Source of the DNA: a virus
IMG/VR virus record: IMGVR_UViG_3300020411_001722
Location: 15,653 to 79,652 of that record
DNA length: 64,000 bases
Strand: one strand, 5' to 3'
Both the position numbers and the translations under genes were made by a program. Under the pieces are notes generated by a model that worked only from the letters and a program-made list of their open reading frames with translations, had not been told where the DNA came from and made no database searches. Shown in pieces: positions 1-64,000 of this stretch; position 1 is the first letter of the stretch, and each line of letters opens with the position of its first letter.

Positions 1-3000
1 GTCCTAGTTGGGGTTAACTTGGCTGCTGGCATGTCATTGCGAAGGAAATCCATGAATTCTTGCCCCTGTGACCCCGTTGTATGCCCCTCTACGAGCATCG
101 AAACGTTAAAAGAGGCATTATCATTCTTCGAGGCACAATATTTGTGTATCATCCACCCATAAGCGGTCTCTTTAGGTTCATCATTTGGGTCTAATGGTTC
201 AGATAACCCTTTATAGGAGCAAGGAATGTCGAAAAATCGACTTGCGGTGTAAGTTTTTGGTTGAGGAAGGACAATACAGTTCTTTCCTTTGTTAAAACCA
301 TACAAACCACCATGATTTACTGCCTCTCTGTCAGCAGTTTTACCTGCTAGGACTGCATCAGGCCAAACTTCTTGATAGAAAGTAGCAATATTTGGTGAAT
401 ATTTGTTCATTTCCGTAAATTGGTCATCTTTTGGCAGTGCATCAGAGACAATTCCAGGAAAATTATGGTTTAAACACGCAGCAGGTAGGTCTTGACACAG
501 TGTAGTCTGCTCTGAATCCGATACTTCGGTGATTTTTAGGTAACCTTCTGGTATATCTACCTTTACACCCGCTTCAATTTCTTCAAATGGACGTGCCATT
601 AGCACATCGATGTCAAAACCATCCTCAGAAGACATATATTCCTTCACATGTTTGTACTGACCTTCGTCTTGCTTCGCTCCAGACATGTCTGTACCTTCAA
701 AACCCTTACTTACTCTATCTGGAATGACTACAGCAATGTATGGTGGGTGGTCTGCAGTGTACCCTGCACCCCTTTCTTCGACTATAACACCAATAATTGA
801 CCCTGAGTCATCAAGTTCACTAACTCTAACCACCGCTTGTTTCTGCTGTACCGCCTTTCCTCTGTTAAATACCACCTGTTTTGCGGTAGCATCATCACTA
901 GCAGCCAAAGTATTGGAACCTTTTTCAATAGCATTGAACATTTGGACATCATAATTCTTCGTAGATATGAGATCATCACCCTGTTCTTGCTCTTCTGCGG
1001 GGTAACTGGGTATAACTTGACTATCAACCTTGTTCTGATTGTACATTTCTGACGCTAAATCACCGCCAGTGAACTCTTCCATGATTCCAGGAGAGCTAAC
1101 TGCCAGTTGAATGTTCTCCATATTGTACCCTCTACCCGAATTTACGATAATTACATCCACTAATTCCCCATTATCGTTGATCACAGGCTCCAATTTTGCT
1201 TCATCTAGCGTCCTCATAGCAACCAAAGCGTCACTATTGACCTCTACTCGGTAGTAAGATATGTTTTTTCTGAACTCATACACCCCAAAGAACGCACATT
1301 TATCAAAAATACCGTATCCAGCGAGTGCAATTATGGTTGCACCGTCCTCTGCAGTGTAAGTTTGACGGTAAACGAAGTCTTCACCTGCTGGCATATCGCT
1401 ATCCATCTCATTTAATTCCATGAAACCTGCTTTTTGCTTGTCTCCAAAGTAACGAATCTCGGAAATTAACCACCCATTGATCATTTCTCCACGCTTAAAC
1501 GCACCAGTAGATGATGTATAGCGGAATAGTAGGCGGGTTGTATGTGTATCAGCGACCCAGAAGGACTCATTTACACCTGAAGAGTTACCATCAGACAGTT
1601 CTATGGTCGAAGAAGTGGTCTGCCAACAGTCTTCACGGATAGAATAGAAGTGAGAATGGTAAGTATAGTTAGGAATACACTCTGGACAACCCGATGAGTC
1701 CTCTGCATTAGGGCAACATGCTGCATCTGAGAGAGTATACTGTATAGAATAGATCGGACCGTTCCAAGGAAAGGACGTATCATACAAATAATAGACAAAT
1801 TGGGAGTCATACATGTCCTCGAAACCCAAATATCGAGGAACAGAACCCTTAACAGCACCGTTCAGACCATAAGACCACTCAAAAAGTGCATCTTCAGTCA
1901 ACATTTCAGCAAAATCTGGGTCACCCCAACCGTTTACAGCAGGAGTTCCCTCCCAACGGTTGCCATTTTGATCCATTTGCTGTCTGTACATGAAGTATGT
2001 GTACTGACTATTGCCATTATAATTACTGTCATCCTCTGGACGGTAGTCATACCAACCACTTTTGTCCACACATTGACCACAAGGACCAATTTTACCTACA
2101 TCTATTACTGTTTTCTGCCTACGATCCTCAACCATAAGGATTCTAAGGATACCATTACAGTCATTTCCATGTCCATCCTTCAAACATAACCATTGTCCAC
2201 CATCTCTAACCTCAATTGGACTGTTAGAAGGGTGTAAATTAGTGTATGTAATTGGATATGTGCCTGGTGTTAACCCACTTATCGTCTCAGACTGGTTTCC
2301 TTTCTTACCAGATCTTGTCCAAGTCTTAGTACCAATCTGGAGTGAGTCTAAATTGACACCCGCTATACTTGTACTATCATTCCAACGGTATTCAATAACA
2401 ATATTTCCACTACTTGAACCTGTTACAATTAAATTATTTCCTGTAGAATCAAAGTATGCACCTAATGTAGGGGAAGGATATGCTGTAGTATATGCCCATC
2501 CTATAATTCCTTGATATACATACTGTCCTTGCTGTGCATCTTTCGGAGGAATTGGTCCTCCTGATAGGTTTACCTCAACTGAGGGATCGGTTGTATAGAA
2601 ATCGTTTTGATGTGTTGCTGAATAATAATGATATAAGGGTACTTCACCACCCCCGTAGACCTGTGCTGCCTGTTGACCTGCTGCCATATATCCTATGACA
2701 CCAGTATTGACGTATCCTGCCTCTGTAACGTTACCAGTTATTTTAGTGTTCTTTAGGGTAGAACTATAATGTCTATGAAATGGGACTGCTGTACCCTCTT
2801 CTGGGGTGTCTAGCATGTAGAATATAGGAGCATTCCTTCTTGGTTGAGGATGGTATGCTTTTATCTCCTTTCCTTTATTCTTCTCTCCAGGATAATCATC
2901 CTTAGTTAATTTATTTTCTACCCAGTAATCATGGTTTGCAGCAGTACCACCTTTATAGAAACGGTAGATACCCATTCTTTCGGTACCTACTATTACATCT

Positions 3001-3182
3001 TGCTCGTCTCCAATATAGTGGACGTTATCCTTCCCTAAAGGAAGGGAACCTGGACCTTCATCATAAAATTCAATTTGATATCCATCAGGAACACCCTCAT
3101 ACCCATCCCAAGTTCTTAAGAAGTCCTTTGCTTCTATGGGATTACGGTATGATCTAGATGTTTCTAATATATACGCTGGCAC
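1..3182 (-). CDS. Large virion structural protein, runs off the left edge (>1000 aa)
   Basis: Absent from the ORF track because it is truncated. Read manually from GTG at 3182 (MPAYILETSRSYRNPIEAKDF...), open in every segment translated. Has PLYHYYSATHQNDFYTT-type repeats and a domain shared with the 1466-aa protein at 57717-62117. Confidence 0.75.
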   Translation of the reverse strand, partial: MPAYILETSRSYRNPIEAKDFLRTWDGYEGVPDGYQIEFYDEGPGSLPLGKDNVHYIGDEQDVIVGTERMGIYRFYKGGTAANHDYWVENKLTKDDYPGEKNKGKEIKAYHPQPRRNAPIFYMLDTPEEGTAVPFHRHYSSTLKNTKITGNVTEAGYVNTGVIGYMAAGQQAAQVYGGGEVPLYHYYSATHQNDFYTTDPSVEVNLSGGPIPPKDAQQGQYVYQGIIGWAYTTAYPSPTLGAYFDSTGNNLIVTGSSSGNIVIEYRWNDSTSIAGVNLDSLQIGTKTWTRSGKKGNQSETISGLTPGTYPITYTNLHPSNSPIEVRDGGQWLCLKDGHGNDCNGILRILMVEDRRQKTVIDVGKIGPCGQCVDKSGWYDYRPEDDSNYNGNSQYTYFMYRQQMDQNGNRWEGTPAVNGWGDPDFAEMLTEDALFEWSYGLNGAVKGSVPRYLGFEDMYDSQFVYYLYDTSFPWNGPIYSIQYTLSDAACCPNAEDSSGCPECIPNYTYHSHFYSIREDCWQTTSSTIELSDGNSSGVNESFWVADTHTTRLLFRYTSSTGAFKRGEMINGWLISEIRYFGDKQKAGFMELNEMDSDMPAGEDFVYRQTYTAEDGATIIALAGYGIFDKCAFFGVYEFRKNISYYRVEVNSDALVAMRTLDEAKLEPVINDNGELVDVIIVNSGRGYNMENIQLAVSSPGIMEEFTGGDLASEMYNQNKVDSQVIPSYPAEEQEQGDDLISTKNYDVQMFNAIEKGSNTLAASDDATAKQVVFNRGKAVQQKQAVVRVSELDDSGSIIGVIVEERGAGYTADHPPYIAVVIPDRVSKGFEGTDMSGAKQDEGQYKHVKEYMSSEDGFDIDVLMARPFEEIEAGVKVDIPEGYLKITEVSDSEQTTLCQDLPAACLNHNFPGIVSDALPKDDQFTEMNKYSPNIATFYQEVWPDAVLAGKTADREAVNHGGLYGFNKGKNCIVLPQPKTYTASRFFDIPCSYKGLSEPLDPNDEPKETAYGWMIHKYCASKNDNASFNVSMLVEGHTTGSQGQEFMDFLRNDMPAAKLTPTR

Positions 3183-3185
3183 AAG

Positions 3186-3482
3186 TTAGATTCCAAGTAC
3201 AGTCTCAATTGTATTTATTCTCTCATAGAGATCTTCGAAGACGGAGGCGAGATTTTTATACTCGTCTTCACCAGGAGGTTTATATTGAATCATCTCTGGA
3301 CCAGGTGGAGGCATCTTATTAAACGCTTCCTCCAGCACCGACAACCTACTGGATAGGTTTTCTAACCCACTAGCGACAAATTCAAAGTTCTTACTAACTT
3401 GAGTCATTGCATCCTGTATGTCTACATACTTGGTTTCTTCAATTGTTCTGTCTTTCATTTTTAAAGATCTCGTTATTTCCAT
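3186..3482 (-). CDS. Hypothetical coiled-coil protein
   Basis: 98-aa ORF on the coding strand, abutting the next gene. Confidence 0.65.
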   Translation of the reverse strand: MEITRSLKMKDRTIEETKYVDIQDAMTQVSKNFEFVASGLENLSSRLSVLEEAFNKMPPPGPEMIQYKPPGEDEYKNLASVFEDLYERINTIETVLGI

Positions 3483-3503
3483 TGAGTTCCACTCGCCATT
3501 TTT

Positions 3504-3668
3504 TTATGGTTCGTACTTTTCCAAGCACAATGTACCAAACTCCTCTTCAGTATACTCTAAAGTGTCCCCATCTGTCCACCCTAGTTCATCTGTAAGGTCT
3601 GTAGGTAAAGTGACAGATAGATTACCATCGTCATCCTCTACTAATTGTAGAGTATATCTTTTACTCAT
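3504..3668 (-). CDS. Small AbrB/MazE/SpoVT-like protein (54 aa)
   Basis: Manual translation MSKRYTLQLVEDDDGNLSVTLPTDLTDELGWTDGDTLEYTEEEFGTLCLEKYEP; the LP...LGW..GD.L pattern is typical of swapped-hairpin proteins. Confidence 0.6.
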   Translation of the reverse strand: MSKRYTLQLVEDDDGNLSVTLPTDLTDELGWTDGDTLEYTEEEFGTLCLEKYEP

Positions 3669-3701
3669 ACTCTTATTTCCTTAACTGTAGGTATGTATGT
3701 A

Positions 3702-4172
3702 TTATCGAACTCCACCAACACAAGCAGTTTGATATAATGAATAAGACTTATGTGTAATATCACATATCTCACTAGTCTCCTTATATAACTGATGTAAAAT
3801 AAAACCATCACCTAGGTATATCGCTCCATGATTAGGTGCACGATCCACTGGTACTGAGTAACCTCCTATCAACGGGTCAGTGTATACACGATATAACATA
3901 AGGTCATGTTCTTTTATAACATCTAAGTCCAACATATCACCCCACGCACTCTTCCATGCATACACACCGTTCTCAGCATCCAACGCTGCTTGGTTGAAAC
4001 TGTAGATCTTAAGTTCAGAAAAGTCTGCGAGAGTTCTCTTATCTGGGTGATATTTTTTAAAGTACTTTTGAATAACGTCGTAACAACCTGGGTACCTTCT
4101 TCCAGACCAAGGGAGATCAATTAGGTCTGCGAATTTATTTTTTAACTCGGAAAGTTTTTCGGAGCGATTCAT
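3702..4172 (-). CDS. NlpC/P60-family peptidase-like protein
   Basis: GCYDVI (catalytic Cys) and NHGAIYLGDGFILHQ (catalytic His pair). Confidence 0.75.
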   Translation of the reverse strand: MNRSEKLSELKNKFADLIDLPWSGRRYPGCYDVIQKYFKKYHPDKRTLADFSELKIYSFNQAALDAENGVYAWKSAWGDMLDLDVIKEHDLMLYRVYTDPLIGGYSVPVDRAPNHGAIYLGDGFILHQLYKETSEICDITHKSYSLYQTACVGGVR

Positions 4173-4377
4173 ATATGATCTTCAATAATTCTCTACTAGT
4201 TATACTAACATAATGAAATTCCTCCCGTAGAGAAACCCCTAGGGAGGATTTTTTATATAAATTTATTTTTTTATTTCGATAACTCACTCTCGATCCTATA
4301 CTTTTGTAGGTTAACACAATTGCAAAAATTAATATAGCAAAATATCAATTAGTGCATGAACAGTTTGTGTTAATTAG

Positions 4378-4569
4378 TCATGCTAATTGCACGTCATAAC
4401 ACATACCTTCAGCAATGAAATAATCACATAATTGTTGATACTGAAGCAGGTCATTGTGTAGGTCACAATCTATCAAGAACTGTGCCATCTCTATTTGTTC
4501 ATCAGGGGGCAAATTACCCTCATCATAAATGTCTAATAAGACCTGCAATCTCTTTGGAATTGTTGTCAC
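4378..4569 (-). CDS. Hypothetical protein
   Basis: 63-aa ORF, start overlaps the upstream stop. Confidence 0.55.
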   Translation of the reverse strand: MTTIPKRLQVLLDIYDEGNLPPDEQIEMAQFLIDCDLHNDLLQYQQLCDYFIAEGMCYDVQLA

Positions 4570-4751
4570 TAACCCTCCTCCAAATTAGGGTTACTATGTG
4601 TTATCGCATCTTTCAACGCTGAGTGATAAGAACTAAACGGACCATTCTTTACACATTGTGGGTAATTATATGCCCAAAAGTGTTTAGAACGTGTTTCCCA
4701 CAATTTAACATCTACAGGGGGTGAAGTTTCGAGTGTAATTGTTTTAGTCAT
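4569..4751 (-). CDS. Hypothetical protein
   Basis: 60-aa ORF on the coding strand. Confidence 0.55.
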   Translation of the reverse strand: MTKTITLETSPPVDVKLWETRSKHFWAYNYPQCVKNGPFSSYHSALKDAITHSNPNLEEG

Positions 4752-4799
4752 TTGAGGGCAATTAGGGCAGGTGAGTAATAAGCAAAATGGGCAAATTAG

Positions 4800-4985
4800 T
4801 CAAAACTCGTTATTACTTTTCTTCCTTATACTGTGCGCAGGTTTGTTATACTTAACAGTATAATCTGCGGATGAGTTAGTATCATCGAACCTGTACTTAT
4901 TAGAGCGAGAATTGTTTCTCTTTTCTCTAATACTTTTCGCCCTATGTGATGAATAGGGGTCATTCCGTTTGTAAGTCCTTCCCAT
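4800..4985 (-). CDS. Small basic hypothetical protein
   Basis: 61-aa Lys/Arg-rich ORF just downstream of the promoter at 5026-5054. Confidence 0.6.
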   Translation of the reverse strand: MGRTYKRNDPYSSHRAKSIREKRNNSRSNKYRFDDTNSSADYTVKYNKPAHSIRKKSNNEF

Positions 4986-5025
4986 TGAAAATTGAGGCAG
5001 TAATTAACATTTTGGAACTGAACGT

Positions 5026-5054
5026 ATTATATAGCATTAGTGAGCAAATTGCAA
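5026..5054 (-). promoter_or_regulatory. sigma70-type promoter
   Basis: Minus strand TTGCAA-17bp-TATAAT. Confidence 0.65.
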
Positions 5055-5099
5055 TACCTTCAGTGATAGTCAGGGTTTCGAAATATGCTCTGCTATGTG

Positions 5100-5128
5100 T
5101 TGACAACTCTCTGTCGATATGCTACAGT
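5100..5128 (+). promoter_or_regulatory. sigma70-type promoter firing rightwards into non-coding DNA
   Basis: TTGACA-17bp-TACAGT with TG extended -10; no plus-strand gene follows. Confidence 0.55.
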
Positions 5129-5222
5129 TAGAGACAACAATTAACCGCATACTTTTAGAAACAATATAACACAAACCTATGTTTTTTTAAGTATTAATTT
5201 TAACGTGTAATTTAACAAGGTT

Positions 5223-5264
5223 TGTGGAAAAAACTGTGGAAAACTTACGCATAATTGTTGATAA
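5223..5264. promoter_or_regulatory. DnaA-box-like cluster (candidate replication origin)
   Basis: TGTGGAAAA (=TTTTCCACA) at 5223-5231 and 5235-5243, TGTTGATAA (=TTATCAACA) at 5256-5264, next to an AT-rich tract. Confidence 0.45.
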
Positions 5265-5900
5265 CTAAGCGGGTGCAATATTCACTGTTAATGTTATTCT
5301 TTCTCCTGTAGGGTTTGATTCATAACCTCGTGTAAGATTAGAGGGAAAAATAACAACATCTCCTTCGCTGTAAGGTATAAAACATTCAGGCATATTAAAG
5401 ATTGATTCTTTACTACAAGGCACCTGTAATACGGGAAAGAAAGATGATACAATATGCCTTCTAAATTTAAGAGGTGAATGTAATTTAGAGTCGTAATTTA
5501 CAAAATAAACTAATGAATAGAGGCAATTACTTGACTCATGTGGTGCATAGATAGCACCCTCATCTGCGAGTTCTAAGTAACACTCACTGACTTGTAATCT
5601 TGATTGATAATTATTAGCATTATTGTTGTGCTTATCTATCAACAACATCAAGGCATCTTTCAATTCGGGGATATCATTTAATACCTCATTATCCTTGCCA
5701 ATTGTTGTTACATTGTGGGAAATCATTCTCCTGGAATGATCTGGAACTAATTCCTTAGTTGTCATCCACTTAAGCAAATCTTGCTTGAATTGTTGATGAT
5801 TAGGAAGTGTAAATGATGAGACTGCTTGTGGAAAAATACCAAATGTTTGGTTCTTTTGTAATACTTCCTTTTCGAGATTGTCGCTTAATTCATTAGACAT
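5265..5900 (-). CDS. 2OG-Fe(II) oxygenase-like protein (TIGR02466-like) with degenerate metal ligands
   Basis: IFPQAV start, LYSLVYFV, EGDVVIFPS, RITLTVN; has HES and TRG where paralogues have HxH and H. Confidence 0.7.
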   Translation of the reverse strand: MSNELSDNLEKEVLQKNQTFGIFPQAVSSFTLPNHQQFKQDLLKWMTTKELVPDHSRRMISHNVTTIGKDNEVLNDIPELKDALMLLIDKHNNNANNYQSRLQVSECYLELADEGAIYAPHESSNCLYSLVYFVNYDSKLHSPLKFRRHIVSSFFPVLQVPCSKESIFNMPECFIPYSEGDVVIFPSNLTRGYESNPTGERITLTVNIAPA

Positions 5901-5918
5901 AGTAGATGAAATTAGAGT

Positions 5919-6086
5919 TTAGTTTGTTGTAATTAACCAATCGTACTTATCAATTGATTGTTTACAATCAGGGCAGGTTAATCCTGAGAAGTTGAAGTGA
6001 TAAACTGTGCGGGAAGAATTACATTTAGGACATGTAATTTGCTTGCCATTCTTACCACTTCGTGTGTAACGATTGACATTGTTCAT
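5919..6086 (-). CDS. Zinc-ribbon protein (55 aa)
   Basis: Manual translation MNNVNRYTRSGKNGKQITCPKC...LTCPDCKQSIDKYDW; two CxxC motifs. Confidence 0.65.
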   Translation of the reverse strand: MNNVNRYTRSGKNGKQITCPKCNSSRTVYHFNFSGLTCPDCKQSIDKYDWLITTN

Positions 6087-6097
6087 TGTTATCTATA

Positions 6098-6301
6098 TCA
6101 GTAATTGCGGAGAGTTCTATACGGTTTGTACTGATAATTAACAGGGGTTTGTAATACTTTCTCAGTCTGATGTATGACCTCTAAAGTATCATTTAGTTGG
6201 TCGTAATCCTTCAAGAGTTCTTGATAGATTTGTGGGGTCAATGGTTGCATGATTTTGTTAATGAAAAGGTGAAAAAAATTGGCGTTGGTATCAAATAGCA
6301 T
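6098..6301 (-). CDS. Hypothetical protein
   Basis: Small ORF in the early gene run; true start may be the internal MQPLTP. Confidence 0.5.
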   Translation of the reverse strand: MLFDTNANFFHLFINKIMQPLTPQIYQELLKDYDQLNDTLEVIHQTEKVLQTPVNYQYKPYRTLRNY

Positions 6302-6307
6302 GAAAGA

Positions 6308-6760
6308 TTATCTCATATAGAGATAACCTCCCGCCCAACCTGTGTTTACTGAATTATGTAAAAACTCTCTCTGATTGATAATTCTCATGTCATATCTTAC
6401 ATGTTTGGCAGGTGATTTCCAAGAAGCAGGTTTGTAAACTTCACCTGTATTCTTATCAATAAATGCATGTACAGATCCGTCTCTGTACTCGTTTCTGTCC
6501 TGAAATGTGTCATAGTCCTGCTGTATGACCTTGTAATACTTTTTACCATTTTGTACCCTGAAACGCATTAGGTTTGCTGTACCGTCTTCTACTGCCTTCA
6601 ACTGTGCTTGACAGTAAGAAGATCCACCGTCTCTAGCATTCATAGACTGCATAGAGCGAACATGATAATCTCTGTAATTACGCTCAAGTGCTTTGCATAG
6701 TCCTTCAGTCCACTCAAGGACTTTAGTTTGTGTTTTGAGAGTTTCAGTTGAAATGGTCAT
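6308..6760 (-). CDS. Conserved cyanophage early hypothetical protein
   Basis: SVHAFIDKNTGEVYKPASWKSPAK motif; first gene after a promoter module. Confidence 0.7.
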   Translation of the reverse strand: MTISTETLKTQTKVLEWTEGLCKALERNYRDYHVRSMQSMNARDGGSSYCQAQLKAVEDGTANLMRFRVQNGKKYYKVIQQDYDTFQDRNEYRDGSVHAFIDKNTGEVYKPASWKSPAKHVRYDMRIINQREFLHNSVNTGWAGGYLYMR

Positions 6761-6789
6761 TTAAGGCAATGTTGTTTGTTGATATAATC

Positions 6790-6849
6790 ATTATAGGGCA
6801 TATAGGCAAGAGGACAAGAAAAAGTGTGACAGTTTGCCGACTGCCACAC
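6790..6849 (-). promoter_or_regulatory. Early promoter module A (palindrome + -35/-10)
   Basis: GTGTGGCAGT-6-ACTGTCACAC, then TTGTCC-16-TATAAT. Confidence 0.7.
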
Positions 6850-6869
6850 CATAACTAACAACAAACAAA

Positions 6870-7010
6870 TTAAGCGTTTAAGATAGTTGCGTTCGATAAT
6901 TTGTGAAACAAACTATCAACAACTGTTTCCTCCTGTTTATTAAGATCTTCACCTTGTATGCCTGACTCAATGTAAAATAGAATTGTATCTATTTCTTCTT
7001 GAGTTAACAT
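6870..7010 (-). CDS. Small hypothetical protein (46 aa)
   Basis: Manual translation MLTQEEIDTILFYIESGIQGEDL... Confidence 0.5.
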   Translation of the reverse strand: MLTQEEIDTILFYIESGIQGEDLNKQEETVVDSLFHKLSNATILNA

Positions 7011-7044
7011 AACTGATGCAAGATTTAACTGAGTGAGTGTTACT

Positions 7045-7149
7045 TTAATAGTTAAATTCCTCCGCTAAATCTTCGAGCAATGCCAAAATGTCATTGCCAT
7101 CTACACAATCTTCAAACAATTCATCAAGAAATGCTGGAGAGTATGCCAT
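7045..7149 (-). CDS. Small acidic protein (34 aa)
   Basis: Manual translation MAYSPAFLDELFEDCVDGNDILALLEDLAEEFNY; GAGG RBS upstream. Confidence 0.5.
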   Translation of the reverse strand: MAYSPAFLDELFEDCVDGNDILALLEDLAEEFNY

Positions 7150-7211
7150 AATTAAGACCTCAAAGTGTGTGAATAATGTGTAACTTTAGGGCGAACACAT
7201 TCCCATATTAA

Positions 7212-7478
7212 TTACCTATATTCTGCTTCACATGGTGGATCGTCATCATAACTTACCTCAACATATTGTCGAGATACATTATCAATTAGTTCATCCAATG
7301 TGTCTTCGTCAAATGTAAATCTAATCTCATCTTTGAGTTCATTTGTTGATAGTCTGCTAAAGTCATCTATCAAGGTATTTCTAACAAATTCCTCCAAAGA
7401 TTTGTAGTCCATACTATCAACACATAGATCTACATACTGTTCAATTAGTTCATCAAATTGTGCAGGATTTAGTGTCAT
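7212..7478 (-). CDS. Acidic hypothetical protein
   Basis: 88 aa, about 25 Asp/Glu. Confidence 0.65.
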   Translation of the reverse strand: MTLNPAQFDELIEQYVDLCVDSMDYKSLEEFVRNTLIDDFSRLSTNELKDEIRFTFDEDTLDELIDNVSRQYVEVSYDDDPPCEAEYR

Positions 7479-7515
7479 TTGTGTAAAGAAATAGTAGACA
7501 ATAAAAAGAGATAGA

Positions 7516-7863
7516 CTATGCTATCTCAAGTTGTGGAGTGTCCAAAAGGATCATGCCATCAGTAAATGATGTGACCTGACCACGAAATGAGACAAACCAA
7601 TCAAAGTTTTTTTGGAATACCCTTGCCCCATACTTGACCTCTTCCAATAGTGCATTTAATCTTGACTTAGTTGTGACGGTCTCATAACCGCATGAGTCAA
7701 GTTTAACAGCATTTGTGGAGTGGTCTACTGTTGCAATTAGGTGACCATGTAGACGAACCTGAGAGCAGTCTGTATGCTCATTGTAGGTAACTTGAGTATT
7801 AGAACCACACCAGTTGCCTTTGTTGGATACTGCGAAGTTCATTTGTCTTTCAAGTTTTCTCAT
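7516..7863 (-). CDS. Conserved cyanophage early hypothetical protein
   Basis: VRLHGHLIA...TTKSRLNALL...VFQKNFDWFV; first gene after promoter module B. Confidence 0.7.
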   Translation of the reverse strand: MRKLERQMNFAVSNKGNWCGSNTQVTYNEHTDCSQVRLHGHLIATVDHSTNAVKLDSCGYETVTTKSRLNALLEEVKYGARVFQKNFDWFVSFRGQVTSFTDGMILLDTPQLEIA

Positions 7864-7894
7864 GGATTAAATGCTTTGTTTGTTTGACTCTTTA

Positions 7895-7954
7895 ATAATA
7901 ACCGATAATCACCAGTGTTCAACAAACTGTGTGCCACTTTCTTGACTGGCATAG
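7895..7954 (-). promoter_or_regulatory. Early promoter module B
   Basis: CTATGCCAGT-6-AGTGGCACAC, then TTGAAC-16-TATTAT. Confidence 0.65.
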
Positions 7955-8118
7955 TAATTGTCGGTTACGCTCTGAAGTTCCGCATAGATGCGCTGCACCT
8001 CTAGGGACGGTATGTAATCTGTCCCACAATCCTCCGCAACTTGGTCTAAGTAATACAAAATGGTGGAGATTTCACCGCCAGTTAGATTAACTTTGTGCGT
8101 GGTATGTTCATAACTCAT
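7909..8118 (-). CDS. Hypothetical protein
   Basis: 69-aa ORF with GGAGG RBS; its 3' end contains promoter module B. Confidence 0.6.
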   Translation of the reverse strand: MSYEHTTHKVNLTGGEISTILYYLDQVAEDCGTDYIPSLEVQRIYAELQSVTDNYYASQESGTQFVEHW

Positions 8119-8120
8119 TG

Positions 8121-8390
8121 TTAAATAACCTCCACAATTACATGGTCTTTATCTAACTCTGAGAATTTACGGTGATTAACAACAAGTGCGTAAATGTTGA
8201 GTAGTTCCCTAACATCTACCTCACTGTAATCATCCCAGTCTGATACATAATCAGCATTATCAAAATCAATCTTATTATCTACAAATAGTGGTGCAGATTG
8301 TAGATCATTGTATTCATTAACCCAAAATGCACGTCCAAAAACATCACTTCTATAAATCAATTGATCTGCAATTGTTGTTGATTTAGTCAT
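8121..8390 (-). CDS. Hypothetical protein
   Basis: Likely start MTKSTTIAD at 8390, after GGAGGG. Confidence 0.6.
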   Translation of the reverse strand: MTKSTTIADQLIYRSDVFGRAFWVNEYNDLQSAPLFVDNKIDFDNADYVSDWDDYSEVDVRELLNIYALVVNHRKFSELDKDHVIVEVI

Positions 8391-8529
8391 TGGAATTACC
8401 CTCCATAGATAAGATTTTATCAAACACATTTGTTTGATTAGGTGTTAACTCAAAGTCCATATCTCTGAGTATATCGTATAACTTAACGAACTCATATAGT
8501 TCGTCATTTGTAACATGAATTGTTCTCAT
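8383..8529 (-). CDS. Small hypothetical protein (48 aa)
   Basis: Manual translation MRTIHVTNDELYEFVKLYDILRDMDFELTPNQ... Confidence 0.5.
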   Translation of the reverse strand: MRTIHVTNDELYEFVKLYDILRDMDFELTPNQTNVFDKILSMEGNSND

Positions 8530-8530
8530 A

Positions 8531-8734
8531 TTACAACCTATTAGTATAACTGGAGTGGTTAATTAGATCCCATGTTTCACAAAAACATGTTAACCAATTA
8601 CGTTGAGATGATGTTAGTTCATTATCATCTTTATCAACATTAGAATATAACAAATCAGATGCACATTGCAACTCTAAGTTATTCCTAATGCAGAAATCTT
8701 CTAATACATCAGACATCCAATCTAAGTTATTCAT
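8531..8734 (-). CDS. Hypothetical protein
   Basis: 67-aa ORF with AGGAGG RBS. Confidence 0.6.
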   Translation of the reverse strand: MNNLDWMSDVLEDFCIRNNLELQCASDLLYSNVDKDDNELTSSQRNWLTCFCETWDLINHSSYTNRL

Positions 8735-8866
8735 TGTTAGAAACCTCCTGAGAATAATAAAGTTTATCTAATAACGAGTCGATACAATCTTTCTCGTTAT
8801 CTTCTAAGAATACTCGCTGATTGAGTATTGATTTGAATACAACTCCGTATTCTAATCTTGTTAGTT

Positions 8867-9013
8867 TCATTGGCATAATTCCTCGAAACGTTGATAAACA
8901 ATGGACTCAATTTCTTTTTGAGTATACATTGTAATATTTCCTGTTTGAGTTGCCTCGTCTATGAATTCCTCATAGATTGTTTCAAGAAGTGCTTCATGAT
9001 GTAGAGTGCTCAT
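8867..9013 (-). CDS. Small acidic hypothetical protein (48 aa)
   Basis: Manual translation MSTLHHEALLETIYEEFIDEA...RFEELCQ; ATGA overlap with the upstream gene. Confidence 0.55.
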   Translation of the reverse strand: MSTLHHEALLETIYEEFIDEATQTGNITMYTQKEIESIVYQRFEELCQ

Positions 9014-9201
9014 GCTGTCACCTCATTAAGAATTGTTGCAACCTGATTGTTTCTTGTGTCACTGTACTCAATGCCCTGATCGAGTAGAAAGTCCCATGCT
9101 AGTTCGTAGTCAGGGAGTTGACCATCTTCGGCATTGATGAAGAGATAACCAAGATAACCTCTTAGGTCGTCTAGGATTTCAGTTGAAATACACATTGGCA
9201 A
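9010..9201 (-). CDS. Hypothetical protein
   Basis: First ORF after promoter module C. Confidence 0.6.
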   Translation of the reverse strand: MPMCISTEILDDLRGYLGYLFINAEDGQLPDYELAWDFLLDQGIEYSDTRNNQVATILNEVTA

Positions 9202-9226
9202 AGGTGTGTTTGTTGTTTACTCTTAT

Positions 9227-9286
9227 ATTATACCAATAAAAAACCCCCTGAGTAGGGGGTGTGTGTCAGTTTGTGGACTGTCACAT
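9227..9286 (-). promoter_or_regulatory. Early promoter module C with embedded terminator
   Basis: ATGTGACAGT-6-ACTGACACAC, hairpin ACCCCCT-ACTC-AGGGGGT plus a T run, then TGGTATAAT. Confidence 0.7.
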
Positions 9287-9603
9287 CATTTGGAGAATTC
9301 TGCCTGATAACGATCTTTTGCGTAGTTTACAAATGTTACGATTTGTTTCGAAATCGCATTGTAAGCAAACTTGAGATCTTTACCTAGTAGATCAACCTCA
9401 TAGGAGTGGATCTGCCATCTGATGATGATGTCCTTTTTGTAGTCTTCCAATGTTAAAAGTGGAGTGGGTGCCTTGACTTCAAGGGTTTCAACTACTCCTC
9501 TTTTTGCTACCGCTTTCTTCGCTACAGTGGTTTTCTTCGCTGTTGCTGAAGTTCTTTTGCGGGTTGCTGGCATAGGATCAGGAATTTCGTTGGACTCGCT
9601 CAT
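9286..9603 (-). CDS. Hypothetical protein with basic N-terminus
   Basis: 105-aa ORF, Lys/Ala/Thr-rich N-terminal segment. Confidence 0.6.
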   Translation of the reverse strand: MSESNEIPDPMPATRKRTSATAKKTTVAKKAVAKRGVVETLEVKAPTPLLTLEDYKKDIIIRWQIHSYEVDLLGKDLKFAYNAISKQIVTFVNYAKDRYQAEFSK

Positions 9604-9654
9604 TATAAAACCTCATTGGGTAATTTGGGTTAAAATCGTAACAAATTGAAATAA

Positions 9655-10005
9655 TTACATTTTATCTAAATCTTTTCCATGCTTCATTGTACTAATTAAA
9701 TGGTCAACTTTCTCGCTATAGTTATCATCTTTCATTTCATTCTCCCATGCAAAGTATTTCTCTAATTCAGAATATGCTGCGGGACTAACACCTTGTTGGT
9801 TATCTTTCTCTGCTAATCTATACACTCTGTACTCACCAATTAGTGATAACAAATCAAATACTTCATCCTTAATTGTATCACCTTCAACGTAATTCTCTAC
9901 TTCAAGTATATAACTTGATAGAGAATCCATCATTAAATCTAACTGTCTAACAGTTAATCTGTTTTCATTGTTTTCTCTTAACTCTTCAGGAATTTGGTAG
10001 GTCAT
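9655..10005 (-). CDS. Hypothetical protein
   Basis: 116-aa ORF. Confidence 0.6.
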   Translation of the reverse strand: MTYQIPEELRENNENRLTVRQLDLMMDSLSSYILEVENYVEGDTIKDEVFDLLSLIGEYRVYRLAEKDNQQGVSPAAYSELEKYFAWENEMKDDNYSEKVDHLISTMKHGKDLDKM

Positions 10006-10006
10006 A

Positions 10007-10192
10007 TTATTGAAAGAATGAAAGTTGTCTCTCTAATTCATATTTAACACTTGCAAGATGTTGTTCACAAGCATTATACCATTTGTTATGTTTAAGTATT
10101 TCTAAACACGCATCTACCATCTCAAGACAATCTTCTGTCTCTTCATAAGTATTACCAAACATGCCAAATACTTCTTCTTCGTTGTTATTCAT
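10007..10192 (-). CDS. Hypothetical protein
   Basis: 61-aa ORF ending SVKYELERQL. Confidence 0.6.
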   Translation of the reverse strand: MNNNEEEVFGMFGNTYEETEDCLEMVDACLEILKHNKWYNACEQHLASVKYELERQLSFFQ

Positions 10193-10365
10193 TTGTCAAA
10201 ATTCCTCATTGATGAATAGAATTGTTCAGATAATATGTGTTCAATATTATCTATCTGATCATCATTAAGTATATCCACATAATGATATATTATTTCTTTT
10301 AATAAAGAATCGTCGCTTTTTACAGCATTAAATAACTCTTTCTCTATTAAATCTTTGGATCTCAT
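10189..10365 (-). CDS. Hypothetical protein (58 aa)
   Basis: Manual translation MRSKDLIEKELFNAVKSDD...; overlaps both neighbours at stop/start. Confidence 0.5.
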   Translation of the reverse strand: MRSKDLIEKELFNAVKSDDSLLKEIIYHYVDILNDDQIDNIEHILSEQFYSSMRNFDK

Positions 10366-10580
10366 TAACTCAAACCCCAGTTAATTTGTAGATAATCATC
10401 ATCATGTACTCTTGAATCTTCATCAATTAAAAATATAAATTCCTCACTAAAATACTCAGTAGATATACCACCGAGTTCTTCGCATGAGTGCATGATATCA
10501 TCAATATCTTTTACTCTCCAGAAACCTAACTCCTCAATCAGGAAATCAATGTCCTTGATGATCTGTTCGGCAATGTTCAT
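10365..10580 (-). CDS. Acidic hypothetical protein
   Basis: 71 aa, about 19 Asp/Glu; first gene after module D. Confidence 0.6.
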   Translation of the reverse strand: MNIAEQIIKDIDFLIEELGFWRVKDIDDIMHSCEELGGISTEYFSEEFIFLIDEDSRVHDDDYLQINWGLS

Positions 10581-10604
10581 GGATTTAATTCATTTGATAC
10601 ATGT

Positions 10605-10663
10605 ATTATACTGGTTATCGTAGCATAATACTATTGATGTGTCCAGTATATCAAGTGTCACAT
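10605..10663 (-). promoter_or_regulatory. Early promoter module D
   Basis: ATGTGACACT-6-ACTGGACACA, 27 bp, then TATAAT; no good -35. Confidence 0.65.
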
Positions 10664-10906
10664 ATCATTTCGTAATGTATGGCAATACTCTATGATACGC
10701 TCCCTTACGTTCATGAGTTCATTGTAACACCTCTGATTATGAGCACATGCTCTAAGAGCATTATCAGGTTTATGCACTGACTCAATGAAGAGATCAAGTG
10801 CTCTCTGATACTTTATTTCTGGTGCTTCATCATCATGTATGCTATTTTGATCTTTCATTGCTAATAGGTATTGTTGTAAGAGATAAGGGTACTGATTGTC
10901 TGACAT
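10658..10906 (-). CDS. Conserved cyanophage hypothetical protein
   Basis: RALDLFIESVHKPDNALRACAHNQRCYNELM. Confidence 0.65.
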   Translation of the reverse strand: MSDNQYPYLLQQYLLAMKDQNSIHDDEAPEIKYQRALDLFIESVHKPDNALRACAHNQRCYNELMNVRERIIEYCHTLRNDM

Positions 10907-10951
10907 ACTCCCTCGTGCGTGTACGTGCGAGCATATAGGGGCAAATGGGCA

Positions 10952-11506
10952 TTAGGGCACATTGCTTAATCCTTTTGGATCATGCTCATCTAGTGTGTAG
11001 TTTAGATGCCAAATGTATCCTAGACTATACCTAACTGGTGATTTAGTAGGTGGTAGTCCTTGATGCCATATTGTAGAGTTGAATAAGATCAATCTACCTT
11101 GCTTAAATGGTACTCTATAAGTCTCCTCTAGTTCTGTATTATAGAATACAGTGTCACCATCACCTACTACTTGATAGATGCCACTGATCCTTGTGTTACT
11201 ATTAGAATCAGTATGTGGTTGTGCATTTAGTCCTTGTGTCTGACAATTAAGTAAACACCTATCTAAATGATCTATTTTATAATCTAATAGTATATCATTA
11301 CATACACATTGATGTAAGTAATCAATAAAGAAAAAGGGTGGACATGGTGCCACCCATACTTCTCTTTCTACTAAATTACAACCAAAAAACCTACTTGTTT
11401 CATAGTCACCATAAGGTGAGTTAGTATATGTAACAGGTACAATAGGTATTTCAGATGCAACCTTATCTATTAACCAATCTGGTAAGTAACCATCAATAAC
11501 TTTCAT
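10952..11506 (-). CDS. 2OG-Fe(II) oxygenase
   Basis: HTD...GDTVFY...FKQGRLILFNSTIWHQG...RYS. Confidence 0.8.
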   Translation of the reverse strand: MKVIDGYLPDWLIDKVASEIPIVPVTYTNSPYGDYETSRFFGCNLVEREVWVAPCPPFFFIDYLHQCVCNDILLDYKIDHLDRCLLNCQTQGLNAQPHTDSNSNTRISGIYQVVGDGDTVFYNTELEETYRVPFKQGRLILFNSTIWHQGLPPTKSPVRYSLGYIWHLNYTLDEHDPKGLSNVP

Positions 11507-11509
11507 ACT

Positions 11510-12727
11510 TTAAACTAATGCTAGAGGGGGAATACCTTTGTTGAAGATAGCATCAACTACATTCTGTATTCTACTATGTGTTTTCTTTCCATATGACTTA
11601 TGTACTGGAATAGTGACATAACCACATGGTTTCTTATACATTGCGAAGCAACCTGCTGCTACTTCACCATTACGAATTCTTTGTGAATCCTCCTTATGTA
11701 GACGTATAACACGACCTACAGTTTGTGCCATCTCAACAACATTTAAGTTGCGTAATAATATAGAATGAGTTAAACCAGATACATTAATTCCTTCAGATAA
11801 TATACTGTAATGGAAGATAACAAACTTCTTATTGTTATCTGAACCCCACTCATTTAATGTTCTAAAGAACTCAGTACGATTAACTTTAGTTGCATTAACA
11901 TAAGCACCAAACTTACTGGTAATATGTAATACATCATACCCCTGCTTATATAATTCTTTGAGTAGCATTGTCTTAGTAATAATATTACCAAGAATACGAG
12001 ATGATGGTACTGATACCAATATCTTTGATGCTTGACTCTCAGGTAACGAATCAACTACATCTTCAATAGTCTTTGCATGATGCACGTGTGCATTTTCACG
12101 ACTAAAATGTGTATTTGTTTCGTATGTAATTACTTTAGGTGGTATGATTGCACCAGACTTGATTAACTCTTGTGCTGGTACTGAAATTAGTATGTCACCA
12201 TATACATCACTGTTGTTCATACCTCTGTAACTTGAGTTAGAGGTCTTAGGTGTAGCAGTGAAGAAATATGCTCTAGTAGCAACAACTTGTGCTGTTGGAT
12301 AAAAGAACTGTTTTGATGTGCTATTATGTGCCTCATCAAAATATATGGAATCAATATGTATACCTGACTCAACAATCTTATGAAGTGAGTGGTATGTTGT
12401 AAAGATTATACGATTATAATCTCTATTTGTATAGTGCCAATCATTGATTGCGTCACTATTTGTTGTGTTAATAAATCTTGTTCTGCCTGAATGACAATGA
12501 ATGACTTTGGCATCAATGTGTGCATCAAAGTCTTCACATAACTGCTGTGCTAGTAATATTCTAGGTGCAACAACCACAATGGATTGTCTATTAGAAGCAC
12601 ATAGTTGTTGTGCATGTTTAATCATAACAAAAGTCTTACCACCACCTGTAGGGATGATAACCTGACCTTTATTAGATACAGTCATTGCCTCCAGTGCCCT
12701 ATTTTGATGTGGACGTAGAGTAATCAC
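11510..12727 (-). CDS. SF2 DEAH-box helicase (type III restriction Res-like)
   Basis: LRPHQ Q-motif, PTGGGKT Walker A, DEAH, TAT, SEGINV, QTVGRVIR. Confidence 0.9.
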   Translation of the reverse strand: MITLRPHQNRALEAMTVSNKGQVIIPTGGGKTFVMIKHAQQLCASNRQSIVVVAPRILLAQQLCEDFDAHIDAKVIHCHSGRTRFINTTNSDAINDWHYTNRDYNRIIFTTYHSLHKIVESGIHIDSIYFDEAHNSTSKQFFYPTAQVVATRAYFFTATPKTSNSSYRGMNNSDVYGDILISVPAQELIKSGAIIPPKVITYETNTHFSRENAHVHHAKTIEDVVDSLPESQASKILVSVPSSRILGNIITKTMLLKELYKQGYDVLHITSKFGAYVNATKVNRTEFFRTLNEWGSDNNKKFVIFHYSILSEGINVSGLTHSILLRNLNVVEMAQTVGRVIRLHKEDSQRIRNGEVAAGCFAMYKKPCGYVTIPVHKSYGKKTHSRIQNVVDAIFNKGIPPLALV

Positions 12728-12750
12728 TTAAAACATGAAATAAAGAACGG

Positions 12751-12898
12751 GTTGAGGGAACGGGGCATTGACCTAGGTTTCACCTAGATGCCCAAATTTA
12801 CCTACTGGGAATCGCTTACACCTGAACCCCTACTACTCATATCTTAGTAGGATAACCCCACAAATGAGTTTCGGGCAGTAGAACCGTTATCCCTCAAC
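12751..12898 (-). ncRNA. Candidate structured non-coding RNA (family not identified)
   Basis: Fills the gap between MTase and helicase; its ends pair (GTTGAGGGAtaACGG / CCGTTCCCTCAAC) and there are several internal helices. Confidence 0.55.
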
Positions 12899-12905
12899 AA
12901 ATATA

Positions 12906-13856
12906 TTATAGACCAAACATGACCTGTTCCAACAGTGAGTGTGCTGGTTCCTCATCTGGCACACGCTGTTGTATCAACTCACCATATCCCTCGTGCAGTT
13001 CACAACCAATATAATCTCTACCCAACTCACGTGCCACCATAGCAGTGGTACCTGATCCCATGAATGGATCTAGTACAATATCCCCTTCCTCGCTTCCTGC
13101 CTTGATACAGGGTTCAATCAGATCAGGTGGATAACATGCGAAGTGTGCACCTTTATATGGTTTATTGGTCACTGACCAGACAGAGCGTTTATTCTTTGTT
13201 GGATATGATTTCGTAAGACCTGAATGTGGTTGTAGTCCTGATCCTTCGTTGTGATACTTTCCTTTTGTTCTGTCTCTGGTTCCCCAGTCTTTTGCTGGTT
13301 CTTTGATTGCTTCATTGTTATAGTAATATTTTCTATTCTTACTCAATAAGAAGATATATTCATGTGACTTAGTACATCTATCTCTTACTGACTCTGGCAT
13401 AGGATTTGGTTTATGCCATATAATATCTTGCCTTAAATACCATCCATCTGCTCTTAATGCAAATGCTAACATCCAAGGTATACCAATTAAATCTTTTTCT
13501 TTGAGTCCTTCGAGTCTGTTTCCTCTACGAGGACACACATCTGGTAGGTCTTGCTTAGTAGTTGATACTGTTTGTTTTGCCAGTCCTTGTCCTCTGCCTG
13601 GTCTGTAATTATAGTAAGAATCGCCAATATTAACCCAAAGAGTTCCATCATCTGTGAGCACATTTTTCACCTCCCTGAATACCTTCACCAGTTCATCAAT
13701 ATATTCCTCTGGTGTTTGCTCTTGACCTATTTGTTCACCTTCTCCACCATAATCACGTAATCCATAATAAGGTGGTGATGTAACACACATACGTGCTTTC
13801 TCATCAAATTGTGATAATGTCTCTCGACAATCACCAAATAATACTGTATTTCGCAT
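12906..13856 (-). CDS. Beta-class DNA methyltransferase (N4-C/N6-A)
   Basis: N-terminal TSPPY catalytic motif, C-terminal DPFMGSGTT SAM-binding motif. Confidence 0.92.
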   Translation of the reverse strand: MRNTVLFGDCRETLSQFDEKARMCVTSPPYYGLRDYGGEGEQIGQEQTPEEYIDELVKVFREVKNVLTDDGTLWVNIGDSYYNYRPGRGQGLAKQTVSTTKQDLPDVCPRRGNRLEGLKEKDLIGIPWMLAFALRADGWYLRQDIIWHKPNPMPESVRDRCTKSHEYIFLLSKNRKYYYNNEAIKEPAKDWGTRDRTKGKYHNEGSGLQPHSGLTKSYPTKNKRSVWSVTNKPYKGAHFACYPPDLIEPCIKAGSEEGDIVLDPFMGSGTTAMVARELGRDYIGCELHEGYGELIQQRVPDEEPAHSLLEQVMFGL

Positions 13857-14197
13857 TAGCGTTTTTTGACTGGTGGTAACATGTCATTTCCTGGATGATC
13901 TCCTACAGGTCTCCAGTAATTACGTTTGTTTTGGAAGTGTTGATCCTCAATTTCAAGTTCATCCCAAGCACACTCAGGACATACAACATTAACCTCATTC
14001 CATTTACTTTTAGCATGTTGAGCAACCTCTGGTGGTTTCTCCCAACGGTGAATACATATGGTTATGTACTCGTCACTTATGAAATTAATATAACCTTCTT
14101 CACCTCTCCAGCGTACTCTTCTACCCTTTTCGAGTGATTTAAGAATGTTCCTTAACTCCAACGCAACTGCCTCCGATAATAGAATAGGTATGGTCAT
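13856..14197 (-). CDS. Hypothetical protein
   Basis: 113-aa ORF coupled to both neighbours. Confidence 0.65.
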   Translation of the reverse strand: MTIPILLSEAVALELRNILKSLEKGRRVRWRGEEGYINFISDEYITICIHRWEKPPEVAQHAKSKWNEVNVVCPECAWDELEIEDQHFQNKRNYWRPVGDHPGNDMLPPVKKR

Positions 14198-14733
14198 TAT
14201 GTCAACTTAATGTAACGGTTCTCTAACTCTGGTGGAATCGGATCTGTCTCACCTATGAATATATCCATTGCCATACTGATCCGTATATTATCTGTAGGAT
14301 TCTCAGGTACACCATGCTGCATCTCACTAGGAAATACTGTCATCTCACCTATACAGTTCTTATACTTCACACGCTCATACCACGTGCCTATCTCAGGGTC
14401 ACCACGTAAGAATATATTAGCAGAGGTGTGACCTCTACCATGTGCATGTGGTTTAATACCTTCACCCTTCCTAAATGTATTTGCCCAACACTGAACAGTA
14501 CATTTACCAAAGATTGCAATTAACTTAGGTACAACAATAGATTTAACTGGATCATCCTTTAAGTAGTTATAACACCAATGCCTACCAGATAATGAGTCAG
14601 GTGCAACTTGACCTTTACCTTTAAATACATCATCACCCATTGCTTTAACATCATCCTCAATGTCAAGTATATGGTCAGCAATAATATTACTCTCAATAGA
14701 GGTTAAGAAATCGTAAGAAGTAATAGCAGTCAT
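14197..14733 (-). CDS. 2OG-Fe(II) oxygenase family protein
   Basis: CWAN...PHAH...FPSEMQHGV...RISMAMD. Confidence 0.8.
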   Translation of the reverse strand: MTAITSYDFLTSIESNIIADHILDIEDDVKAMGDDVFKGKGQVAPDSLSGRHWCYNYLKDDPVKSIVVPKLIAIFGKCTVQCWANTFRKGEGIKPHAHGRGHTSANIFLRGDPEIGTWYERVKYKNCIGEMTVFPSEMQHGVPENPTDNIRISMAMDIFIGETDPIPPELENRYIKLT

Positions 14734-15359
14734 AATGTTAGTAAATTAGTAAAGTCTCCATATGAACCATCCAACCAATAATTAAATGCTACAGAGTAAC
14801 GGTGTTCATGTGATGTATTAGGTGCAACTGAATGTACACATGTAGATGGAAATAATGCTATCAATCCGTTTCTAGGTTTTATTGCCCATTCACTAGAATT
14901 TAATAGATTCATCTCATTTAATTTTGGCATGAATACTGGACTAATATATGTTGGGTGATTAGTATCATTATGAAATGATAAATTACCTGAATTCTCATTG
15001 CATTGAATATATATTACCCCACTATAAAGACTATGAGCATGACTGTGACTATGTGCACTATCACCATTTAAATGTCTAGTTGCCCATGAGCATGTATGTC
15101 TCAATGTATATTTTCTATCTACTGATAATTCACCATGTACAAAGAAGTCTAAATGTTTCTCAACTATTGCTCTAAGTTCTGGTATATTTTCTAATACTGT
15201 TTGACTCTCTGTACATGCACCATTATATTGTTTAATATCATCAATATAATCTAAATCTTTAACACGTTGGAGTATTTCTGGTGTGATTATATCTTGTGCA
15301 AGATATAATGGTGTGGAGAACATAGGCATGATCTCCCATTTATCTGAGGGTGGTTTCAT
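14730..15359 (-). CDS. 2OG-Fe(II) oxygenase (TIGR02466-like)
   Basis: FSTP...HSH...SGVIY...FPSTCVHSV...RYSVAFN. Confidence 0.85.
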   Translation of the reverse strand: MKPPSDKWEIMPMFSTPLYLAQDIITPEILQRVKDLDYIDDIKQYNGACTESQTVLENIPELRAIVEKHLDFFVHGELSVDRKYTLRHTCSWATRHLNGDSAHSHSHAHSLYSGVIYIQCNENSGNLSFHNDTNHPTYISPVFMPKLNEMNLLNSSEWAIKPRNGLIALFPSTCVHSVAPNTSHEHRYSVAFNYWLDGSYGDFTNLLTL

Positions 15360-15485
15360 AATATACGTTGTGCTAATGATCTAGCATGTGCATTGTGTTC
15401 AAGTAATTTGTGCATCCATATTCTCTCTTCGAGAGTAACAGTACGTTGCAACTTAATTCTATATAATATTTCACATAACCTCAAC

Positions 15486-16145
15486 CTATATTCCCTGCTT
15501 AACATAATTCCAATCTGGTTCTCGATATGAATCCATTATTAATCGTCTAGTAGGTGCACTAAAGTCACCACACAACATAATATTAAAACCTAGAGAATAT
15601 CTATCCTCAGTATTATTATTAATACCAGTATAATGATCTACATGAGATGGAAAACATACAATCATACCATTCTCAGGTCTAATATTCCATTTACGACTGT
15701 TCTGTATATTATCCTCCCACACTGGTGGATCTAATGTACCTGTATTCCATGTAGCATGATTATATGATGCTTCAAATATAAGATCCCCACTATCTTCTGG
15801 AACATCAAGATATAAACAACCAGTGAACATACTATTTGTATGTCCATGTCTATTAGCACTATGACCTGTAGGATGTTTGTTAACCCAACTACACACAATA
15901 TCCATGTGCATATGATCCTCAATTGCTAAGAATTTATAGATATATTCTGCACAATGTTCAATGCAAAGTTGTTTTAAATCTGGATATTTCTCCAGTATTT
16001 GTTCATCAACTGTACAACTTCCATCTAATTGTTTAGGATAGTCATGATATTCTTCATTCTTGATATCATCAAGAGTTTTTCTTGATATTCTATTTTCATA
16101 TGTTCTAACCGATAATGGTGTAGAAAATAGTGGGAATACTTCCAT
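15486..16145 (-). CDS. 2OG-Fe(II) oxygenase (TIGR02466-like)
   Basis: FSTP...SWVN...HGH...FPSHVDH...RYSLGFN. Confidence 0.85.
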   Translation of the reverse strand: MEVFPLFSTPLSVRTYENRISRKTLDDIKNEEYHDYPKQLDGSCTVDEQILEKYPDLKQLCIEHCAEYIYKFLAIEDHMHMDIVCSWVNKHPTGHSANRHGHTNSMFTGCLYLDVPEDSGDLIFEASYNHATWNTGTLDPPVWEDNIQNSRKWNIRPENGMIVCFPSHVDHYTGINNNTEDRYSLGFNIMLCGDFSAPTRRLIMDSYREPDWNYVKQGI

Positions 16146-16387
16146 TATGTTTCTGGATGTCTGTGTACATTCTTAAGTGGTGAATCATACCGTAGATGCA
16201 GCACTTCACCTATTTCCATGATATAATCCTTTTCTTCCTGTGTTAGTTCACCATGCTTCTGGTGTAAATCCTTAATCAGTAATAATACTGCTTTCTTAAG
16301 CAATCCCTTAGCACCCTTTGTAATATATGGACTATGAAGTCCTAAAGGATAAGTTGTCATAGTGTAACTCCCAGTGTTTTGACCCAT
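16145..16387 (-). CDS. Hypothetical protein
   Basis: 80-aa ORF within the operon. Confidence 0.55.
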   Translation of the reverse strand: MGQNTGSYTMTTYPLGLHSPYITKGAKGLLKKAVLLLIKDLHQKHGELTQEEKDYIMEIGEVLHLRYDSPLKNVHRHPET

Positions 16388-16411
16388 ATTATATCTATAA
16401 GAACCCCCCAG

Positions 16412-17125
16412 TCAAATGTTTATGTTGGTAAGAGTATATTCCCTACGATCTGACTGTGGCATATCTAAACCATGCCACAACGGAATACTCATACTCAAAC
16501 GAGCATTTTTGGACGGATGGGCACAGTGATAACTGCGGGATGGTATGTATATCATATCACCTGGTGTCAAGACCACATCCATTAATGGTTCACCTAAGTA
16601 TGATTCATCACCATTGAATATAAATGAACCATGTTTAATCAGTGTGCTACACCTCTCATTATATACTTTCCAGTGTGTCTCACCTATGAGTTGCATAATA
16701 AAATTTGATGGTTGATCCCAGTGTATATTAAATGACTTAGATCCCTTACCAGTAGCACCATACAAATGTATATCACAATGTATATCAAATGTTTTCTCTA
16801 TTTTATCTAACAACTCATCACAATGTCTATTGTGGTGACCATACATTCCTATAACAAATGTATCATTATTATTAACATGTTTAAATATCTCATCTTTCCT
16901 AGGATGTTGAGCATTTAACCATGTTTCTGTTGCTTGTGCAAGATGAACCTTATTACTCTTCTTATCTAATATTTCAACATGATAGTTCCAAGGATTGTTG
17001 AGACAATCCTGTACATCCTTCCATGTAGCATAGTCCTCTGGTGTGTCGCATACCTTCTCAAATACTAAAGGTACATCACCAACATAATAATGTTCAGGAT
17101 TTAGAAAGGTAGTTGAAATGGACAT
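16412..17125 (-). CDS. JmjC/cupin-4 family oxygenase
   Basis: SFNIHWD...FIMQLIGETHWKVY...LTPGDMIYIPSRSYHCA...RLSMS. Confidence 0.85.
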   Translation of the reverse strand: MSISTTFLNPEHYYVGDVPLVFEKVCDTPEDYATWKDVQDCLNNPWNYHVEILDKKSNKVHLAQATETWLNAQHPRKDEIFKHVNNNDTFVIGMYGHHNRHCDELLDKIEKTFDIHCDIHLYGATGKGSKSFNIHWDQPSNFIMQLIGETHWKVYNERCSTLIKHGSFIFNGDESYLGEPLMDVVLTPGDMIYIPSRSYHCAHPSKNARLSMSIPLWHGLDMPQSDRREYTLTNINI

Positions 17126-17862
17126 TTACCCTCCTCATCTTTATTCAATCTGTTCATAATAATACTCCATGATTTAAATGGTTGCCAGTCCTTAAACTCT
17201 CTGTCTTGCCACAATCTTCTAACCATGTCCTTACCTTCAGGTATAGATCTCTCTAACCTGAAATCACTGGTCTTATGTGGCATGTCATCAAAGAATCGAA
17301 CAGTACATAATGGTTCACCACGTCTAATAAGTATATCCTTATCAAAAGTCTTAATGACCATACCTATAGTCATAGGTCTTAACCAATTTGATATTGGAAA
17401 ATGACCTGACACTACTTCAAAATTATGTTGTGATGGGTGTCCAGTAAACTCTACCCATACCTTCTTATGCTTAGTCCAGAATAAATGTAAGTATTGTATC
17501 TCTACCTCTGGATACTCTCCATCCCACCATCCATTTCTAACTTGAAATAATCTATTAAACTGATCCTGACCATTACATTTATCAGAACCAATCATCTTAT
17601 TCGTACTATCAATACGAAAATGTATATCAATAGGTGTATACAATGTATATCTATTCTTCATCCAACTCTTATTTGCTGGACAATGATAGTGGTCATGTGT
17701 ATTGTCTAGATCATCCCTATGTGGTGTAGGTTCAATAATATAATCATCAGGAAATGTAGGACGTTGAAAATCCTCCCAACCTGAGATACCCAACCTACCT
17801 TGTGTACTATCAGGGATAGTTGATGTCCAATTAATTACTTTACTCATGTGCGTTACCATCAA
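17101..17862 (-). CDS. Hypothetical protein with CP motif (related to 19611-20330)
   Basis: HCPA...YTPIDI...IRRGEPLCTVRF, C-terminal KCPF. Confidence 0.65.
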   Translation of the reverse strand: MMVTHMSKVINWTSTIPDSTQGRLGISGWEDFQRPTFPDDYIIEPTPHRDDLDNTHDHYHCPANKSWMKNRYTLYTPIDIHFRIDSTNKMIGSDKCNGQDQFNRLFQVRNGWWDGEYPEVEIQYLHLFWTKHKKVWVEFTGHPSQHNFEVVSGHFPISNWLRPMTIGMVIKTFDKDILIRRGEPLCTVRFFDDMPHKTSDFRLERSIPEGKDMVRRLWQDREFKDWQPFKSWSIIMNRLNKDEEGKCPFQLPF

Positions 17863-18553
17863 TCCACATAGTAGTTGCCTTTGGATCTAGACCACGTTTA
17901 ACTATAAGATTAAATGCTAATGATATACGTTCCTCATCAGTATTATTTGTTGATACATCATGTGGAACCCAACCAGGAAATAATATAAGTTTATTTACCA
18001 TTGGTGGATATGTATAAGAACCCCAAGTACATGGTGTATCACCTTTACTACCAGTAGAATAAGATCCCATACTTTTATATAAATGTGTCTCTAACAGATT
18101 ACGTCTCACACTTAAACTACCACAGTCACCCTCTGGTACTTGTATATAAGTAGCACCACCAAATACAACACCAGGATGTGTATGAACTGATATCTTATCG
18201 CCAGGTGGTGTGAATACAAACCAGAAATTATCCATCTCAACATGTGAGTTGAATGGTGCCATATCATAATAACATTCCTTTGCTTTAGTCTCAACCTGAT
18301 CGATCATATCACCTACAGGGCAAGAATGACCACGATAATCATCTGCATTAAGATATTTTGATTCGTAACTTCCACCATCCATTTGAGTGAGTGCATCAAC
18401 AATACGTCTATCACCTCTCACCTCACGTTGTGACTGTGCAAAGTCAAGTAGACCTTCAATCTGAAGATCTATATCACCATGCCACACTGGTGTTGGAAAT
18501 AAGAATTCACACTCCATAATGTTTAGCAACCTCTCCAAAATATGCTGACTCAT
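17840..18553 (-). CDS. 2OG-Fe(II) oxygenase (TIGR02466-like)
   Basis: LFPTPVW...HTHPG...FPGWVPHDV...RISLAFN; true start probably MECEF. Confidence 0.85.
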   Translation of the reverse strand: MSQHILERLLNIMECEFLFPTPVWHGDIDLQIEGLLDFAQSQREVRGDRRIVDALTQMDGGSYESKYLNADDYRGHSCPVGDMIDQVETKAKECYYDMAPFNSHVEMDNFWFVFTPPGDKISVHTHPGVVFGGATYIQVPEGDCGSLSVRRNLLETHLYKSMGSYSTGSKGDTPCTWGSYTYPPMVNKLILFPGWVPHDVSTNNTDEERISLAFNLIVKRGLDPKATTMWIDGNAHE

Positions 18554-19184
18554 TCTCTATTTGAGGAGTCAAATTAAATGATACTGATATACGATCTTCT
18601 ACATTATGACCTGCTTCTACACCATGTGGTAACCATGCAGGGAAGAACATTAAACGACCAGCGACAGGTGGATATGCCATCTGACTCCAACACCAAGGTG
18701 TATCCTCACCACCTTCACATGATGACTGCATGACACCAGCAGATGCAAAGAGAAAAGCAGATGTATGATCCCTATGGAATATTAAATCACCACTATCAGG
18801 TGGTGTTTTAACATAATATACACCAGACAATACAGAACCAGGATGTGTATGAGTTACATTATAATCTCCACTATTAGAGTTATTAATGTTCATCCATATA
18901 TTTGCTAACCTGACGTTACAACCCCAAGGTTTAAACCTAGCATGTATATCTTCACCTAATGCTTTAATTCTTCTTGCTAAATCACCTAACGCATGGTCAG
19001 AATCCAGCATGTCCTCACCATCAAAATCAGGTGATTGAAAACCACCTACATTTGATCTGGACATGCCCTTACCTTTATCTCTTACACTATAACAAAATGA
19101 GGCAATTGCGTCATTATCAACATCTAACTCTGTCCACCATATAGGTGTAGGAAAGAGTAATTCCTCCATCAAGTTGTCTGCCAT
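18507..19184 (-). CDS. 2OG-Fe(II) oxygenase (TIGR02466-like)
   Basis: LFPTPIW...SNVGGFQS...HTHPGSVLSGVYY...FPAWLPHGV...RISVSFN. Confidence 0.9.
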   Translation of the reverse strand: MADNLMEELLFPTPIWWTELDVDNDAIASFCYSVRDKGKGMSRSNVGGFQSPDFDGEDMLDSDHALGDLARRIKALGEDIHARFKPWGCNVRLANIWMNINNSNSGDYNVTHTHPGSVLSGVYYVKTPPDSGDLIFHRDHTSAFLFASAGVMQSSCEGGEDTPWCWSQMAYPPVAGRLMFFPAWLPHGVEAGHNVEDRISVSFNLTPQIENESAYFGEVAKHYGV

Positions 19185-19657
19185 TACACACCAGTTTTAA
19201 CATCTGGTGCATTTGGATCAGGTACCCAATCTGCTAGATCTTCAAAACCTGCTTTACCTTTAACTCTAACCTTTGGTGATGGTTTCTTAGGTATCTCTAC
19301 ATATGTCCTTGCTTCTTCACCCTTAACCTGTGTTAGAAACAAGTTCAATGCATCAAGACCACCTTCAAGTTTAACCACTTCATCTCTTAATGATTGTACT
19401 TCTCTAAGGTCAAATGTATTATTACCTTGCTGTGGTTTATTACATATTGCATCCACCTGACTCTTAAGAACCAAATACCTATCATATTTAATAGCGTGTT
19501 GTGCTTTAAGATTTTCAAACAACTGATCAAATGTAATTAGATCAGTTTCCTCTCTTGGTGCCAGATCAGGATCATTTTTGAGTTCTAGATCTTCAATCTT
19601 GGTTACTTCTTCAGTCATAATAGTTCTTAATAATTTTTGAGTTGTTTCTAACGACAC
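19184..19657 (-). CDS. Hypothetical coiled-coil protein
   Basis: ORF overlapping both neighbours. Confidence 0.6.
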   Translation of the reverse strand: MSLETTQKLLRTIMTEEVTKIEDLELKNDPDLAPREETDLITFDQLFENLKAQHAIKYDRYLVLKSQVDAICNKPQQGNNTFDLREVQSLRDEVVKLEGGLDALNLFLTQVKGEEARTYVEIPKKPSPKVRVKGKAGFEDLADWVPDPNAPDVKTGV

Positions 19658-20330
19658 TGGGTGTGTCAGGTTTGAATTTAGTATCCATACTATAATTTAT
19701 AGCATTTTCAAACCTCATATCTTTAGCAGTTGCATCTTCTACAACATAGTCCCAAGATCTTATTGAATCTCTAAGAATAGGTGTGAGTTGTAAGAGTGGT
19801 GTTCCCGCCTCAATTAAGGTTTCTCCCTCCTTAATATGCCAGTATAGTTGTGCATTTAATTGTGGAACCTTAGATGGATCTAATAGACCTGTTGCTGCGG
19901 TAAACCGTTTCTCTCCATTATATAGCACTGGAGACTGTATGAATACTATGTCTTTACGTGCTGACACCCTCCAAGTAGTACCAATCTTAATTACAGAATT
20001 AATACTATTAGGTGGTGCTGAAGATTTTGCTTGCTTACCATCATGTACACCAATAAATCCTGAATCACTATCAAGTAGAGTTGGTGCTTCCCAATCTACT
20101 GACTCCATATCACCATTGGTCTTGATTATTAAATCACATGGCATAGGTAATATAAAACCTAGATTACCATATAATTTAATACCTGGGCATTTACTGGCAT
20201 GTTTCTGCTTAGTAGCATGTTCACATGCACCAATACTCCTCTTTAACTTAGTTGCAGGGATTATTGGGTGGCAATCCTTGACACCAGGGCAAGTTGACCA
20301 AAATCTAATTGGTGGTTTCTTCTTGAACAT
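19611..20330 (-). CDS. Hypothetical protein with CP motif (possibly degenerate dUTPase-like fold)
   Basis: KCPGI...GFILPMPCDL...IEAGTPLLQL. Confidence 0.65.
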   Translation of the reverse strand: MFKKKPPIRFWSTCPGVKDCHPIIPATKLKRSIGACEHATKQKHASKCPGIKLYGNLGFILPMPCDLIIKTNGDMESVDWEAPTLLDSDSGFIGVHDGKQAKSSAPPNSINSVIKIGTTWRVSARKDIVFIQSPVLYNGEKRFTAATGLLDPSKVPQLNAQLYWHIKEGETLIEAGTPLLQLTPILRDSIRSWDYVVEDATAKDMRFENAINYSMDTKFKPDTPSVVRNNSKIIKNYYD

Positions 20331-21873
20331 TGTATATGTTATCCAATAAGTATTGCCAAGACGATTTACATCCGTTGATGTATTCTAACGCTTCTGCCTG
20401 TGCTTTGTCAACTACCTTATCCCACTCCTCAACTGGTGCTTCACCATATTTAAAAGTCTTATGCTTCATTCCTATAGATCTAAGAGGTGAATAGTTATTA
20501 CCAGCAAGTACATATAAATCTCCTGCAAATTGTTCAGGAAAATCATAAGTCTTATACTTACATACACTTAGATCTCTAAAAGGATTATCCTCTGGATGTG
20601 GCATATTTGTATGATCTCGATGATAATCAATATCCTCAGTCACATGCCTCCAATACTTTGTATCTCTACGCATTGAAAATGCATAATGCCATGCAATAAA
20701 GTCAGAGAAACCTTCCATCTCTCTACTTGCTGCTTCATTAAATAAATCCTTTTCAATACTACCTATAACACCCTCACGATTCTCTAGAGTACCAATCAAT
20801 CTGATTATATTCTCATGTGTTGTTAATAATCCTGTTGATTCTAATGGTTCTAAGAAACCATATGATAACCCAATCGCTACAACATTCTTATACCATGCTG
20901 ACTCATGCTTACCATTTTTAATATCAATAGTCTTTAACTCAGGTGGCATATAATGTGGATATACTTCCTCTATATGCTCACGAAATTCTTTCTCTGCACC
21001 CTCTTGATCCTGATATAAATCAGACCAAACATATCCTGCACCAGTTCTATTCCATAAAGGAACACTCCATGCCCAACCATTACCTAAAGCATATCCATTA
21101 GTAAAGTTCTTTACTTCACCTGTATCATCACCCCAATGAGGTATTCTACACACTGTTGCTTTATTATTAGGAAGAATATCTTTATATGAATGATGCTTCA
21201 CACACATATATTCTTCAAGTAACAGTGATTTAAATCCTGTACAATCAATAAACAAATCTGCTGTGAAATCACCAGCAGATGTCTTTAAGGTTTCAATACC
21301 TCTATCAGACTCAGTAAAATCTAATACATCTGCTGATACATGTTTAATATTCTTACATACATTATTCTTTAACCACTGACCAAACTTAATTGAATCCATA
21401 TGATAAGAATAATCCTTACCAAAGGAACCCCACCTACCCTCACTATCTAATTTATTCTCTTCCATTAGCAAGGTATTACCATTTACTAACCTTGCAAAGG
21501 TATTAGGATTACCATACTTTTCTGGATATGCATCTCTCAAATACCAAAAAGTTTGTAATCCTGCTGGTAATGATTCATCAGATGGTTCAACAAATGGATA
21601 ATCCCAATATGTACCATCATTCTTATAGAAATTAGTAAATCTTATTCCTACCTTATAGGTAGCATCACATTCTTGCATCCACTCCTTATCTTCTATTCCA
21701 AGAAGTCGCATGAAAAAATTAATATGCCCCAAAGTAGATTCCCCGACTCCTATGGTAGGAACGTTCGGGGATTCTATTAGAGTTACATTGTAGTCAGGGA
21801 GCATCCTTTCAAATGCTGCTGCGGTCATCCATCCAGAGGATCCACCGCCCACGATAATAACATTACGAATCAT
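20305..21873 (-). CDS. Flavin-dependent halogenase (tryptophan halogenase family)
   Basis: GGGSSGW FAD motif, IGVGEST, ATYK catalytic Lys, FIDCTGF, GWAWSVP (WxWxIP), FLEPLESTG. Confidence 0.92.
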   Translation of the reverse strand: MIRNVIIVGGGSSGWMTAAAFERMLPDYNVTLIESPNVPTIGVGESTLGHINFFMRLLGIEDKEWMQECDATYKVGIRFTNFYKNDGTYWDYPFVEPSDESLPAGLQTFWYLRDAYPEKYGNPNTFARLVNGNTLLMEENKLDSEGRWGSFGKDYSYHMDSIKFGQWLKNNVCKNIKHVSADVLDFTESDRGIETLKTSAGDFTADLFIDCTGFKSLLLEEYMCVKHHSYKDILPNNKATVCRIPHWGDDTGEVKNFTNGYALGNGWAWSVPLWNRTGAGYVWSDLYQDQEGAEKEFREHIEEVYPHYMPPELKTIDIKNGKHESAWYKNVVAIGLSYGFLEPLESTGLLTTHENIIRLIGTLENREGVIGSIEKDLFNEAASREMEGFSDFIAWHYAFSMRRDTKYWRHVTEDIDYHRDHTNMPHPEDNPFRDLSVCKYKTYDFPEQFAGDLYVLAGNNYSPLRSIGMKHKTFKYGEAPVEEWDKVVDKAQAEALEYINGCKSSWQYLLDNIYNVQEETTN

Positions 21874-21880
21874 AAATCAA

Positions 21881-22462
21881 TTAGTTGTAGTCTTCGTCTT
21901 TCTCCTCTCTTGGTAATACTGGTTCAGTTTCAGCATTGTCCCATTTACATCCATCACCTTCAACCATATATTTTACATAGGTTTGGTACTGTTTGTCAAT
22001 CTTTAATGAAGGATACTCTGCTTCTGCCTCTTCACGAGTCCACCATGCAGGTATTAAATCATTGTGTTCCCAAGGTTGGTATGGATCCCAAGGTTTTCCA
22101 GTTTCAGGATCGATCTGGATGTCACCATACTTCTCTTTTGCTTCTATCTTTACAGATTCAATTGCTCTAAAGAATTTACCTTTCTTAGCATCCTCACCAA
22201 ATAGTCCATCCTTTATATCATCATAGATACGTGCAAGTTGTGAACCCTGATCACCATATCCTACAACTCTTGCTTGTAATGGATCTACGTGGTTATGATT
22301 TGGAATCCACTCATTGAATTCCATTTTCCAGTCGAGTGTTACCTCGTCAGGTGCGTCTACCCAATGGAGTTTAGCACCAGGACCAGTATATACATCAAAC
22401 TCATCTCCAGGTTCGACGATATCTGTTATATGTCCAGATTGTTGAATTAATGCTCTTTTCAT
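21881..22462 (-). CDS. Hypothetical protein, possible fibre assembly chaperone
   Basis: Directly follows a fibre gene; YGDQGSQLARIYDDI resembles motifs of small tail-associated proteins. Confidence 0.55.
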   Translation of the reverse strand: MKRALIQQSGHITDIVEPGDEFDVYTGPGAKLHWVDAPDEVTLDWKMEFNEWIPNHNHVDPLQARVVGYGDQGSQLARIYDDIKDGLFGEDAKKGKFFRAIESVKIEAKEKYGDIQIDPETGKPWDPYQPWEHNDLIPAWWTREEAEAEYPSLKIDKQYQTYVKYMVEGDGCKWDNAETEPVLPREEKDEDYN

Positions 22463-22463
22463 T

Positions 22464-23267
22464 TTAGTTAAAGTTGTAGACTACGATGTAACCTTGACGA
22501 CCATTTCCACCTCGCTCACTGTTACGTCCTGATGAACCACCAGCACCCCAAGCAGCGTGTGATCTATAGTTGTGTGCCCACTGTTGTTGGAAGTGTGATG
22601 TTGGTGCAGCACCACCCCAGAAGGAAGTACCACCAAATCCCATACCTGGTTGGGAGTTCTTGTGACCATCACCTGATCCACCGTAAACCTGTACAGCACC
22701 CTGATTAGGTGATCCACCTAATGAACCTGAGTGTTGTCTTTGTCTGTTAGCACCCTGTCCACCACCAGATGAACAATAGTTACCGAATGATGAGGTACCA
22801 CCGTTACCACCTTGAGATGAATATCCAACACCATTACCTTCACCACCAACAGTAACGTTGATTGAGTTTATATTCGATACATCAATAATCTGTTCAGTAT
22901 GTGCACCAGCACCAGCAGTTTCACCATAACCTGATGAACCACCGCCACCACCTGTACATTTGACCCAAATCCTCTTAACTCCAGAAGGTTTGTTCCATGT
23001 AGTGTTGTTATTATATGTGTTAATAGAAATCGGTCCACCACCACCTTGAACAGTTCCCCATGACATGTTAGTGCCGTCTGTGGTCAAATACTTACCTGCT
23101 TGACCAGACTGTGATGGGATAATTTGTCCAGATGAACCACTGATAGTACCATTGATTTGCAGGTTTGTAACCGTCAATGTACCATTCGCAGTTATACTTC
23201 CACTAGAAAAGGAAAATCCACCTTGTCCAGCGAGGTCTTTAACCGATGCAACTTTTAGGGTACTCAT
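22464..23267 (-). CDS. Glycine-rich tail fibre/adhesin-like protein
   Basis: MSTLKV start, PSQSGQAGKYLTTDG fibre linker, TWNKPSGVKRIWVKCTGGGGG glycine-rich domain. Confidence 0.75.
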   Translation of the reverse strand: MSTLKVASVKDLAGQGGFSFSSGSITANGTLTVTNLQINGTISGSSGQIIPSQSGQAGKYLTTDGTNMSWGTVQGGGGPISINTYNNNTTWNKPSGVKRIWVKCTGGGGGSSGYGETAGAGAHTEQIIDVSNINSINVTVGGEGNGVGYSSQGGNGGTSSFGNYCSSGGGQGANRQRQHSGSLGGSPNQGAVQVYGGSGDGHKNSQPGMGFGGTSFWGGAAPTSHFQQQWAHNYRSHAAWGAGGSSGRNSERGGNGRQGYIVVYNFN

Positions 23268-23293
23268 TCTTTACTTTGAACCTCTTACGTTTT

Positions 23294-23301
23294 TATTTAT
23301 A
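23294..23301 (-). promoter_or_regulatory. T4-type late promoter
   Basis: TATAAATA, intergenic, upstream of the fibre gene. Confidence 0.7.
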
Positions 23302-23315
23302 ATAATTCTTTGGTA

Positions 23316-25025
23316 TTAATGGACCCAAAGCGTCCAGTCATTTGTATAACGATACTCACCGTAGGCATCAGTGGTACCCCAAATTATCCAAGGATCATTA
23401 GTGGTTTCACTACCAAATCCATTTGGTCCATAGTTTGCAGAGTGTGAGTTATTACCACTACCTAGGTTGCCAGGATCAATAACATGCATGTCTTGACTCC
23501 AACTACCACTGTTACCAGTCCAGATCACTGCCCAGTATCCAGATCCATTATTCTCATAAGGACTGTTGTTAATAATACCACTGAAGTTCTGGTTAAAGTT
23601 ACCAAAGTCAGCAGTGTGCCAACCACCTGCCTGATATGAAGCATTATACTTAACTCTAGTTAGTCTTGGAAGACCAATTCTAATTGTAGATAATGAGTTA
23701 CCACCTTGATGGTTTTGCTCTCTACCTATTCTATGGAGTCCTTGACTAATAGTAGAATTAGATGTGCTATCAGTGGAATTGTTATGGAAAGCAGGTCTTA
23801 TACTCTCTGGTGAACCATATACTGTATATGGAATATTATTATAGTTTTGACCAAAGAATGAATCATCAAACTTTGCCCATCCTGCATGTCCAGAACCAAA
23901 TCTATCACTAGCATCATACTCCATTTCTAAAGCAGTGCCATGAACTTTCAACCATACTGTACTACCAGTATGACCCTCTGATGCTGCTTGTCTAGCAGAA
24001 TCGGCAGGATTACTTTGGGATCCACCTTTTCTACTACCTCCACCTCCACCAGTCTGGAGATTTTTTGGAACAATAACTAAGAGACCACCGCCTCCACGAC
24101 CACCTGAGTTTCCACCTCTACCCACATTTGTATTAGGGAAATATGGAGATGATTGACCAGCAGCGTTACCTCCTCGACTTCCTCGTGCCCAACTAGCACT
24201 ACCGACACGACCTATATATCCTGATCCACCGCCACCTGCACCTGGACCTGAGGAACCGCCACCGCCTCCTCCGTAGTATCCACCACCGCCACCTGCTCCT
24301 TGACTTCCTCCAGTACCACCTCTCATGGCACCAGAGCAGCAAGCGTTAGCACCAGCGTTACCGTTGGATCCACCACCAGACTGGGATCCACCACCACCGC
24401 CACGTGAGCAGCAGTTTGATGCTTGGTCTCCTGATGAACCACCGCCACCACCGCCATATGCAGTGTCACCTGATCCACCACCACCGCCTCCAGCGATGAT
24501 AATTGCTTGTCCTGTTGAAATACTAGTTGAAAGGAATATTCCTGTTAGTCCTCCTCCACCACCACCATCATTATTACTATTACTATTGGTACCAGAGTTA
24601 CCAGCACGAGTATTATATCCGTTATATTGATTATTGTCTGAAGGAGACTGGTTACCTCCCTCACCTGCTCCACCTATTATGACTCCGTATGCATTACCTG
24701 CATTAAATGTATATGTTCCTGAAGCAAATCCACCACCTCCACCAGTCTGACTACTAGTTCTCTTAGTTCCACCACCACCAGCACCCCATGCATATATGGT
24801 AGTTTCAGTTTCCTCACTGAATGTGATAGTTGTGTTATACCATCCAGATCCACCATTATTTTCTGCGTTCCATGAAATTGGTGAATCATTTGCTAAGGTA
24901 TACTCATTATTAATTTGACCACTTATAGTTAATTTATAAGTACGTCCACCACCAGCAGCACCACCACCTGCTGCTTTCACACCAGATGACATGGGTCTAT
25001 ATGCTCCAGAAAATCCAAATTTCAT
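23316..25025 (-). CDS. Glycine-rich virion fibre/receptor-binding protein
   Basis: AWGAGGGG, IIAGGGGGG and GGGGGYYGGGGG polyglycine motifs, GSQSNPADSA linker, then a C-terminal globular domain. Confidence 0.75.
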   Translation of the reverse strand: MKFGFSGAYRPMSSGVKAAGGGAAGGGRTYKLTISGQINNEYTLANDSPISWNAENNGGSGWYNTTITFSEETETTIYAWGAGGGGTKRTSSQTGGGGGFASGTYTFNAGNAYGVIIGGAGEGGNQSPSDNNQYNGYNTRAGNSGTNSNSNNDGGGGGGLTGIFLSTSISTGQAIIIAGGGGGGSGDTAYGGGGGGSSGDQASNCCSRGGGGGSQSGGGSNGNAGANACCSGAMRGGTGGSQGAGGGGGYYGGGGGGSSGPGAGGGGSGYIGRVGSASWARGSRGGNAAGQSSPYFPNTNVGRGGNSGGRGGGGLLVIVPKNLQTGGGGGSRKGGSQSNPADSARQAASEGHTGSTVWLKVHGTALEMEYDASDRFGSGHAGWAKFDDSFFGQNYNNIPYTVYGSPESIRPAFHNNSTDSTSNSTISQGLHRIGREQNHQGGNSLSTIRIGLPRLTRVKYNASYQAGGWHTADFGNFNQNFSGIINNSPYENNGSGYWAVIWTGNSGSWSQDMHVIDPGNLGSGNNSHSANYGPNGFGSETTNDPWIIWGTTDAYGEYRYTNDWTLWVH

Positions 25026-25031
25026 AGGTAT

Positions 25032-25898
25032 CTACGTGCTATATTCAGATGAAGAACCGAAAATAATAAAGTTTTGTCCAACTGGTTGTCCATCATAGGA
25101 AGTATTAATCCATGAGAATGACTGTATCAAATGTGTACCTGCCATTGATGGTGCTTGTCCACCTGCCCAAATTACTGTTTGATCCACACCATTAATCTGT
25201 AGATTATTACAAGCACCAACTGCACCATCATTAGCATTAACAATAGTAAGACCGTATCCTGCTTGCTCTAATTGTACGTTGGTTAAATTAAGAGTATAGT
25301 CACCACCACCAGTCCTCCTCATATATATGAGGTTACCATCATTAAAACTATGTGTCTGACTACTACTTGCTGAAGAATAATATTTAACTATCTCCTTAGT
25401 TTCAGAGAAATGGAATGTACCAGTAGCAGTAAGTTTATCTGTAGTAATATCTGTTGAACTAATAACTGTCTGATCGTTGGTACCCATAACCATCCACGTG
25501 GCACCATTCTCTACGGTAACCGTGAAACCATTTTGTATTGTTACAGGACCAGCAGTAAATCCATTAGTAAACTCAGCACCACCGTTAGCAGTAGGACCAA
25601 CTGTTACGTTCTCTGCAATAGTTGTTCCGTTAGTTCTAATAATTGAGTTCTCACCAACAGCAGGACCACCACCACCGACACTTGCCCAACCAGCAGCACC
25701 AGAAGCAGCATCCTGTAAATATATCTGTGCTTTATCTTCTGTCGTATTATATACTAAAGTTCCAAATGCAGGAGTACCAAGTGCATCACGTTGTGATGTG
25801 TTTAAGTCTGGTAAGTTGACCTGCTCTGTTACATCCATTGCAGTTACAATGGCACGAGTAGCAGCATCAATCTGATTACCAATTATTTTTGTTGTCAT
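25032..25898 (-). CDS. Tail fibre-like virion protein
   Basis: QRDALGTPAFGTLVYNTTED and AGPVTIQNGFTVTVENGATW fibre motifs. Confidence 0.7.
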   Translation of the reverse strand: MTTKIIGNQIDAATRAIVTAMDVTEQVNLPDLNTSQRDALGTPAFGTLVYNTTEDKAQIYLQDAASGAAGWASVGGGGPAVGENSIIRTNGTTIAENVTVGPTANGGAEFTNGFTAGPVTIQNGFTVTVENGATWMVMGTNDQTVISSTDITTDKLTATGTFHFSETKEIVKYYSSASSSQTHSFNDGNLIYMRRTGGGDYTLNLTNVQLEQAGYGLTIVNANDGAVGACNNLQINGVDQTVIWAGGQAPSMAGTHLIQSFSWINTSYDGQPVGQNFIIFGSSSEYST

Positions 25899-25920
25899 GA
25901 GTTGTGCCTCGTGAAATTAA

Positions 25921-28900
25921 TTAGATAACAAGTTCACGTATTTGTACCTTATCACCTGTAGCAGGTGGAGTACCAACACTGAAATCAACAGCATTACCAG
26001 TAACAGTGTAATCAACGCCAGGTACCTGACAAACACCATTTAAGAATACTAATAATGAATATGCTGTATGTCCAGCAGTTATAGCAAATGAGGATGTAGA
26101 ACCATCACCATTGTACATAACACCATTATTACTGTTAGCAATACCAGTTGCCAATGAATAGTTATCCACACAACCATACTTACCAGTAACATCTAGATCA
26201 CCAGTAATGGTTGTATTACCATTTACTCTCAATCTATTTGATGCATCTGCTGATTCACCTAGACCGAAGTGAGTAGTACCACCGAATCTAGTAGTCTTAA
26301 TATCCTCAGAATCAGAAACACCAAACTTATACCAGATACCTTGATCGTATATCCAACCTAATGGTGTACCTGGAGTCCAGTCAATGTTATAACAAATATC
26401 ACCATTATTAAATGCAGTACCCGCTTGAACGTCAGGTAATCCAGTTCCCAATTCTTCAGCAAGGAAGAACTGTTTCAATACAGTACCATCATCATTAGAA
26501 AATGTCTGCTTAATAGTTTGGATATTCTCCTGTGATGTTATCTTCTTCTGGAAGGTAACAGGACCAGAGAATACTGATTCCAACTGGTTAGCAGCACCAC
26601 CAATAACAGTTAATTTATCAGTAAGAACGATTTCACTAAACGTCTCGATCTCACCTTCTTCACCCACAACATTTAATTGTGCAATATCTTCTGAAGTTAT
26701 CTGACCTGTAACTGGGTTAATAACTTGGTTACCAATGAATAGTTCACCATCACTGTTAACACCAGTATAGTATGCAACACCTGCTTCTTCTTTTAACTGC
26801 TGAGATAATCTAACCTCTGCCTGAGTTAAAACTTGTACCTGTGTTGATGGGAACGCTGTACTGTAGTTACCTGGACCAAAACCAAGATATTCAAATGTGT
26901 GACCTGATGCTCTTAGAATTGAATATCTTCTCAATTCAGTTAACAATGGTGATACTGATAGGTCAGCATTTAATTTCAATGCTATCTTTCTTTCTTCCTC
27001 ATCACCTAAACCTGCAACAACACTAACATTATTCAATGTGTTAGCAGACGTACTATATCCTAAGTTATTTTCAGTTTCAAGTAAGAAGAACTGTGCTGCT
27101 TCCCTAGTAATTGAAAGTAATGTATTTTCTGCTGGAGTTGGTGATGCACCATCTGTAGTTTTAACAAGACCAATGATCTGATTGTCTGCAACAGATACAG
27201 CAGCAGCAGGATCAGCAGCAGGATTATCTCTATCAAATGCAGGATATACATCCGACGTTTGTTGAGAGAACGCCATATCATTGAAGTTATCAGTAGATGG
27301 TGTTACTGATGCTGATAGTATAGTTAGATAATATACACCGTCAGTTACACCTCTTTCAAATGGTATATGTGTCTCAACTTCAAAGATATAATATACCTTA
27401 GAATATTGTGGTGAGTTAGTCTCGGATGAACGTGGTTGTAATACGAAACCAGTAATAGGTTCACGAGGTACAGGGAATGCATCCTTATCAAGAACATATC
27501 TAAATCTGTATGTTCTATCCTTCAAGTTACGTGGGTCAGGTAGACGACGTACAAATGTTGGTGGAGTAAATGCTAAGTTTTGATATAAACTATTTGCTAA
27601 TAGTGTTGTATAGATCGTATTAGCAGAAGAATCAACAGAAATATACCAGTTATTCTGTGCTGGATCCCATTTAATAGGTGAGTTCTCATCACCTGGTTTT
27701 TGACCTGTTACAGTAGGACCAGCAGGGTTAATATTTGCGTAGTGAGTAGTAGGATTATCTGCACCTGATGCTTTCAGTAATACATATACCTTATCTGGTT
27801 CAGATACACTATCACGACGTGCACCTATAGTATATCCCTGTACTTTACTTGGTGGTTTCGCTGTTTCAGACGTATAACCATAGAGATATAGTTTAGATGA
27901 GTCAGCAGCAGATCTGATCTTTGCAATATCTAATGATACCCAGTTAATAGGTACCTCTGCTACGTCAGCTAATGACTTAGGTGGAATTATATGTGTTACG
28001 GAACCTGCTTTGTCTTTAGTAAATGCAGAATCCCTGAAACCTTTGGATCGTAAGGATGTGTTACCGAAGTTTGAGTTAGAGTTCGTGATAGAGAGGTCAC
28101 CACCACTGTCTGCGAAGAAGTGGTCTCCGAATCCAACAGCGAACACAGATACGACTTGTATGAATGCTCCATTTGATGCCTTAATATGTACACTTCGCCA
28201 ACCCTTTCGGTGTTTTGCTAGACCATTAATATGCGAACCTGATCCTTGTGCTTGTGGTTCATATGCACTTGTAGATTGGTTATACAATACAAATGCTCTG
28301 TCATCCTTTTGTAGTGAGATACCAGTGAACTGTGCCACAACCATTGATTTAAAACCAGTTGCCTTAGCACCATCTGCATGCATACCACATATACCCCATA
28401 CTGATCTTAGTGAACAGTTAAAGACATATGGTGATGCAGAGTCAACAGTATCAATCTCAACCTTAACTAGGATATTAGAACCAAGAGCATTACCTGATGG
28501 TTCAGATGCCATCTGATAGGTAAACTGGTTACCTTGAGCAGACGTAATTAAGAATGATCCATTATATAAGAGTTGGTCTTGTTCTGTAGGACCAGTAACA
28601 CCAGAGATGTTAACTGCAACACCCACAGAGAAACCGTGGTTCTTGGGGTTACCAAGTTCATCCACAGTAAATGCTGTTGCGGTCTGACCATTTCTAACAA
28701 TCTGAGATATAGCAAATTCGTCAGAAATTGGACCAACAATTCTATTTTCCTCAACCCTTGCCTGTATCTGATCCTGTGCAACGAGACCAGAAGAATCAGG
28801 AATAGTAGCATAACCTTTAGAGATCTTCTGATAGTATAAATCTAGATCATCTGTAGTTGCAAAGGTGAAGCAAGTTATCTTGTGGTGGGAATAGTTAGGA

Positions 28901-29493
28901 GCGATAGTTGCAATATCGTCACCACGATAATAAACGCCATTATTATCTCCATCAAAAAATGACATCTGCCAGAAGTAGGCAGCACCAGTTAATTTAAATA
29001 TACCTGACGCTAATGGTTCATTGGCAGCAGTAATACCTAAACTACCAGAAGTAGTAGGATATGGTACATACTTAGGAACAATCTTTGTACGTCTTAAGTC
29101 TGATCCAACAACAGAACAACCTCTAGGTACAATAACTCCACCTTCAGCAGAATTAAACTTATAAAGTATATTTGATGAAGATGTGATATCGAAGTTTGTA
29201 TTAGCATCAAAAGGTTGAATCTGATTATAATCAGTTACACCTGGACGATTATCAATTACATATTCAGATGGATAGAGATAGATTGAAAATGCATCAAATT
29301 CATCATTACTTAATCCAACTCTATATGAAAATCGTGCTACTTCTAGGAAAGCACGTTGCAACGTCTTAAACGGACGTAACGCAGAGTTACCTCTATTATC
29401 GTATGCATCCGATGCATCAAAGTCGTCGGGGTTAACGTATATAATACGACCAGTCCTCGACGTTATGATATTTTTAAGACGTGTGAGTGCCAT
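25921..29493 (-). CDS. Large virion structural protein (tail/baseplate associated)
   Basis: N-terminal YVNPDDFDASD...RPFKTLQRA motif of cyanophage structural proteins; C-terminal LLVFLNGVCQVPGVDYTV domain. Confidence 0.8.
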   Translation of the reverse strand: MALTRLKNIITSRTGRIIYVNPDDFDASDAYDNRGNSALRPFKTLQRAFLEVARFSYRVGLSNDEFDAFSIYLYPSEYVIDNRPGVTDYNQIQPFDANTNFDITSSSNILYKFNSAEGGVIVPRGCSVVGSDLRRTKIVPKYVPYPTTSGSLGITAANEPLASGIFKLTGAAYFWQMSFFDGDNNGVYYRGDDIATIAPNYSHHKITCFTFATTDDLDLYYQKISKGYATIPDSSGLVAQDQIQARVEENRIVGPISDEFAISQIVRNGQTATAFTVDELGNPKNHGFSVGVAVNISGVTGPTEQDQLLYNGSFLITSAQGNQFTYQMASEPSGNALGSNILVKVEIDTVDSASPYVFNCSLRSVWGICGMHADGAKATGFKSMVVAQFTGISLQKDDRAFVLYNQSTSAYEPQAQGSGSHINGLAKHRKGWRSVHIKASNGAFIQVVSVFAVGFGDHFFADSGGDLSITNSNSNFGNTSLRSKGFRDSAFTKDKAGSVTHIIPPKSLADVAEVPINWVSLDIAKIRSAADSSKLYLYGYTSETAKPPSKVQGYTIGARRDSVSEPDKVYVLLKASGADNPTTHYANINPAGPTVTGQKPGDENSPIKWDPAQNNWYISVDSSANTIYTTLLANSLYQNLAFTPPTFVRRLPDPRNLKDRTYRFRYVLDKDAFPVPREPITGFVLQPRSSETNSPQYSKVYYIFEVETHIPFERGVTDGVYYLTILSASVTPSTDNFNDMAFSQQTSDVYPAFDRDNPAADPAAAVSVADNQIIGLVKTTDGASPTPAENTLLSITREAAQFFLLETENNLGYSTSANTLNNVSVVAGLGDEEERKIALKLNADLSVSPLLTELRRYSILRASGHTFEYLGFGPGNYSTAFPSTQVQVLTQAEVRLSQQLKEEAGVAYYTGVNSDGELFIGNQVINPVTGQITSEDIAQLNVVGEEGEIETFSEIVLTDKLTVIGGAANQLESVFSGPVTFQKKITSQENIQTIKQTFSNDDGTVLKQFFLAEELGTGLPDVQAGTAFNNGDICYNIDWTPGTPLGWIYDQGIWYKFGVSDSEDIKTTRFGGTTHFGLGESADASNRLRVNGNTTITGDLDVTGKYGCVDNYSLATGIANSNNGVMYNGDGSTSSFAITAGHTAYSLLVFLNGVCQVPGVDYTVTGNAVDFSVGTPPATGDKVQIRELVI

Positions 29494-29526
29494 TAATCTG
29501 TTCCTTCAGAGGTATTTATTGTGGAG

Positions 29527-31716
29527 TTATTCCTTCGGTAGGTGAATAATAGTGTAATCTGATGATGCAGTTTCAAAACCTTGAACTACAACACTAACAC
29601 CTGTACCTGATGCCCTTGCAATCAAATTCTGACCAGGACCAACGACAATTGCAGCATCACGTTGTTGTGTATTTGCAGCAACATCTAAGTCATAATGTAG
29701 ATAATCTTGATCTTCAATTGCAGTAACGTCAACATGAACACCAGTCGAAACAGTATCAACATCAAATGTCAAGTTCGCTGCTCCACCAGCACCAAGAACT
29801 GAGTCAGCAATAGTAATAGTTTCAGAGTTAACAAACCCCTTACCACCATCTACTATAGTTACAGTAGCAGCACCAGAACCATCAACTACAACATTAAATG
29901 TTGCATTAGTTCCACTGTTCTGTGCGGAATATGCTACAGAATTATATGTACCAGCAGTTCTACTACCATCTGCACCACTCTGAGAAGTAATGGTTAAAAT
30001 CTTACCAGTAACAACCTCTGTCAATACACGATTAGCAGCAATTTTAGTAGGAGTATCATATAACAAATCACCATTTGCAAATGCTTGAGATCCGTGCTGT
30101 AAAGATACCTTCAATAATGCATTAGCAGCGTCATAAGCATGTACATAACCATAAGGTCCAGGAGTTATACCACCTGATTGTACTGTTTGAGTACTACCAC
30201 CAATGGTGAATGTATCAGCAACAGCAAATGGTTGTGCTTGTAAATCATAGATAAAGATCTCTTCATATGCAGGTGCCAATACTGTAGAGAATTCAAAACC
30301 AGCACCCTCGTCAGCAGCAGGACCACCAGCAGTACCAGCGTCACTATATGCATATAAGGTTGTAGGTATGTTATCATCAATAGTTATTTGAGAATAAGAA
30401 CCCGCTTGACCAGCAGTACCAACTTTCTGAACACCAGTAGTAAATTCTGTACCAGTTGGGGAGTTTGCACCCTCTTCATTATCACTGGAGAATTTCAATG
30501 GGTGACCAGTATTACTTGCATCAACCTGATCAAACTTATAAACACGCTCATTATTTAAAATGATTGGTTCAACGATCTCATGATCTGTAGCAGCAACACC
30601 AGTAGTTGATAATACGAAACTAGGTGTTACTTGAACACTCTCTGACCCAACTATAAAGTTACAGGTTGCAGTTGCATTACTTGTACCAAAGGTAAGGTTT
30701 TCTCCCTCTGTGAAATAGTTCACGAGATAATCACCACCATCTGTAAGTACAGTAACAGCAGTACCATTATTATGATCTACATCCGCAGTACCATACATAC
30801 CACGTGTTACAGTTAAGTCATTACCATTGACATCTGTAACTTCTAGAATTTCATTTTCACATATAATAAATGCACCCGTAAGGAATCCCGTTGCATCTGT
30901 TATAGTTAAAGTTACATCACCAGCAGCATAAGTTGCACCTTCATTAATTGTCGAAGCAGTTGCAGAAACACTATATGCTTTCACAAATTCTCCTTCTTTA
31001 ATTGCTCTAGCAGTGGTTGCATGTGCACCACGTGTTACAGTCAATGTATTAGTAGATGTGTTAATACCACCACTATCAATAGTAATAATTTCAGTGTCAG
31101 CAGCACTCTTTAAACCAACAGTCAACTTCATTGCATCTGCAAGACCCGTGTTACGGGAAACTTTTATTGAAGTTGTACCTGAAGCAACGTCAGCAATCTC
31201 AATATGTGCTGTTTCATCTGCAGCAAGATAACCACGATTAGTTGCAGTTAATCCTGAAGTTGCACCTGTGATGGTTTCTCCACCAACAGGAATACCAACA
31301 ACACTATCAAGTGTAATATCAGAGATATCTACAAACTTAGTATAGTATGTGATGGTATCCGTAGGTTTAAATACATCGAGAATTTTTGCCTGTGCACCAT
31401 TATTAGTGGTGATCTGTGCACCAGGAATTGCTTCCTGATATGTAAATCCTGGACTGAGTTTTAGTTTATATCCACTAATAGGATTACCCTTTGTGAACTC
31501 ATGGGTGGAAGCAACACCACCATTGGAGTTCTCTTGTGGTCCCGATACTCGAAGAATTTGATCATAATCTCTTAATGCGAGACGATAATCCAGCACACCT
31601 GCTGTGCGGTTGGCAGCAGTAACGAGCACACTTGCTGTGTGATCAATATCTGCTGTATAAACCACTGTATTCGTAGTAGCGGCAAGATTTGTTGCTTTAA
31701 GTCTTCCTGCTGTCAT
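29527..31716 (-). CDS. Virion structural protein
   Basis: 729 aa, Thr/Gly/Ala-rich beta-type repeats (LTVTRG twice). Confidence 0.75.
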   Translation of the reverse strand: MTAGRLKATNLAATTNTVVYTADIDHTASVLVTAANRTAGVLDYRLALRDYDQILRVSGPQENSNGGVASTHEFTKGNPISGYKLKLSPGFTYQEAIPGAQITTNNGAQAKILDVFKPTDTITYYTKFVDISDITLDSVVGIPVGGETITGATSGLTATNRGYLAADETAHIEIADVASGTTSIKVSRNTGLADAMKLTVGLKSAADTEIITIDSGGINTSTNTLTVTRGAHATTARAIKEGEFVKAYSVSATASTINEGATYAAGDVTLTITDATGFLTGAFIICENEILEVTDVNGNDLTVTRGMYGTADVDHNNGTAVTVLTDGGDYLVNYFTEGENLTFGTSNATATCNFIVGSESVQVTPSFVLSTTGVAATDHEIVEPIILNNERVYKFDQVDASNTGHPLKFSSDNEEGANSPTGTEFTTGVQKVGTAGQAGSYSQITIDDNIPTTLYAYSDAGTAGGPAADEGAGFEFSTVLAPAYEEIFIYDLQAQPFAVADTFTIGGSTQTVQSGGITPGPYGYVHAYDAANALLKVSLQHGSQAFANGDLLYDTPTKIAANRVLTEVVTGKILTITSQSGADGSRTAGTYNSVAYSAQNSGTNATFNVVVDGSGAATVTIVDGGKGFVNSETITIADSVLGAGGAANLTFDVDTVSTGVHVDVTAIEDQDYLHYDLDVAANTQQRDAAIVVGPGQNLIARASGTGVSVVVQGFETASSDYTIIHLPKE

Positions 31717-31719
31717 TTG

Positions 31720-33054
31720 TTACCAACCTGCTTGGAAATAAGATTGTAGTCGTACTGAACCTGCTAATACAGGTGCAGCTAAAGGTCCACCGAAACTAAT
31801 AGCAACGTCACTTATATTGTTCGTTGATAGTAAAGTTGCGTCTGCATTTGGAAACTGTATCGTTACCGCATCGGTGATATTACTTGTGTCAATTGATACA
31901 CGACCATTAACCTCGGCAGGGTTATCAAAACTTGTGTTCTGTAAGATCTTGTTATTGACTATTTGTGTTGCCTGTTCAGCAACCAAAACGTTTGAGTTAC
32001 CTCCATTATTTAGAGGATATGCAATACTTCCTTCTGGGAATGTATAGTCTAAAGTGGAGTTCGTATTTAAGTTTGTAAGATTAATATTAATCTTCTTAGT
32101 TACGTCTGCTGTATCCTGTAGAACTGCACCAGCATATGCTTTGTTAGTTAATGTCTGTGTTGATGCTTCACCAACAACAATAACGTTAAGGTCTGGCCAC
32201 GTAACTGTTCTATCCTGTGTAATTAAACTTTGATCAAAGATAATTTTCTCAGTAGGATTATTAGGATCAGTAGATGGAGTTCCAGAGAACGTAGGGTTAA
32301 CCAAGTTCTTGCTACTAACATTCTGCTCTGTAATATCATCCAATAAAGTTGATTGAGTCTGAGCAGCACCAAAGTCAGGTAACTTATAAGTATGTGTACC
32401 TGGTGCTTCCCATGAGTCAGTTTCAAACTTCGCTACTTTAGATGCGTTTGATGAACCAATAACCTGAAAGTCTTGGTCTTTAATCAAGATCGTCTTATTA
32501 CTAATAGTCTGGACAGTATTGTCTGCTAAGAGAGTAGTAGATGTTAATGTACCAACATTCGGCATGTCGATACGACGTGTACCTGTCTGCGCAGATACCG
32601 TGTCAGCATTAAAGTAGAATTTCTTACCTGGGTTTTGTGCACCTTGAACAATAGTATTCTGGTCTGTAAATTGTGAAACACCATTCACAGTGAAAAATCC
32701 AGATCCCTGTGGAGTAATCTGGAAATTAGAATTGGATGATGCACTATCAATGACCCTTGCGGAAACAGTACTTGATCCATCATTGTTCGCTGTTCTATCA
32801 TAATATACCGAAGCACTACCAAAAGTAAGACCAATCTCATTAACTGATGATTGATATATTCCTGTATCTCGGTCAAGGTCAAAAGCTAGACCAGGGGCAG
32901 CAGCATCACCTGCTGCTACACCCCTGAACAATTGATTGATTTTTGCTTTTCTGTTAGGTATTAGAGGATCGGAGATCACGATAGGCATCACTGCCTCGCC
33001 TGTTACCAAATCATCTCCAATCGTATCTAACTGCGATATTCTTTTAGTTGCCAC
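31720..33054 (-). CDS. Virion structural/fibre protein
   Basis: KRISQL start, GDAAAPGLAF, repeated QTLTNK-like motifs. Confidence 0.75.
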   Translation of the reverse strand: MATKRISQLDTIGDDLVTGEAVMPIVISDPLIPNRKAKINQLFRGVAAGDAAAPGLAFDLDRDTGIYQSSVNEIGLTFGSASVYYDRTANNDGSSTVSARVIDSASSNSNFQITPQGSGFFTVNGVSQFTDQNTIVQGAQNPGKKFYFNADTVSAQTGTRRIDMPNVGTLTSTTLLADNTVQTISNKTILIKDQDFQVIGSSNASKVAKFETDSWEAPGTHTYKLPDFGAAQTQSTLLDDITEQNVSSKNLVNPTFSGTPSTDPNNPTEKIIFDQSLITQDRTVTWPDLNVIVVGEASTQTLTNKAYAGAVLQDTADVTKKININLTNLNTNSTLDYTFPEGSIAYPLNNGGNSNVLVAEQATQIVNNKILQNTSFDNPAEVNGRVSIDTSNITDAVTIQFPNADATLLSTNNISDVAISFGGPLAAPVLAGSVRLQSYFQAGW

Positions 33055-33080
33055 AGGGTACAGATATTATTCTACTGATT

Positions 33081-33088
33081 TATTTATA
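33081..33088 (-). promoter_or_regulatory. T4-type late promoter
   Basis: TATAAATA overlapping the HNH stop, upstream of structural genes. Confidence 0.65.
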
Positions 33089-33611
33089 CACGACTTTTCT
33101 TAAGATCGTTTGCTTTACGCATCCACTGATTAGTTGTGTAATCCTTCTCAGTAAGATTGTCTCCGTAGTTGTTCAATTTGTTGTCATCTGCGTGATCAAC
33201 TACAGGTGTCTCTGGCCAACGACCATTGTGTAGTGCAAATGCGACTGTGTGGAATTGAATGTTACGCTGTACAATTTTACCCGAAAAAGTTTTTCCAGTT
33301 ACCTGTACTGTACGATAGGTTTTCGCACCGTTCCAACCACCCTTAACTAGGTCACCGTTCTTCTTGTAGATGTTACCACGGCACTCAGCAGGTTTTCCCC
33401 ACTTAGCAACGTATGAAGGTGGACCAATTTGCTCTACAGTTGCACGAAGGTCATAGCGTGATTGTAGATCTCTTACATCTAATTCTCTGTACTTGTTGAT
33501 CTTCTTGAATACTCCTGCATCCTCAAGGAGTGCTCTGATGTCATAACCCGCTTCCTTTAATGCTTTTGCGGACTCTACGAGAGTATTGATTTGTGAAGTC
33601 ATGTCGTTCAT
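33084..33611 (-). CDS. Free-standing HNH endonuclease
   Basis: FHTVAFALHNGRWP...VVDHADDNKLNNYGDNL; start moved to the ATG at 33611, downstream of the promoter. Confidence 0.8.
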   Translation of the reverse strand: MNDMTSQINTLVESAKALKEAGYDIRALLEDAGVFKKINKYRELDVRDLQSRYDLRATVEQIGPPSYVAKWGKPAECRGNIYKKNGDLVKGGWNGAKTYRTVQVTGKTFSGKIVQRNIQFHTVAFALHNGRWPETPVVDHADDNKLNNYGDNLTEKDYTTNQWMRKANDLKKSRV

Positions 33612-33626
33612 TGATTTGATACCTAT

Positions 33627-33685
33627 AGTATAACCCAAAAGTTAAGACTATGCAACTCAAGTGGACGGTTCTTCATCTGTCCTCT
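33627..33685 (-). promoter_or_regulatory. Early promoter module E
   Basis: AGAGGACAGA-6-ACCGTCCACT, then TTGCAT-17-TATACT. Confidence 0.6.
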
Positions 33686-33762
33686 TCATATTATCAATAA
33701 CTGTCTGATAATCCTCCGCACTATCAAGGATTGCCTTCTTAAGATCTTCTAAAGACCAAGGT

Positions 33763-33963
33763 TCATTCTCCTTTCCTTCTGAGGGGGTCGTTGTGCTCAT
33801 GCATTACCTTGTCAATTTTCCTTTCTATATCTATGAGACATGCTTCCATATTCTCAGCATTACCTGTATAGAACTCCTGCTCATAAGCAATTAGAGTCCA
33901 ATGGAAGTCATCATGATATGAAATCTTGATATCAAGAGTTAAGTTCTGCTTCAAGTTCTCCAA
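33763..33963 (-). CDS. Hypothetical protein
   Basis: 66-aa ORF. Confidence 0.5.
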   Translation of the reverse strand: MENLKQNLTLDIKISYHDDFHWTLIAYEQEFYTGNAENMEACLIDIERKIDKVMHEHNDPLRRKGE

Positions 33964-34216
33964 GGGTTTCTCTCACATAATTTTGGGTTCCGACTGGATC
34001 AATAAATTCTTCTGGATTGGTAGGTAAGTCGGGTACCTCTCCTATAGGTGGATTAACTTCCCGACTAGGAAGTGGCACCATCATTACTCTGGATCCATCT
34101 TCTCTAATGATCTTGATGGATGTTCCTCTTGTTACGAGGTTTAGGCAGAATCCAAGATTTTCTACAATTTCAGTTTCACTGACTTCTACTACATTATTCA
34201 TTTGTATACAAAGCAA
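33932..34216 (-). CDS. Hypothetical protein, Phd/YefM antitoxin-like N-terminus
   Basis: VSETEIVENLGFCLNLVTRGTSIKIIREDGSRVMMVP fits the Phd pattern by eye. Confidence 0.45.
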   Translation of the reverse strand: MLCIQMNNVVEVSETEIVENLGFCLNLVTRGTSIKIIREDGSRVMMVPLPSREVNPPIGEVPDLPTNPEEFIDPVGTQNYVRETLGELEAELNS

Positions 34217-34395
34217 ATATCTTCACTGGGTAAACTCTCCACAATGTTAGTAATTGTTTCTTGAAATCCGTCAGCACCCTCCTCGTCAAACTTCCATTGA
34301 ATTTGTTCCTCAACACCATCACTAGCGAGTAGTGTCAGTGTTCTTCGAGGAATATTAATCCAAACGTGCTCTAGAGTAGACTCACTATCGGGCAT
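34198..34395 (-). CDS. Conserved hypothetical protein
   Basis: 65-aa ORF following gp5. Confidence 0.6.
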   Translation of the reverse strand: MPDSESTLEHVWINIPRRTLTLLASDGVEEQIQWKFDEEGADGFQETITNIVESLPSEDICFVYK

Positions 34396-34426
34396 AGATC
34401 AATCTCTGTTGTGGATTCAGTATACA

Positions 34427-37201
34427 CTAATTCAGGAGTAATGGCAACCCATACACCTGATTTGGACCTACAGCACACCCAAATGCAGCAAATCCAGTGT
34501 TGACTCCATAGGAGCAAAGTCCAGTGGTAGTCTGGTTTATGATGGCACCACTGCCACATGTTACAATTTCACCGATACCACCAGTAGGGGTGGATACAAA
34601 CGTGAAGTGAACGCCTGGTTGACCACCAGTCATAATGTCTGCAAACGCAGTAGGAACCACATTTGCTATGGACATACGAATCTGAGCAGCAGGTACAGAA
34701 CCAATTCCAGGTTGGTCAGTTGTTACATCAACAATAGCACCCTTAACAATATTATATTGTCCAGATAGAGTACTCATTGCATCAAACAATGCAACAAACT
34801 CAAAACGACCACAGTTTAAGAATGAAGTAATCCACTGTGCTTCATTAACTATCTCACCATCTGCACTATTAGTAATGTTATTACCTTCTATCTTAATCTG
34901 GTTACCATTCAACTTAAGGTTAGTAATGGCAGCAATATGAACTTGGTTACCTTGTATCCTAACGTCACCAGAATATGCTATATCATGGTCACCAGACTTA
35001 CGATCACCAGAACGCTGTTCAGTATCATCTGTAGTTGCAGTTTGTAGGGTTGAATATTTCATAGGTGGACTTACCCTACCAGAACCCTCTGGAATCATAG
35101 GTTTAAGATTTGAATAAAACTCCTCATCCTCCCTAAGAATCCTTTCTTCAAGTGTTTCAATACGACGTTGATGTGTTGCTAGATCACTGAAACGTATCAT
35201 TTCAGAAGAACTGCTACTATCACTACTACCACCACTATCACTACTACCACCACTGGTTGATGATCCAGAATCACCATCTAATGATGCTGAATCTGTTTTA
35301 GATGATCCAGATGCCTCTGCCTGTGGTCCATTACCTTGACTATTATTAATTGCACCCTCAACTTCTATATGCCAGTTACCATGAACCTTAAGATGATAAT
35401 CACCCTCAACTGTATGAATTAAATTCTTTTTAACGTTTACAGCATAGTCACGTGAGATAATCTTTGTTTGGTTATTAGGTACGTTGGTATGAATATTACC
35501 TTGGTTATCTTGGAAGTTGGATACACCACCTGGTCCTTGTTCAGCAAAGAACTCTTTACCCTTAGTAGCATTGTGTATGATACGACTACCATCAAGGAAT
35601 GACTGTACTTGCGTTACACGTGTATTGATACCCATGAATAGACTATCAATATAACCAGAAGCACTAGATATACCACCTTGATTAGTACCACTACCACCTG
35701 TAGATTCAGACCATGACTTAAGACTGGTTGGAACTGCTCCACCAGTAATAAACTCGGTTACATTTTCGCAATCAGTGGATCCTATTAGTGGGAACCACTG
35801 TTTAGTCTTCGGTTTCTTTATTTTCCTCCCACAATCCTTCTTGAATAATGCTCCAAGGATTGCCATGATGATACCAAGAAGACTTCCCCAATCAAGATTA
35901 GAGAAATCAACCTTGAATAACTTATCAAGTTGACCTGCTATCTTACCAATATTTTCAACTGCATTTTTAACTGCTGATATACCAGCAACAACAGTAGCAG
36001 CAACATCACGAACCTTACTTATTGCACTACTGATCTCACCTAAGATTTTATCTGTTACACCCTGTACCTTAGAAGCAATTGTAGATACAACACTGGTTAT
36101 CTTTTGAGACACCATACCTACAATTTGATCTGCAAATGCCGTAACATTAGTTAATGCACCTGATACCAGACTCAACCATGCAGGGTGTGGCATACAGAAC
36201 ATATCCAATATCATCCCTATAAGACTCAAAATTGCAGTGATAACACTAATAGGAATAAATTTTGATATTGCTTTGACTACTGCATTTACAATCTTGACCA
36301 TTACTTGTGCCAAGAATTCCTTTAATGGTGCAAGAATAGCAGATATTGCTGAAGAAATATAATTAGCAATATTACCTAGATGTTCTAAGATCTTATCACC
36401 ATTTACCCTGTGACCAGTAATCATAGAGATAAACTGACCATCACTTGCAGTTGCAAGACTTGCTGTCATATTACCCATCTCGGTCAACATACGAGTTAGA
36501 CCTTTCTCAAATCCTCCTCCACCTGGACCTTCTGCACCATTAGCAACCTCTTGTGATTCTGTAGGTGGTTTAATTGGGTTAGTTACAGAGTTACCTGGAG
36601 TTGTAATCTCAGCAGTGCTTAAACCTGCACCCCTAGATTCCTCTTGTCCACCTTGAGGTGTTGCTGATACCTGTGATTGATCTTTAACGAAAGGACCACC
36701 ACCGAAATTCTTTTCTCCTGTTAATGTCTCTTGCTGTGGAGTATTGGTTTGATGTTTATCAGCATTACTAATATCAGCAATGGTAGTTGCCTTTGTTGTC
36801 TCCGTTGCACCCTTCTCTTTACCACTTGCAGACTTCTGATCATCTGCTTGACGGAATCCACGGAATGAACCCATAACTACGGGTAATTGTGCTTCTTCCC
36901 CGTCTAAGAAGAATCCTAAAACAAATGCACCAGGTTGTAGTTCTGTTGTTGTACCAGCGTTCTTCGTTTGTGGTTTATCAGTTGGGAGAAGAACAGTTGC
37001 CCAAGGTAAATTCTCTGTAGGTAATGTCTTAGTATATGAATCTGCACCATTATTTGAATTGGCACCAGTGTACCAACCAATGATACGAACCTTGACCCTA
37101 CCTAGGTCAGAAGGATCATCTATATTTTCAACCTCGCCTACCCACCACGTGAATCCATCACGTCCAGCGAAGTCAGTTTTATAACCTTGAAATCCTTCCA
37201 T
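34427..37201 (-). CDS. gp5: Baseplate hub/puncturing device, gp5-like
   Basis: GRDGFTWWVGEVENIDDPSDLGRVKVRIIGWY...LPWA...VLGFFLDGEEAQLPVVMGS OB domain; C-terminal beta-helix repeats; no lysozyme motif seen. Confidence 0.88.
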   Translation of the reverse strand: MEGFQGYKTDFAGRDGFTWWVGEVENIDDPSDLGRVKVRIIGWYTGANSNNGADSYTKTLPTENLPWATVLLPTDKPQTKNAGTTTELQPGAFVLGFFLDGEEAQLPVVMGSFRGFRQADDQKSASGKEKGATETTKATTIADISNADKHQTNTPQQETLTGEKNFGGGPFVKDQSQVSATPQGGQEESRGAGLSTAEITTPGNSVTNPIKPPTESQEVANGAEGPGGGGFEKGLTRMLTEMGNMTASLATASDGQFISMITGHRVNGDKILEHLGNIANYISSAISAILAPLKEFLAQVMVKIVNAVVKAISKFIPISVITAILSLIGMILDMFCMPHPAWLSLVSGALTNVTAFADQIVGMVSQKITSVVSTIASKVQGVTDKILGEISSAISKVRDVAATVVAGISAVKNAVENIGKIAGQLDKLFKVDFSNLDWGSLLGIIMAILGALFKKDCGRKIKKPKTKQWFPLIGSTDCENVTEFITGGAVPTSLKSWSESTGGSGTNQGGISSASGYIDSLFMGINTRVTQVQSFLDGSRIIHNATKGKEFFAEQGPGGVSNFQDNQGNIHTNVPNNQTKIISRDYAVNVKKNLIHTVEGDYHLKVHGNWHIEVEGAINNSQGNGPQAEASGSSKTDSASLDGDSGSSTSGGSSDSGGSSDSSSSSEMIRFSDLATHQRRIETLEERILREDEEFYSNLKPMIPEGSGRVSPPMKYSTLQTATTDDTEQRSGDRKSGDHDIAYSGDVRIQGNQVHIAAITNLKLNGNQIKIEGNNITNSADGEIVNEAQWITSFLNCGRFEFVALFDAMSTLSGQYNIVKGAIVDVTTDQPGIGSVPAAQIRMSIANVVPTAFADIMTGGQPGVHFTFVSTPTGGIGEIVTCGSGAIINQTTTGLCSYGVNTGFAAFGCAVGPNQVYGLPLLLN

Positions 37202-37214
37202 TAATAATACAACC

Positions 37215-37691
37215 CTACGATTTATTTATTCGAGTGAACATGAACTCACCTTCCTCTTCGGATTTACCCCATTTAAATTCTTTAGTTACAAGATCAAGTC
37301 CAGTGTCCCTAGACCTATACTCAGTACCATTGAAACGAACATGAGATTTAACCAGTGAATTATTTAGAATACAATCCTTACTAGGTTCACCCCACCACCA
37401 TCCATTAAAAAATCCCCAATGCCAATCACATGCTGGTTCACCTGTTAATGTATTAAGTGAAGTAGTATGGCAATTACCATCCTCATCATATCTATACGAC
37501 AAATGAAAGACCCCATATGGATCCTCTTCTCCCTTATATTTGTACCACGATTTAAGTTCTACTATACCATCTTCAACTAAAGAATTTCTAATGATGATAT
37601 GTGGCCAAAGAGAAGGGTTACTCTGTGCCTGTTTCTTGTTCTCGTACTTCCCCTGAATCATCAGGTGGAACTGGTCGCATTGTGTAATCAT
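37215..37691 (-). CDS. cpeT: CpcT/CpeT-family phycobilin lyase
   Basis: GKYENKKQAQSNPSLWPHI...SWYKY...PY...YRSRDTG...WG...F.F. Confidence 0.8.
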   Translation of the reverse strand: MITQCDQFHLMIQGKYENKKQAQSNPSLWPHIIIRNSLVEDGIVELKSWYKYKGEEDPYGVFHLSYRYDEDGNCHTTSLNTLTGEPACDWHWGFFNGWWWGEPSKDCILNNSLVKSHVRFNGTEYRSRDTGLDLVTKEFKWGKSEEEGEFMFTRINKS

Positions 37692-38256
37692 ACCAACCTG
37701 TTGCTATTATCTTAGTTTCATTAGGTGCAGGTATTCCCTGATGAAAATGTGTCCAATCTGCTGGCCAAAGTATTGTTAAACCTTTAACTGGTTTTATCTT
37801 TGCTTCTTGTGTTGGAAAGTATGTATATCCTCCTTCATCTACTGTATTTAAATAAGTCATCCATGCCATTACTCTCTGAGAAACCTCATATTGACTTGCC
37901 ATCTTTTCAGTATGCATCTGAAAGAAACCTCCACCAGGTTCATACTTCTGAACATTAAAAGGTGAAATAAGATCCCAAGAGATCTTACCAAAGAAAGGAT
38001 ATCTATTAATATATTCTACCGTAACTTCCCCTAATTGGTCAAGATAATCCTGTACTCTCTTATCCTTTAAATGTACAGGAATAGTCATATCTATGGAATC
38101 TTTTACCTTCTTATCAACCCCATGTCCACACGATCCTGGTTCTCTCAGTAAATAATCGCATGTATTATAAAAGTCCACGAGACCATCGCAGACTTCTTCA
38201 GGGATTTTAGCACCCGCAATAAAACTCTTGGGTGCATCTACTTCAATCAGATCCAT
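37618..38256 (-). CDS. 2OG-Fe(II) oxygenase
   Basis: QKYEPGGGF..HTE...WMTYLN...GGYTYF...WPADWTHFHQG...KIIATGW. Confidence 0.88.
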   Translation of the reverse strand: MDLIEVDAPKSFIAGAKIPEEVCDGLVDFYNTCDYLLREPGSCGHGVDKKVKDSIDMTIPVHLKDKRVQDYLDQLGEVTVEYINRYPFFGKISWDLISPFNVQKYEPGGGFFQMHTEKMASQYEVSQRVMAWMTYLNTVDEGGYTYFPTQEAKIKPVKGLTILWPADWTHFHQGIPAPNETKIIATGWYDYTMRPVPPDDSGEVREQETGTE

Positions 38257-38269
38257 AATAAATTAAAAG

Positions 38270-38527
38270 TTATTCGTCGTAAACTCTACACTCCTCAGCG
38301 TCAGGATGATTATCACAATAGATCTCAAGTTTAGAGTCCTGATGTCTTAAGTGCCAGTCATTAATACCAGTCTCAGGTTCATCATTCTTATGATACTCTT
38401 CATAATAAGCATGGGATGATTCTAAGTCTGCCTTAGTATACTCTATCTTACCATGATTAATATGTTCCTTGCCATCTTTAGGATCAAGGTAAACTTCGTG
38501 GTCTAAATCGTGCTTAATGTCTGCCAT
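38270..38527 (-). CDS. cp12: CP12-domain protein
   Basis: C-terminal LEIYCDNHPDAEECRVYDE. Confidence 0.8.
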   Translation of the reverse strand: MADIKHDLDHEVYLDPKDGKEHINHGKIEYTKADLESSHAYYEEYHKNDEPETGINDWHLRHQDSKLEIYCDNHPDAEECRVYDE

Positions 38528-38557
38528 AGAACTAATAGCGTACTTAAATATTTAGTA

Positions 38558-39955
38558 TTATACCCTAACGCTATCTCTTGTGAGTTCTAATGTTGTGGAT
38601 ACACCATCTTTCTGCCAAACATGAGAGACACCTGCAACCAAATACTTACCAGAATATGTCTTATCTTCTTCAACCTTACCACTATCAGATCTACCTAAAG
38701 GTATCATAACATCAACAACACTTCCTGCAGCAATACCAGTATTACCTGGTATCTCTATTCGTAATGATATTGCTCTTATCATCTGATACCTTGCCATAGC
38801 ATAAGTACCAACATCTAAGGTAGCAGATATTGCTGTTGCTGCTCCAGCATTAGGATCACCCGCAGGTTTTCCACCTGATTCTTTCTGATCCTTTAAACCT
38901 GGAAGTATTCTCATCTTTTGACGAGTTGGAAAATAATCCTCATACTCCTGTAGATGTGGCATTGGAGTACCCTTTTCAAGAGTATCCATCTTCCTAAACT
39001 GTTGTGAAAGTGTTGATTCACGAGGTCCAGTTATTGTACCACCTCCACCACCAGAAGTATCCATTGCAATTGCTGAACGTGTCATTGCTGGTAACATAAT
39101 ACCTGCAGTAACATTCTTAATAACACCTGTTCTTAATTTCTCTAAGATATTAGTACGATCAGGGAATGAAATATTGTTTATAAGATAATAATTCCTTTCA
39201 GTATTACTGATAGATACGTTGGACTGCTCCATTGTATATTTGTACATTGGTTCTTGACCACATAAGCGATCAATACTTGTAAAATTGAATCCATATTTAT
39301 TTTCAAAGAATATAAAACCTGATTGTTGTTGTGATCCTTGACCAGCATTGGTACGTGTTACCTTATCGCAGATATAATTAATAAAATCAACAGGTCTCCA
39401 GTTAGGAGAAACGAAATTAATACTAGAACAGGATTCAATCGCTCCTGCGTGTTTGATTTTGTTTCCACCATGTAATTTCTCTTTAATAGCCCACTTAACG
39501 ATACCTTCCTTTGCTGAGGTACCATCACCAGCAGGACCGAATGTGCCGAAAATTCTATTTACCTCATTGTTGAATGACTCTGTACTAACACAGTTCAACG
39601 TATAGGCACAAGTTCTTTCGGACTTTACAACATTACTTATCTTAAATATTTGTCCTTCCCATTTAAGACCTTGATTTTTTGATGCATCAGTGGTGATATC
39701 AAGATGAACTATCTCTCCACCACGTAATATATTTAAAAAATCAACTGATTCTATAATGGATATATCCAATCTACAAAATGGTGCATCAATTGATTCATAC
39801 CATATAAATTCTGCTGCTACTTGTCGTAGATCAAAACTATTTTTAGAATCCTTCTTAAATCTTGCTGCTATGTCACCACTAGCTTGACGGTTAGTACCAC
39901 TAGGAATGGTAACCGTAAGATCTTTAAGTTCATAATCTCTTGCTTGCTGTGACAT
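38558..39955 (-). CDS. Baseplate hub/tail protein (gp27-like)
   Basis: YESIDAPF...GFIFFENKYGFNFTSID...IPGNTGIAAG...YSGKYLVAGVSH...LELTRDS; tail module context. Confidence 0.7.
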   Translation of the reverse strand: MSQQARDYELKDLTVTIPSGTNRQASGDIAARFKKDSKNSFDLRQVAAEFIWYESIDAPFCRLDISIIESVDFLNILRGGEIVHLDITTDASKNQGLKWEGQIFKISNVVKSERTCAYTLNCVSTESFNNEVNRIFGTFGPAGDGTSAKEGIVKWAIKEKLHGGNKIKHAGAIESCSSINFVSPNWRPVDFINYICDKVTRTNAGQGSQQQSGFIFFENKYGFNFTSIDRLCGQEPMYKYTMEQSNVSISNTERNYYLINNISFPDRTNILEKLRTGVIKNVTAGIMLPAMTRSAIAMDTSGGGGGTITGPRESTLSQQFRKMDTLEKGTPMPHLQEYEDYFPTRQKMRILPGLKDQKESGGKPAGDPNAGAATAISATLDVGTYAMARYQMIRAISLRIEIPGNTGIAAGSVVDVMIPLGRSDSGKVEEDKTYSGKYLVAGVSHVWQKDGVSTTLELTRDSVRV

Positions 39956-39956
39956 A

Positions 39957-42434
39957 TTAAGTGAGCATTCCTACTGGAGTGTGATTTTCATTCATCAAAC
40001 CAAATTTAGGTATCATGAATTCTGCTGCTGCTTGTTGCTTCTTAGGTAAACCTATAAGTTGAGGTTTACCACCTCCACCTCCACCTACTGCTGGTTGATC
40101 TATTGGTTTTAACTCTGATACAGAGACGTTTGCTTGTGCTGCTGCATTCTCTAATCTCTCATCTTGTGCTTTTTGTGATTGATTAATTCTCTCACCAACA
40201 CCTGTATTACTTGATGGTGGATTAAAGTTCATATAATCAGCACCATGATCCTTACCTTTAATTAGATTAATAATCGTATCAGCACGACGACCAACTTGAC
40301 CATACCACGCACTATCTTTAAGTTCTTCACCTGCTTTATTATAGTCACCTTCTGCAAATGCTTTCCTGAATGCTGGAAATCCATCTGCCCACGCTGGTCC
40401 CATATTAAATGTAAGATCAATTAATGCTGCTTTCTGTGCTTCTGTTGCCTTCTTCCATCCTTTAATCCTTTCTGCTGCTTGCTTATGATGGGTAAAGTCA
40501 GCATCAAATAATTTATCTGCTTCCTGCTTAGTTATAGTATCAGGAATAGACTCATTATTCTCAATTAGATGTCCGTAACCTATAGTGGGGAATCCTAAAC
40601 TATCCTGATATTTCTGAAGACGTAACCCCTCATGGAGTTTAATCATCTCCTTAGCAAAACCAAACTGTCCTCCTTCTTCAAAACCAGGAAGTTTATACCC
40701 TGCTAATGCTGCTTCCTTCATCCTCTTCCCAGTTAGAGAAGGATCCTTTCTAGTTGCAGGTGTATCAAATGGTATAACAAATCCACCTTTACTCATCTGA
40801 GCAACATATTCCAAACCATGACCAATAAAATCTGTACCTCTACCATCTAGAGATACAGCATAACCTTCTTGAGGTCCATTAATCCATCCTCCTGCTGCTA
40901 ATGCTGCTACAGCAGTTGCAGTCATAAGTTTTCCACCCTTTGCTTTACCATCATTATCACCATCCTTCACTGTAGCAGTATCACTACCTGATGTTTCCTC
41001 ACCTCTTATTGCTGCCATAACCTTCTTGACGGCATCAAATACTTTAAAGAAAGGCATAAGATAAATCTCCAATCCTGTCTGAACTAAATTCTTGAGTTTT
41101 GCTATGTATGGTGATAAGAAGTCTTTAATAGTGGTGAATATCTCTCCAAAGAATCCAAAGGTTGCATCCAATTGTTTCTTGAAGAATCCAATTACATTAC
41201 CAAATATCTTCTTGATCTGATCAAACATCCCAAGAATGGGTTTCATAATAAAATCAAAACCCTTCTTCAGTGTAGCACCAATTCCACCACCTTTAGCTTT
41301 CTTACTACCCTCCTCAGCATCCTTTGCAACTTTTGCTTTAATATCCTGCGCAGCACTCTCTATAAATGCTTTAGATTCATCTGTACCACCTTCTGGACCA
41401 TAGTGTTTAAAGTCTTCATCTCTTGGGGTAACAGTAGAAAGTATATCATCTTCAGTAAATGAATCTGAGTCTTGTTCCTCATCACCACGATTCATCATCT
41501 TATTAATACCCCATCCAGCAAGGGCAACACCACCCATTATCAATGCTGCTTTAGGGTTCTTTATTGCAAATTTACCAACCTTAAACAACCCTTTGGCTGC
41601 TATCTTACCTAAGTTGAGTATAAACTTACCTAAACCTTTCAGTAAACTCATTACAGGTTTAAGTACCGCTTTTGGTTTAGTGATTAATGCAAACAACCCT
41701 GCCTTTATTAACGCAGGACCAGCAAATATACCACCCAAAACCATAAAGAACTTGAACAATCCAAATATCCCCTTAAAGGACTTAGGATTCTCCATAAAAT
41801 CACTAATACCACCCAGAGCAACCCCTGTTAACCAACTAGCAATCTTATATACAAATTTACCAATTTTAGCGATGGCTTCAACCATCTTCTGAACTTTTTC
41901 TGGGTTCTTCGATATCCAATCAAGTGCTGCATATCCTACTAATTTGAAGAAGAATGAACCTAACTTCTGTAGGAATCCCATTATTCCTTGACCGACCTTC
42001 CCTGCTACAAAACCAGCAACATATCCAGTTCTAGCAGCAAGAAGGTTAGCACCCTCCATCTTTGCTTCTGCTGCATCATCTGCTGCTCTACCTAATGCCT
42101 TCTCCTTATCTCTCTTATCATCTCTTTCTCTCTGTGCTTGATCACTAAGTGCTGCATCCTGTGCATTGGCAATCTTATCTTGTTGTTGTATCTGAAGATT
42201 AACAGATTCCTTGAAAGAACTGTTCATACTCTCCATCATAAGTGCCATGCTATTCATTGTGGCACCAAGACGATTCAATGCAAATGACATCTGCTTGAAT
42301 CCAGAGTTTGCACTAGTAACGATCTGTTTAGTGTCAGACTCACCAAGCTTACGACTTTCGATTCCCTTAAAGGAAACCATCTTATAAAGTTTTGCTTTTG
42401 ATTCTTTATTTGGTGCAGTTTTCGCCATTAACAA
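39957..42434 (-). CDS. Tail-associated protein with C-terminal GH24 (T4-type) lysozyme domain
   Basis: Helical/hydrophobic N-terminus; HEGLRLQKYQDSLGFPTIGYGHL gives E-x8-D-x5-T; AALIDLTFNMG; SAWYGQVGRRA. Confidence 0.85.
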   Translation of the reverse strand: MLMAKTAPNKESKAKLYKMVSFKGIESRKLGESDTKQIVTSANSGFKQMSFALNRLGATMNSMALMMESMNSSFKESVNLQIQQQDKIANAQDAALSDQAQRERDDKRDKEKALGRAADDAAEAKMEGANLLAARTGYVAGFVAGKVGQGIMGFLQKLGSFFFKLVGYAALDWISKNPEKVQKMVEAIAKIGKFVYKIASWLTGVALGGISDFMENPKSFKGIFGLFKFFMVLGGIFAGPALIKAGLFALITKPKAVLKPVMSLLKGLGKFILNLGKIAAKGLFKVGKFAIKNPKAALIMGGVALAGWGINKMMNRGDEEQDSDSFTEDDILSTVTPRDEDFKHYGPEGGTDESKAFIESAAQDIKAKVAKDAEEGSKKAKGGGIGATLKKGFDFIMKPILGMFDQIKKIFGNVIGFFKKQLDATFGFFGEIFTTIKDFLSPYIAKLKNLVQTGLEIYLMPFFKVFDAVKKVMAAIRGEETSGSDTATVKDGDNDGKAKGGKLMTATAVAALAAGGWINGPQEGYAVSLDGRGTDFIGHGLEYVAQMSKGGFVIPFDTPATRKDPSLTGKRMKEAALAGYKLPGFEEGGQFGFAKEMIKLHEGLRLQKYQDSLGFPTIGYGHLIENNESIPDTITKQEADKLFDADFTHHKQAAERIKGWKKATEAQKAALIDLTFNMGPAWADGFPAFRKAFAEGDYNKAGEELKDSAWYGQVGRRADTIINLIKGKDHGADYMNFNPPSSNTGVGERINQSQKAQDERLENAAAQANVSVSELKPIDQPAVGGGGGGKPQLIGLPKKQQAAAEFMIPKFGLMNENHTPVGMLT

Positions 42435-44812
42435 TTAACCGTGGCTGATGGGTTAGGTCTCATAATAACTAACTCAGATGTTGATTGAGATACAGTCTGT
42501 TGTCTAATCTTTTGTATTAATATTGCTGCACTACCACCTTGAACTTGACGGTCAAAACTTCTAGCATTGCTATTGAAGGATAGTGAACTCATACTATTAC
42601 TAGTGTTATTTATTGAAGGTCCAGGACTAATAGATGGTCCCCAATCTTTCATACCAGTAGGAACATCTGCACCTGTATCAACACTATAATCTGGTTTAAA
42701 TGTCTTTGGTGGAGTAGTAAAGTTCTCAATTAACTCACCTGCACTTAAAGGATTCTTCTTTATACCCTCAATAGTAGTCTTAAACTTCTCAACATTAAAC
42801 CCTTTAACTTTTAATTTACCAGTCTTAGCATCAACATGTATAAGGGTTCTCTCTGTATTAAATTTTAAAAACTCTTCAGCTCTACGTATTGCTGTTAATT
42901 CTTTTGCATGACTCTCATCAAATACTACATCAGGAACATTTACCTTACCTTGAGTAATATCTTCTACAGTAATATTCGCTGGTGCTTTAGGATGATTGAT
43001 AATATCTTGATGATTTTCAACCACGATATCCATATCTACTGCACCAATCTTCTCCTTAAAGAAGGATTTAATTATAGTCTTTTGCTCAGATAAAGACTCC
43101 CTTAAATCATTAAATTCATCTACTTTATAGACTAATTGAGGTGGTAATATTTTACCTACAGTATCGTTTATTAATTTACCACCATCCATCTTCTCTTCTG
43201 GTTTCTTCTTAAACCAGTTTAAAGGATTAACTGCATTTAATACTTGACCTGTTTTCTCCTTTACTCCACCCACAAAATTCATTACTGCCTTGGCACCATT
43301 AATAATCTTCATGACACCTTTCACAAGAACATCTACAGCAGCATCAGCTATAAACTCAATGAACGGTTTAATGTAATCAAGACCTTTCTGTATTATATCA
43401 ACAAACATAAAGATGAAATCCAATGCAGGTTTCATCACCTTAATTTGAATCGCTACTATCTTCCTAATTAAATTCTGTACAAATTCTCGCATCTTTCCTA
43501 AGAATTTGAAGAATCCTTTAAATGCACCTTCAATAATAGGACCAAGTTTTTCACCTACCCATCCACCTACCCACTCTCCAACTATACTACCCAGTATAGG
43601 TGCAAATGGACCAATAAATGGACCTAAGAAAGCAGTAGCAATTGCTGCACCTGCCATACCACCTGCTGCCTTACCTACACCAAGACCTACTGCTTCTGCA
43701 TTAGTCTTACCTGCTGCTATTGCCTCCTGATATGCACTAACACCAGAGAATACAGCACCAACACCAGCACCAATTTTAGCAAATTTGGTAAGACCTTTCA
43801 TCTTACCTAACTTACCAGTCCACTTACCTAACTTAGATTGTAACTTCTTACTCTTATCACCAAGTCTTTTAACTTTTTGTGCCCATTTATTATTCCTTAT
43901 CTTACCGCCAAATCTTTTTCTAGACGCATCCTTACCAAAACGTCTTTGATATCTCTTTCTTGCTTCCTTCGAAGCATTTCTAGTTCTCTGATTTCTATTA
44001 GGTCTTTGATTAGGACCACCACCATCTTCACCCTGATCACGTAATGCTGTGAATAGATTAGATAATGCCTTAAAATCTCCAACTAACTTCCAAGGCATGA
44101 ATACCCTAGATGCAAACCATAGTCCACCCAATCCTCCAATTAATTGGAGTACACCTTTTAATCCTGAAAAAGTCTTCTCAATAAGATTTTTATTAGGATC
44201 CAATATATCCCCAAAGGATGTTAATGAATCACCAATATTACCAATCCCCCATGAGAGGATTTTCATTCCAAATTTACCCCATCCGATAAAGAAGTTAATA
44301 GCATTCTCTACCTTCTCAGGATTCTTTTCAATCCATTCGAGAGTTGTGAACAACCCTAAAGCAATTGCTAACCCCTTTAGAGGTTTAAGTATTGCACCAA
44401 TGAATCTAAATAAACCTAAAAATTTCGATAACTTACCTTCCTTTTCCTTATCTATTGCTTCCTGTGATGCTTTCTCATCTTCAGGAGTCAAATCTGTTTC
44501 CTGAAGATTTTCAGCAGCAGTATCCTGTTTCTTGTTGAGAAGTTTTTCCTCAACTCTCTTTCTCTGTTGATAACGCTTCTCTGCTTCTTTAGCAGTATTA
44601 TTGATTACCTTAACTCTATCCTTGGTATGATCTTGTAGATATTCCGATTGAAACTCATGCAACGTATGAATGCTTTTAGTTGAATTCGCAATGCCTGTAA
44701 GAGAAATACCAAGGTTATTGACCTGCTTGACATTAGTCACAAACCCACTAGAAAACCCCTTCCCTTGAGGAAGTTTTACTGGTTGGTATTTGTAGACTGA
44801 TAGTTTTGCCAT
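42428..44812 (-). CDS. Tape-measure-like tail protein
   Basis: Long amphipathic helical protein with Gly/Ala hydrophobic repeats (GAAIATAFLGPFIGPF). Confidence 0.65.
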   Translation of the reverse strand: MAKLSVYKYQPVKLPQGKGFSSGFVTNVKQVNNLGISLTGIANSTKSIHTLHEFQSEYLQDHTKDRVKVINNTAKEAEKRYQQRKRVEEKLLNKKQDTAAENLQETDLTPEDEKASQEAIDKEKEGKLSKFLGLFRFIGAILKPLKGLAIALGLFTTLEWIEKNPEKVENAINFFIGWGKFGMKILSWGIGNIGDSLTSFGDILDPNKNLIEKTFSGLKGVLQLIGGLGGLWFASRVFMPWKLVGDFKALSNLFTALRDQGEDGGGPNQRPNRNQRTRNASKEARKRYQRRFGKDASRKRFGGKIRNNKWAQKVKRLGDKSKKLQSKLGKWTGKLGKMKGLTKFAKIGAGVGAVFSGVSAYQEAIAAGKTNAEAVGLGVGKAAGGMAGAAIATAFLGPFIGPFAPILGSIVGEWVGGWVGEKLGPIIEGAFKGFFKFLGKMREFVQNLIRKIVAIQIKVMKPALDFIFMFVDIIQKGLDYIKPFIEFIADAAVDVLVKGVMKIINGAKAVMNFVGGVKEKTGQVLNAVNPLNWFKKKPEEKMDGGKLINDTVGKILPPQLVYKVDEFNDLRESLSEQKTIIKSFFKEKIGAVDMDIVVENHQDIINHPKAPANITVEDITQGKVNVPDVVFDESHAKELTAIRRAEEFLKFNTERTLIHVDAKTGKLKVKGFNVEKFKTTIEGIKKNPLSAGELIENFTTPPKTFKPDYSVDTGADVPTGMKDWGPSISPGPSINNTSNSMSSLSFNSNARSFDRQVQGGSAAILIQKIRQQTVSQSTSELVIMRPNPSATVNC

Positions 44813-44995
44813 CTATAGTGATTTTCGTTCCTGTGCTTTTTGTCTCCTTTCCTCCTCTTGCAAGTGAGCAAGGAGTAAATTCACGTAAACATCACGTTCC
44901 CAAGGTATCATATTCTCCAGTTCTGTTAAACTGTACTTATGATGTTGCATTAATGCGAAATTCACCTTAAACATATTCATAAGGGAATCATGCAT
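44813..44995 (-). CDS. gp51: Baseplate hub assembly protein
   Basis: NFALMQHHKYSLTELENMIPWERDVYV. Confidence 0.8.
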   Translation of the reverse strand: MHDSLMNMFKVNFALMQHHKYSLTELENMIPWERDVYVNLLLAHLQEEERRQKAQERKSL

Positions 44996-45000
44996 GAGTG

Positions 45001-45705
45001 CTATCCGAAAAAAGCAGCAAGTCCTTCCAGTGGAATAGTACTTTCTACATTAGTTTTAGGATTAGTAACAACCAAATCATGCTTAAGTTTAGGTATAGTG
45101 TCAAAGAATTTTTGAACCTGTTGGAATTGTTCAGAATTCAAATCACCAATGAAATCTAATGCTTCTTTTAGAGTAAAGGAATCATAAACCTCATCTGCAT
45201 CATATACTTTATCAATGCACTGAGCAGCAAGTTTAAACATATCCTCGATATTAGGATCATCCCTTAAGTTCTGATCGATGAATAGATCCAATGATGGATA
45301 CTTCATAACGATACCAACTGTTTCGGATAATTTAATATCTTTGGTATGCTCATCATCTTGTTGTATTTCAATTTGCTCCAGAGGTAATTTCACATCAACA
45401 GTTGTTTTATTATCATCTGGGCAAGTTACGGTAAACTCACTAATTTCACCAACTGCTTTTGCACGAATACGTAGAAATAGGTATTCAATCTCAAAAGTTG
45501 GAATTTTATTCAAATTCGCTTTTAGATCTGTGCAATTTTTGATTATAGTCTTTACTGCATTGACCATTTCTTTCTCTTTTTGAGATTCCATGGCTAAGTA
45601 CAGTAATTTCTCCTCCTTAACAAGAAAAGGTCGATATTTGACCTTTAAGTTCGATACAGGTAATTCGCATTCGTATTCAGGTATCGCTAACTTTGGTAAT
45701 GCCAT
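45001..45705 (-). CDS. gp26: Baseplate hub subunit
   Basis: MALPKL...KYRPFLVKEEK...IEYLFLRIRAKAVGE...LEGLAAFF. Confidence 0.88.
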   Translation of the reverse strand: MALPKLAIPEYECELPVSNLKVKYRPFLVKEEKLLYLAMESQKEKEMVNAVKTIIKNCTDLKANLNKIPTFEIEYLFLRIRAKAVGEISEFTVTCPDDNKTTVDVKLPLEQIEIQQDDEHTKDIKLSETVGIVMKYPSLDLFIDQNLRDDPNIEDMFKLAAQCIDKVYDADEVYDSFTLKEALDFIGDLNSEQFQQVQKFFDTIPKLKHDLVVTNPKTNVESTIPLEGLAAFFG

Positions 45706-45737
45706 AATTTAACATAGTATTGTAGTTATTTAGTAGG

Positions 45738-46490
45738 TCAAATTCCGAAATCATTTACCTCCGCTTGTTCTGCCCTACCTGCCCCAAGACCTAGATTTTC
45801 TAATACTTGGTTTCTAGGACTAAAGTCAATTATCCTATCTCTCTTACCTGCTCCAAATCCAACATCAGTCATCACCTGATCAAAACGATATCTCTCATAT
45901 GACCACTCAATATCCATCTTCATAAGTGTTGCTTGTTCATTGTTTAAATTCATCACACTGATATTAGTTGGAAAAGCACCATATAGATTCCAAACACCTG
46001 TAACTCTATTCAATCTACTCCTAGGTGGTGGTGAACTCTTCGAACTACTATCCTGATAAACTATATTACTTCCCAATTCCCACTTTTGTATGATTAGATT
46101 AGTTACGTACTGATCATAAAAAGCAGTTCTATTTTCCTGATCTCCTGCCATCTCATTCATCCAATGTTCAAAGACATGTCTTAGGAATAGATCTTTAGAT
46201 ACAAGGAATGAAATAGTAATAGGACTATTAACTTGTCCTGTGGCATACTTTCTCTGCATACCAAAATCTTTAACTTCCGCAGTAGTAACCTGTCTACTAG
46301 GTACAGTTACATCATCTGCTGCGAAATTGACATATTCATACCATTTACGCCACTGATATACCTCATTATCTCTAAGAATCGCTGGCATACCACAGAATAC
46401 TGAATATAGATTAGATCTAGCGGGTTCCGCACCTCCAGTACGGACCCAATCCATAAATTCTGTAAATGAATTTGGGGTTGTAAATGCCAT
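45738..46490 (-). CDS. Tail tube initiator-like protein (gp54/gp19 family)
   Basis: ARSNLYSV...FEHWMN...LYGAFPTNISVMNL. Confidence 0.7.
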   Translation of the reverse strand: MAFTTPNSFTEFMDWVRTGGAEPARSNLYSVFCGMPAILRDNEVYQWRKWYEYVNFAADDVTVPSRQVTTAEVKDFGMQRKYATGQVNSPITISFLVSKDLFLRHVFEHWMNEMAGDQENRTAFYDQYVTNLIIQKWELGSNIVYQDSSSKSSPPPRSRLNRVTGVWNLYGAFPTNISVMNLNNEQATLMKMDIEWSYERYRFDQVMTDVGFGAGKRDRIIDFSPRNQVLENLGLGAGRAEQAEVNDFGI

Positions 46491-46966
46491 TATGTACGAC
46501 TCCAGATGTGACTACTAGGCACCTCCATCCATCTACCCACAACGCTCATAACGAACTGTTCTAATGGTAATGGAATCATATCAATAAATTCTTCTCTTGG
46601 CACCACTTTAATATTTGTAGCATTAGACATAAAGTATTTATGGTGACACTGCAAAGGGTATTGCCTACCACCCAAAGACCATGATTTACCAACTGCTTTT
46701 CTCATCTCTGGTCTTAAATAATGGAGATTACCACCTTGAAATTGGAGATTTTGCATATCTCTATCATATATCTGAACCATAGGATATTGGTCATACCAAG
46801 GTAACTTATCTGGTGATGTTGCTGCACCATATCTGAAAAATATAATATCACCAGATAGGAAACCACCAGTATAGTCCTGCAGACCATAAAACATCTGTGA
46901 GCGATACCAGTCCTTTGACTGTGAGGATCCCTCTGCAAGATCTTTTACATCCTGAAATATACTCAT
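46490..46966 (-). CDS. gp2: DNA end protector protein
   Basis: FFRYGA...LPWYDQYP...GGNLHYL...HKY; adjacent to gp4. Confidence 0.75.
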   Translation of the reverse strand: MSIFQDVKDLAEGSSQSKDWYRSQMFYGLQDYTGGFLSGDIIFFRYGAATSPDKLPWYDQYPMVQIYDRDMQNLQFQGGNLHYLRPEMRKAVGKSWSLGGRQYPLQCHHKYFMSNATNIKVVPREEFIDMIPLPLEQFVMSVVGRWMEVPSSHIWSRT

Positions 46967-47397
46967 ACCTTTAATTCTTTTTCTGTGAGTATCATAAATT
47001 CCATTTTGCGATCTTTACAGTATTCCCGTGCTGCTTTCCACTTCGCTTGATTAATCCCGTATGTTCTTACCTCAGCAAGATACCTCGGTCCCTTACGTGG
47101 TTTCGGTTTTCTAGTTTGAGCATAAGGTTTGACCTCAATGACTCTTTTCTTGGGTCTTCCCGTTTTGCTTCTAGATTCAACATAGAAATCAGGGAAATAG
47201 CGATGAGGACGACGATCCACGGGGCTAATATAGGGAATAATAACTTCTTCACTTGACCATTTGATAACATTTGCATTCTGATCACACCAATTCATAAATT
47301 TTAACTCCCACAAAGACCTATAAATAATATTTGTAGGATCACCTTTATATTTTGTAGGATTTGATGGTTTGAATTTTCCTTTATAGCCTTTTTTCAT
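46963..47397 (-). CDS. gp4: Head completion nuclease
   Basis: YKGKFKPSNPTKYKGDPTNIIYRSLWE...RYFPDF...IEVKP...NQAKWKAA. Confidence 0.92.
   Translation of the reverse strand: MKKGYKGKFKPSNPTKYKGDPTNIIYRSLWELKFMNWCDQNANVIKWSSEEVIIPYISPVDRRPHRYFPDFYVESRSKTGRPKKRVIEVKPYAQTRKPKPRKGPRYLAEVRTYGINQAKWKAAREYCKDRKMEFMILTEKELKV
47319..47326 (+). promoter_or_regulatory. T4-type late promoter for gp48-gp53
   Basis: TATAAATA on the plus strand inside gp4, about 70 bp upstream of gp48. Confidence 0.6.
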
Positions 47398-48403
47398 GGC
47401 ATTCGTATTTCCAAGATTAAAACCACTTGGAGCCTCATCAGATGGTTCCAGGAAAAGTATTGGTCGAAAATCCAGTTATCCAACTGAATCGATGGATTAC
47501 TTAAAAATCGATATTTTCGATTCTAAGAAGAATAATCCATATAACTATGTAGGTGCCAATGCTGGAACTGGGCGTTCTGCTGGTGTTGCTAAAGACTCGA
47601 TATTTCTATATTTACCAGGTAATTTATCAGAACAATATACAACAAGATATAATCAACAAACAGCAATCGGTGCTGCTGGTGTTGCTGCTATCGGAAACAT
47701 GGGTCAGGGAACTACTGAAGGAATTGGTGAAAAGATATCTGCTGCTGCTACTCAAGTTAAAACTAACCTTGCTGCACAAATTGCTGCTGATGCAGTAAAC
47801 CTATCAAACCTAGGTAATACGAATTTAAGTCCTAATGATCTTGCTGCCTTAACTAAAAAGGCAATAATGAACCCATATGAGGAAACCACATTTCAGGGAA
47901 CTGATTATAGAAATCATTCATTTGATTTCAAAATGGTACCAAAGAGTATGGAAGACGTACAAACGATTAAGAATATTATTCATAAACTACGTATATCCAT
48001 GCTACCTGGTAAAAACTCTACTGCTGGTATAAGTGATGGTCAATCACAAGACATTTTCACTCAACTTGAAGAAGGTGGTAGAGGTAGAGGAGATCGTTGG
48101 TTAACAATTCCAGATTTCTTCCATTTAAGTATTGTGAGATATAGAGGTTCGCAAGAAAGAGCTAATGAAGCAATGGATAGACCAGCAACATTAGGATATA
48201 TCATGCAATTTCCAACAAAATGCGTTCTATCTGGAATGAACGTTAATCTAACTCCAGATGGTCAACTTTCTACTCTAAGAAATGGTGCCACTGGTGATAA
48301 CGATGAGTATGATTATGGTCCTAATGCATATAACCTATCGTTGACATTCAACGAAACTGCATTCCTTACTAAAGACATGCTACAAGGGGGTCTTTCCTAC
48401 TAA
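47396..48403 (+). CDS. gp48: Baseplate tail tube cap
   Basis: IFLYLP...NPYEETTFQGTDYRNHSFDFKMVPKS...CVLSGMNVN...LSLTFNE. Confidence 0.85.
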   Translation: MAFVFPRLKPLGASSDGSRKSIGRKSSYPTESMDYLKIDIFDSKKNNPYNYVGANAGTGRSAGVAKDSIFLYLPGNLSEQYTTRYNQQTAIGAAGVAAIGNMGQGTTEGIGEKISAAATQVKTNLAAQIAADAVNLSNLGNTNLSPNDLAALTKKAIMNPYEETTFQGTDYRNHSFDFKMVPKSMEDVQTIKNIIHKLRISMLPGKNSTAGISDGQSQDIFTQLEEGGRGRGDRWLTIPDFFHLSIVRYRGSQERANEAMDRPATLGYIMQFPTKCVLSGMNVNLTPDGQLSTLRNGATGDNDEYDYGPNAYNLSLTFNETAFLTKDMLQGGLSY

Positions 48404-49248
48404 TGAGTAAATATTTTTCCTACCTACCAAACGTATATGTACGTCTTGACAGTATAAGAAAGCAAGGTGTAGATCCATACGTACAAGCAAAAAACATCTT
48501 TAGACGGATTAAAATTAGATCCGATCTTCAGGGTGCTGCTTTAGGGTTCCAGCAATACTCAATTGCTTCAAATGAAAGACCTGATGAAGTTGCAAATAAA
48601 GCATATGGTGATCCTACCCTAGATTGGGTTATATTGGTATCAAACAACATTATTAACCTATATGATGAATGGCCAATGCATGAGACTGAACTCATGGATT
48701 ACTGTGCTAAGAAATACAAAAATGCAACTGAAATTCACCATTATGAGTCTTTAGAGTTTAAAAACCCACAAGGTGATGTAGTAGTTCCAGCAGGAATAGA
48801 GGTAAATCACAATTTTACCTATACTGACTGGGAAAACATAACTCACACAGATTTGGTTATGCCAATATCTAATTATGAACACGAAATCGCAATTAATGAC
48901 TATAAACGGAATATATACCTATTAAAACCCCCCTACCTAACTGACTTTATCGCAGAATTTGAAGATTTGGTCGCATATCTACCAAATGACGAAATCGACC
49001 AAGATGAGTTGAAAAAGACATTTGCAGTTATTGACGAAAATTACCTTACTGCCAAATCAACATATACAAGCGATATTGGTAGAACCGCAGTTACCAAAAA
49101 AGCAGCAATGCAAGATTTTGCAGATAGAGTATTTGCGGTTACTGCTGCATCTGCTGACGCTGCAATCGCTGCTGCTGCATCAAATACCTCAACTAACGAT
49201 TCTGGAGTTATAGCGGGTACACAAGATTCAGGTTACACAGAAACATGA
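48403..49248 (+). CDS. gp53: Baseplate wedge protein
   Basis: YFSYLPN...ERPDEVANKAYGDPTLDWVILVSNNI...IHHYE...KRNIYLLKP. Confidence 0.9.
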   Translation: MSKYFSYLPNVYVRLDSIRKQGVDPYVQAKNIFRRIKIRSDLQGAALGFQQYSIASNERPDEVANKAYGDPTLDWVILVSNNIINLYDEWPMHETELMDYCAKKYKNATEIHHYESLEFKNPQGDVVVPAGIEVNHNFTYTDWENITHTDLVMPISNYEHEIAINDYKRNIYLLKPPYLTDFIAEFEDLVAYLPNDEIDQDELKKTFAVIDENYLTAKSTYTSDIGRTAVTKKAAMQDFADRVFAVTAASADAAIAAAASNTSTNDSGVIAGTQDSGYTET

Positions 49249-49517
49249 CCAAAAAACCCTTACACAGATTACCTCTTGATGAGTGGTTTGATGACATACC
49301 ACACCCTTACGATAATTGGCCAATGGCAAAAGATAACGAAGACATAGACTATCCACCACTAGACAGAAACGGAGAATCAGTATATCATTCAAGAAAAGAA
49401 GAAATAGATAAATTTCATGAAGATACCAAAATACATCAAAGGATGTATGATCTAGCAACAGCGAAACACTCACCTTGGAAAGGTGGTGGATCTGAGAATT
49501 TTCAAGAAAAACCCTAG
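49245..49517 (+). CDS. Hypothetical protein
   Basis: ATGA overlap with gp53. Confidence 0.6.
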   Translation: MTKKPLHRLPLDEWFDDIPHPYDNWPMAKDNEDIDYPPLDRNGESVYHSRKEEIDKFHEDTKIHQRMYDLATAKHSPWKGGGSENFQEKP

Positions 49518-49571
49518 GGACAAAAAAATACCCCGATTTTTTTTCGGGGTATTCCAGGAATCAAAGTTCGA
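49513..49571. terminator. Hairpin terminator between convergent genes (repeat copy 1)
   Basis: AATACCCCGA-T-rich loop-TCGGGGTATT with a flanking A run. Confidence 0.65.
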
Positions 49572-49583
49572 ATAATATACAAG

Positions 49584-49880
49584 TTACCAATGACTACATG
49601 GTGCTGGTCTTCTTTCAGTCCAACGCCTGATCCAACCAGGTCTCCATCTACCTGATCGACTGTAGTCGCCTGGAATATACTCCTCGTGTTCCACGATCTC
49701 TACGCAATACATGCGACTGGGATCTGGTCTCCAATGTTTGTATGGTCTACGATGTCTACCATGATGGTGATGGACATGTACTTCTTCAGTAAACGGCTCC
49801 CAGAACTCTGCCCATGTTAGTGCTGATGCTGGTGCAGCAACACTGGTGGATAGAATTAGTGGGAGCAGTAACCATTTCAT
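49584..49880 (-). CDS. Secreted/membrane His-Arg-Trp-rich hypothetical protein
   Basis: Signal peptide ending ASA; HVHHHHGRHRR tract. Confidence 0.65.
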   Translation of the reverse strand: MKWLLLPLILSTSVAAPASALTWAEFWEPFTEEVHVHHHHGRHRRPYKHWRPDPSRMYCVEIVEHEEYIPGDYSRSGRWRPGWIRRWTERRPAPCSHW

Positions 49881-49883
49881 AAT

Positions 49884-50792
49884 TTAGAGTTCTTTAGCGA
49901 GGTCTTCAAAGTAAGATAGATCGGGATCTTCTGACTGTGTTGATTCTACACGATCACCGAACCCACTTGGTACACTACCTGTGACAGTTTGTACAGCGGC
50001 CTGTGGTACGTTATGTGGAAGTACTTCTTCCTCCTCTTCATTAAACGTTGCGACTTTACGCTTGTTTAATACAAGATTTAATCGTGTCTCTAAGTCTTCA
50101 TACGACTTGAAGTTAGAACTATCAGTAAACTCTTTAAGAGAATACTCTTTGTTGTAAACTTCTTCAAGTTGTGCATCATCATACCCACCAAGTACACTAG
50201 GTGCAGAAAACTCAGACTTGTCATAGTTCCAGAAACCTGCAACCTTAACAATCTTTAGTTTAAAGTCAGCACCCTTCCATAGGTCGAAAGGATTGATGGG
50301 AGTCTCATCCTCAAACTGAGGTTGAGCAGCAGCAACGATCTTGTCGTGAATCTTCTTACCATACTTGTAGAGGAAGACTTTGCCTTCGTTCTCTGGATGG
50401 ATAGGATCCTTAACAACATATATGTTGCTGTAGTAAGAGAGCTTACGCTTCTGCTTACGTGCGACATCCTTGTCGCTATCTGAACCTGAGTTCCATAGTT
50501 GACGGTTCAACTCACCAACTGGATCTTTCTGACCCAATGTAGTAAGACTATTCTCAATGTACCATCCACCTGGTCCTTGGAATGCATGACTCCACACTTG
50601 TGCCCAAGGTAGGTCACCATCTGTCTCAGGAAGGAATCTAATAACAGCATAACCGTTACCAGATTTATCAACTTCTGGTTTCCAGAAGCGTTCATCTACC
50701 TTAGCACCAGCAGGTTTGTTTAACTTCTCAATAGCAGTGCTAAGGGAAGCGAAAGAAGATCCACTGGACTTCTTCAAAGTGGCAAATGACAT
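49884..50792 (-). CDS. gp32: Single-stranded DNA-binding protein
   Basis: DERFWKPEVDKSGNGYAVIRFLP...HAFQGPGGWYIENS...acidic tail LSYFEDLA. Confidence 0.96.
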   Translation of the reverse strand: MSFATLKKSSGSSFASLSTAIEKLNKPAGAKVDERFWKPEVDKSGNGYAVIRFLPETDGDLPWAQVWSHAFQGPGGWYIENSLTTLGQKDPVGELNRQLWNSGSDSDKDVARKQKRKLSYYSNIYVVKDPIHPENEGKVFLYKYGKKIHDKIVAAAQPQFEDETPINPFDLWKGADFKLKIVKVAGFWNYDKSEFSAPSVLGGYDDAQLEEVYNKEYSLKEFTDSSNFKSYEDLETRLNLVLNKRKVATFNEEEEEVLPHNVPQAAVQTVTGSVPSGFGDRVESTQSEDPDLSYFEDLAKEL

Positions 50793-50854
50793 GTTACGTA
50801 TTCTCCGTATTGAATGTGTTTGTATTGTGCTACTGGATTATAGTAGCATACTAT

Positions 50855-51247
50855 TTAGTCGTTGTCAACGACATCTATTTCGTGTTCCTTAATCTGTTTC
50901 TTCCACTGCTTAAGTTTTTCCTCCATCGAGTTCAAGATATAAGTAAGATCCATACCACTAGAATACATCTTAGATACATCATCAATCCTTTGCTTTACAT
51001 CTGTCACTGTACCATCATTAGAATGGTCTTGATCCTCCTGAACATAGGTAGATGCCAAAGACAATCTGGCATAGAACACCTTCTGTTTAGCGATCAACTC
51101 AAGTGTTTTATTAATATGATCTAATCTTTCTTGAGGTTTAAACTGTGATAACTTATTACTCATATTGAGTAGTTCAGTGTATGTCTTTTGTATATCTTCA
51201 AGCTCATCTCTTACTACTTCTGAGTTGAAGAACTCCTCTTGGTTCAT
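50855..51247 (-). CDS. DUF1825-like cyanobacterial/cyanophage protein
   Basis: FFNSEVVRDELEDI...LIAKQKVFYARLSL. Confidence 0.7.
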   Translation of the reverse strand: MNQEEFFNSEVVRDELEDIQKTYTELLNMSNKLSQFKPQERLDHINKTLELIAKQKVFYARLSLASTYVQEDQDHSNDGTVTDVKQRIDDVSKMYSSGMDLTYILNSMEEKLKQWKKQIKEHEIDVVDND

Positions 51248-51489
51248 AGTGGTAAAACCCCTCTACTTGTACGTTTAATATAATTTAATTGTTGAGCATT
51301 GTATTTGATCTTATCCTTTAATGGTTTAGAGATCAACTTACTTACTGTTTCAACTTCAATTTCAAACTCATCACAGATGGATGTAACTGCCTCTATGTAA
51401 TTAACGAGACCATTAGAATCCTTCACAACTTGTTCGACTAAGGCAGAAAACTTTGCCTGTGTCATAAACTTTTCTTCAATTTCTTTCAC
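51244..51489 (-). CDS. gp33: Late transcription coactivator
   Basis: KFSALVE...YIEAV...SKLISKPLKDKIKYNAQQLNYIKRTSRGVLP. Confidence 0.88.
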   Translation of the reverse strand: MKEIEEKFMTQAKFSALVEQVVKDSNGLVNYIEAVTSICDEFEIEVETVSKLISKPLKDKIKYNAQQLNYIKRTSRGVLPL

Positions 51490-52183
51490 GCTGTCCCTCC
51501 TGAACCGCCCATGTTTCTAGTGAATCCATACGATACTGTTCGATCCAATCAAGAAGCAGGTTCATGTAGGGAACTTTATCATAACGTTGTTCAACTTGTA
51601 CTTGTCCATCCTCTGCAACAGATAAGGTAACAAGTTTATCAACCTCAATACCTGTGCGTTCATAGTACATGTAAGCATACGCTGCTTCCTGTACAAAATA
51701 CTTCTCCAACCACTCAACTTTCTTTAGTTTAGTTGTTGTTTTGAAGTCAATTATAGCAAGCTCCCCATCAAACTCACCAATGCAATCAACCCTGCCAGCA
51801 AGACCCAGATTGCAAGAGTAAAGAGGGGTTTCAAGACAGTTAATAGTGCCAATACGATCAAGAGTCGAACGACTAGCCCGAAAAAGGTAAGTGGGAAAAC
51901 CCTCGCTCTTCTCAATCTTCTCCAGTTCATTGTTTAGATAGTCCTCTACTAGATTGTGATACTGTGTGCCTCTCCAAGAAGCAGCATGTCTAATCTTTTC
52001 TGCTTCAGCATAACCTACTTTCTGTTCCCACTTAGCAATCCCTTCCTTACCTTGATGACCTGTGACTGTAGTGACACTAGGAGCCCACTTACCATCAGGT
52101 AACTTATAAAATCTACCGTGTGGTAGTGTACGAGATTCAAGATCTACGATGTCAACAGGTGTTTCTAGATGAACAAATGGCAT
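51476..52183 (-). CDS. PD-(D/E)xK exonuclease
   Basis: PSVTTV...RGTQYH...AGRVDCIGEFDGELAIIDFKT...YFVQEAAYA. Confidence 0.88.
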   Translation of the reverse strand: MPFVHLETPVDIVDLESRTLPHGRFYKLPDGKWAPSVTTVTGHQGKEGIAKWEQKVGYAEAEKIRHAASWRGTQYHNLVEDYLNNELEKIEKSEGFPTYLFRASRSTLDRIGTINCLETPLYSCNLGLAGRVDCIGEFDGELAIIDFKTTTKLKKVEWLEKYFVQEAAYAYMYYERTGIEVDKLVTLSVAEDGQVQVEQRYDKVPYMNLLLDWIEQYRMDSLETWAVQEGQRERN

Positions 52184-52189
52184 AATAAA

Positions 52190-52942
52190 TTACATTCCTT
52201 GATTGATTTTAGCAATCAGGTATTCTTTAACGAAACCGCTACGAACGATATCGCTGATTTCAAATTCAACTATGTCAACTGAAGGCATAGTCTGCATGAT
52301 CTTCATGAAGTCTAGAACACCTGTCCTCTCATTAGTTTTAATGAGATCGGACTGAGTATAGTCTCCAGAGAAAATGATCTTAGAATCCTGACCAACACGA
52401 GTAGTAATACTATCTAACTCATGGAAGTTTAAGTTTGAGAACTCATCTACTATAATAATAGCATTGTCCATAGTACAACCACGAATGAATGATGTACTCC
52501 AGAAGGAGATGGTCTCCTGTGACTTTAGATTATCATAGAGTGCTTCGAAGGCATTATCATCAGGCATCTGGAACATGAACTTAACCATGTTCTTGTATGG
52601 TATCTGATATAGATTTGACTTGTCCTCATGATCTCCTGGTAGGAAACCAATCTCCCTAGTTGGTACAAGAGAGCGAACCATGTACACTTTATCATAAGGT
52701 GTAGATTCGTCAAGCACTTCCCTTAATGCAAGGTAAAGACTAATGAATGTCTTACCAGTACCAGCAGTACCATGAAGGATTAAATGCTTACCTTCTTCAT
52801 AAGATTTAAACACCTTCTCCTGATTAGGAGTTAGTGGTTTAATTACTTTGAGTTGGTCAGTATTAATTGCCTTTCTTTTCCGTTGGTAAGCAGGAACCTT
52901 CCTTCCGTTAGTACCGTTACCATTCTTCTTCTTTGCTGGCAT
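52190..52942 (-). CDS. phoH: PhoH-family ATPase
   Basis: GTAGTGKT, REIGFLPG, SFIRG, GDYTQSDL, DIVRSG. Confidence 0.95.
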   Translation of the reverse strand: MPAKKKNGNGTNGRKVPAYQRKRKAINTDQLKVIKPLTPNQEKVFKSYEEGKHLILHGTAGTGKTFISLYLALREVLDESTPYDKVYMVRSLVPTREIGFLPGDHEDKSNLYQIPYKNMVKFMFQMPDDNAFEALYDNLKSQETISFWSTSFIRGCTMDNAIIIVDEFSNLNFHELDSITTRVGQDSKIIFSGDYTQSDLIKTNERTGVLDFMKIMQTMPSVDIVEFEISDIVRSGFVKEYLIAKINQGM

Positions 52943-52947
52943 GATGT

Positions 52948-53178
52948 TTAAGTATACCTCGATAGGTTAGCACGTGGATGAGCTTGCTGAATTTTAGACA
53001 TTACATCTTTAAATCCATCGGACTGTTTGGGTTTGCCATACATGTGACCACCTATTCCTGCTTGCCAGTCCTTATCCCAATCGGGATTATCCTTACGCCA
53101 TTGGTCATAGGATGCGACTGACATGGAGAGTTCTTTCTTCTCTCCTGTGCTTTTATTTATTACTGGGTATGTCGGCAT
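52948..53178 (-). CDS. Conserved T4-like cyanophage hypothetical protein
   Basis: MPTYPVINKSTGEKKELSMS...DNPDWDKDW. Confidence 0.7.
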   Translation of the reverse strand: MPTYPVINKSTGEKKELSMSVASYDQWRKDNPDWDKDWQAGIGGHMYGKPKQSDGFKDVMSKIQQAHPRANLSRYT

Positions 53179-53866
53179 GAGGTTCGTCAAAAAGTACGGT
53201 TTCTATGTAATGATCAGCCCACTGTGGTGTGAACCAACTGGATAATACATTAGAAGTTTTTCTGTTCTTCTTCTGGGACTTACAGTACCAGATCTGATCA
53301 TCCAATCTCTTCATCTCATTGATCCAACTGCTGTCAGGTTTAGCAACCTTAATAGCAGAAGTATAGATCTTCAGATATTGTAGCACAACTTCATGGAATT
53401 GTCGCATTTCTTTGTCGTCTCTAAGACGTACAAACTTCATCTGAGATGAGAATATCTCTTCACCCCATAATGGTAACACACGATGCTCCTTAAAGATATA
53501 CTTGTTACTGATCTTGTTTATATCTGAGTGTATTGATTCACTACCATGAACAGGTGATACATCAACGATTGCTGCTGTACACATGGTGGGAGTGGCAATG
53601 ATATCTGCACCAAAGATAGGTAAATTATATTTAGGGTCAGGGAACCAAACACAATGAAGCACATCCAGTTTACCTGTCTTACAGATCTCTAGATGTGCTT
53701 TACGTATTCCATCACACTTATACATCTCATTAAAGATGTATATATTATCCCTCTTAGTTTCCTTATGAATAACAGGGAACTCATTATCTCCTGACTCTTC
53801 AAGACCTGGCAAATCCTCCCAACTGTTACGGATTAATATTGCTAGGTCTTTAACGATGTTAATCAA
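53153..53866 (-). CDS. pcyA: Phycocyanobilin:ferredoxin oxidoreductase
   Basis: RKAHLE...LDVLHCVWFPDPKYNLPIFGADI...AAIVDVSP...LPLWGEEIFS...YCKSQKKN. Confidence 0.88.
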   Translation of the reverse strand: MINIVKDLAILIRNSWEDLPGLEESGDNEFPVIHKETKRDNIYIFNEMYKCDGIRKAHLEICKTGKLDVLHCVWFPDPKYNLPIFGADIIATPTMCTAAIVDVSPVHGSESIHSDINKISNKYIFKEHRVLPLWGEEIFSSQMKFVRLRDDKEMRQFHEVVLQYLKIYTSAIKVAKPDSSWINEMKRLDDQIWYCKSQKKNRKTSNVLSSWFTPQWADHYIETVLFDEPHADIPSNK

Positions 53867-54569
53867 TTCTCAAACAGGGTTGTAGGTCATCCCAATCATC
53901 ATCGTACCTACAGTCACAGTCCTCTTCATCAGGGCACCAGTCCAATGCTTTAGCAATGGTTGGAAGCTTACAGATGAAATGATCACGACATAGATTTGCT
54001 ATGTCCATGTGTTCCTTCTGTGTACCATTAGCAGTACGTAAATGTATATAGTGAATCCAACTACGTATACTACCTGTCATGTATAACCTAGTAGGTGTAG
54101 CAAGAGGTAGTACAAACCTAGCACACTCCTTAGCAACACCTGCATCTAACATCTCTTTGTATAGATGCATACCATCAACAAAATGTCTCTGCATCTTAAG
54201 ATTAAAATCTTCTACTAGTAGAGGATCCAAATCGTTTATACTATTCTGACGATTCTTTGTATCCTGTCTACGTAATTCTGGTAAAGGTATCTCCTTAGCA
54301 AGCATACTACTATCAGCATACCGTTGAGAGAACTCTTGATATGTAAATGATCTGTGCCTTAGTATTTGTGCTGCAAGACCACGTGTAGTCTCAATAGAGA
54401 GGGTCATGTGTGCTTGCTCAAAGACAGACCAATGTCCATGTTCAATACAATACTTTAAAAGACCAGCAACATTAGGATTGTTCTGGTTCTTTGGGTTGGA
54501 TACTCTTGCAATGTATCCCATAGTCTTTTCTGCATCTGGTGTAATAGATACAAAACATACTTTAGACAT
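53859..54569 (-). CDS. thyX: FAD-dependent thymidylate synthase
   Basis: HWSVFEQ, QILRHRSFTYQEFSQRY, ARFVLP. Confidence 0.96.
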   Translation of the reverse strand: MSKVCFVSITPDAEKTMGYIARVSNPKNQNNPNVAGLLKYCIEHGHWSVFEQAHMTLSIETTRGLAAQILRHRSFTYQEFSQRYADSSMLAKEIPLPELRRQDTKNRQNSINDLDPLLVEDFNLKMQRHFVDGMHLYKEMLDAGVAKECARFVLPLATPTRLYMTGSIRSWIHYIHLRTANGTQKEHMDIANLCRDHFICKLPTIAKALDWCPDEEDCDCRYDDDWDDLQPCLRID

Positions 54570-54571
54570 AA

Positions 54572-54859
54572 TTAATCAACGTGATGAAATAATATACGTG
54601 CCATTGCATGAAGACCGAATGCCTTCAGGTATCCTATGGTTGCCAACCCAAACAAACCAGGCATCAACCAATTCCATAGCAGCATCAGTACAATAGGTGA
54701 AATGAATAGAGAAGCAGTAACATTGAGTACTTTTTGTCCCAATTCAAAATCGGAAACTTCTTTCTTCGCTTCTGCTGTCTTCTTATCAAACTCAATTGTC
54801 AATTCTTTCTTCACTGCCTCTGCTGCCTTACGAGGATTGAAATAAACATTATCAGCCAT
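54572..54859 (-). CDS. Hypothetical membrane protein
   Basis: LMLLWNWLMPGLFGLATIGYLKAFGL; probable start MADNVY. Confidence 0.65.
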   Translation of the reverse strand: MADNVYFNPRKAAEAVKKELTIEFDKKTAEAKKEVSDFELGQKVLNVTASLFISPIVLMLLWNWLMPGLFGLATIGYLKAFGLHAMARILFHHVD

Positions 54860-55139
54860 CAGTTTTCCTTTTACGTTTCTTCTTTGGTGCTTCTTGTAAT
54901 TGAGTACGATCAACCCAAAGGTTAGGTCTTACTTGACCATCTGCCTGTCTCATAGTAACGAAATCTTTTTTATACTTATCATAGTAATGATCAAAGATGT
55001 CCGCTTGCTTCGAACTCATGGCAATATCATGCAAGACTTTATCTGCCTTCTTATATGTGACAAGGTATGCAGTGTTAGGTAATTGTTTATCGTTTGCTGC
55101 TACTGCATCACAGTTCTCATGGATGATGGTAATACTCAT
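54852..55139 (-). CDS. Conserved hypothetical protein
   Basis: IIHENCD...LPNTAYLV...DIFDHYYDKY. Confidence 0.7.
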   Translation of the reverse strand: MSITIIHENCDAVAANDKQLPNTAYLVTYKKADKVLHDIAMSSKQADIFDHYYDKYKKDFVTMRQADGQVRPNLWVDRTQLQEAPKKKRKRKTDG

Positions 55140-55606
55140 GATGTATACCTTCTACCCTCTGGGATCTGATCTCCTCCTCTACCACCCCATTTGATATTAG
55201 GGAATGCTTCCTTAACTGTGTTAAGTGTTATGCGATACTTCTTATGTAATACCTTATTAAAGGTCTTACAAACTACCTCTGCTTCATCAGCATGTAGTCC
55301 TTCAAGCATTGCAATGTACATCTGTTCAACTTTAGCTTGAGGTAGATGATCAGCACCACCTTGGCAGAAGTAATACAACTTCTTACCTTCCTTATCTAAA
55401 ACAGTATGCTCTGTTCCTTTAGGTGCATCGTTTGGTTTGTATGGTACATCACCAGGTGGAATCCTAGGGGTGACTGACTCATCAAAGTTAACAATAAACA
55501 AAGACAACAGTACATCAGAGGCATTGTTCTGAAGTATCGAGATCTTTTTGTCTTTAGTCTTAGCTGCATGTGCCTTTTGAAGCACTTCAGATATCAATAA
55601 TTTCAT
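55136..55606 (-). CDS. Conserved T4-like phage hypothetical protein
   Basis: LLISEVLQK...PPGDVPY...MLEGLHADEAE...VKEAFP. Confidence 0.75.
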   Translation of the reverse strand: MKLLISEVLQKAHAAKTKDKKISILQNNASDVLLSLFIVNFDESVTPRIPPGDVPYKPNDAPKGTEHTVLDKEGKKLYYFCQGGADHLPQAKVEQMYIAMLEGLHADEAEVVCKTFNKVLHKKYRITLNTVKEAFPNIKWGGRGGDQIPEGRRYTS

Positions 55607-55609
55607 AGT

Positions 55610-55849
55610 TTACTCGTCTTCATCGTTTAGTATATCATCTTCTTCATGGATGCGCAAGTATATTAACTCAGCAGGATCAACAGGGTTGCCATCTTCATAC
55701 ATCTCAGGATGCATAACCATAGCAGCATACTCTGCTGACTCTCTCCATGTATCGAAGACTTCTTTCAAGTTCCATGCTATCACGAAACCCAATAGGAAAC
55801 TACCTATCGTTAGGAAGAATGCAATGTAGTAAAAAGATATCTCGGACAT
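55610..55849 (-). CDS. Small membrane protein
   Basis: N-terminal transmembrane helix and HPEMYEDG motif. Confidence 0.65.
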   Translation of the reverse strand: MSEISFYYIAFFLTIGSFLLGFVIAWNLKEVFDTWRESAEYAAMVMHPEMYEDGNPVDPAELIYLRIHEEDDILNDEDE

Positions 55850-55870
55850 AGCAACCTCCTATATTTAAAT

Positions 55871-56236
55871 TTATTTAGTTCGGTTCTTGGAACCTTTCTT
55901 TCTACCTGGTCTACGTTGATCTGAATACCTTTCAGCATCATCAATCATCTTAACTAGGTAGTCACGAATCTTTCTCGCTCGTGGTTTAGGAATGTGGTGA
56001 TATGCTTCACGCATATAGGAGTCACCACCCTTAATATAAGTGTTGAGTTCTGAGATCTCTTGTGTAACTTCTTTTGCTACGGATGAATCTAAGAACTCTT
56101 GCACCTGTCTGCGTGTCCACTTCGCAGCTTCCAGATAACTATACATGTTAAAGAGAAACCGACCACCATTGATGGTGTCTTCCAGAGTTTTATCAACCAG
56201 TGTATAAAGCTCTTCGGGGTTTTGGGCTGTCATCAT
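55871..56236 (-). CDS. Conserved hypothetical protein
   Basis: YIKGG...REAYHHIPKPRARKI. Confidence 0.7.
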   Translation of the reverse strand: MMTAQNPEELYTLVDKTLEDTINGGRFLFNMYSYLEAAKWTRRQVQEFLDSSVAKEVTQEISELNTYIKGGDSYMREAYHHIPKPRARKIRDYLVKMIDDAERYSDQRRPGRKKGSKNRTK

Positions 56237-56484
56237 ACGAACTTCTGTTCTCGAAGGTATTTAACGGTTTCAGTACAACCACCTGTCCTTCTGCCATTTA
56301 GTATGACTTGAGGGAAGGTAGCACCCTGACCAAATTCTTTATAGAATTGTTCCCGTGTAAACTGTGATCCTAACATATATTTCCTGTATGTCCACCCCTT
56401 ACCACGAAATACTTCCTCAATCTTTGAGCAATAAGGACATCCTGAACGTGCGTAGATGACTGCTGAACCTGGGTTTGCTGACAT
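56233..56484 (-). CDS. nrdC: Glutaredoxin
   Basis: CPYC, TFPQV, GGCTE. Confidence 0.9.
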   Translation of the reverse strand: MSANPGSAVIYARSGCPYCSKIEEVFRGKGWTYRKYMLGSQFTREQFYKEFGQGATFPQVILNGRRTGGCTETVKYLREQKFV

Positions 56485-56531
56485 AATTATGGTACCGCAA
56501 AATTTTATTTATTATATCATAAAAAAAGAAA

Positions 56532-56604
56532 TAGGAGTGATGGGATTCGAACCCACACTGTAGAGATTTTAAGTCTCCTGTCTCTGCCGTTGGACTACAC
56601 TCCC
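56532..56604 (-). tRNA. tRNA-Leu(UAA)
   Basis: GGGAGTG/CACTCCT acceptor, anticodon arm GGAGA-CTTAAAA-TCTCT, GTTCGAATC; short variable loop. Confidence 0.85.
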
Positions 56605-56608
56605 TAAG

Positions 56609-56682
56609 CGACCCAAGTAGGATTCGAACCTACGACCAACGCTTTAGAAGAGCGATGCTCTTGTCCACTGAGCTATTGGGTC
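56609..56682 (-). tRNA. tRNA-Arg(UCU)
   Basis: GACCCAA/TTGGGTC acceptor, loop CTTCTAA, GTTCGAATC. Confidence 0.9.
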
Positions 56683-56690
56683 AATTAAGG

Positions 56691-56762
56691 TAGGACTACC
56701 GAGAATTGAACTCGGTTCACTCCGTTATAAGCAGAGGGCATTAACCAATATGCGATAGTCCC
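56691..56762 (-). tRNA. tRNA-Ile(UAU)
   Basis: GGGACTA/TAGTCCT acceptor, arm CTCTG-CTTATAA-CGGAG, GTTCAATTC. Confidence 0.85.
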
Positions 56763-56795
56763 GACCCCATTTGTTTGACTCGTAAACTATAGCAT

Positions 56796-56820
56796 AAAAA
56801 AAGACCCCCGAAGGGGTCTT
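56796..56820 (-). terminator. Intrinsic terminator followed by an extended -10 (TGCTATAGT) for the tRNAs
   Basis: AAGACCCC-TTCG-GGGGTCTT plus a T run. Confidence 0.8.
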
Positions 56821-56844
56821 GATTGATCTCAAACCAGGAGATAT

Positions 56845-57237
56845 TTAGAAGTTGAACTTAAGTCCTAACTTAGCACCCCAGTCAACGACTGTATCGCCAT
56901 CGGAATCTTCACCGTTTGTTGCACCTGATACTTCACCGTATACAGATGTTGCTTCAGCAAGAGCATAAGAAGCACCGATCTTACCAGAAAGTTCTGTTTC
57001 AGTATCGTCAGTAGCATCAGTATGACTTAGTGAAGGACCACCTTGTACATAGTATGCAACTTTACCTTCAGAAGCAACGCCTTCATATCCTATGTGGATG
57101 TCTGTAGCTGCAGAGCTGTAGTCTCCATCAGGATAAGAGAGATTGCTTTCTACATTCACATAAGGACCAGCAAAGGCAGCTCCAGCGAGTAGAAATGGTG
57201 ATGCAGCTACAGCTGCGATTGTTGATTTAATAGACAT
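56845..57237 (-). CDS. Small outer-membrane beta-barrel-like protein
   Basis: Signal peptide MSIKSTIAAVAASPFLLAGAAFA, alternating beta strands, C-terminal LKFNF; start moved to 57237. Confidence 0.75.
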   Translation of the reverse strand: MSIKSTIAAVAASPFLLAGAAFAGPYVNVESNLSYPDGDYSSAATDIHIGYEGVASEGKVAYYVQGGPSLSHTDATDDTETELSGKIGASYALAEATSVYGEVSGATNGEDSDGDTVVDWGAKLGLKFNF

Positions 57238-57249
57238 GATTGTTTGTAT

Positions 57250-57345
57250 TGTCTCGCAAGGATACAAAAATACCCTGCGGATGATAGCACCCCCGACATG
57301 GGGTACTGTTTGCATTCAACACAGGGTTACGATTGTTTCGAGTCC
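57250..57345 (-). ncRNA. Structured 5' leader (candidate cis-regulatory RNA)
   Basis: Nested helices ACCCTGTG/CGCAGGGT, AGTACCCC/GGGGTGCT and CTCG/CGAG. Confidence 0.5.
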
Positions 57346-57356
57346 TTTGTTAAGAA

Positions 57357-57400
57357 TATTTATAATAACACTATCTAAAAACGGTGTCAAGTGTGCCAGT
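57357..57400 (-). promoter_or_regulatory. Overlapping sigma70 and late promoters
   Basis: Palindrome half-site ACTGGCACAC, TTGACA-17-TATTAT, overlapping TATAAATA. Confidence 0.7.
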
Positions 57401-57412
57401 TGGGGAAGTTCA

Positions 57413-57724
57413 CTACTTAGAAAGGGCATCTAACAGTGCTTTTTTGTCCTCTTCAGACAAAGTTGGTTCGGTTTCCTCTACCTCTTCTGCTCTTACAGGT
57501 TCAGTGACAGGTATGAACTCTGCCTTACCTGCTTTGTAAGAGATACGTTCTAGTTCACCTAGTGGTGACTTCCAGTACTTCTTTAACTTCTTCAACATCT
57601 TCTTCCGACCAGCAGAATCATTCGGATACTTCTGTAAGACCTTCCTAATCTGCTTTAGTTCTTTAGTTGACTGTGCTAATGACCTTTCAACAGCCATTTG
57701 CTTTCCAAAACCTTTATCATCCAT
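57413..57724 (-). CDS. Hypothetical protein
   Basis: 103-aa ORF coupled to the upstream gene. Confidence 0.65.
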   Translation of the reverse strand: MDDKGFGKQMAVERSLAQSTKELKQIRKVLQKYPNDSAGRKKMLKKLKKYWKSPLGELERISYKAGKAEFIPVTEPVRAEEVEETEPTLSEEDKKALLDALSK

Positions 57725-60700
57725 GATAGGCTACTCCTGAAAATTCACTTAAGTTTGCTTCATTGGTGTAACGGAGAGAAAGATCATCCGTTGCTGGATT
57801 AGTTTGATTAATAGCGACACGGAACTTAATCCTGTCCTCATCTTTGTTACTAGTCCAGTACCATTGCTTAGATGATTTATTGTGTGACTCTTGATAGATC
57901 ACCTCAATTGGTGTACGACGTGGGATAGACTGACGTTCTGCTCTACGTTCATACAAACCATTATCTTCCACCCTTACTATACCACCCTCGTCAACCTTAC
58001 CATCAACCTTGGTATGATACTTCCATGTATCTGGCATAGTAAATCCTGGTTCCTGATCAGGATAGAACGGTGTGACATCTGGATCCTCATGTATAGGGTT
58101 CCGTCTAGGTGGATATGATAACTCAAATACATCACCAGCACGATAGTTAGTACCAGTATCAAGTATTTCAACGATCTCTATCCAACACTGCATACGTTCA
58201 TGAGTCCTAGGAACCTTCTGAATGTTCTGTGCTATAGGAATAAACATAACACGTATCTTTGCGTCTCCTAGAGGACTTCTGTCGTTCCTGAGATAATAAT
58301 CTTGGAAGAATGCATCTGGATGGAAGTTAGTATATGCTTCTGGGACTGTAGCAGGTAGACCGTTGTGCGGTGCAAGAATACCATCAAGCATGCCACAACT
58401 CTCTGCTGCTGAATATAATCCATCAACATCCTGTGTACTTGCTGGTTCACCTGTGTCAACACCATCAGCAGTTGGTACTGCATTAGGATGGTCTGCCCAC
58501 CAACCAAAGAGACCACGATCAAACTCACGATGAGTTCCAAATCCAGGCATAGGATTGCATCCAATCCTACTGGTAGCAAATGAAGGGAAACTTAATTCAC
58601 TTTGAACTGAAGTACCAATATGCTTACCAGTATCACCATAGGATACTAAGTATCCACCGAACCCAAACACCCTACGGACTGCAAAGCATCCCTTCTCTTC
58701 ATTATCTGTGTTGTATGGTTGTGTAATGTTTGCTGGATCTGGTTCACCAATCCACATACCACCATAACGATTGTCTCCCTCAGCAAGGATACGTGTGTCA
58801 CCATAGAAGACAGAGAAACATGTGTCGTTACCATCTACATCTGGTCCTTCAGTTGATGCTTGCATCACCTGTGCCTGTGCTGAGTTACGCCACACAGGAC
58901 AACGTACATACCCAGTACTATCACTGTTACCAACACCTGCTAGATCATGACGACCACTAAAATATGACCAAACAAATTCATCATTCTGTGCTGCACCCTT
59001 ATGTCTATACTCTGCCTCCATATTCATTTCAGTAACAGCACCACCCATGATCTGTGCAACAACAGGGTTGTCATTCAAGGTTGCAGGTGCACTAGGTGAT
59101 CCCACAGTATCATTCATGGTAGTACCAAGATTCAATGTAAAGAAATGATCGAATACTTTATCAATCTTATCGTAGAAGGTTAATGATACTGAGTTTGCTG
59201 ACTGGAAGTTACCTGTATCAATTGATGTTACCTCAAAGGTAAGAGTATCATTGACAGCAAGAGTAATATTGTCCTGCAATACTCTACCAATCATAGGCCA
59301 CTGCCTATGGACATGAGTAGCACTGTATATATTTGTACCATTCTTCTTCAGTGTTATCGTAAACTTCATTCCTTCTGCTTGAACACTAGAAGTAATAGAA
59401 CCAAACGACATCAACTGTAAGGTGGTTGCCTTCATTATCTTAACTGTCTGAGTCTTATTAACTGCAACTGTATACTCTCCACTACAAGGACCACATTCAT
59501 AGTCTTGATACTCATTTGAAATGGTAACTGATCCACAACCAGTCCTAGTAACAGTAGCATCCTCAAATCCATACTCAAAGACACGCTCATCACAATTAGA
59601 TCTTGTCTTTATGTCCATCATTACTGGGTCTGGACCTGCATCTCTGTAAACATAACAGGCAATACCCTCATAATTATATGAACTAGCACCAAACTGAAGA
59701 CGATGGAACCCTTTGAAATCATTATAATCCTCATCACCATTAAGTAAGTCCTCCCACCATTGGTAATTGGATGAATCATAACGGACAAACTCTTTCTTAT
59801 TCCAGTTGATCTGTCGGTCTGAGAAGATAGTATAGTTTGACTGAGCACTATTTAAACTAGACCTCCATCCATTACCTGTATCACTAAAGGTAACTAGATC
59901 ACCAACAGCAACAGTATTCCGACGATTACCATCTGGTACCAAGAAGAAACCAATGTACCCACCCTTGTATGTGTTAAGGGTTGTTGGTGCCAATATTAAT
60001 TCACCATATCCTACAGAGTTAGTAGCATCAGGAAGTATAACCTGACCCCACTGTGGTTCACCGTCAGAGTTTGCTAAGTAAACACCCCACGTGTTCTGAT
60101 ATCCAGCAGAACCCTTCTGTACATCATAAAATATAGTTAAAGGTATCTCAACATCATCAGGGATATAATATATCTGACGATTAGGATCAAGAGTAGGTGG
60201 TTGTGTATAACCTATCTTATTAACAGTGTACTTATGATCTCTATCAGTTGCAGTAGCAAGATCCATAGCACCAGTTAAGATCGTAAGTCTACAGTTACAA
60301 TCAGGACCGTCACCATCTTTAAGACACAACTCTCTACTTGATGTTTGAACAATAGGATTATTAGCAGGATTCAATCCTGTATATGTGATTGGAAATGTCT
60401 GAGTACCATTCACATTGATAGGGAATGTACCTGTTACTTCACCACTCTTTCCTGACTGGGTAAGAGTCAGACCACCTACAGTTACAGACTCAAGAGCAAC
60501 ACCTGCTATGCTTGTACTATCATTCCATGATAGTTTCATACTGATAGTACTCTCACCAACACCTGACACAATTATATTCTGTGCTGTTGCATCAAACTCT
60601 CCACTGAAAGGAAGACTACCATTGAAATACCTATGGAGTTCTGAAATATTTTCACCCTCACCTAGGTAAGGTATTGCTTTAGATGATTCTGGGAATACAT

Positions 60701-62117
60701 ATCCAAGAGTCATACCACCTGCCATACCAGCAAGATCCATAGTGACACGTTCACCCTTACCAGGAGAATCAGGTTCACCAGGATTGATAGTTAAGAATGT
60801 ATCTTGTGTTGACTCTGAGAAGAATTTAAATAAAGGAACAGATCCCTGTGCCTCATCCCTCAGTACATAGAATGCTGGTGTAGTGCTAGTTAAAGTATAT
60901 CCAAACGGTGCTGCGGGTACACCGTCAGGTGTAGTTGATCTAAAGTATGTGTGATCTCTACCTTGACCTGAACCAATGATAGTAATACTAACTGATACAG
61001 TTGCCTTACCACCATTAAAAGTGGATGTAAATACATCACCAACAGTAAGAGTAGATGGATCTGGAGACGCAGAGATCCACCAGTCAGAATCATACTCATT
61101 ATCATCCAGAACAGGTGTCACATTAACTGTGAACCCATTGAAACTATGAGTGATAGTAGTAGCACTATTAAAATATTTGTTTCCATGAGGAGAACGTAAC
61201 TTCCTACCGTTCCAATCACCAGCAGAATTAATGCTGACTATAGTATCAACGTGTCTCTCATCAGAGAACGGTTTAAGCATAGGTAGACCAACATTGGTAC
61301 CCTTAGTTGCCTCATAGATAGGTACCCTTTCAGGGAAACAATTCCTTATACATATCTGATCTTGATTACCACTCCATCCACGTGGATAGAATGCTTCACA
61401 GTCACCTTTAGGTGGTTTCCATGTACCTGTTGCAAATGGACGGAAGTAACACTCTAATGTATCACGTACACATTCTTCCCAAGGAGTACCATCCCCTCTA
61501 TTGTCATCACAGAATGCTTCTTCACCTGTCTTAGTATTTCTCCAATGACCTTCACCTTTTTCAGGTATTCTCTCTGCTACACCCTCTTCCTTCCATTTCC
61601 TGATCTTCTCACAATCTCCAGTCAGATCCCACGTTGGCCAGTCAGGTCTCCTAGGATCGATCATAGGTATCTTTAGAATTGGACCGCCACCACCATCACA
61701 TAGAGGATGGTCAGGAAAGAAGTCACAAAACCAATCCCAAGGTGGAATGAGTGGATAATCCCAGTTAGGTGGGAGTGGAACAGGAATATCAATACCAGGA
61801 AGAGTTGTTGGTGCTTTATCTGGATAACATCTTCCAATCAACCCCTGTATCACTTGGTTAGGAGTTAATACTTCTTGTTCTTCTTCTGGTTCTGGTTTAG
61901 GTAAAGGTAAATCACCACGACTAGGTGGTATTGGTGGCAGTGCAGGACCATAACATCTCCCTGCCTCGTCTAACGCATCTTGTACTACCTCATTACCTGT
62001 TGGTTCAGTCGGTGGAGGTGGTGGTGTTTCATGCTGCGGTGCAGGAAACGATCCATCGTCAGCGGGGTTGGGTTCTAATGGTAGTCCGTCAGGACCGTAA
62101 CACTTTTTATCTGCCAT
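57717..62117 (-). CDS. Large virion structural protein (1466 aa)
   Basis: Pro-rich N-terminus, DUF4114-like WEDLLNGDEDYNDF motif, domain shared with the left-edge protein; TAAATA late-type motif upstream. Confidence 0.75.
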   Translation of the reverse strand: MADKKCYGPDGLPLEPNPADDGSFPAPQHETPPPPPTEPTGNEVVQDALDEAGRCYGPALPPIPPSRGDLPLPKPEPEEEQEVLTPNQVIQGLIGRCYPDKAPTTLPGIDIPVPLPPNWDYPLIPPWDWFCDFFPDHPLCDGGGGPILKIPMIDPRRPDWPTWDLTGDCEKIRKWKEEGVAERIPEKGEGHWRNTKTGEEAFCDDNRGDGTPWEECVRDTLECYFRPFATGTWKPPKGDCEAFYPRGWSGNQDQICIRNCFPERVPIYEATKGTNVGLPMLKPFSDERHVDTIVSINSAGDWNGRKLRSPHGNKYFNSATTITHSFNGFTVNVTPVLDDNEYDSDWWISASPDPSTLTVGDVFTSTFNGGKATVSVSITIIGSGQGRDHTYFRSTTPDGVPAAPFGYTLTSTTPAFYVLRDEAQGSVPLFKFFSESTQDTFLTINPGEPDSPGKGERVTMDLAGMAGGMTLGYVFPESSKAIPYLGEGENISELHRYFNGSLPFSGEFDATAQNIIVSGVGESTISMKLSWNDSTSIAGVALESVTVGGLTLTQSGKSGEVTGTFPINVNGTQTFPITYTGLNPANNPIVQTSSRELCLKDGDGPDCNCRLTILTGAMDLATATDRDHKYTVNKIGYTQPPTLDPNRQIYYIPDDVEIPLTIFYDVQKGSAGYQNTWGVYLANSDGEPQWGQVILPDATNSVGYGELILAPTTLNTYKGGYIGFFLVPDGNRRNTVAVGDLVTFSDTGNGWRSSLNSAQSNYTIFSDRQINWNKKEFVRYDSSNYQWWEDLLNGDEDYNDFKGFHRLQFGASSYNYEGIACYVYRDAGPDPVMMDIKTRSNCDERVFEYGFEDATVTRTGCGSVTISNEYQDYECGPCSGEYTVAVNKTQTVKIMKATTLQLMSFGSITSSVQAEGMKFTITLKKNGTNIYSATHVHRQWPMIGRVLQDNITLAVNDTLTFEVTSIDTGNFQSANSVSLTFYDKIDKVFDHFFTLNLGTTMNDTVGSPSAPATLNDNPVVAQIMGGAVTEMNMEAEYRHKGAAQNDEFVWSYFSGRHDLAGVGNSDSTGYVRCPVWRNSAQAQVMQASTEGPDVDGNDTCFSVFYGDTRILAEGDNRYGGMWIGEPDPANITQPYNTDNEEKGCFAVRRVFGFGGYLVSYGDTGKHIGTSVQSELSFPSFATSRIGCNPMPGFGTHREFDRGLFGWWADHPNAVPTADGVDTGEPASTQDVDGLYSAAESCGMLDGILAPHNGLPATVPEAYTNFHPDAFFQDYYLRNDRSPLGDAKIRVMFIPIAQNIQKVPRTHERMQCWIEIVEILDTGTNYRAGDVFELSYPPRRNPIHEDPDVTPFYPDQEPGFTMPDTWKYHTKVDGKVDEGGIVRVEDNGLYERRAERQSIPRRTPIEVIYQESHNKSSKQWYWTSNKDEDRIKFRVAINQTNPATDDLSLRYTNEANLSEFSGVAYHG

Positions 62118-62124
62118 GCATTAT

Positions 62125-62637
62125 TTATTTGAACCAGTTGAAATTAATCACAACTCTTGCTTTGTCATCAGTACATGAGGTACCACGATGCTTAAGACGA
62201 GAAGGAAATATAATCATCTTATTATGAATACTCTGGCACTTCTCACCACTCTCAAACTCTGTATATCCATCACATGTATTAACATAGTACACACCAGTGT
62301 ACATATTATCTAGAATAGAACCAAGAAAATCTGTATGAAAATCATGTTGCTCTATCTCTGGTGTGTTTGGTATTAGATTTGCTTTGACTCTCATCATCGC
62401 ATAACAATTCAACTTCTCTTTAAATAGATTCATTATATCAACACTAAAAGGACTAACGTTACCCTTATTAACGTCGTATAACATGTGAGTAAATTGAAAT
62501 TGTCTTAGATTATTTTCTTCCTTCTCCTCTATATGTGCTATGTGTCTGTGGAAGAACCAATTAATATCACTACCTAAAAATACTTCACGGAGTGCTAGAG
62601 CAGCATCCTTGTCTAAAAAATTAGGAATTGATTCCAT
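62125..62637 (-). CDS. 2OG-Fe(II) oxygenase
   Basis: RVKANL...FHTD...TGVYYVNTCDGYTEF...HRGTSCT...RVVINFNWF. Confidence 0.82.
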   Translation of the reverse strand: MESIPNFLDKDAALALREVFLGSDINWFFHRHIAHIEEKEENNLRQFQFTHMLYDVNKGNVSPFSVDIMNLFKEKLNCYAMMRVKANLIPNTPEIEQHDFHTDFLGSILDNMYTGVYYVNTCDGYTEFESGEKCQSIHNKMIIFPSRLKHRGTSCTDDKARVVINFNWFK

Positions 62638-62779
62638 GATCTCTTTGATCCAAGTTTAGTATGACTATCTTATCACCTTCTATACGGAACTGTAATTCGT
62701 CATCGGGATCCCACATTAACTCTTCATATAATGTGTTGAGTTTATCCATGTCCTCCCATAAGGCATCAGGGTTTGGCAT
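62621..62779 (-). CDS. Small hypothetical protein (52 aa)
   Basis: Manual translation MPNPDALWEDMDKLNTLYEELMWDPDDELQF...; AAGGA RBS and TAAATA upstream. Confidence 0.6.
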   Translation of the reverse strand: MPNPDALWEDMDKLNTLYEELMWDPDDELQFRIEGDKIVILNLDQRDHGINS

Positions 62780-62817
62780 AAAAAAATTCCTTAATTGAAA
62801 TAGTATTTATTGAAAAT

Positions 62818-62876
62818 CCTAGGGGCGAAAAAATACCCCGAATTTTTTTCCGAGGTATTTGTAAATCAAAAGTCGA
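62818..62876. terminator. Hairpin terminator (repeat copy 2)
   Basis: AAATACCCCG-AT7C-CGAGGTATTT; closely similar to 49513-49571. Confidence 0.6.
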
Positions 62877-62883
62877 TTTTGTT

Positions 62884-63585
62884 TCACCCTACTGCGAACC
62901 TTCTTAAGTTTTCGAGTATGTATTTGTATGCTTGAACAATGTCTCCTTCATCTTTACGAAAAAGATCTTTATCGAATCTCTCTTTCGTATCTTTTTTCCA
63001 GAGTCGCATGTTGTCAGGTGATAGTTCATCAGCCAAGAATAAATCCCCGTGAGCATCGTATCCAAACTCCAATTTAAAATCTACAAGGTCAATACCACAA
63101 AGGGTAAACAATGATTGCAACTGATAGTTAACCATCAATGCTTGCTCCTTCATAGGTTGTGGGTCTATACCCATGAGTCTTACCCTATCATAGGTAAGTA
63201 AAGGATCATCCTTAGCATCATCCTTAAGGAAGTACTCCACTATAGGAGGATTGATAAGTGTTCCTTCAGTTATGTTTGTATTCTTTACTATACTACCAGC
63301 AGCAATGTTCCTAACAATAACTTCTACTGGTACGATAGTAAGTTTCCTACACAACATGGTATCTAAACCTTCTGTTCCTAAGAAATGAGTCTTAACACCT
63401 TGCTTCTCCATCATCTCAAAGAGAAGTGCAGATATAAGGCAACAGATTTTACCTTTGTCTTCTGGGAAATCTACTGACCTACCGTTACCAGCAGTAACCT
63501 TGTCATGAAATTTAATAAGAACTTTTGTGGCATCACCGTCAACATCATAGACGGTCTTCACTTTGCCATGCATTATTTCATGCAT
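62884..63585 (-). CDS. purC: SAICAR synthetase
   Basis: GKVKTVY, EVIVRNIAAGS, LVDFKLEFG, LADELSPDNMRLW, DKDLFR. Confidence 0.95.
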   Translation of the reverse strand: MHEIMHGKVKTVYDVDGDATKVLIKFHDKVTAGNGRSVDFPEDKGKICCLISALLFEMMEKQGVKTHFLGTEGLDTMLCRKLTIVPVEVIVRNIAAGSIVKNTNITEGTLINPPIVEYFLKDDAKDDPLLTYDRVRLMGIDPQPMKEQALMVNYQLQSLFTLCGIDLVDFKLEFGYDAHGDLFLADELSPDNMRLWKKDTKERFDKDLFRKDEGDIVQAYKYILENLRRFAVG

Positions 63586-63611
63586 AAAAAAAGGGATCCG
63601 AAGATCCCTTT
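63586..63611 (-). terminator. psbA intrinsic terminator
   Basis: AAAGGGATC-TTCG-GATCCCTTT plus a T run. Confidence 0.8.
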
Positions 63612-63637
63612 AGTATATCATATTGAGTTTTGATATG

Positions 63638-64000
63638 TCAACCTACAGCAGGAGCAACAAGTGCAACCTCAGTAGATGAAACAGCAGCAAGGTCAAGTGG
63701 GAAGTTGTGTGCATTTCTTTCATGCATAACTTCCATACCTAGGTTTGCTCTGTTCAGAACGTCTGCCCATGTAGGAACAACCTTACCTGTAGAAGATACG
63801 ATTGACTGGTTGAAGTTAAATCCATTGAGGTTGAATGCCATTGTGCATATACCCATTGAAGTTAACCAGATACAAACTACAGGGAATGTAGCAAGGAAGA
63901 AGTGAAGACTTCTACTGTTGTTGAATGATGCATACTGGAAGATTAATCTACCGAAGTATCCATGAGCAGCAACAATGTTATAGGTCTCTTCTTCTTGACC
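63638..64000 (-). CDS. psbA: Photosystem II D1 protein, 3' part (truncated at right edge)
   Basis: [36 protein letters not shown]...[17 protein letters not shown]. Confidence 0.98.

Follow-up and report, generated by a model that had tools for sequence, protein, structure and literature searches.

We analysed a window of 64,000 nucleotides, which DNA comparison identifies as a fragment of a T4-like cyanomyovirus whose relatives infect Prochlorococcus and Synechococcus. The window was taken from a 79.6-kb IMG/VR viral record with an estimated completeness of 44%. On its minus strand, a gene for an N6/N4 DNA methyltransferase is followed by a gene for a ResIII/DEAD-type helicase; several 2OG-Fe(II) oxygenase genes are found near these two. 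The segment between them had been proposed by a first-pass annotation to be a multi-helix non-coding RNA of about 150 nt. The minus-strand sequence quoted there for 12751-12898 is correct, and the gap to the helicase start, given as about 24 nt, is 23 nt when measured to the GTG at 12727. The segment had also been described as richer in GC than its surroundings, which is true with respect to the helicase gene (0.47 versus 0.30-0.39) but not with respect to the 3′ end of the methylase gene (0.46-0.48). As stated before, tRNA features are absent: ARAGORN detected only three tRNAs in the window, at 56532-56762, and the folded RNA lies 44 kb away from this cluster. An oligo-dT marine metatranscriptome (contigs; 5% of words in common) covered mainly the conserved part of the methylase gene of relatives. 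The features of the locus are listed below in the direction of transcription.

12906..13856, minus strand: upstream gene, N6/N4 DNA methyltransferase, 316 aa
12905..12932, minus strand: predicted sigma-70-type promoter-like site with -35 TTGGAA at 12932-12927, a 16-nt spacer and -10 TATAAT at 12910-12905 (10 of 12 consensus matches)
12751..12898, minus strand: whole folded RNA domain of 148 nt, in which P1 closes a three-way junction (full-length score of 132 bits with covariance model R1, whose seed contained the window copy, so that independent support comes from the core common to about 140 other contigs)
12885..12898, minus strand: 5′ strand of P1, consisting of P1a GUUGAGGGA at 12898-12890, a UA bulge at 12889-12888 and P1b ACG at 12887-12885
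12883..12884, minus strand: J1/2, GU, invariant
12876..12882, minus strand: 5′ strand of P2, UCUACUG, the first pair being a conserved U-G wobble
12873..12875, minus strand: 5′ strand of P3, CCC, with its partner GGG at 12830-12828
12831..12872, minus strand: variable tip of P3, a copy-specific insert
12828..12830, minus strand: 3′ strand of P3, GGG (covariation)
12808..12827, minus strand: J3/2, the 20-nt junction GUUCAGGUGUAAGCGAUUCC, invariant heart of the family
12801..12807, minus strand: 3′ strand of P2, CAGUAGG (covariation)
12794..12800, minus strand: J2/4, UAAAUUU, invariant save for rare changes of the first base
12763..12793, minus strand: P4 arm, consisting of P4a GGGCA/UGCCC (12793-12789 with 12767-12763) and P4b (12788-12782 with 12778-12772)
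12784-12776, minus strand: tip of P4, GGUGAAACC, invariant
12751..12762, minus strand: 3′ strand of P1, CGU at 12762-12760 and UCCCUCAAC at 12759-12751 (covariation)
12728..12750, minus strand: U-rich linker CCGUUCUUUAUUUCAUGUUUUAA, 23 nt from P1 to the helicase start
11510..12727, minus strand: downstream gene, ResIII/DEAD-type helicase, 405 aa, GTG start

The window copy performs only modestly better than chance in energy folding (-51.3 kcal/mol, z = -2.07, with 8 of 200 shuffles as good), and the case for a structured RNA was therefore built on comparative data. Compensatory changes were already visible in a first alignment of relatives. In the alignment of 96 distinct sequences to the covariance model, in which pair counts are biased towards the model, 98.0% of 2752 cells were paired and 22 of 31 pairs had changed on both sides. 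None of 500 shuffles was as good, and sliding the partners by 1-3 columns lowered the paired fraction to 39-52%. The same picture was obtained with a MAFFT alignment of 27 sequences, where 97.6% of the cells were paired, 15 of 31 pairs had changed on both sides and 0 of 500 shuffles reached an equal value. Energy folding of five insert-free members recovered all helices in three of them and most helices in the other two. Covariation, which the first-pass annotation had named as a check on its candidate, was thus strong, and the proposed non-coding RNA is genuine.

P1 showed two-sided changes at all eight modelled pairs of P1a (12898-12890/12759-12751) and at two of the three pairs of P1b (12887-12885/12762-12760), and its pairing is kept in divergent members despite very different sequence. 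In P2 (12882-12876 with 12807-12801), double changes were found at six of the seven pairs, and 84 of 91 cells had the opening U-G wobble. P3 gains or loses C residues in one strand together with G residues in the other (CC/GG, CCC/GGG, CCCC/GGGG), and the variants CCUC/GAGG and CUCC/GGAG occur as well. Double changes affected three of five pairs in P4a and two of five in P4b. The helices P1 and P2 had been drawn correctly before, as had the long hairpin then labelled P6, which corresponds to P4a plus P4b (12793-12782 with 12778-12763). The conserved wobble that opens P2 fixes the RNA strand; likewise, the conserved G-U and U-G pairs can be read on the minus strand only, since they turn into C-A on the opposite strand, so the functional strand is the minus strand. 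We conclude that the segment is a multi-helix non-coding RNA with an autonomous three-way-junction fold on the minus strand.

Other parts of the earlier model had to be replaced. The helix CCCGAA/TTCAGG, formerly P3, contains an obligatory C-A mismatch, is absent from insert-free relatives and shows no covariation; the CCC at 12875-12873 pairs instead with the GGG at 12830-12828. The two stems that followed it, ACTCAT/ATGAGT and GTGGGG/TCCTAC, do form in the energy-minimised fold of the window copy, but they belong to the variable insert at 12872-12831 and are not found family-wide. An alternative pairing of UGCCCGAA with UUUGGGCA had been considered possible. Any variation in P2 or P4a disrupts it, double changes are not seen, and one of its pairs is unpaired in 11 of the 27 sequences. 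Judged from the alignments, the element does not operate as a two-state pairing switch.

Around 45 unpaired positions were at least 97% identical among the 96 distinct sequences. Because 19 of these positions had been set by the first search pattern, the family was resampled with a pattern outside that segment, and in the resampled set 21 of about 108 true members varied in the 19-mer. The variation was narrow: among distinct variant sequences, changes in the 20-nt junction were limited to positions 3 (U to A in 11 sequences, U to G in three), 4 (C to U in one) and 10 (U to C in two, one of them also with A at position 3). The segment TGTAAGCGATTCC, which the annotation had left unpaired, was correctly placed and lies within this junction, invariant except at these three positions. 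A changed middle A in the tip of P4 was not found in any family member from IMG/VR. In the same loci, the median identity at four-fold degenerate sites of adjacent protein genes is only 0.44-0.67, and their amino-acid identities are 28-67%. Since the invariant core lies beside genes that are near saturation at silent sites, its conservation does not result from recent common descent. In the GUAA segment of the junction, the only change seen was GUAA to GCAA, in two distinct sequences. This is the change that a GNRA-type loop would tolerate and, with two distinct sequences, it serves as a lead. A pseudoknot between UUCA (junction positions 2-5) and the UGAA of the P4 tip was considered and rejected, the second U being changed to A or G in 14 distinct sequences with a constant tip.

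Members of the family were found in about 140 IMG/VR viral contigs, in the phages P-SSM2 and P-SSM5 and in single-cell marine viruses. With blastn, the 3′ half of the element was matched in P-SSM2, P-SSM5 and five single-cell marine virus assemblies, and a search of about 50,000 deposited phage records gave matches only in P-SSM2, P-SSM5 and the marine single-cell viruses. The exact 19-mer from the unpaired centre occurred in at least 119 IMG/VR contigs, and a scan that did not use it added 21 further members. In total, 147 matches had the same core as the window copy, which itself has every element of the family (P1-P4, GUUCAGGUGUAAGCGAUUCC, UAAAUUU and GGUGAAACC). True members scored 80-140 bits with the covariance model. 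The family was absent from 185,579 prokaryotic species genomes, as judged by a search with the 19-mer followed by the model score. A cellular origin was rejected: the 19-mer occurred in five unrelated bacterial contigs, about as many as expected by chance, and all of these scored 13-17 bits. One copy each was present in P-SSM2 (252 kb), in a 202-kb record with an estimated completeness of 100%, in two large partial records and in the record of the window. In one contig, a second, degenerate copy was located 0.9 kb away. The P-SSM2 copy, at 56699-56818, is unannotated.

The family had not been recognised in the earlier annotation, and it has no match in Rfam either. With Rfam 15, including its riboswitch, ribozyme, xrRNA, 5S, RNase P, 6S and tRNA models, cmscan of the whole window at gathering thresholds returned only the three tRNAs elsewhere; the element with its flanks gave no match at E<=10, and five loci with insert-free relatives gave none at E<=1. 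A tRNA or tmRNA identity was dismissed on the ARAGORN result, and word resemblances to 5S rRNA, RNase P J11/12, SRP domain IV, twister and boxB were dropped, as none was accompanied by a cmscan match. A peptide gene was likewise rejected. One reading frame is open across the core in the window, but CAUAGG in P2 of relatives creates an in-frame UAG, and the other two frames stop inside the invariant junction. A literature search for non-coding RNAs of P-SSM2 yielded nothing relevant. The core sequence was not found in print in the literature searched; unnamed entries of a viral RNA catalogue with more than 10,000 candidates (PMC10690425) could include it. The element is a member of an uncatalogued structured-RNA family of P-SSM2-like T4-type cyanomyoviruses.

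The length of the domain ranges from 111 to 389 nt across the family. The tip of P3 measures from a 6-nt loop up to 222 nt in relatives. Among 114 parsed tips, 42 were short loops, 45 were of a GAA..AGUA type and about 26 of an AAAC..GAAAGUGGU type. In the window, GAA at 12872-12870 stands opposite AGUA at 12834-12831, an arrangement whose sequence would fit a loop-E or sarcin-ricin pattern. It is followed by the copy-specific stem ACUCAU/AUGAGU with an inner hairpin GUGGG..CCUAC, and then by UAAGAU. An insert of this kind is missing or different in most relatives; its hairpin with UAAGAU was found again in other loci and in P-SSM7. In other phages, the hairpin modules of P3 inserts are also found as separate units, upstream or downstream of the element. 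The tip of P3 is a permissive site for grafted RNA modules.

In the window, the predicted -10 box ends 6 nt ahead of P1 and overlaps the stop codon of the methylase gene (12908-12906). A -10-like box ending 3-10 nt ahead of P1 was present in 46 of 73 distinct upstream flanks; in 35 of these 46 the gap was 5-6 nt, and 29 carried an extended-10 TG. The other upstream flanks had a TAAAGT-type box slightly further upstream or another RNA module. This spacing would place the transcript start at the base of P1 in most phages, and on such predicted starts the element has a helix near the 5′ end of the transcript, as 5′-terminal stabilisers do. Other RNA modules precede the element, which is then not 5′-terminal, in about one in six distinct upstream flanks. 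An intrinsic terminator is often located directly upstream.

The element is co-oriented with the genes around it: in 106 of 115 loci the nearest upstream ORF shares its strand. Many loci have an ORF that begins 20-40 nt past P1. Clustering of the downstream ORFs gave more than 25 groups, whose annotations are unrelated or absent; neighbours include methylase and helicase genes, DUF7717, a glycine-zipper protein, phrog_1987 and many small ORFs of unknown function. A consistently adjacent gene, which could encode a protein partner, was not present in the loci examined. A U-rich tract follows P1 directly in only 11 of 82 flanks. In about 20 loci, an H-type pseudoknot or terminator-like module with GGAGG and covariation of its own lies directly downstream. 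Two terminator-like hairpins follow downstream on the same strand of the window, one at 11355-11336 within an ORF and one at 9260-9243. The boxA-like word UUCUUUA, present past P1 in the window, was rejected as a family feature, as YUCUUUW was present within 30 nt in only 11 of 67 distinct flanks.

The promoter geometry favours a leader reading. We propose, tentatively and with somewhat less than even confidence, that the element is a 5′-terminal leader domain, acting in cis, which encloses the 5′ end and is bound by a conserved host factor. Host sigma-70 RNA polymerase is predicted to initiate at the TATAAT that overlaps the methylase stop codon, so that the first base of the transcript would be the first base of P1. 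The RNA would then fold unaided into the closed three-way junction of P1, P2-P3 and P4 that the covariation supports. In such a transcript the 5′ end would be buried in the 9+3-bp helix seen in the comparative fold, with the invariant core of about 45 bases on display. The domain may thus work in cis at the head of an early transcript that includes the helicase gene and the genes that follow, its sealed 5′ end hidden from 5′-end-dependent decay by RNase E or RNase J.

Placing the 5′ end in a helix is a classical escape from 5′-end-dependent decay. However, protection alone cannot account for 45 invariant unpaired bases, since a simple 5′ hairpin suffices for it, and a conserved host partner was therefore added to the proposal. 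The invariant core might hold the fold in place and be bound by a conserved component of the host machinery for RNA decay or transcription. Cyanobacteria are described as relying on both RNase E and RNase J (PMC8682795), and RNase E is induced in cyanophage infection (PMC2518516).

Modules are chained and nested, and each has a closing stem of its own; this speaks against a leader and looks more like precursors of stable small RNAs. Such an RNA would be cut from the early transcript and serve in trans as decoy, sponge or guide directed at a host target such as a defence or decay factor, its excision being comparable to that of tRNAs and the small stable RNAs of T4. The closing stem brings the 5′ and 3′ ends together as in stable RNAs, and single copies in four long phage records and in the partial record of the window, gene neighbours that differ between phages, the chaining with other conserved modules, some of them carried inside P3, and the U-rich tract past P1 in 11 of 82 flanks are all consistent with this. 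Against it stand the lack of a terminator in most copies and the position of many copies 20-40 nt ahead of a start codon, and a processing signal was not recognised; we regard a processed, trans-acting RNA as rather unlikely. If the domain were instead a riboswitch, the three-way junction would be the aptamer, responding to a metabolite or signal of the host and controlling the genes behind it. The architecture is indeed aptamer-like, in that P1 closes a junction with invariant bases and a peripheral stem varies, and the element holds a 5′ leader position; the downstream module with GGAGG in about 20 loci would fit as well, and orphan riboswitch-like motifs are known in cyanophages (PMC2864571). 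Yet there is no conserved alternative pairing, the earlier candidate being broken by natural variation, and a common expression platform is lacking: the downstream sequences belong to many unrelated classes, the distance to the ORF varies, and the genes behind the element are unrelated to one another and do not form a single functional class. We consider a riboswitch unlikely. Of the functions listed in the first-pass annotation (ribozyme, riboswitch-like leader or sRNA), the leader is the one that gains from the promoter geometry, while the varied genes and the missing expression platform count against a riboswitch of the classical kind.

A quite unlikely explanation is processive antitermination of the HK022 put type, in which the nascent RNA binds its own polymerase and carries it through terminators of the early region. 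The element opens a multi-gene unit immediately past an early promoter, has a copy number of one or two per genome and is indifferent to its cargo; unpaired bases that do not vary would be suited to touching a host enzyme that is itself highly conserved, and the same-strand hairpins at 11355-11336 and 9260-9243 could be the terminators to be passed. It is, however, unlike any known antiterminator RNA, and the hairpin at 11355, being inside an ORF, may have arisen by chance. If the domain belonged to a new class of self-cleaving ribozyme, used to trim the modules of early transcripts or to separate them, this would explain the compact, highly conserved core and the peripheral stem of variable length, a combination seen in many small ribozymes, as well as the single tolerant junction position (U, A or G, never C) between fixed bases. 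Known ribozyme classes gave no match, covariation for a pseudoknot was not seen, and the element is single-copy and not dispersed. We hold this reading to be very unlikely. More generally, the invariant junction core may be the active centre of a new functional RNA class, either a riboswitch responding to a metabolite of the host or to a signal of infection, or a self-cleaving ribozyme, carried as a single-copy cassette with a graft-tolerant P3; this we hold to be doubtful. Finally, the segment might function only as DNA, for instance as a signal for recombination, replication or packaging. It is single-copy and lies in a region whose gene order is shuffled between phages, and several IMG/VR loci end inside it. 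Such an element would hardly keep its helices by compensatory changes with G-U pairs readable on one strand only, nor a fixed orientation to transcription and a fixed spacing to the -10 box, and we regard this explanation as most improbable.

Few marine viruses are as abundant as the cyanomyoviruses of Prochlorococcus and Synechococcus, and to our knowledge almost nothing is known about early gene control in them. The invariant core beside near-saturated silent sites, the strong covariation, the fixed promoter spacing and the single copy in the records checked are marks of an important function. With a minimum of 111 nt and a copy in the cultured phage P-SSM2, the element is directly accessible to experiment. 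The element and the other conserved modules, whether chained to it or nested inside it, point to an RNA layer in the early programme of ocean phages that has yet to be explored.

Among known RNA modules, the double T-loop that docks tRNA elbows has the signature AGNNA...UGNNA (2013, PMC3664808). The invariant AGCGA at 12816-12812 in the junction and UGAAA at 12782-12778 in the P4 tip fit this signature. The would-be platforms are U:A and G:C, whereas known ones are almost all purine:purine, and the UGAAA loop has no spacer bases; in the U:A platform, U is changed to C in two distinct natural variants and A is fixed. We rejected this identity for its wrong platform composition; a chance match to so short a signature is likely, and the resemblance is kept as a weak lead.

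Several orphan motifs have been described in T4-like cyanophages, including manA (RF01745), wcaG (RF01761), PhotoRC-II (RF01717) and relatives of the glutamine riboswitch (Weinberg et al. 2010, PMC2864571). Like the present element, they occur in the same viruses, are intergenic and co-oriented with the genes behind them, were found by comparison, and mostly have no assigned function. They differ in that cmscan with Rfam 15 revealed no similarity in sequence or structure, and, in contrast to manA or wcaG, the element is not bound to one gene class. The rnaC and rnaD of phage T4 are structured RNAs of about 120-140 nt with paired ends and unassigned function, made as part of multi-RNA transcripts in a tRNA gene cluster. 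The present element is instead situated ahead of protein genes and far from the tRNAs of the window.

Stabiliser stem-loops at the 5′ end, such as that of the ompA 5′ UTR, are simple hairpins without sequence constraint. They resemble the element in having a helix at, or a few bases from, the transcript start at the head of an mRNA, which in the case of the element is a predicted start; the element differs as a three-way junction of 111-389 nt with about 45 invariant unpaired bases. The put RNA of the lambdoid phage HK022 consists of two simple hairpins in about 70 nt and causes processive antitermination. It shares with the element that it is a phage RNA made just past an early promoter and could act in cis whatever genes follow, but neither its sequence nor its architecture is similar. 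By the mechanism proposed here, 5′ stabiliser hairpins and put RNA would be the closest known systems, and the element represents a new family of a familiar sort, that of structured leader or small RNAs of phages.

The element, a folded RNA domain on the minus strand of the window, is followed 3.5 kb downstream by a strong intrinsic terminator, which is likely to mark the end of the transcription unit headed by the element. In many related loci, a CCCCC...GGGGG-U6 terminator of the same kind is found directly upstream of the element's promoter, a predicted sigma-70-type site. Within 4.5 kb around the element there are also three genes for 2OG-Fe(II) oxygenases, two of which overlap by 4 bases. 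The features concerned are as follows:

9243-9260, minus strand, strong intrinsic terminator (sequence ACCCCCUACUCAGGGGGU, then UUUUUU)
10952-11506, minus strand, 2OG-Fe(II) oxygenase gene
14197-14733, minus strand, 2OG-Fe(II) oxygenase gene
14730-15359, minus strand, 2OG-Fe(II) oxygenase gene

Elsewhere in the window three tRNA genes are clustered, all of which read A/U-ending codons. This codon choice fits an AT-rich phage supplementing its host.

56532-56762, minus strand, tRNA genes Leu(UAA), Arg(UCU) and Ile(UAU)

About 20 of the viral loci carrying relatives of the element (L016, L025, L041, L064 and about 16 others) harbour a separate conserved module of about 55 nt directly after the closing stem P1. 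This module is an H-type pseudoknot and is not present in the window. Its stem A occurs in compensatory variants (CUAAUCC/GGAUUAG, CUAGUC/GACUAG and GCAUGUC/GACAUGG), stem B is formed by GGUAGUUUC/GGAAACUACC, and GGAGG lies between the two stems. A U tract often comes after the module, which may serve as a regulated terminator or trap a ribosome-binding site.

One IMG/VR contig, L020, contains two copies of the element with a spacing of 0.9 kb:

2127-2258, minus strand, first copy
1218-1337, minus strand, second copy

The second copy reaches only 69 bits with the covariance model of the element, and it seems to lack the normal 5' strand of P1. About 12 of the fetched loci stop within the element (L009, L017, L023, L036, L044, L074, L079, L085, L086, L088 and others), although some of these ends may be mere limits of the stored stretch. 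Should the contigs truly end there, an invariant core between variable flanks may be what interrupts metagenome assembly.

The variable insert of stem P3 in the window copy contains a small hairpin with a tail:

12841-12862, minus strand, hairpin and tail, UGUGGGGUUAUCCUACUAAGAU

The same hairpin module is present in the inserts of L020, L032 and L123, and a (U)GUAAG(U/A)CC-like word forms the end of many other modules. Other cyanophages carry the hairpin and tail as a free-standing module; in P-SSM7 (NC_015290, 43768-43789), an intergenic stretch that has no annotation matches it exactly over 22 nt.

Follow-up and report, generated by a model that had tools for sequence, protein, structure and literature searches.

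Organization of the gene run

A flavin-dependent halogenase and six iron oxygenases are encoded directly behind the fibre genes of a marine phage, which raises the question of what these enzymes act on. The window (the whole stretch of 64,000 nt that was analysed) comes from an uncultured marine T4-like cyanomyovirus, and positions 14197–25025 are a single minus-strand run of tightly packed genes, the fibre-tip end of the late structural region of the phage (Table 1). All genes of the original prediction were found on the minus strand where it had placed them. The close packing that it described was also observed, with overlaps or intergenic gaps of 1–48 nt (24 nt at 16388–16411) apart from the longest gap, 126 nt at 15360–15485, which can be filled by a 42-codon frame. 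The fibre part has the order long fibre, gp35-like, variable Gly-rich, gp38-type adhesin (Gly267), and helper-like (p193) genes, and downstream of these are the genes for the halogenase, a pair of Cys proteins with a dUTPase fold, five 2OG oxygenases of the 3-His type, and the JmjC oxygenase. Fibre and enzyme genes had been called fused; they are adjacent in one run, with no gene fusion. As predicted, no strong intergenic terminator was found in the run; those sites that resemble a terminator are weak and fall within genes.

We consider it plausible, with a probability of roughly 40%, that the enzymes halogenate and hydroxylate phage fibre-tip proteins. A somewhat unlikely alternative is that they act serially on a small molecule, be it a free amino acid, a host metabolite, or a short peptide; a halogenated and hydroxylated product would be made during infection, and the position beside the fibre genes would merely give late expression. 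It is unlikely that the enzymes share no substrate at all, the region behind the fibre genes being a cyanomyovirus gene-accretion hot spot and the adjacency an inherited order. The roles would then be separate, such as JmjC action on host ribosomal or other proteins, 2-oxoglutarate drawdown, or repair.

Table 1 Features of the fibre-tip and enzyme gene region of the window.
Feature	Position	Strand	Basis or context
ATAAATA motif	29513–29519	-	just upstream of 1190-aa long tail-fibre gene
Long tail-fibre protein, 1190 aa, heads fibre module	25921–29493	-	ORF; positional homologues
Syn9 gp35-like fibre-module protein, 288 aa	25032–25898	-	phrog_29506, 4.2e-72
Gly-rich protein, 569 aa, variable slot of fibre module	23316–25025	-	PF12810; phrog_4831
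TATAAATA, T4-type late-promoter-like motif	23294–23301	-	in 48-nt gap before 267-aa gene
Gly267, gp38-type Gly-rich fibre-tip adhesin-like, 267 aa	22464–23267	-	PF21722; phrog_863
p193, helper-like protein, 193 aa	21881–22462	-	phrog_1787; no Pfam family
VirX1-type flavin-dependent halogenase, 522 aa	20305–21873	-	PF04820; VirX1 6QGM
CP239, dUTPase-fold protein, 239 aa	19611–20330	-	phrog_7084, 1.2e-40; slot of Syn9 gp43
Conserved ORF, 157 aa	19184–19657	-	no Pfam/PHROG family; homologues in same slot, many loci
PF13759 oxygenase, 225 aa	18507–19184	-	3.8e-22; HxH...H...RxS
PF13759 oxygenase, 237 aa	17840–18553	-	5.7e-17; HxH...H...RxS
CP253, second CP-motif protein, 253 aa	17101–17862	-	phrog_17480, 4.5e-22; weak phrog_7084
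JmjC oxygenase, MINA/NO66 clade, 237 aa	16412–17125	-	PF08007 JmjC_2; slot of Syn9 gp49
Conserved small ORF, 80 aa	16145–16387	-	homologues in same slot, several loci
PF13759 oxygenase, 219 aa	15486–16145	-	1.2e-17; HxH...H...RxS
PF13759 oxygenase, 209 aa	14730–15359	-	1.7e-20; HxH...H...RxS
Short PF13759 oxygenase, 178 aa	14197–14733	-	2.4e-11; phrog_81; metal and 2OG motifs kept

Comparison with known enzyme arrays

The enzyme array itself is already known. In Syn9, Iyer, Abhiman, de Souza, and Aravind (2010, PMC2938197) described tandem dioxygenases, Trp-halogenase homologues, and the gp43-like family of dUTPase-fold Cys proteins, and proposed secondary-metabolite synthesis by analogy with multi-dioxygenase antibiotic pathways, with no link to fibre genes. 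A 2021 jumbo-phage survey repeated this proposal for a related cluster. What is added here is genomic support, drawn from sequence comparison, for a link to the fibre.

The gp38–gp54 region of Syn9/Syn10 resembles the window in its fibre genes, Gly-rich gp38/gp39, gp40-like helper, and halogenase(s), and Syn9 and the window next share a gp43-like dUTPase-fold protein, PF13759-type oxygenases, a gp49-like MINA-clade JmjC protein, and a DNA methylase. On the other hand, the window has one halogenase and six oxygenases compared with two and ten in Syn9, and it has an additional CP protein and fills the variable slot with a different Gly-rich protein. Iyer et al. (PMC2938197) also described bacterial operons of dioxygenases with collagen-like or tail-collar proteins, the latter being the predicted substrates. 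These operons (β-hydroxylase/phytanoyl-CoA-hydroxylase-type) are like the window in placing dioxygenase genes beside Gly-rich or fibre-like proteins, but they are cellular, contain other oxygenase families and sulfotransferases instead of halogenases, and their substrates are likewise predictions.

In agreement with the original prediction, a Pfam search detected no scaffold-forming enzyme (NRPS, ATP-grasp, or PKS) in or near the array. A transporter or resistance gene was not detected there either, and both results argue against the production of a small molecule. Additionally, the literature searched yields no halogenated metabolite from infected picocyanobacteria.

Proteins of the fibre module

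Homologues of the 1190-aa protein occupy the same position as "tail fiber protein" in P-RSM6, S-WAM1, and Syn9, and the slot of the gp35-like protein is common to these phages. The second Gly-rich fibre gene, expected directly upstream of the run's late promoter, was found as the 569-aa ORF. Its product matches PF12810 ALK_LTK_GRD (27.4 bits; cut-off 24.5) and, with C-terminal residues 329–569, phrog_4831 (5.6e-107); the polyglycine-type domain is N-terminal and the conserved domain C-terminal. No similarity was detectable to the same-slot proteins of Syn9 and P-RSM6.

Gly267 matches PF21722 Gly_rich_2 (26.9 bits; cut-off 24.3) and phrog_863 "tail fiber assembly" (5.8e-58), and its gene lies distally in the fibre module, in the position of Syn9 gp38. 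By domain and position, Gly267 is a gp38-type adhesin-like protein, with a putative place at the fibre tip and putative receptor binding. Its homologues in P-RSM6, S-WAM1, and S-SZBM1 are 71% identical, and Y149, S160, F161, and H202 are invariant in the family. Both Gly267 and the gp38-type adhesins of T-even phages (phrog_863; PF21722, PF12810) have a Gly-rich repeat domain and ca. 260 aa, are encoded distally in the fibre module, and are followed by a small helper gene. Unlike T-even gp38, the Gly267 family comes in one to four tandem copies and goes together with a halogenase; gp38 of T-even coliphages is not known to have a modification enzyme.

In p193, the N-terminal ca. 115 aa are conserved. 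Its structure model (pLDDT 88) gave as best fold match a fibre chain of cyanophage Pam3 (weak; Z 5.4, rmsd 13), and it also matched chain B of the phage Mu tail-fibre/chaperone complex 5yvq (weak; Z 3.5, 49 residues). The gene predicted to encode a chaperone is present, and the chaperone identity itself comes from these weak matches; p193 is possibly a fibre chaperone or a fibre-attached protein.

Halogenase

The halogenase matches PF04820 Trp_halogenase (3.4e-95, 320 bits; cut-off 21), and its best solved relative is VirX1 (1.5e-115, residues 2–515, full length). Among 42 homologues, there is no variation in GxGxxG (G9-G11-G14), K74, or E342-P343-L344 and little or none in W267/W269/P272 and E345; in place of the Ile of the WxWxIP motif, the window enzyme has Val (W267-x-W269-x-V-P272). 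The FAD motif, catalytic Lys, WxWxI/VP, and EPLES, all shared with VirX1, are in place as predicted, and by these motifs the enzyme, a member of the VirX1 clade, is catalytically intact. VirX1 is the flavin-dependent halogenase of cyanophage Syn10 (PDB 6QGM; PMC8407142). Its active site is large and open and its natural substrate unknown, which leaves room for fibre-tip proteins; in vitro it halogenates many small aromatic compounds with the halide order I > Br > Cl (PMC8407142), an activity that favours a small-molecule substrate. The window enzyme is only ca. 40% identical to VirX1, and its halide preference and substrate are not readable from sequence.

As anticipated, a flavin reductase (PF01613) was absent from the 79.6-kb record, itself ca. 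44% complete; FADH2 would have to come from a host reductase. MibH and SrpI, flavin halogenases of RiPP pathways, show that the superfamily can halogenate Trp inside a ribosomally made polypeptide. Such peptide-acting enzymes work on precursors with a leader and a core and have their own recognition and processing components. Among the ORFs of 11.5–25.9 kb in the window, no RiPP leader/core precursor, recognition element, or protease was detected (Pfam E ≤ 0.1). In the present proposal, the enzymes would act on full-length structural proteins, and the description of the system as RiPP-like is not supported.

CP proteins and iron oxygenases

In CP239, Cys48 is invariant and Pro49 near-invariant; H96, K115, W120, and P178 are further invariant residues of the family. 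Its model (pLDDT 90.4) indicates a dUTPase fold, the top PDB matches listed being nearly all dUTPases (E ~1e-4, TM 0.5–0.69 on the target). CP239 was not classified as a dUTPase, with an identity to dUTPases of only 10–16% and no Pfam dUTPase match (E ≤ 0.1). The predicted relationship of the two CP-motif proteins was not significant by BLASTP (E 0.8) and became evident at the profile level (hhalign 94%, E 1.3e-7), by which CP253 is a distant paralogue of CP239. The 157-aa ORF was rejected as a CP protein and is a separate conserved gene.

The five predicted HxH...H oxygenases were all recovered as PF13759 (2OG-FeII_Oxy_5) proteins with 44–79 bits each (cut-off 27) and an invariant HxH...H...RxS. 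Instead of the canonical HxD/E...H triad, HxH...H is present in all five and likewise in the PDB relatives 2RG4 and 3BVC, which are uncharacterised; by this comparison, the norm for PF13759 is HxH...H, in which the triad of the superfamily is varied to three His. The RxS 2OG-binding motif follows ca. 10 residues past the distal His, with R198 and S200 invariant in the five paralogues. Their pairwise identity of 19–32% marks them as old and divergent, a pattern that enzymes acting in succession on a single small-molecule scaffold would show.

The JmjC protein, also as predicted, matches PF08007 (4.5e-19, 68.7 bits; cut-off 22), and its triad reads H135-x-D137 with the distal His at 200/203 (HxD...H). 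Its nearest solved relatives, NO66 and MINA (1e-8), belong to a clade of protein hydroxylases, which favours a protein as target. That these relatives hydroxylate ribosomal proteins is in line with separate roles for the enzymes, and so is the scatter of the common 2OG oxygenase genes over cyanophage genomes (76/153), with additional weak copies in the window itself; Sullivan et al. (2010) proposed roles in 2OG/nitrogen signalling or repair. The conservation of the catalytic residues of every enzyme speaks against a set without a common substrate. The weak copies in the window are at 5265–5900 and 62125–62637.

Conservation of the fibre and enzyme genes across phages

The window is syntenic with Syn9 gp33–gp62, and S-WAM1 and P-RSM6 have the same gene order. 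Of 32 halogenase loci flanked on each side by 5 kb or more, 27 have a Gly-rich ORF no more than 5 kb away; an estimated one-fifth of the positions in the 64-kb window lie this close to such an ORF. A halogenase was present in all Gly267-family loci with enough downstream sequence (64/64). The core order is invariant, with one to four Gly267 genes, p193 always between, and one or two halogenase genes. This link is kept in loci without dioxygenases (L013, L022, L027, and others), in convergent orientation (L064 and L069), and in S-RIM44, where it adjoins neck genes; in P-RSM6-type loci, an oxygenase gene lies within the fibre gene array. The survival of the trio through relocation, inversion, and oxygenase loss argues against an adjacency without a common substrate, and action on a small molecule leaves its constancy unexplained. 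Among isolates, clear Gly267-family matches came only from phages in which a VirX1-clade halogenase was present too, including S-B64; this again disfavours unrelated roles. The exception is metaG-MbCM1, whose genome lacks a halogenase and whose match, to a distant Gly-rich adhesin, is weak and partial.

In S-B64, both genes are kept but unlinked, ca. 86 kb apart in the record, with the halogenase among recombination genes, and the halogenase tree implies ca. 11 changes of the fibre-adjacency state with the halogenase retained. The more distant phage halogenases of S-MbCM6, HTVC008M, and CP21 are not fibre-linked; like that of S-B64, they would suit a small-molecule substrate. Since most fibre-linked loci sit in one halogenase clade, the adjacency could be inherited synteny, and this, together with the varying number and kinds of oxygenases between loci, fits enzymes with no common substrate. 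There is no correlation between the copy numbers of the adhesin gene and the halogenase gene (rho 0.05). For the modification of fibre-tip proteins, S-B64, metaG-MbCM1, the ca. 11 changes, the unlinked distant halogenases, and the copy numbers count against it, while the compact run behind a late-promoter motif and the strongly conserved Gly-rich/helper/halogenase adjacency count in its favour.

Late-promoter motifs and proposed expression

At 23294, where a late promoter was expected, lies the late-promoter-like motif TATAAATA. In the window, the ATAAATA core is depleted (14 sites vs 24.7 expected), and many of its sites are just upstream of minus-strand gene starts. Across loci, 64% of first Gly267 genes and 47% of p193 genes are preceded by an ATAAATA site no more than 100 nt away, compared with 6% of halogenase genes, 1% of CP239 genes, and a background of 2%. 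No further late-promoter motif was found between the helper gene and the end of the enzyme genes. Transcription from late-type promoters upstream of the fibre-tip genes would run on into the enzyme genes, and the enzymes would therefore be made late, together with the fibre-tip proteins.

The fibre/enzyme pairing recurs in related phages, so the fibre proteins are a candidate substrate. With FADH2, halide, Fe(II), and 2-oxoglutarate supplied by the host, gene context suggests that aromatic residues would be halogenated and side chains hydroxylated on a phage-made protein of the cassette. The likeliest target would be either the Gly-rich adhesin or the helper protein, modified while the fibre assembles or earlier, and the modification would change the chemistry of the fibre tip.

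In metatranscriptome data, one contig spans the Gly267/p193 junction, a weak signal in which DNA carry-over is possible. Sigma-70-like sites inside the run (21999–21970, 20411–20382, and 16415–16388), which are not enriched over shuffles, could allow separate early or middle expression of the enzymes.

Gene order of the fibre and enzyme run

The source of the window is a 79.6-kb IMG/VR viral contig, ~44% complete by estimate, and nine studies of marine metagenomes contained near-identical DNA. Between 29493 and 11510, all long ORFs lie on the minus strand, and their order was established by Pfam, PHROG, and PDB sequence searches. Genes in this run overlap or are separated by 1–48 nt, except at gaps of 24 nt (16388–16411) and 126 nt (15360–15485). 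The tight spacing and the family assignments along the run therefore show that the gene inventory of the original prediction (Gly-rich fibre, chaperone-like protein, halogenase, two CP-motif proteins, and six oxygenases) was correct. The annotated gene order of Syn9 gp33–gp62, S-WAM1, and P-RSM6 is the same as that of the window, which is a further member of the known Syn9-type cluster and no new kind. When isolate phages were searched with the region by megablast, only a 55-nt match was returned, indicating that this collection contains no close cultured relative.

Features of the minus-strand run and related sites, in gene order followed by minor features
Feature	Position	Strand	Assignment or place
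Fibre protein, 1190 aa	25921-29493	-	First in run
gp35-like protein, 288 aa		-	After the 1190-aa fibre gene
Gly-rich protein, 569 aa		-	PF12810; C-terminal phrog_4831
TATAAATA	23294-23301	-	Within the 48-nt gap before the Gly267 gene
Gly267, gp38-type Gly-rich protein, 267 aa	22464-23267	-	PF21722, phrog_863
p193, 193 aa	21881-22462	-	phrog_1787
Halogenase, 522 aa	20305-21873	-	PF04820 (3.4e-95); VirX1 (1.5e-115)
CP239, CP-motif protein, 239 aa	19611-20330	-	phrog_7084
Conserved ORF, 157 aa		-	Between CP239 and first PF13759 oxygenases
Two PF13759 oxygenases		-	Between the 157-aa ORF and CP253
CP253, second CP-motif protein, 253 aa	17101-17862	-	Before the JmjC_2 gene
JmjC_2 oxygenase		-	Between CP253 and the 80-aa ORF
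ORF, 80 aa		-	After the JmjC_2 gene
Three further PF13759 oxygenases		-	After the 80-aa ORF
113-aa ORF, then N6/N4 DNA methylase and helicase		-	End of listed order
ATAAATA sites (among others)	3212, 23294, 29513, 33081, 37223, 57357, 62122	-	
Near-consensus sigma-70-like site	16388-16415	-	TTGACT, 16 nt, TATAAT; gap between JmjC and 80-aa ORF
42-codon TTG-start frame	15356-15484	-	Fits the 126-nt gap
Weak PF13759-like match	5265-5900	-	20.3 bits, below cut-off
Weak PF13759-like match	62125-62637	-	15.9 bits, below cut-off

The TTG-start frame fits the sole long gap of the run, and its stop codon shares bases with the ATG at which the following oxygenase gene begins. Two weak PF13759-like matches, both below the cut-off, lie beyond the array; therefore, oxygenase-like genes appear to be scattered elsewhere in the phage too. 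Some metagenome contigs (DNA runs X6 and X13) join 29494 to 24221 via 31 other letters, which suggests either related genotypes without the gp35-like gene and the gene of the 1190-aa fibre, or chimeric contigs from relatives aligned to the window at 90% likeness.

Conserved features of the enzymes and fibre-tip proteins

VirX1 and similar viral flavin halogenases serve as biocatalysts; to our knowledge, their natural substrate and the part they play in infection are not known. Likewise, we know of no explanation, over some two decades, for the many 2-oxoglutarate (2OG) oxygenases of marine cyanophages.

Three features of the window's halogenase, namely K74, the FAD motif, and glutamate E342 of EPLES, were invariant among 42 homologues, and the WxWxVP residues were invariant or almost so. 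The original prediction had seen no flavin reductase nearby, and there was none in the whole 79.6-kb record, itself ~44% complete. The five PF13759 proteins share 19–32% mutual identity, and all keep HxH...H and RxS; the same motif is found in 2RG4 and 3BVC, solved but uncharacterised relatives. Judged from these motifs, the set has a 3-His variant in place of the usual triad and keeps the predicted 2-oxoglutarate site. The JmjC oxygenase carries HxD...H, and NO66 and MINA, both protein hydroxylases, are the solved structures closest to it. The CP239 model is a dUTPase-like barrel (pLDDT 90), in agreement with the statement of Iyer et al. for Syn9. CP239 has a distant paralogue in CP253 (hhalign 94%, E 1.3e-7), a kinship resting on profile comparison because BLASTP between the two gave no significant match.

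The model of p193, the helper-like protein encoded next to Gly267, was confident (pLDDT 88). Its fold matches, all weak, were a fibre chain of cyanophage Pam3 (Z 5.4) and, from the complex of Mu tail fibre and chaperone, chain B (Z 3.5). A role of p193 as a fibre chaperone is plausible. Similarity between the 569-aa protein and the same-slot proteins of Syn9 and P-RSM6 was not detectable. Complex prediction of the halogenase with Gly267 and p193, run without controls, scored 0.00, a value that weighs neither for nor against binding.

Linkage of the halogenase to Gly-rich genes

To compare gene neighbourhoods, 80 IMG/VR halogenase loci were retrieved by an alignment query, which was needed since a single-protein locus query returned one locus, and their ORFs were labelled with the window's proteins. 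ORFs of at least 150 aa and at least 20% Gly were counted as Gly-rich. Such an ORF was located within 5 kb of the halogenase in 27 of the 32 loci having 5 kb or more of sequence on each side, and a dioxygenase in 25. Six loci without a dioxygenase still have the halogenase together with a p193-like gene and three Gly-rich genes. Conversely, the halogenase was present in all 64 Gly267-family loci with sufficient downstream sequence; the co-occurrence of fibre and enzyme genes across phages, proposed earlier as a check, was thus found in both directions. The constant core order in the Gly267-family loci is Gly267 (1–4 copies), p193, halogenase (1–2), CP239 or the 157-aa ORF, and oxygenases. In isolates, clear Gly267-family matches were confined to phages with a VirX1-clade halogenase. 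The co-occurrence profile of Gly267, p193, and halogenase covered 4–5 whole records plus loci.

The surroundings of this core vary. The enzyme genes of L064 and L069 form a block that is convergent with the Gly-rich genes. In S-RIM44 (L161, KX349294.1: 101.8–112.8 kb), the genome position differs from that in the window, and the whole unit precedes neck genes, not methylase/helicase genes. The S-RIM44 unit comprises three Gly-rich genes, the helper, two halogenases, and oxygenase-sized ORFs, behind a ~3500-aa structural protein. Three P-RSM6-type loci (L001, L026, and L046) have a 247-aa PF13759-type oxygenase gene inside the fibre array, flanked by the genes of a 417–419-aa structural-type protein and the first Gly267. 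The type-B Gly-rich protein of L013 had no tblastn match among isolates.

Other records count against the linkage. The S-B64 halogenase (38% identical) is flanked by recombination genes, and the sole Gly267-type gene of the record is ~86 kb away (MH107246.1; L162/L165 at 61.8–63.4 kb and 148.4–149.2 kb). As both genes are present far apart, this isolate is a natural test case for fibre modification and for the timing of halogenase expression. The S-MbCM6 halogenase (33% identical) has host-like genes as neighbours, those for photosynthesis included, and this phage has no Gly267 relative. In metaG-MbCM1, a Gly-rich gene distantly of gp38 type is present and the genome lacks any halogenase. Pelagibacter phage HTVC008M and Campylobacter phage CP21 have distant halogenases, which lie among other structural or replication genes. 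On the halogenase tree, the fibre-adjacent state requires ~11 changes, and one large clade holds most linked loci; because of this clade, the signal is partly inherited gene order. No co-variation was observed between adhesin and halogenase gene copy numbers. That the enzymes have unrelated functions in an accretion hot spot is a less likely explanation; the gathering of most linked loci in one clade can be set on its side, and the constant core order against it.

Late-promoter motifs and expression

In the window, ATAAATA, which forms the core of T4-type late promoters, was depleted (14 sites versus 24.7 expected); 13 of the 14 were on the minus strand, many just 5′ of gene starts, as at 23294 and 29513. 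This placement is as expected for T4-type late promoters and is usable for mapping the late units of this phage. No site occurred between 23294 and 3212. Across all loci, the share of genes with ATAAATA in the 100 nt upstream was 64% for the first Gly267 gene, 41% for later Gly267 copies, 47% for p193, 6% for the halogenase, and 1% for CP239; the background in random 100-nt windows was 2%. In the simplest reading, transcripts that start at the late promoters of the fibre-tip genes read through into the halogenase gene.

Sigma-70-like sites numbered 79 versus 73 in shuffles, and since they were not enriched, none was called a promoter; those within the run could provide separate expression. The hexamer TTGACT of the near-consensus site overlaps the JmjC stop codon, and the site might serve as an early or middle promoter inside the enzyme run, which it would then divide. 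Metatranscriptome run X20, the sole one with the phage, yielded short contigs only, one of them bridging Gly267 and p193. Fibre and Gly-rich genes were covered and enzyme genes barely, in contigs that cannot rank expression and may include DNA carry-over; this difference was therefore given no weight as differential expression.

Candidate substrate of the enzyme array

The original prediction held that these enzymes halogenate and hydroxylate the adjoining Gly-rich fibre proteins in a RiPP-like system. Its fibre-tailoring mechanism gains partial support from the linkage to fibre-tip genes and the apparent shared late promoters. The RiPP label was rejected, as Pfam searches (E ≤ 0.1) of the ORFs of 11.5–25.9 kb gave none of the defining parts of such a pathway. 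Because the enzymes have no scaffold-making partner, stay tied to fibre-tip genes through several rearrangements, and appear to share late promoters, a protein of the fibre-tip cassette is the best single candidate substrate, at somewhat under even odds. We tentatively suggest (probability about 0.3) that dedicated late enzymes of the phage would halogenate and hydroxylate either its receptor-binding protein at the fibre tip or the helper of that protein; the support for such modification comes from gene context. Small-molecule tailoring by the array is a tentative alternative, which would be strengthened if fibre tips proved not to be tailored and which the missing scaffold-making partner disfavours.

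If modification of the fibre tip or helper is true, it would be the first halogenated virion protein and would reveal what viral halogenases of the VirX1 type naturally act on. It would also give abundant viruses of the ocean a new means to tune host recognition, and predicting the host range of ocean cyanophages by sequence only would then be incomplete. The comparative data narrow the substrate search to gp38-type and helper proteins, for which the cultured phages Syn9, Syn10, S-WAM1, P-RSM6, and S-RIM44 are at hand.

In the papers searched, nothing relevant on hydroxylation or halogenation of phage fibres was found, and none reported or proposed modified phage fibres. The Syn10 enzyme VirX1 is active, has a large open site, and prefers iodide; no natural substrate of it is known. 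The ten dioxygenases of the Syn9 array, MINA-clade gp49 included, were described by Iyer, Abhiman, de Souza and Aravind 2010 (PMC2938197), who proposed that other dioxygenases, of bacterial operons, act on collagen-like and tail-collar proteins; they did not tie the phage array to fibre genes. Sullivan et al. (2010) suggested roles in 2-oxoglutarate/nitrogen signalling or repair. In RefSeq, Syn9 (L003, NC_008296.2) gp46 and gp51–gp54, within the dioxygenase array, bear the names "minor coat protein", "DNA endonuclease V", and "ferrochelatase"; on ORFs that Iyer et al. counted as dioxygenases, these are probably automatic mislabels.
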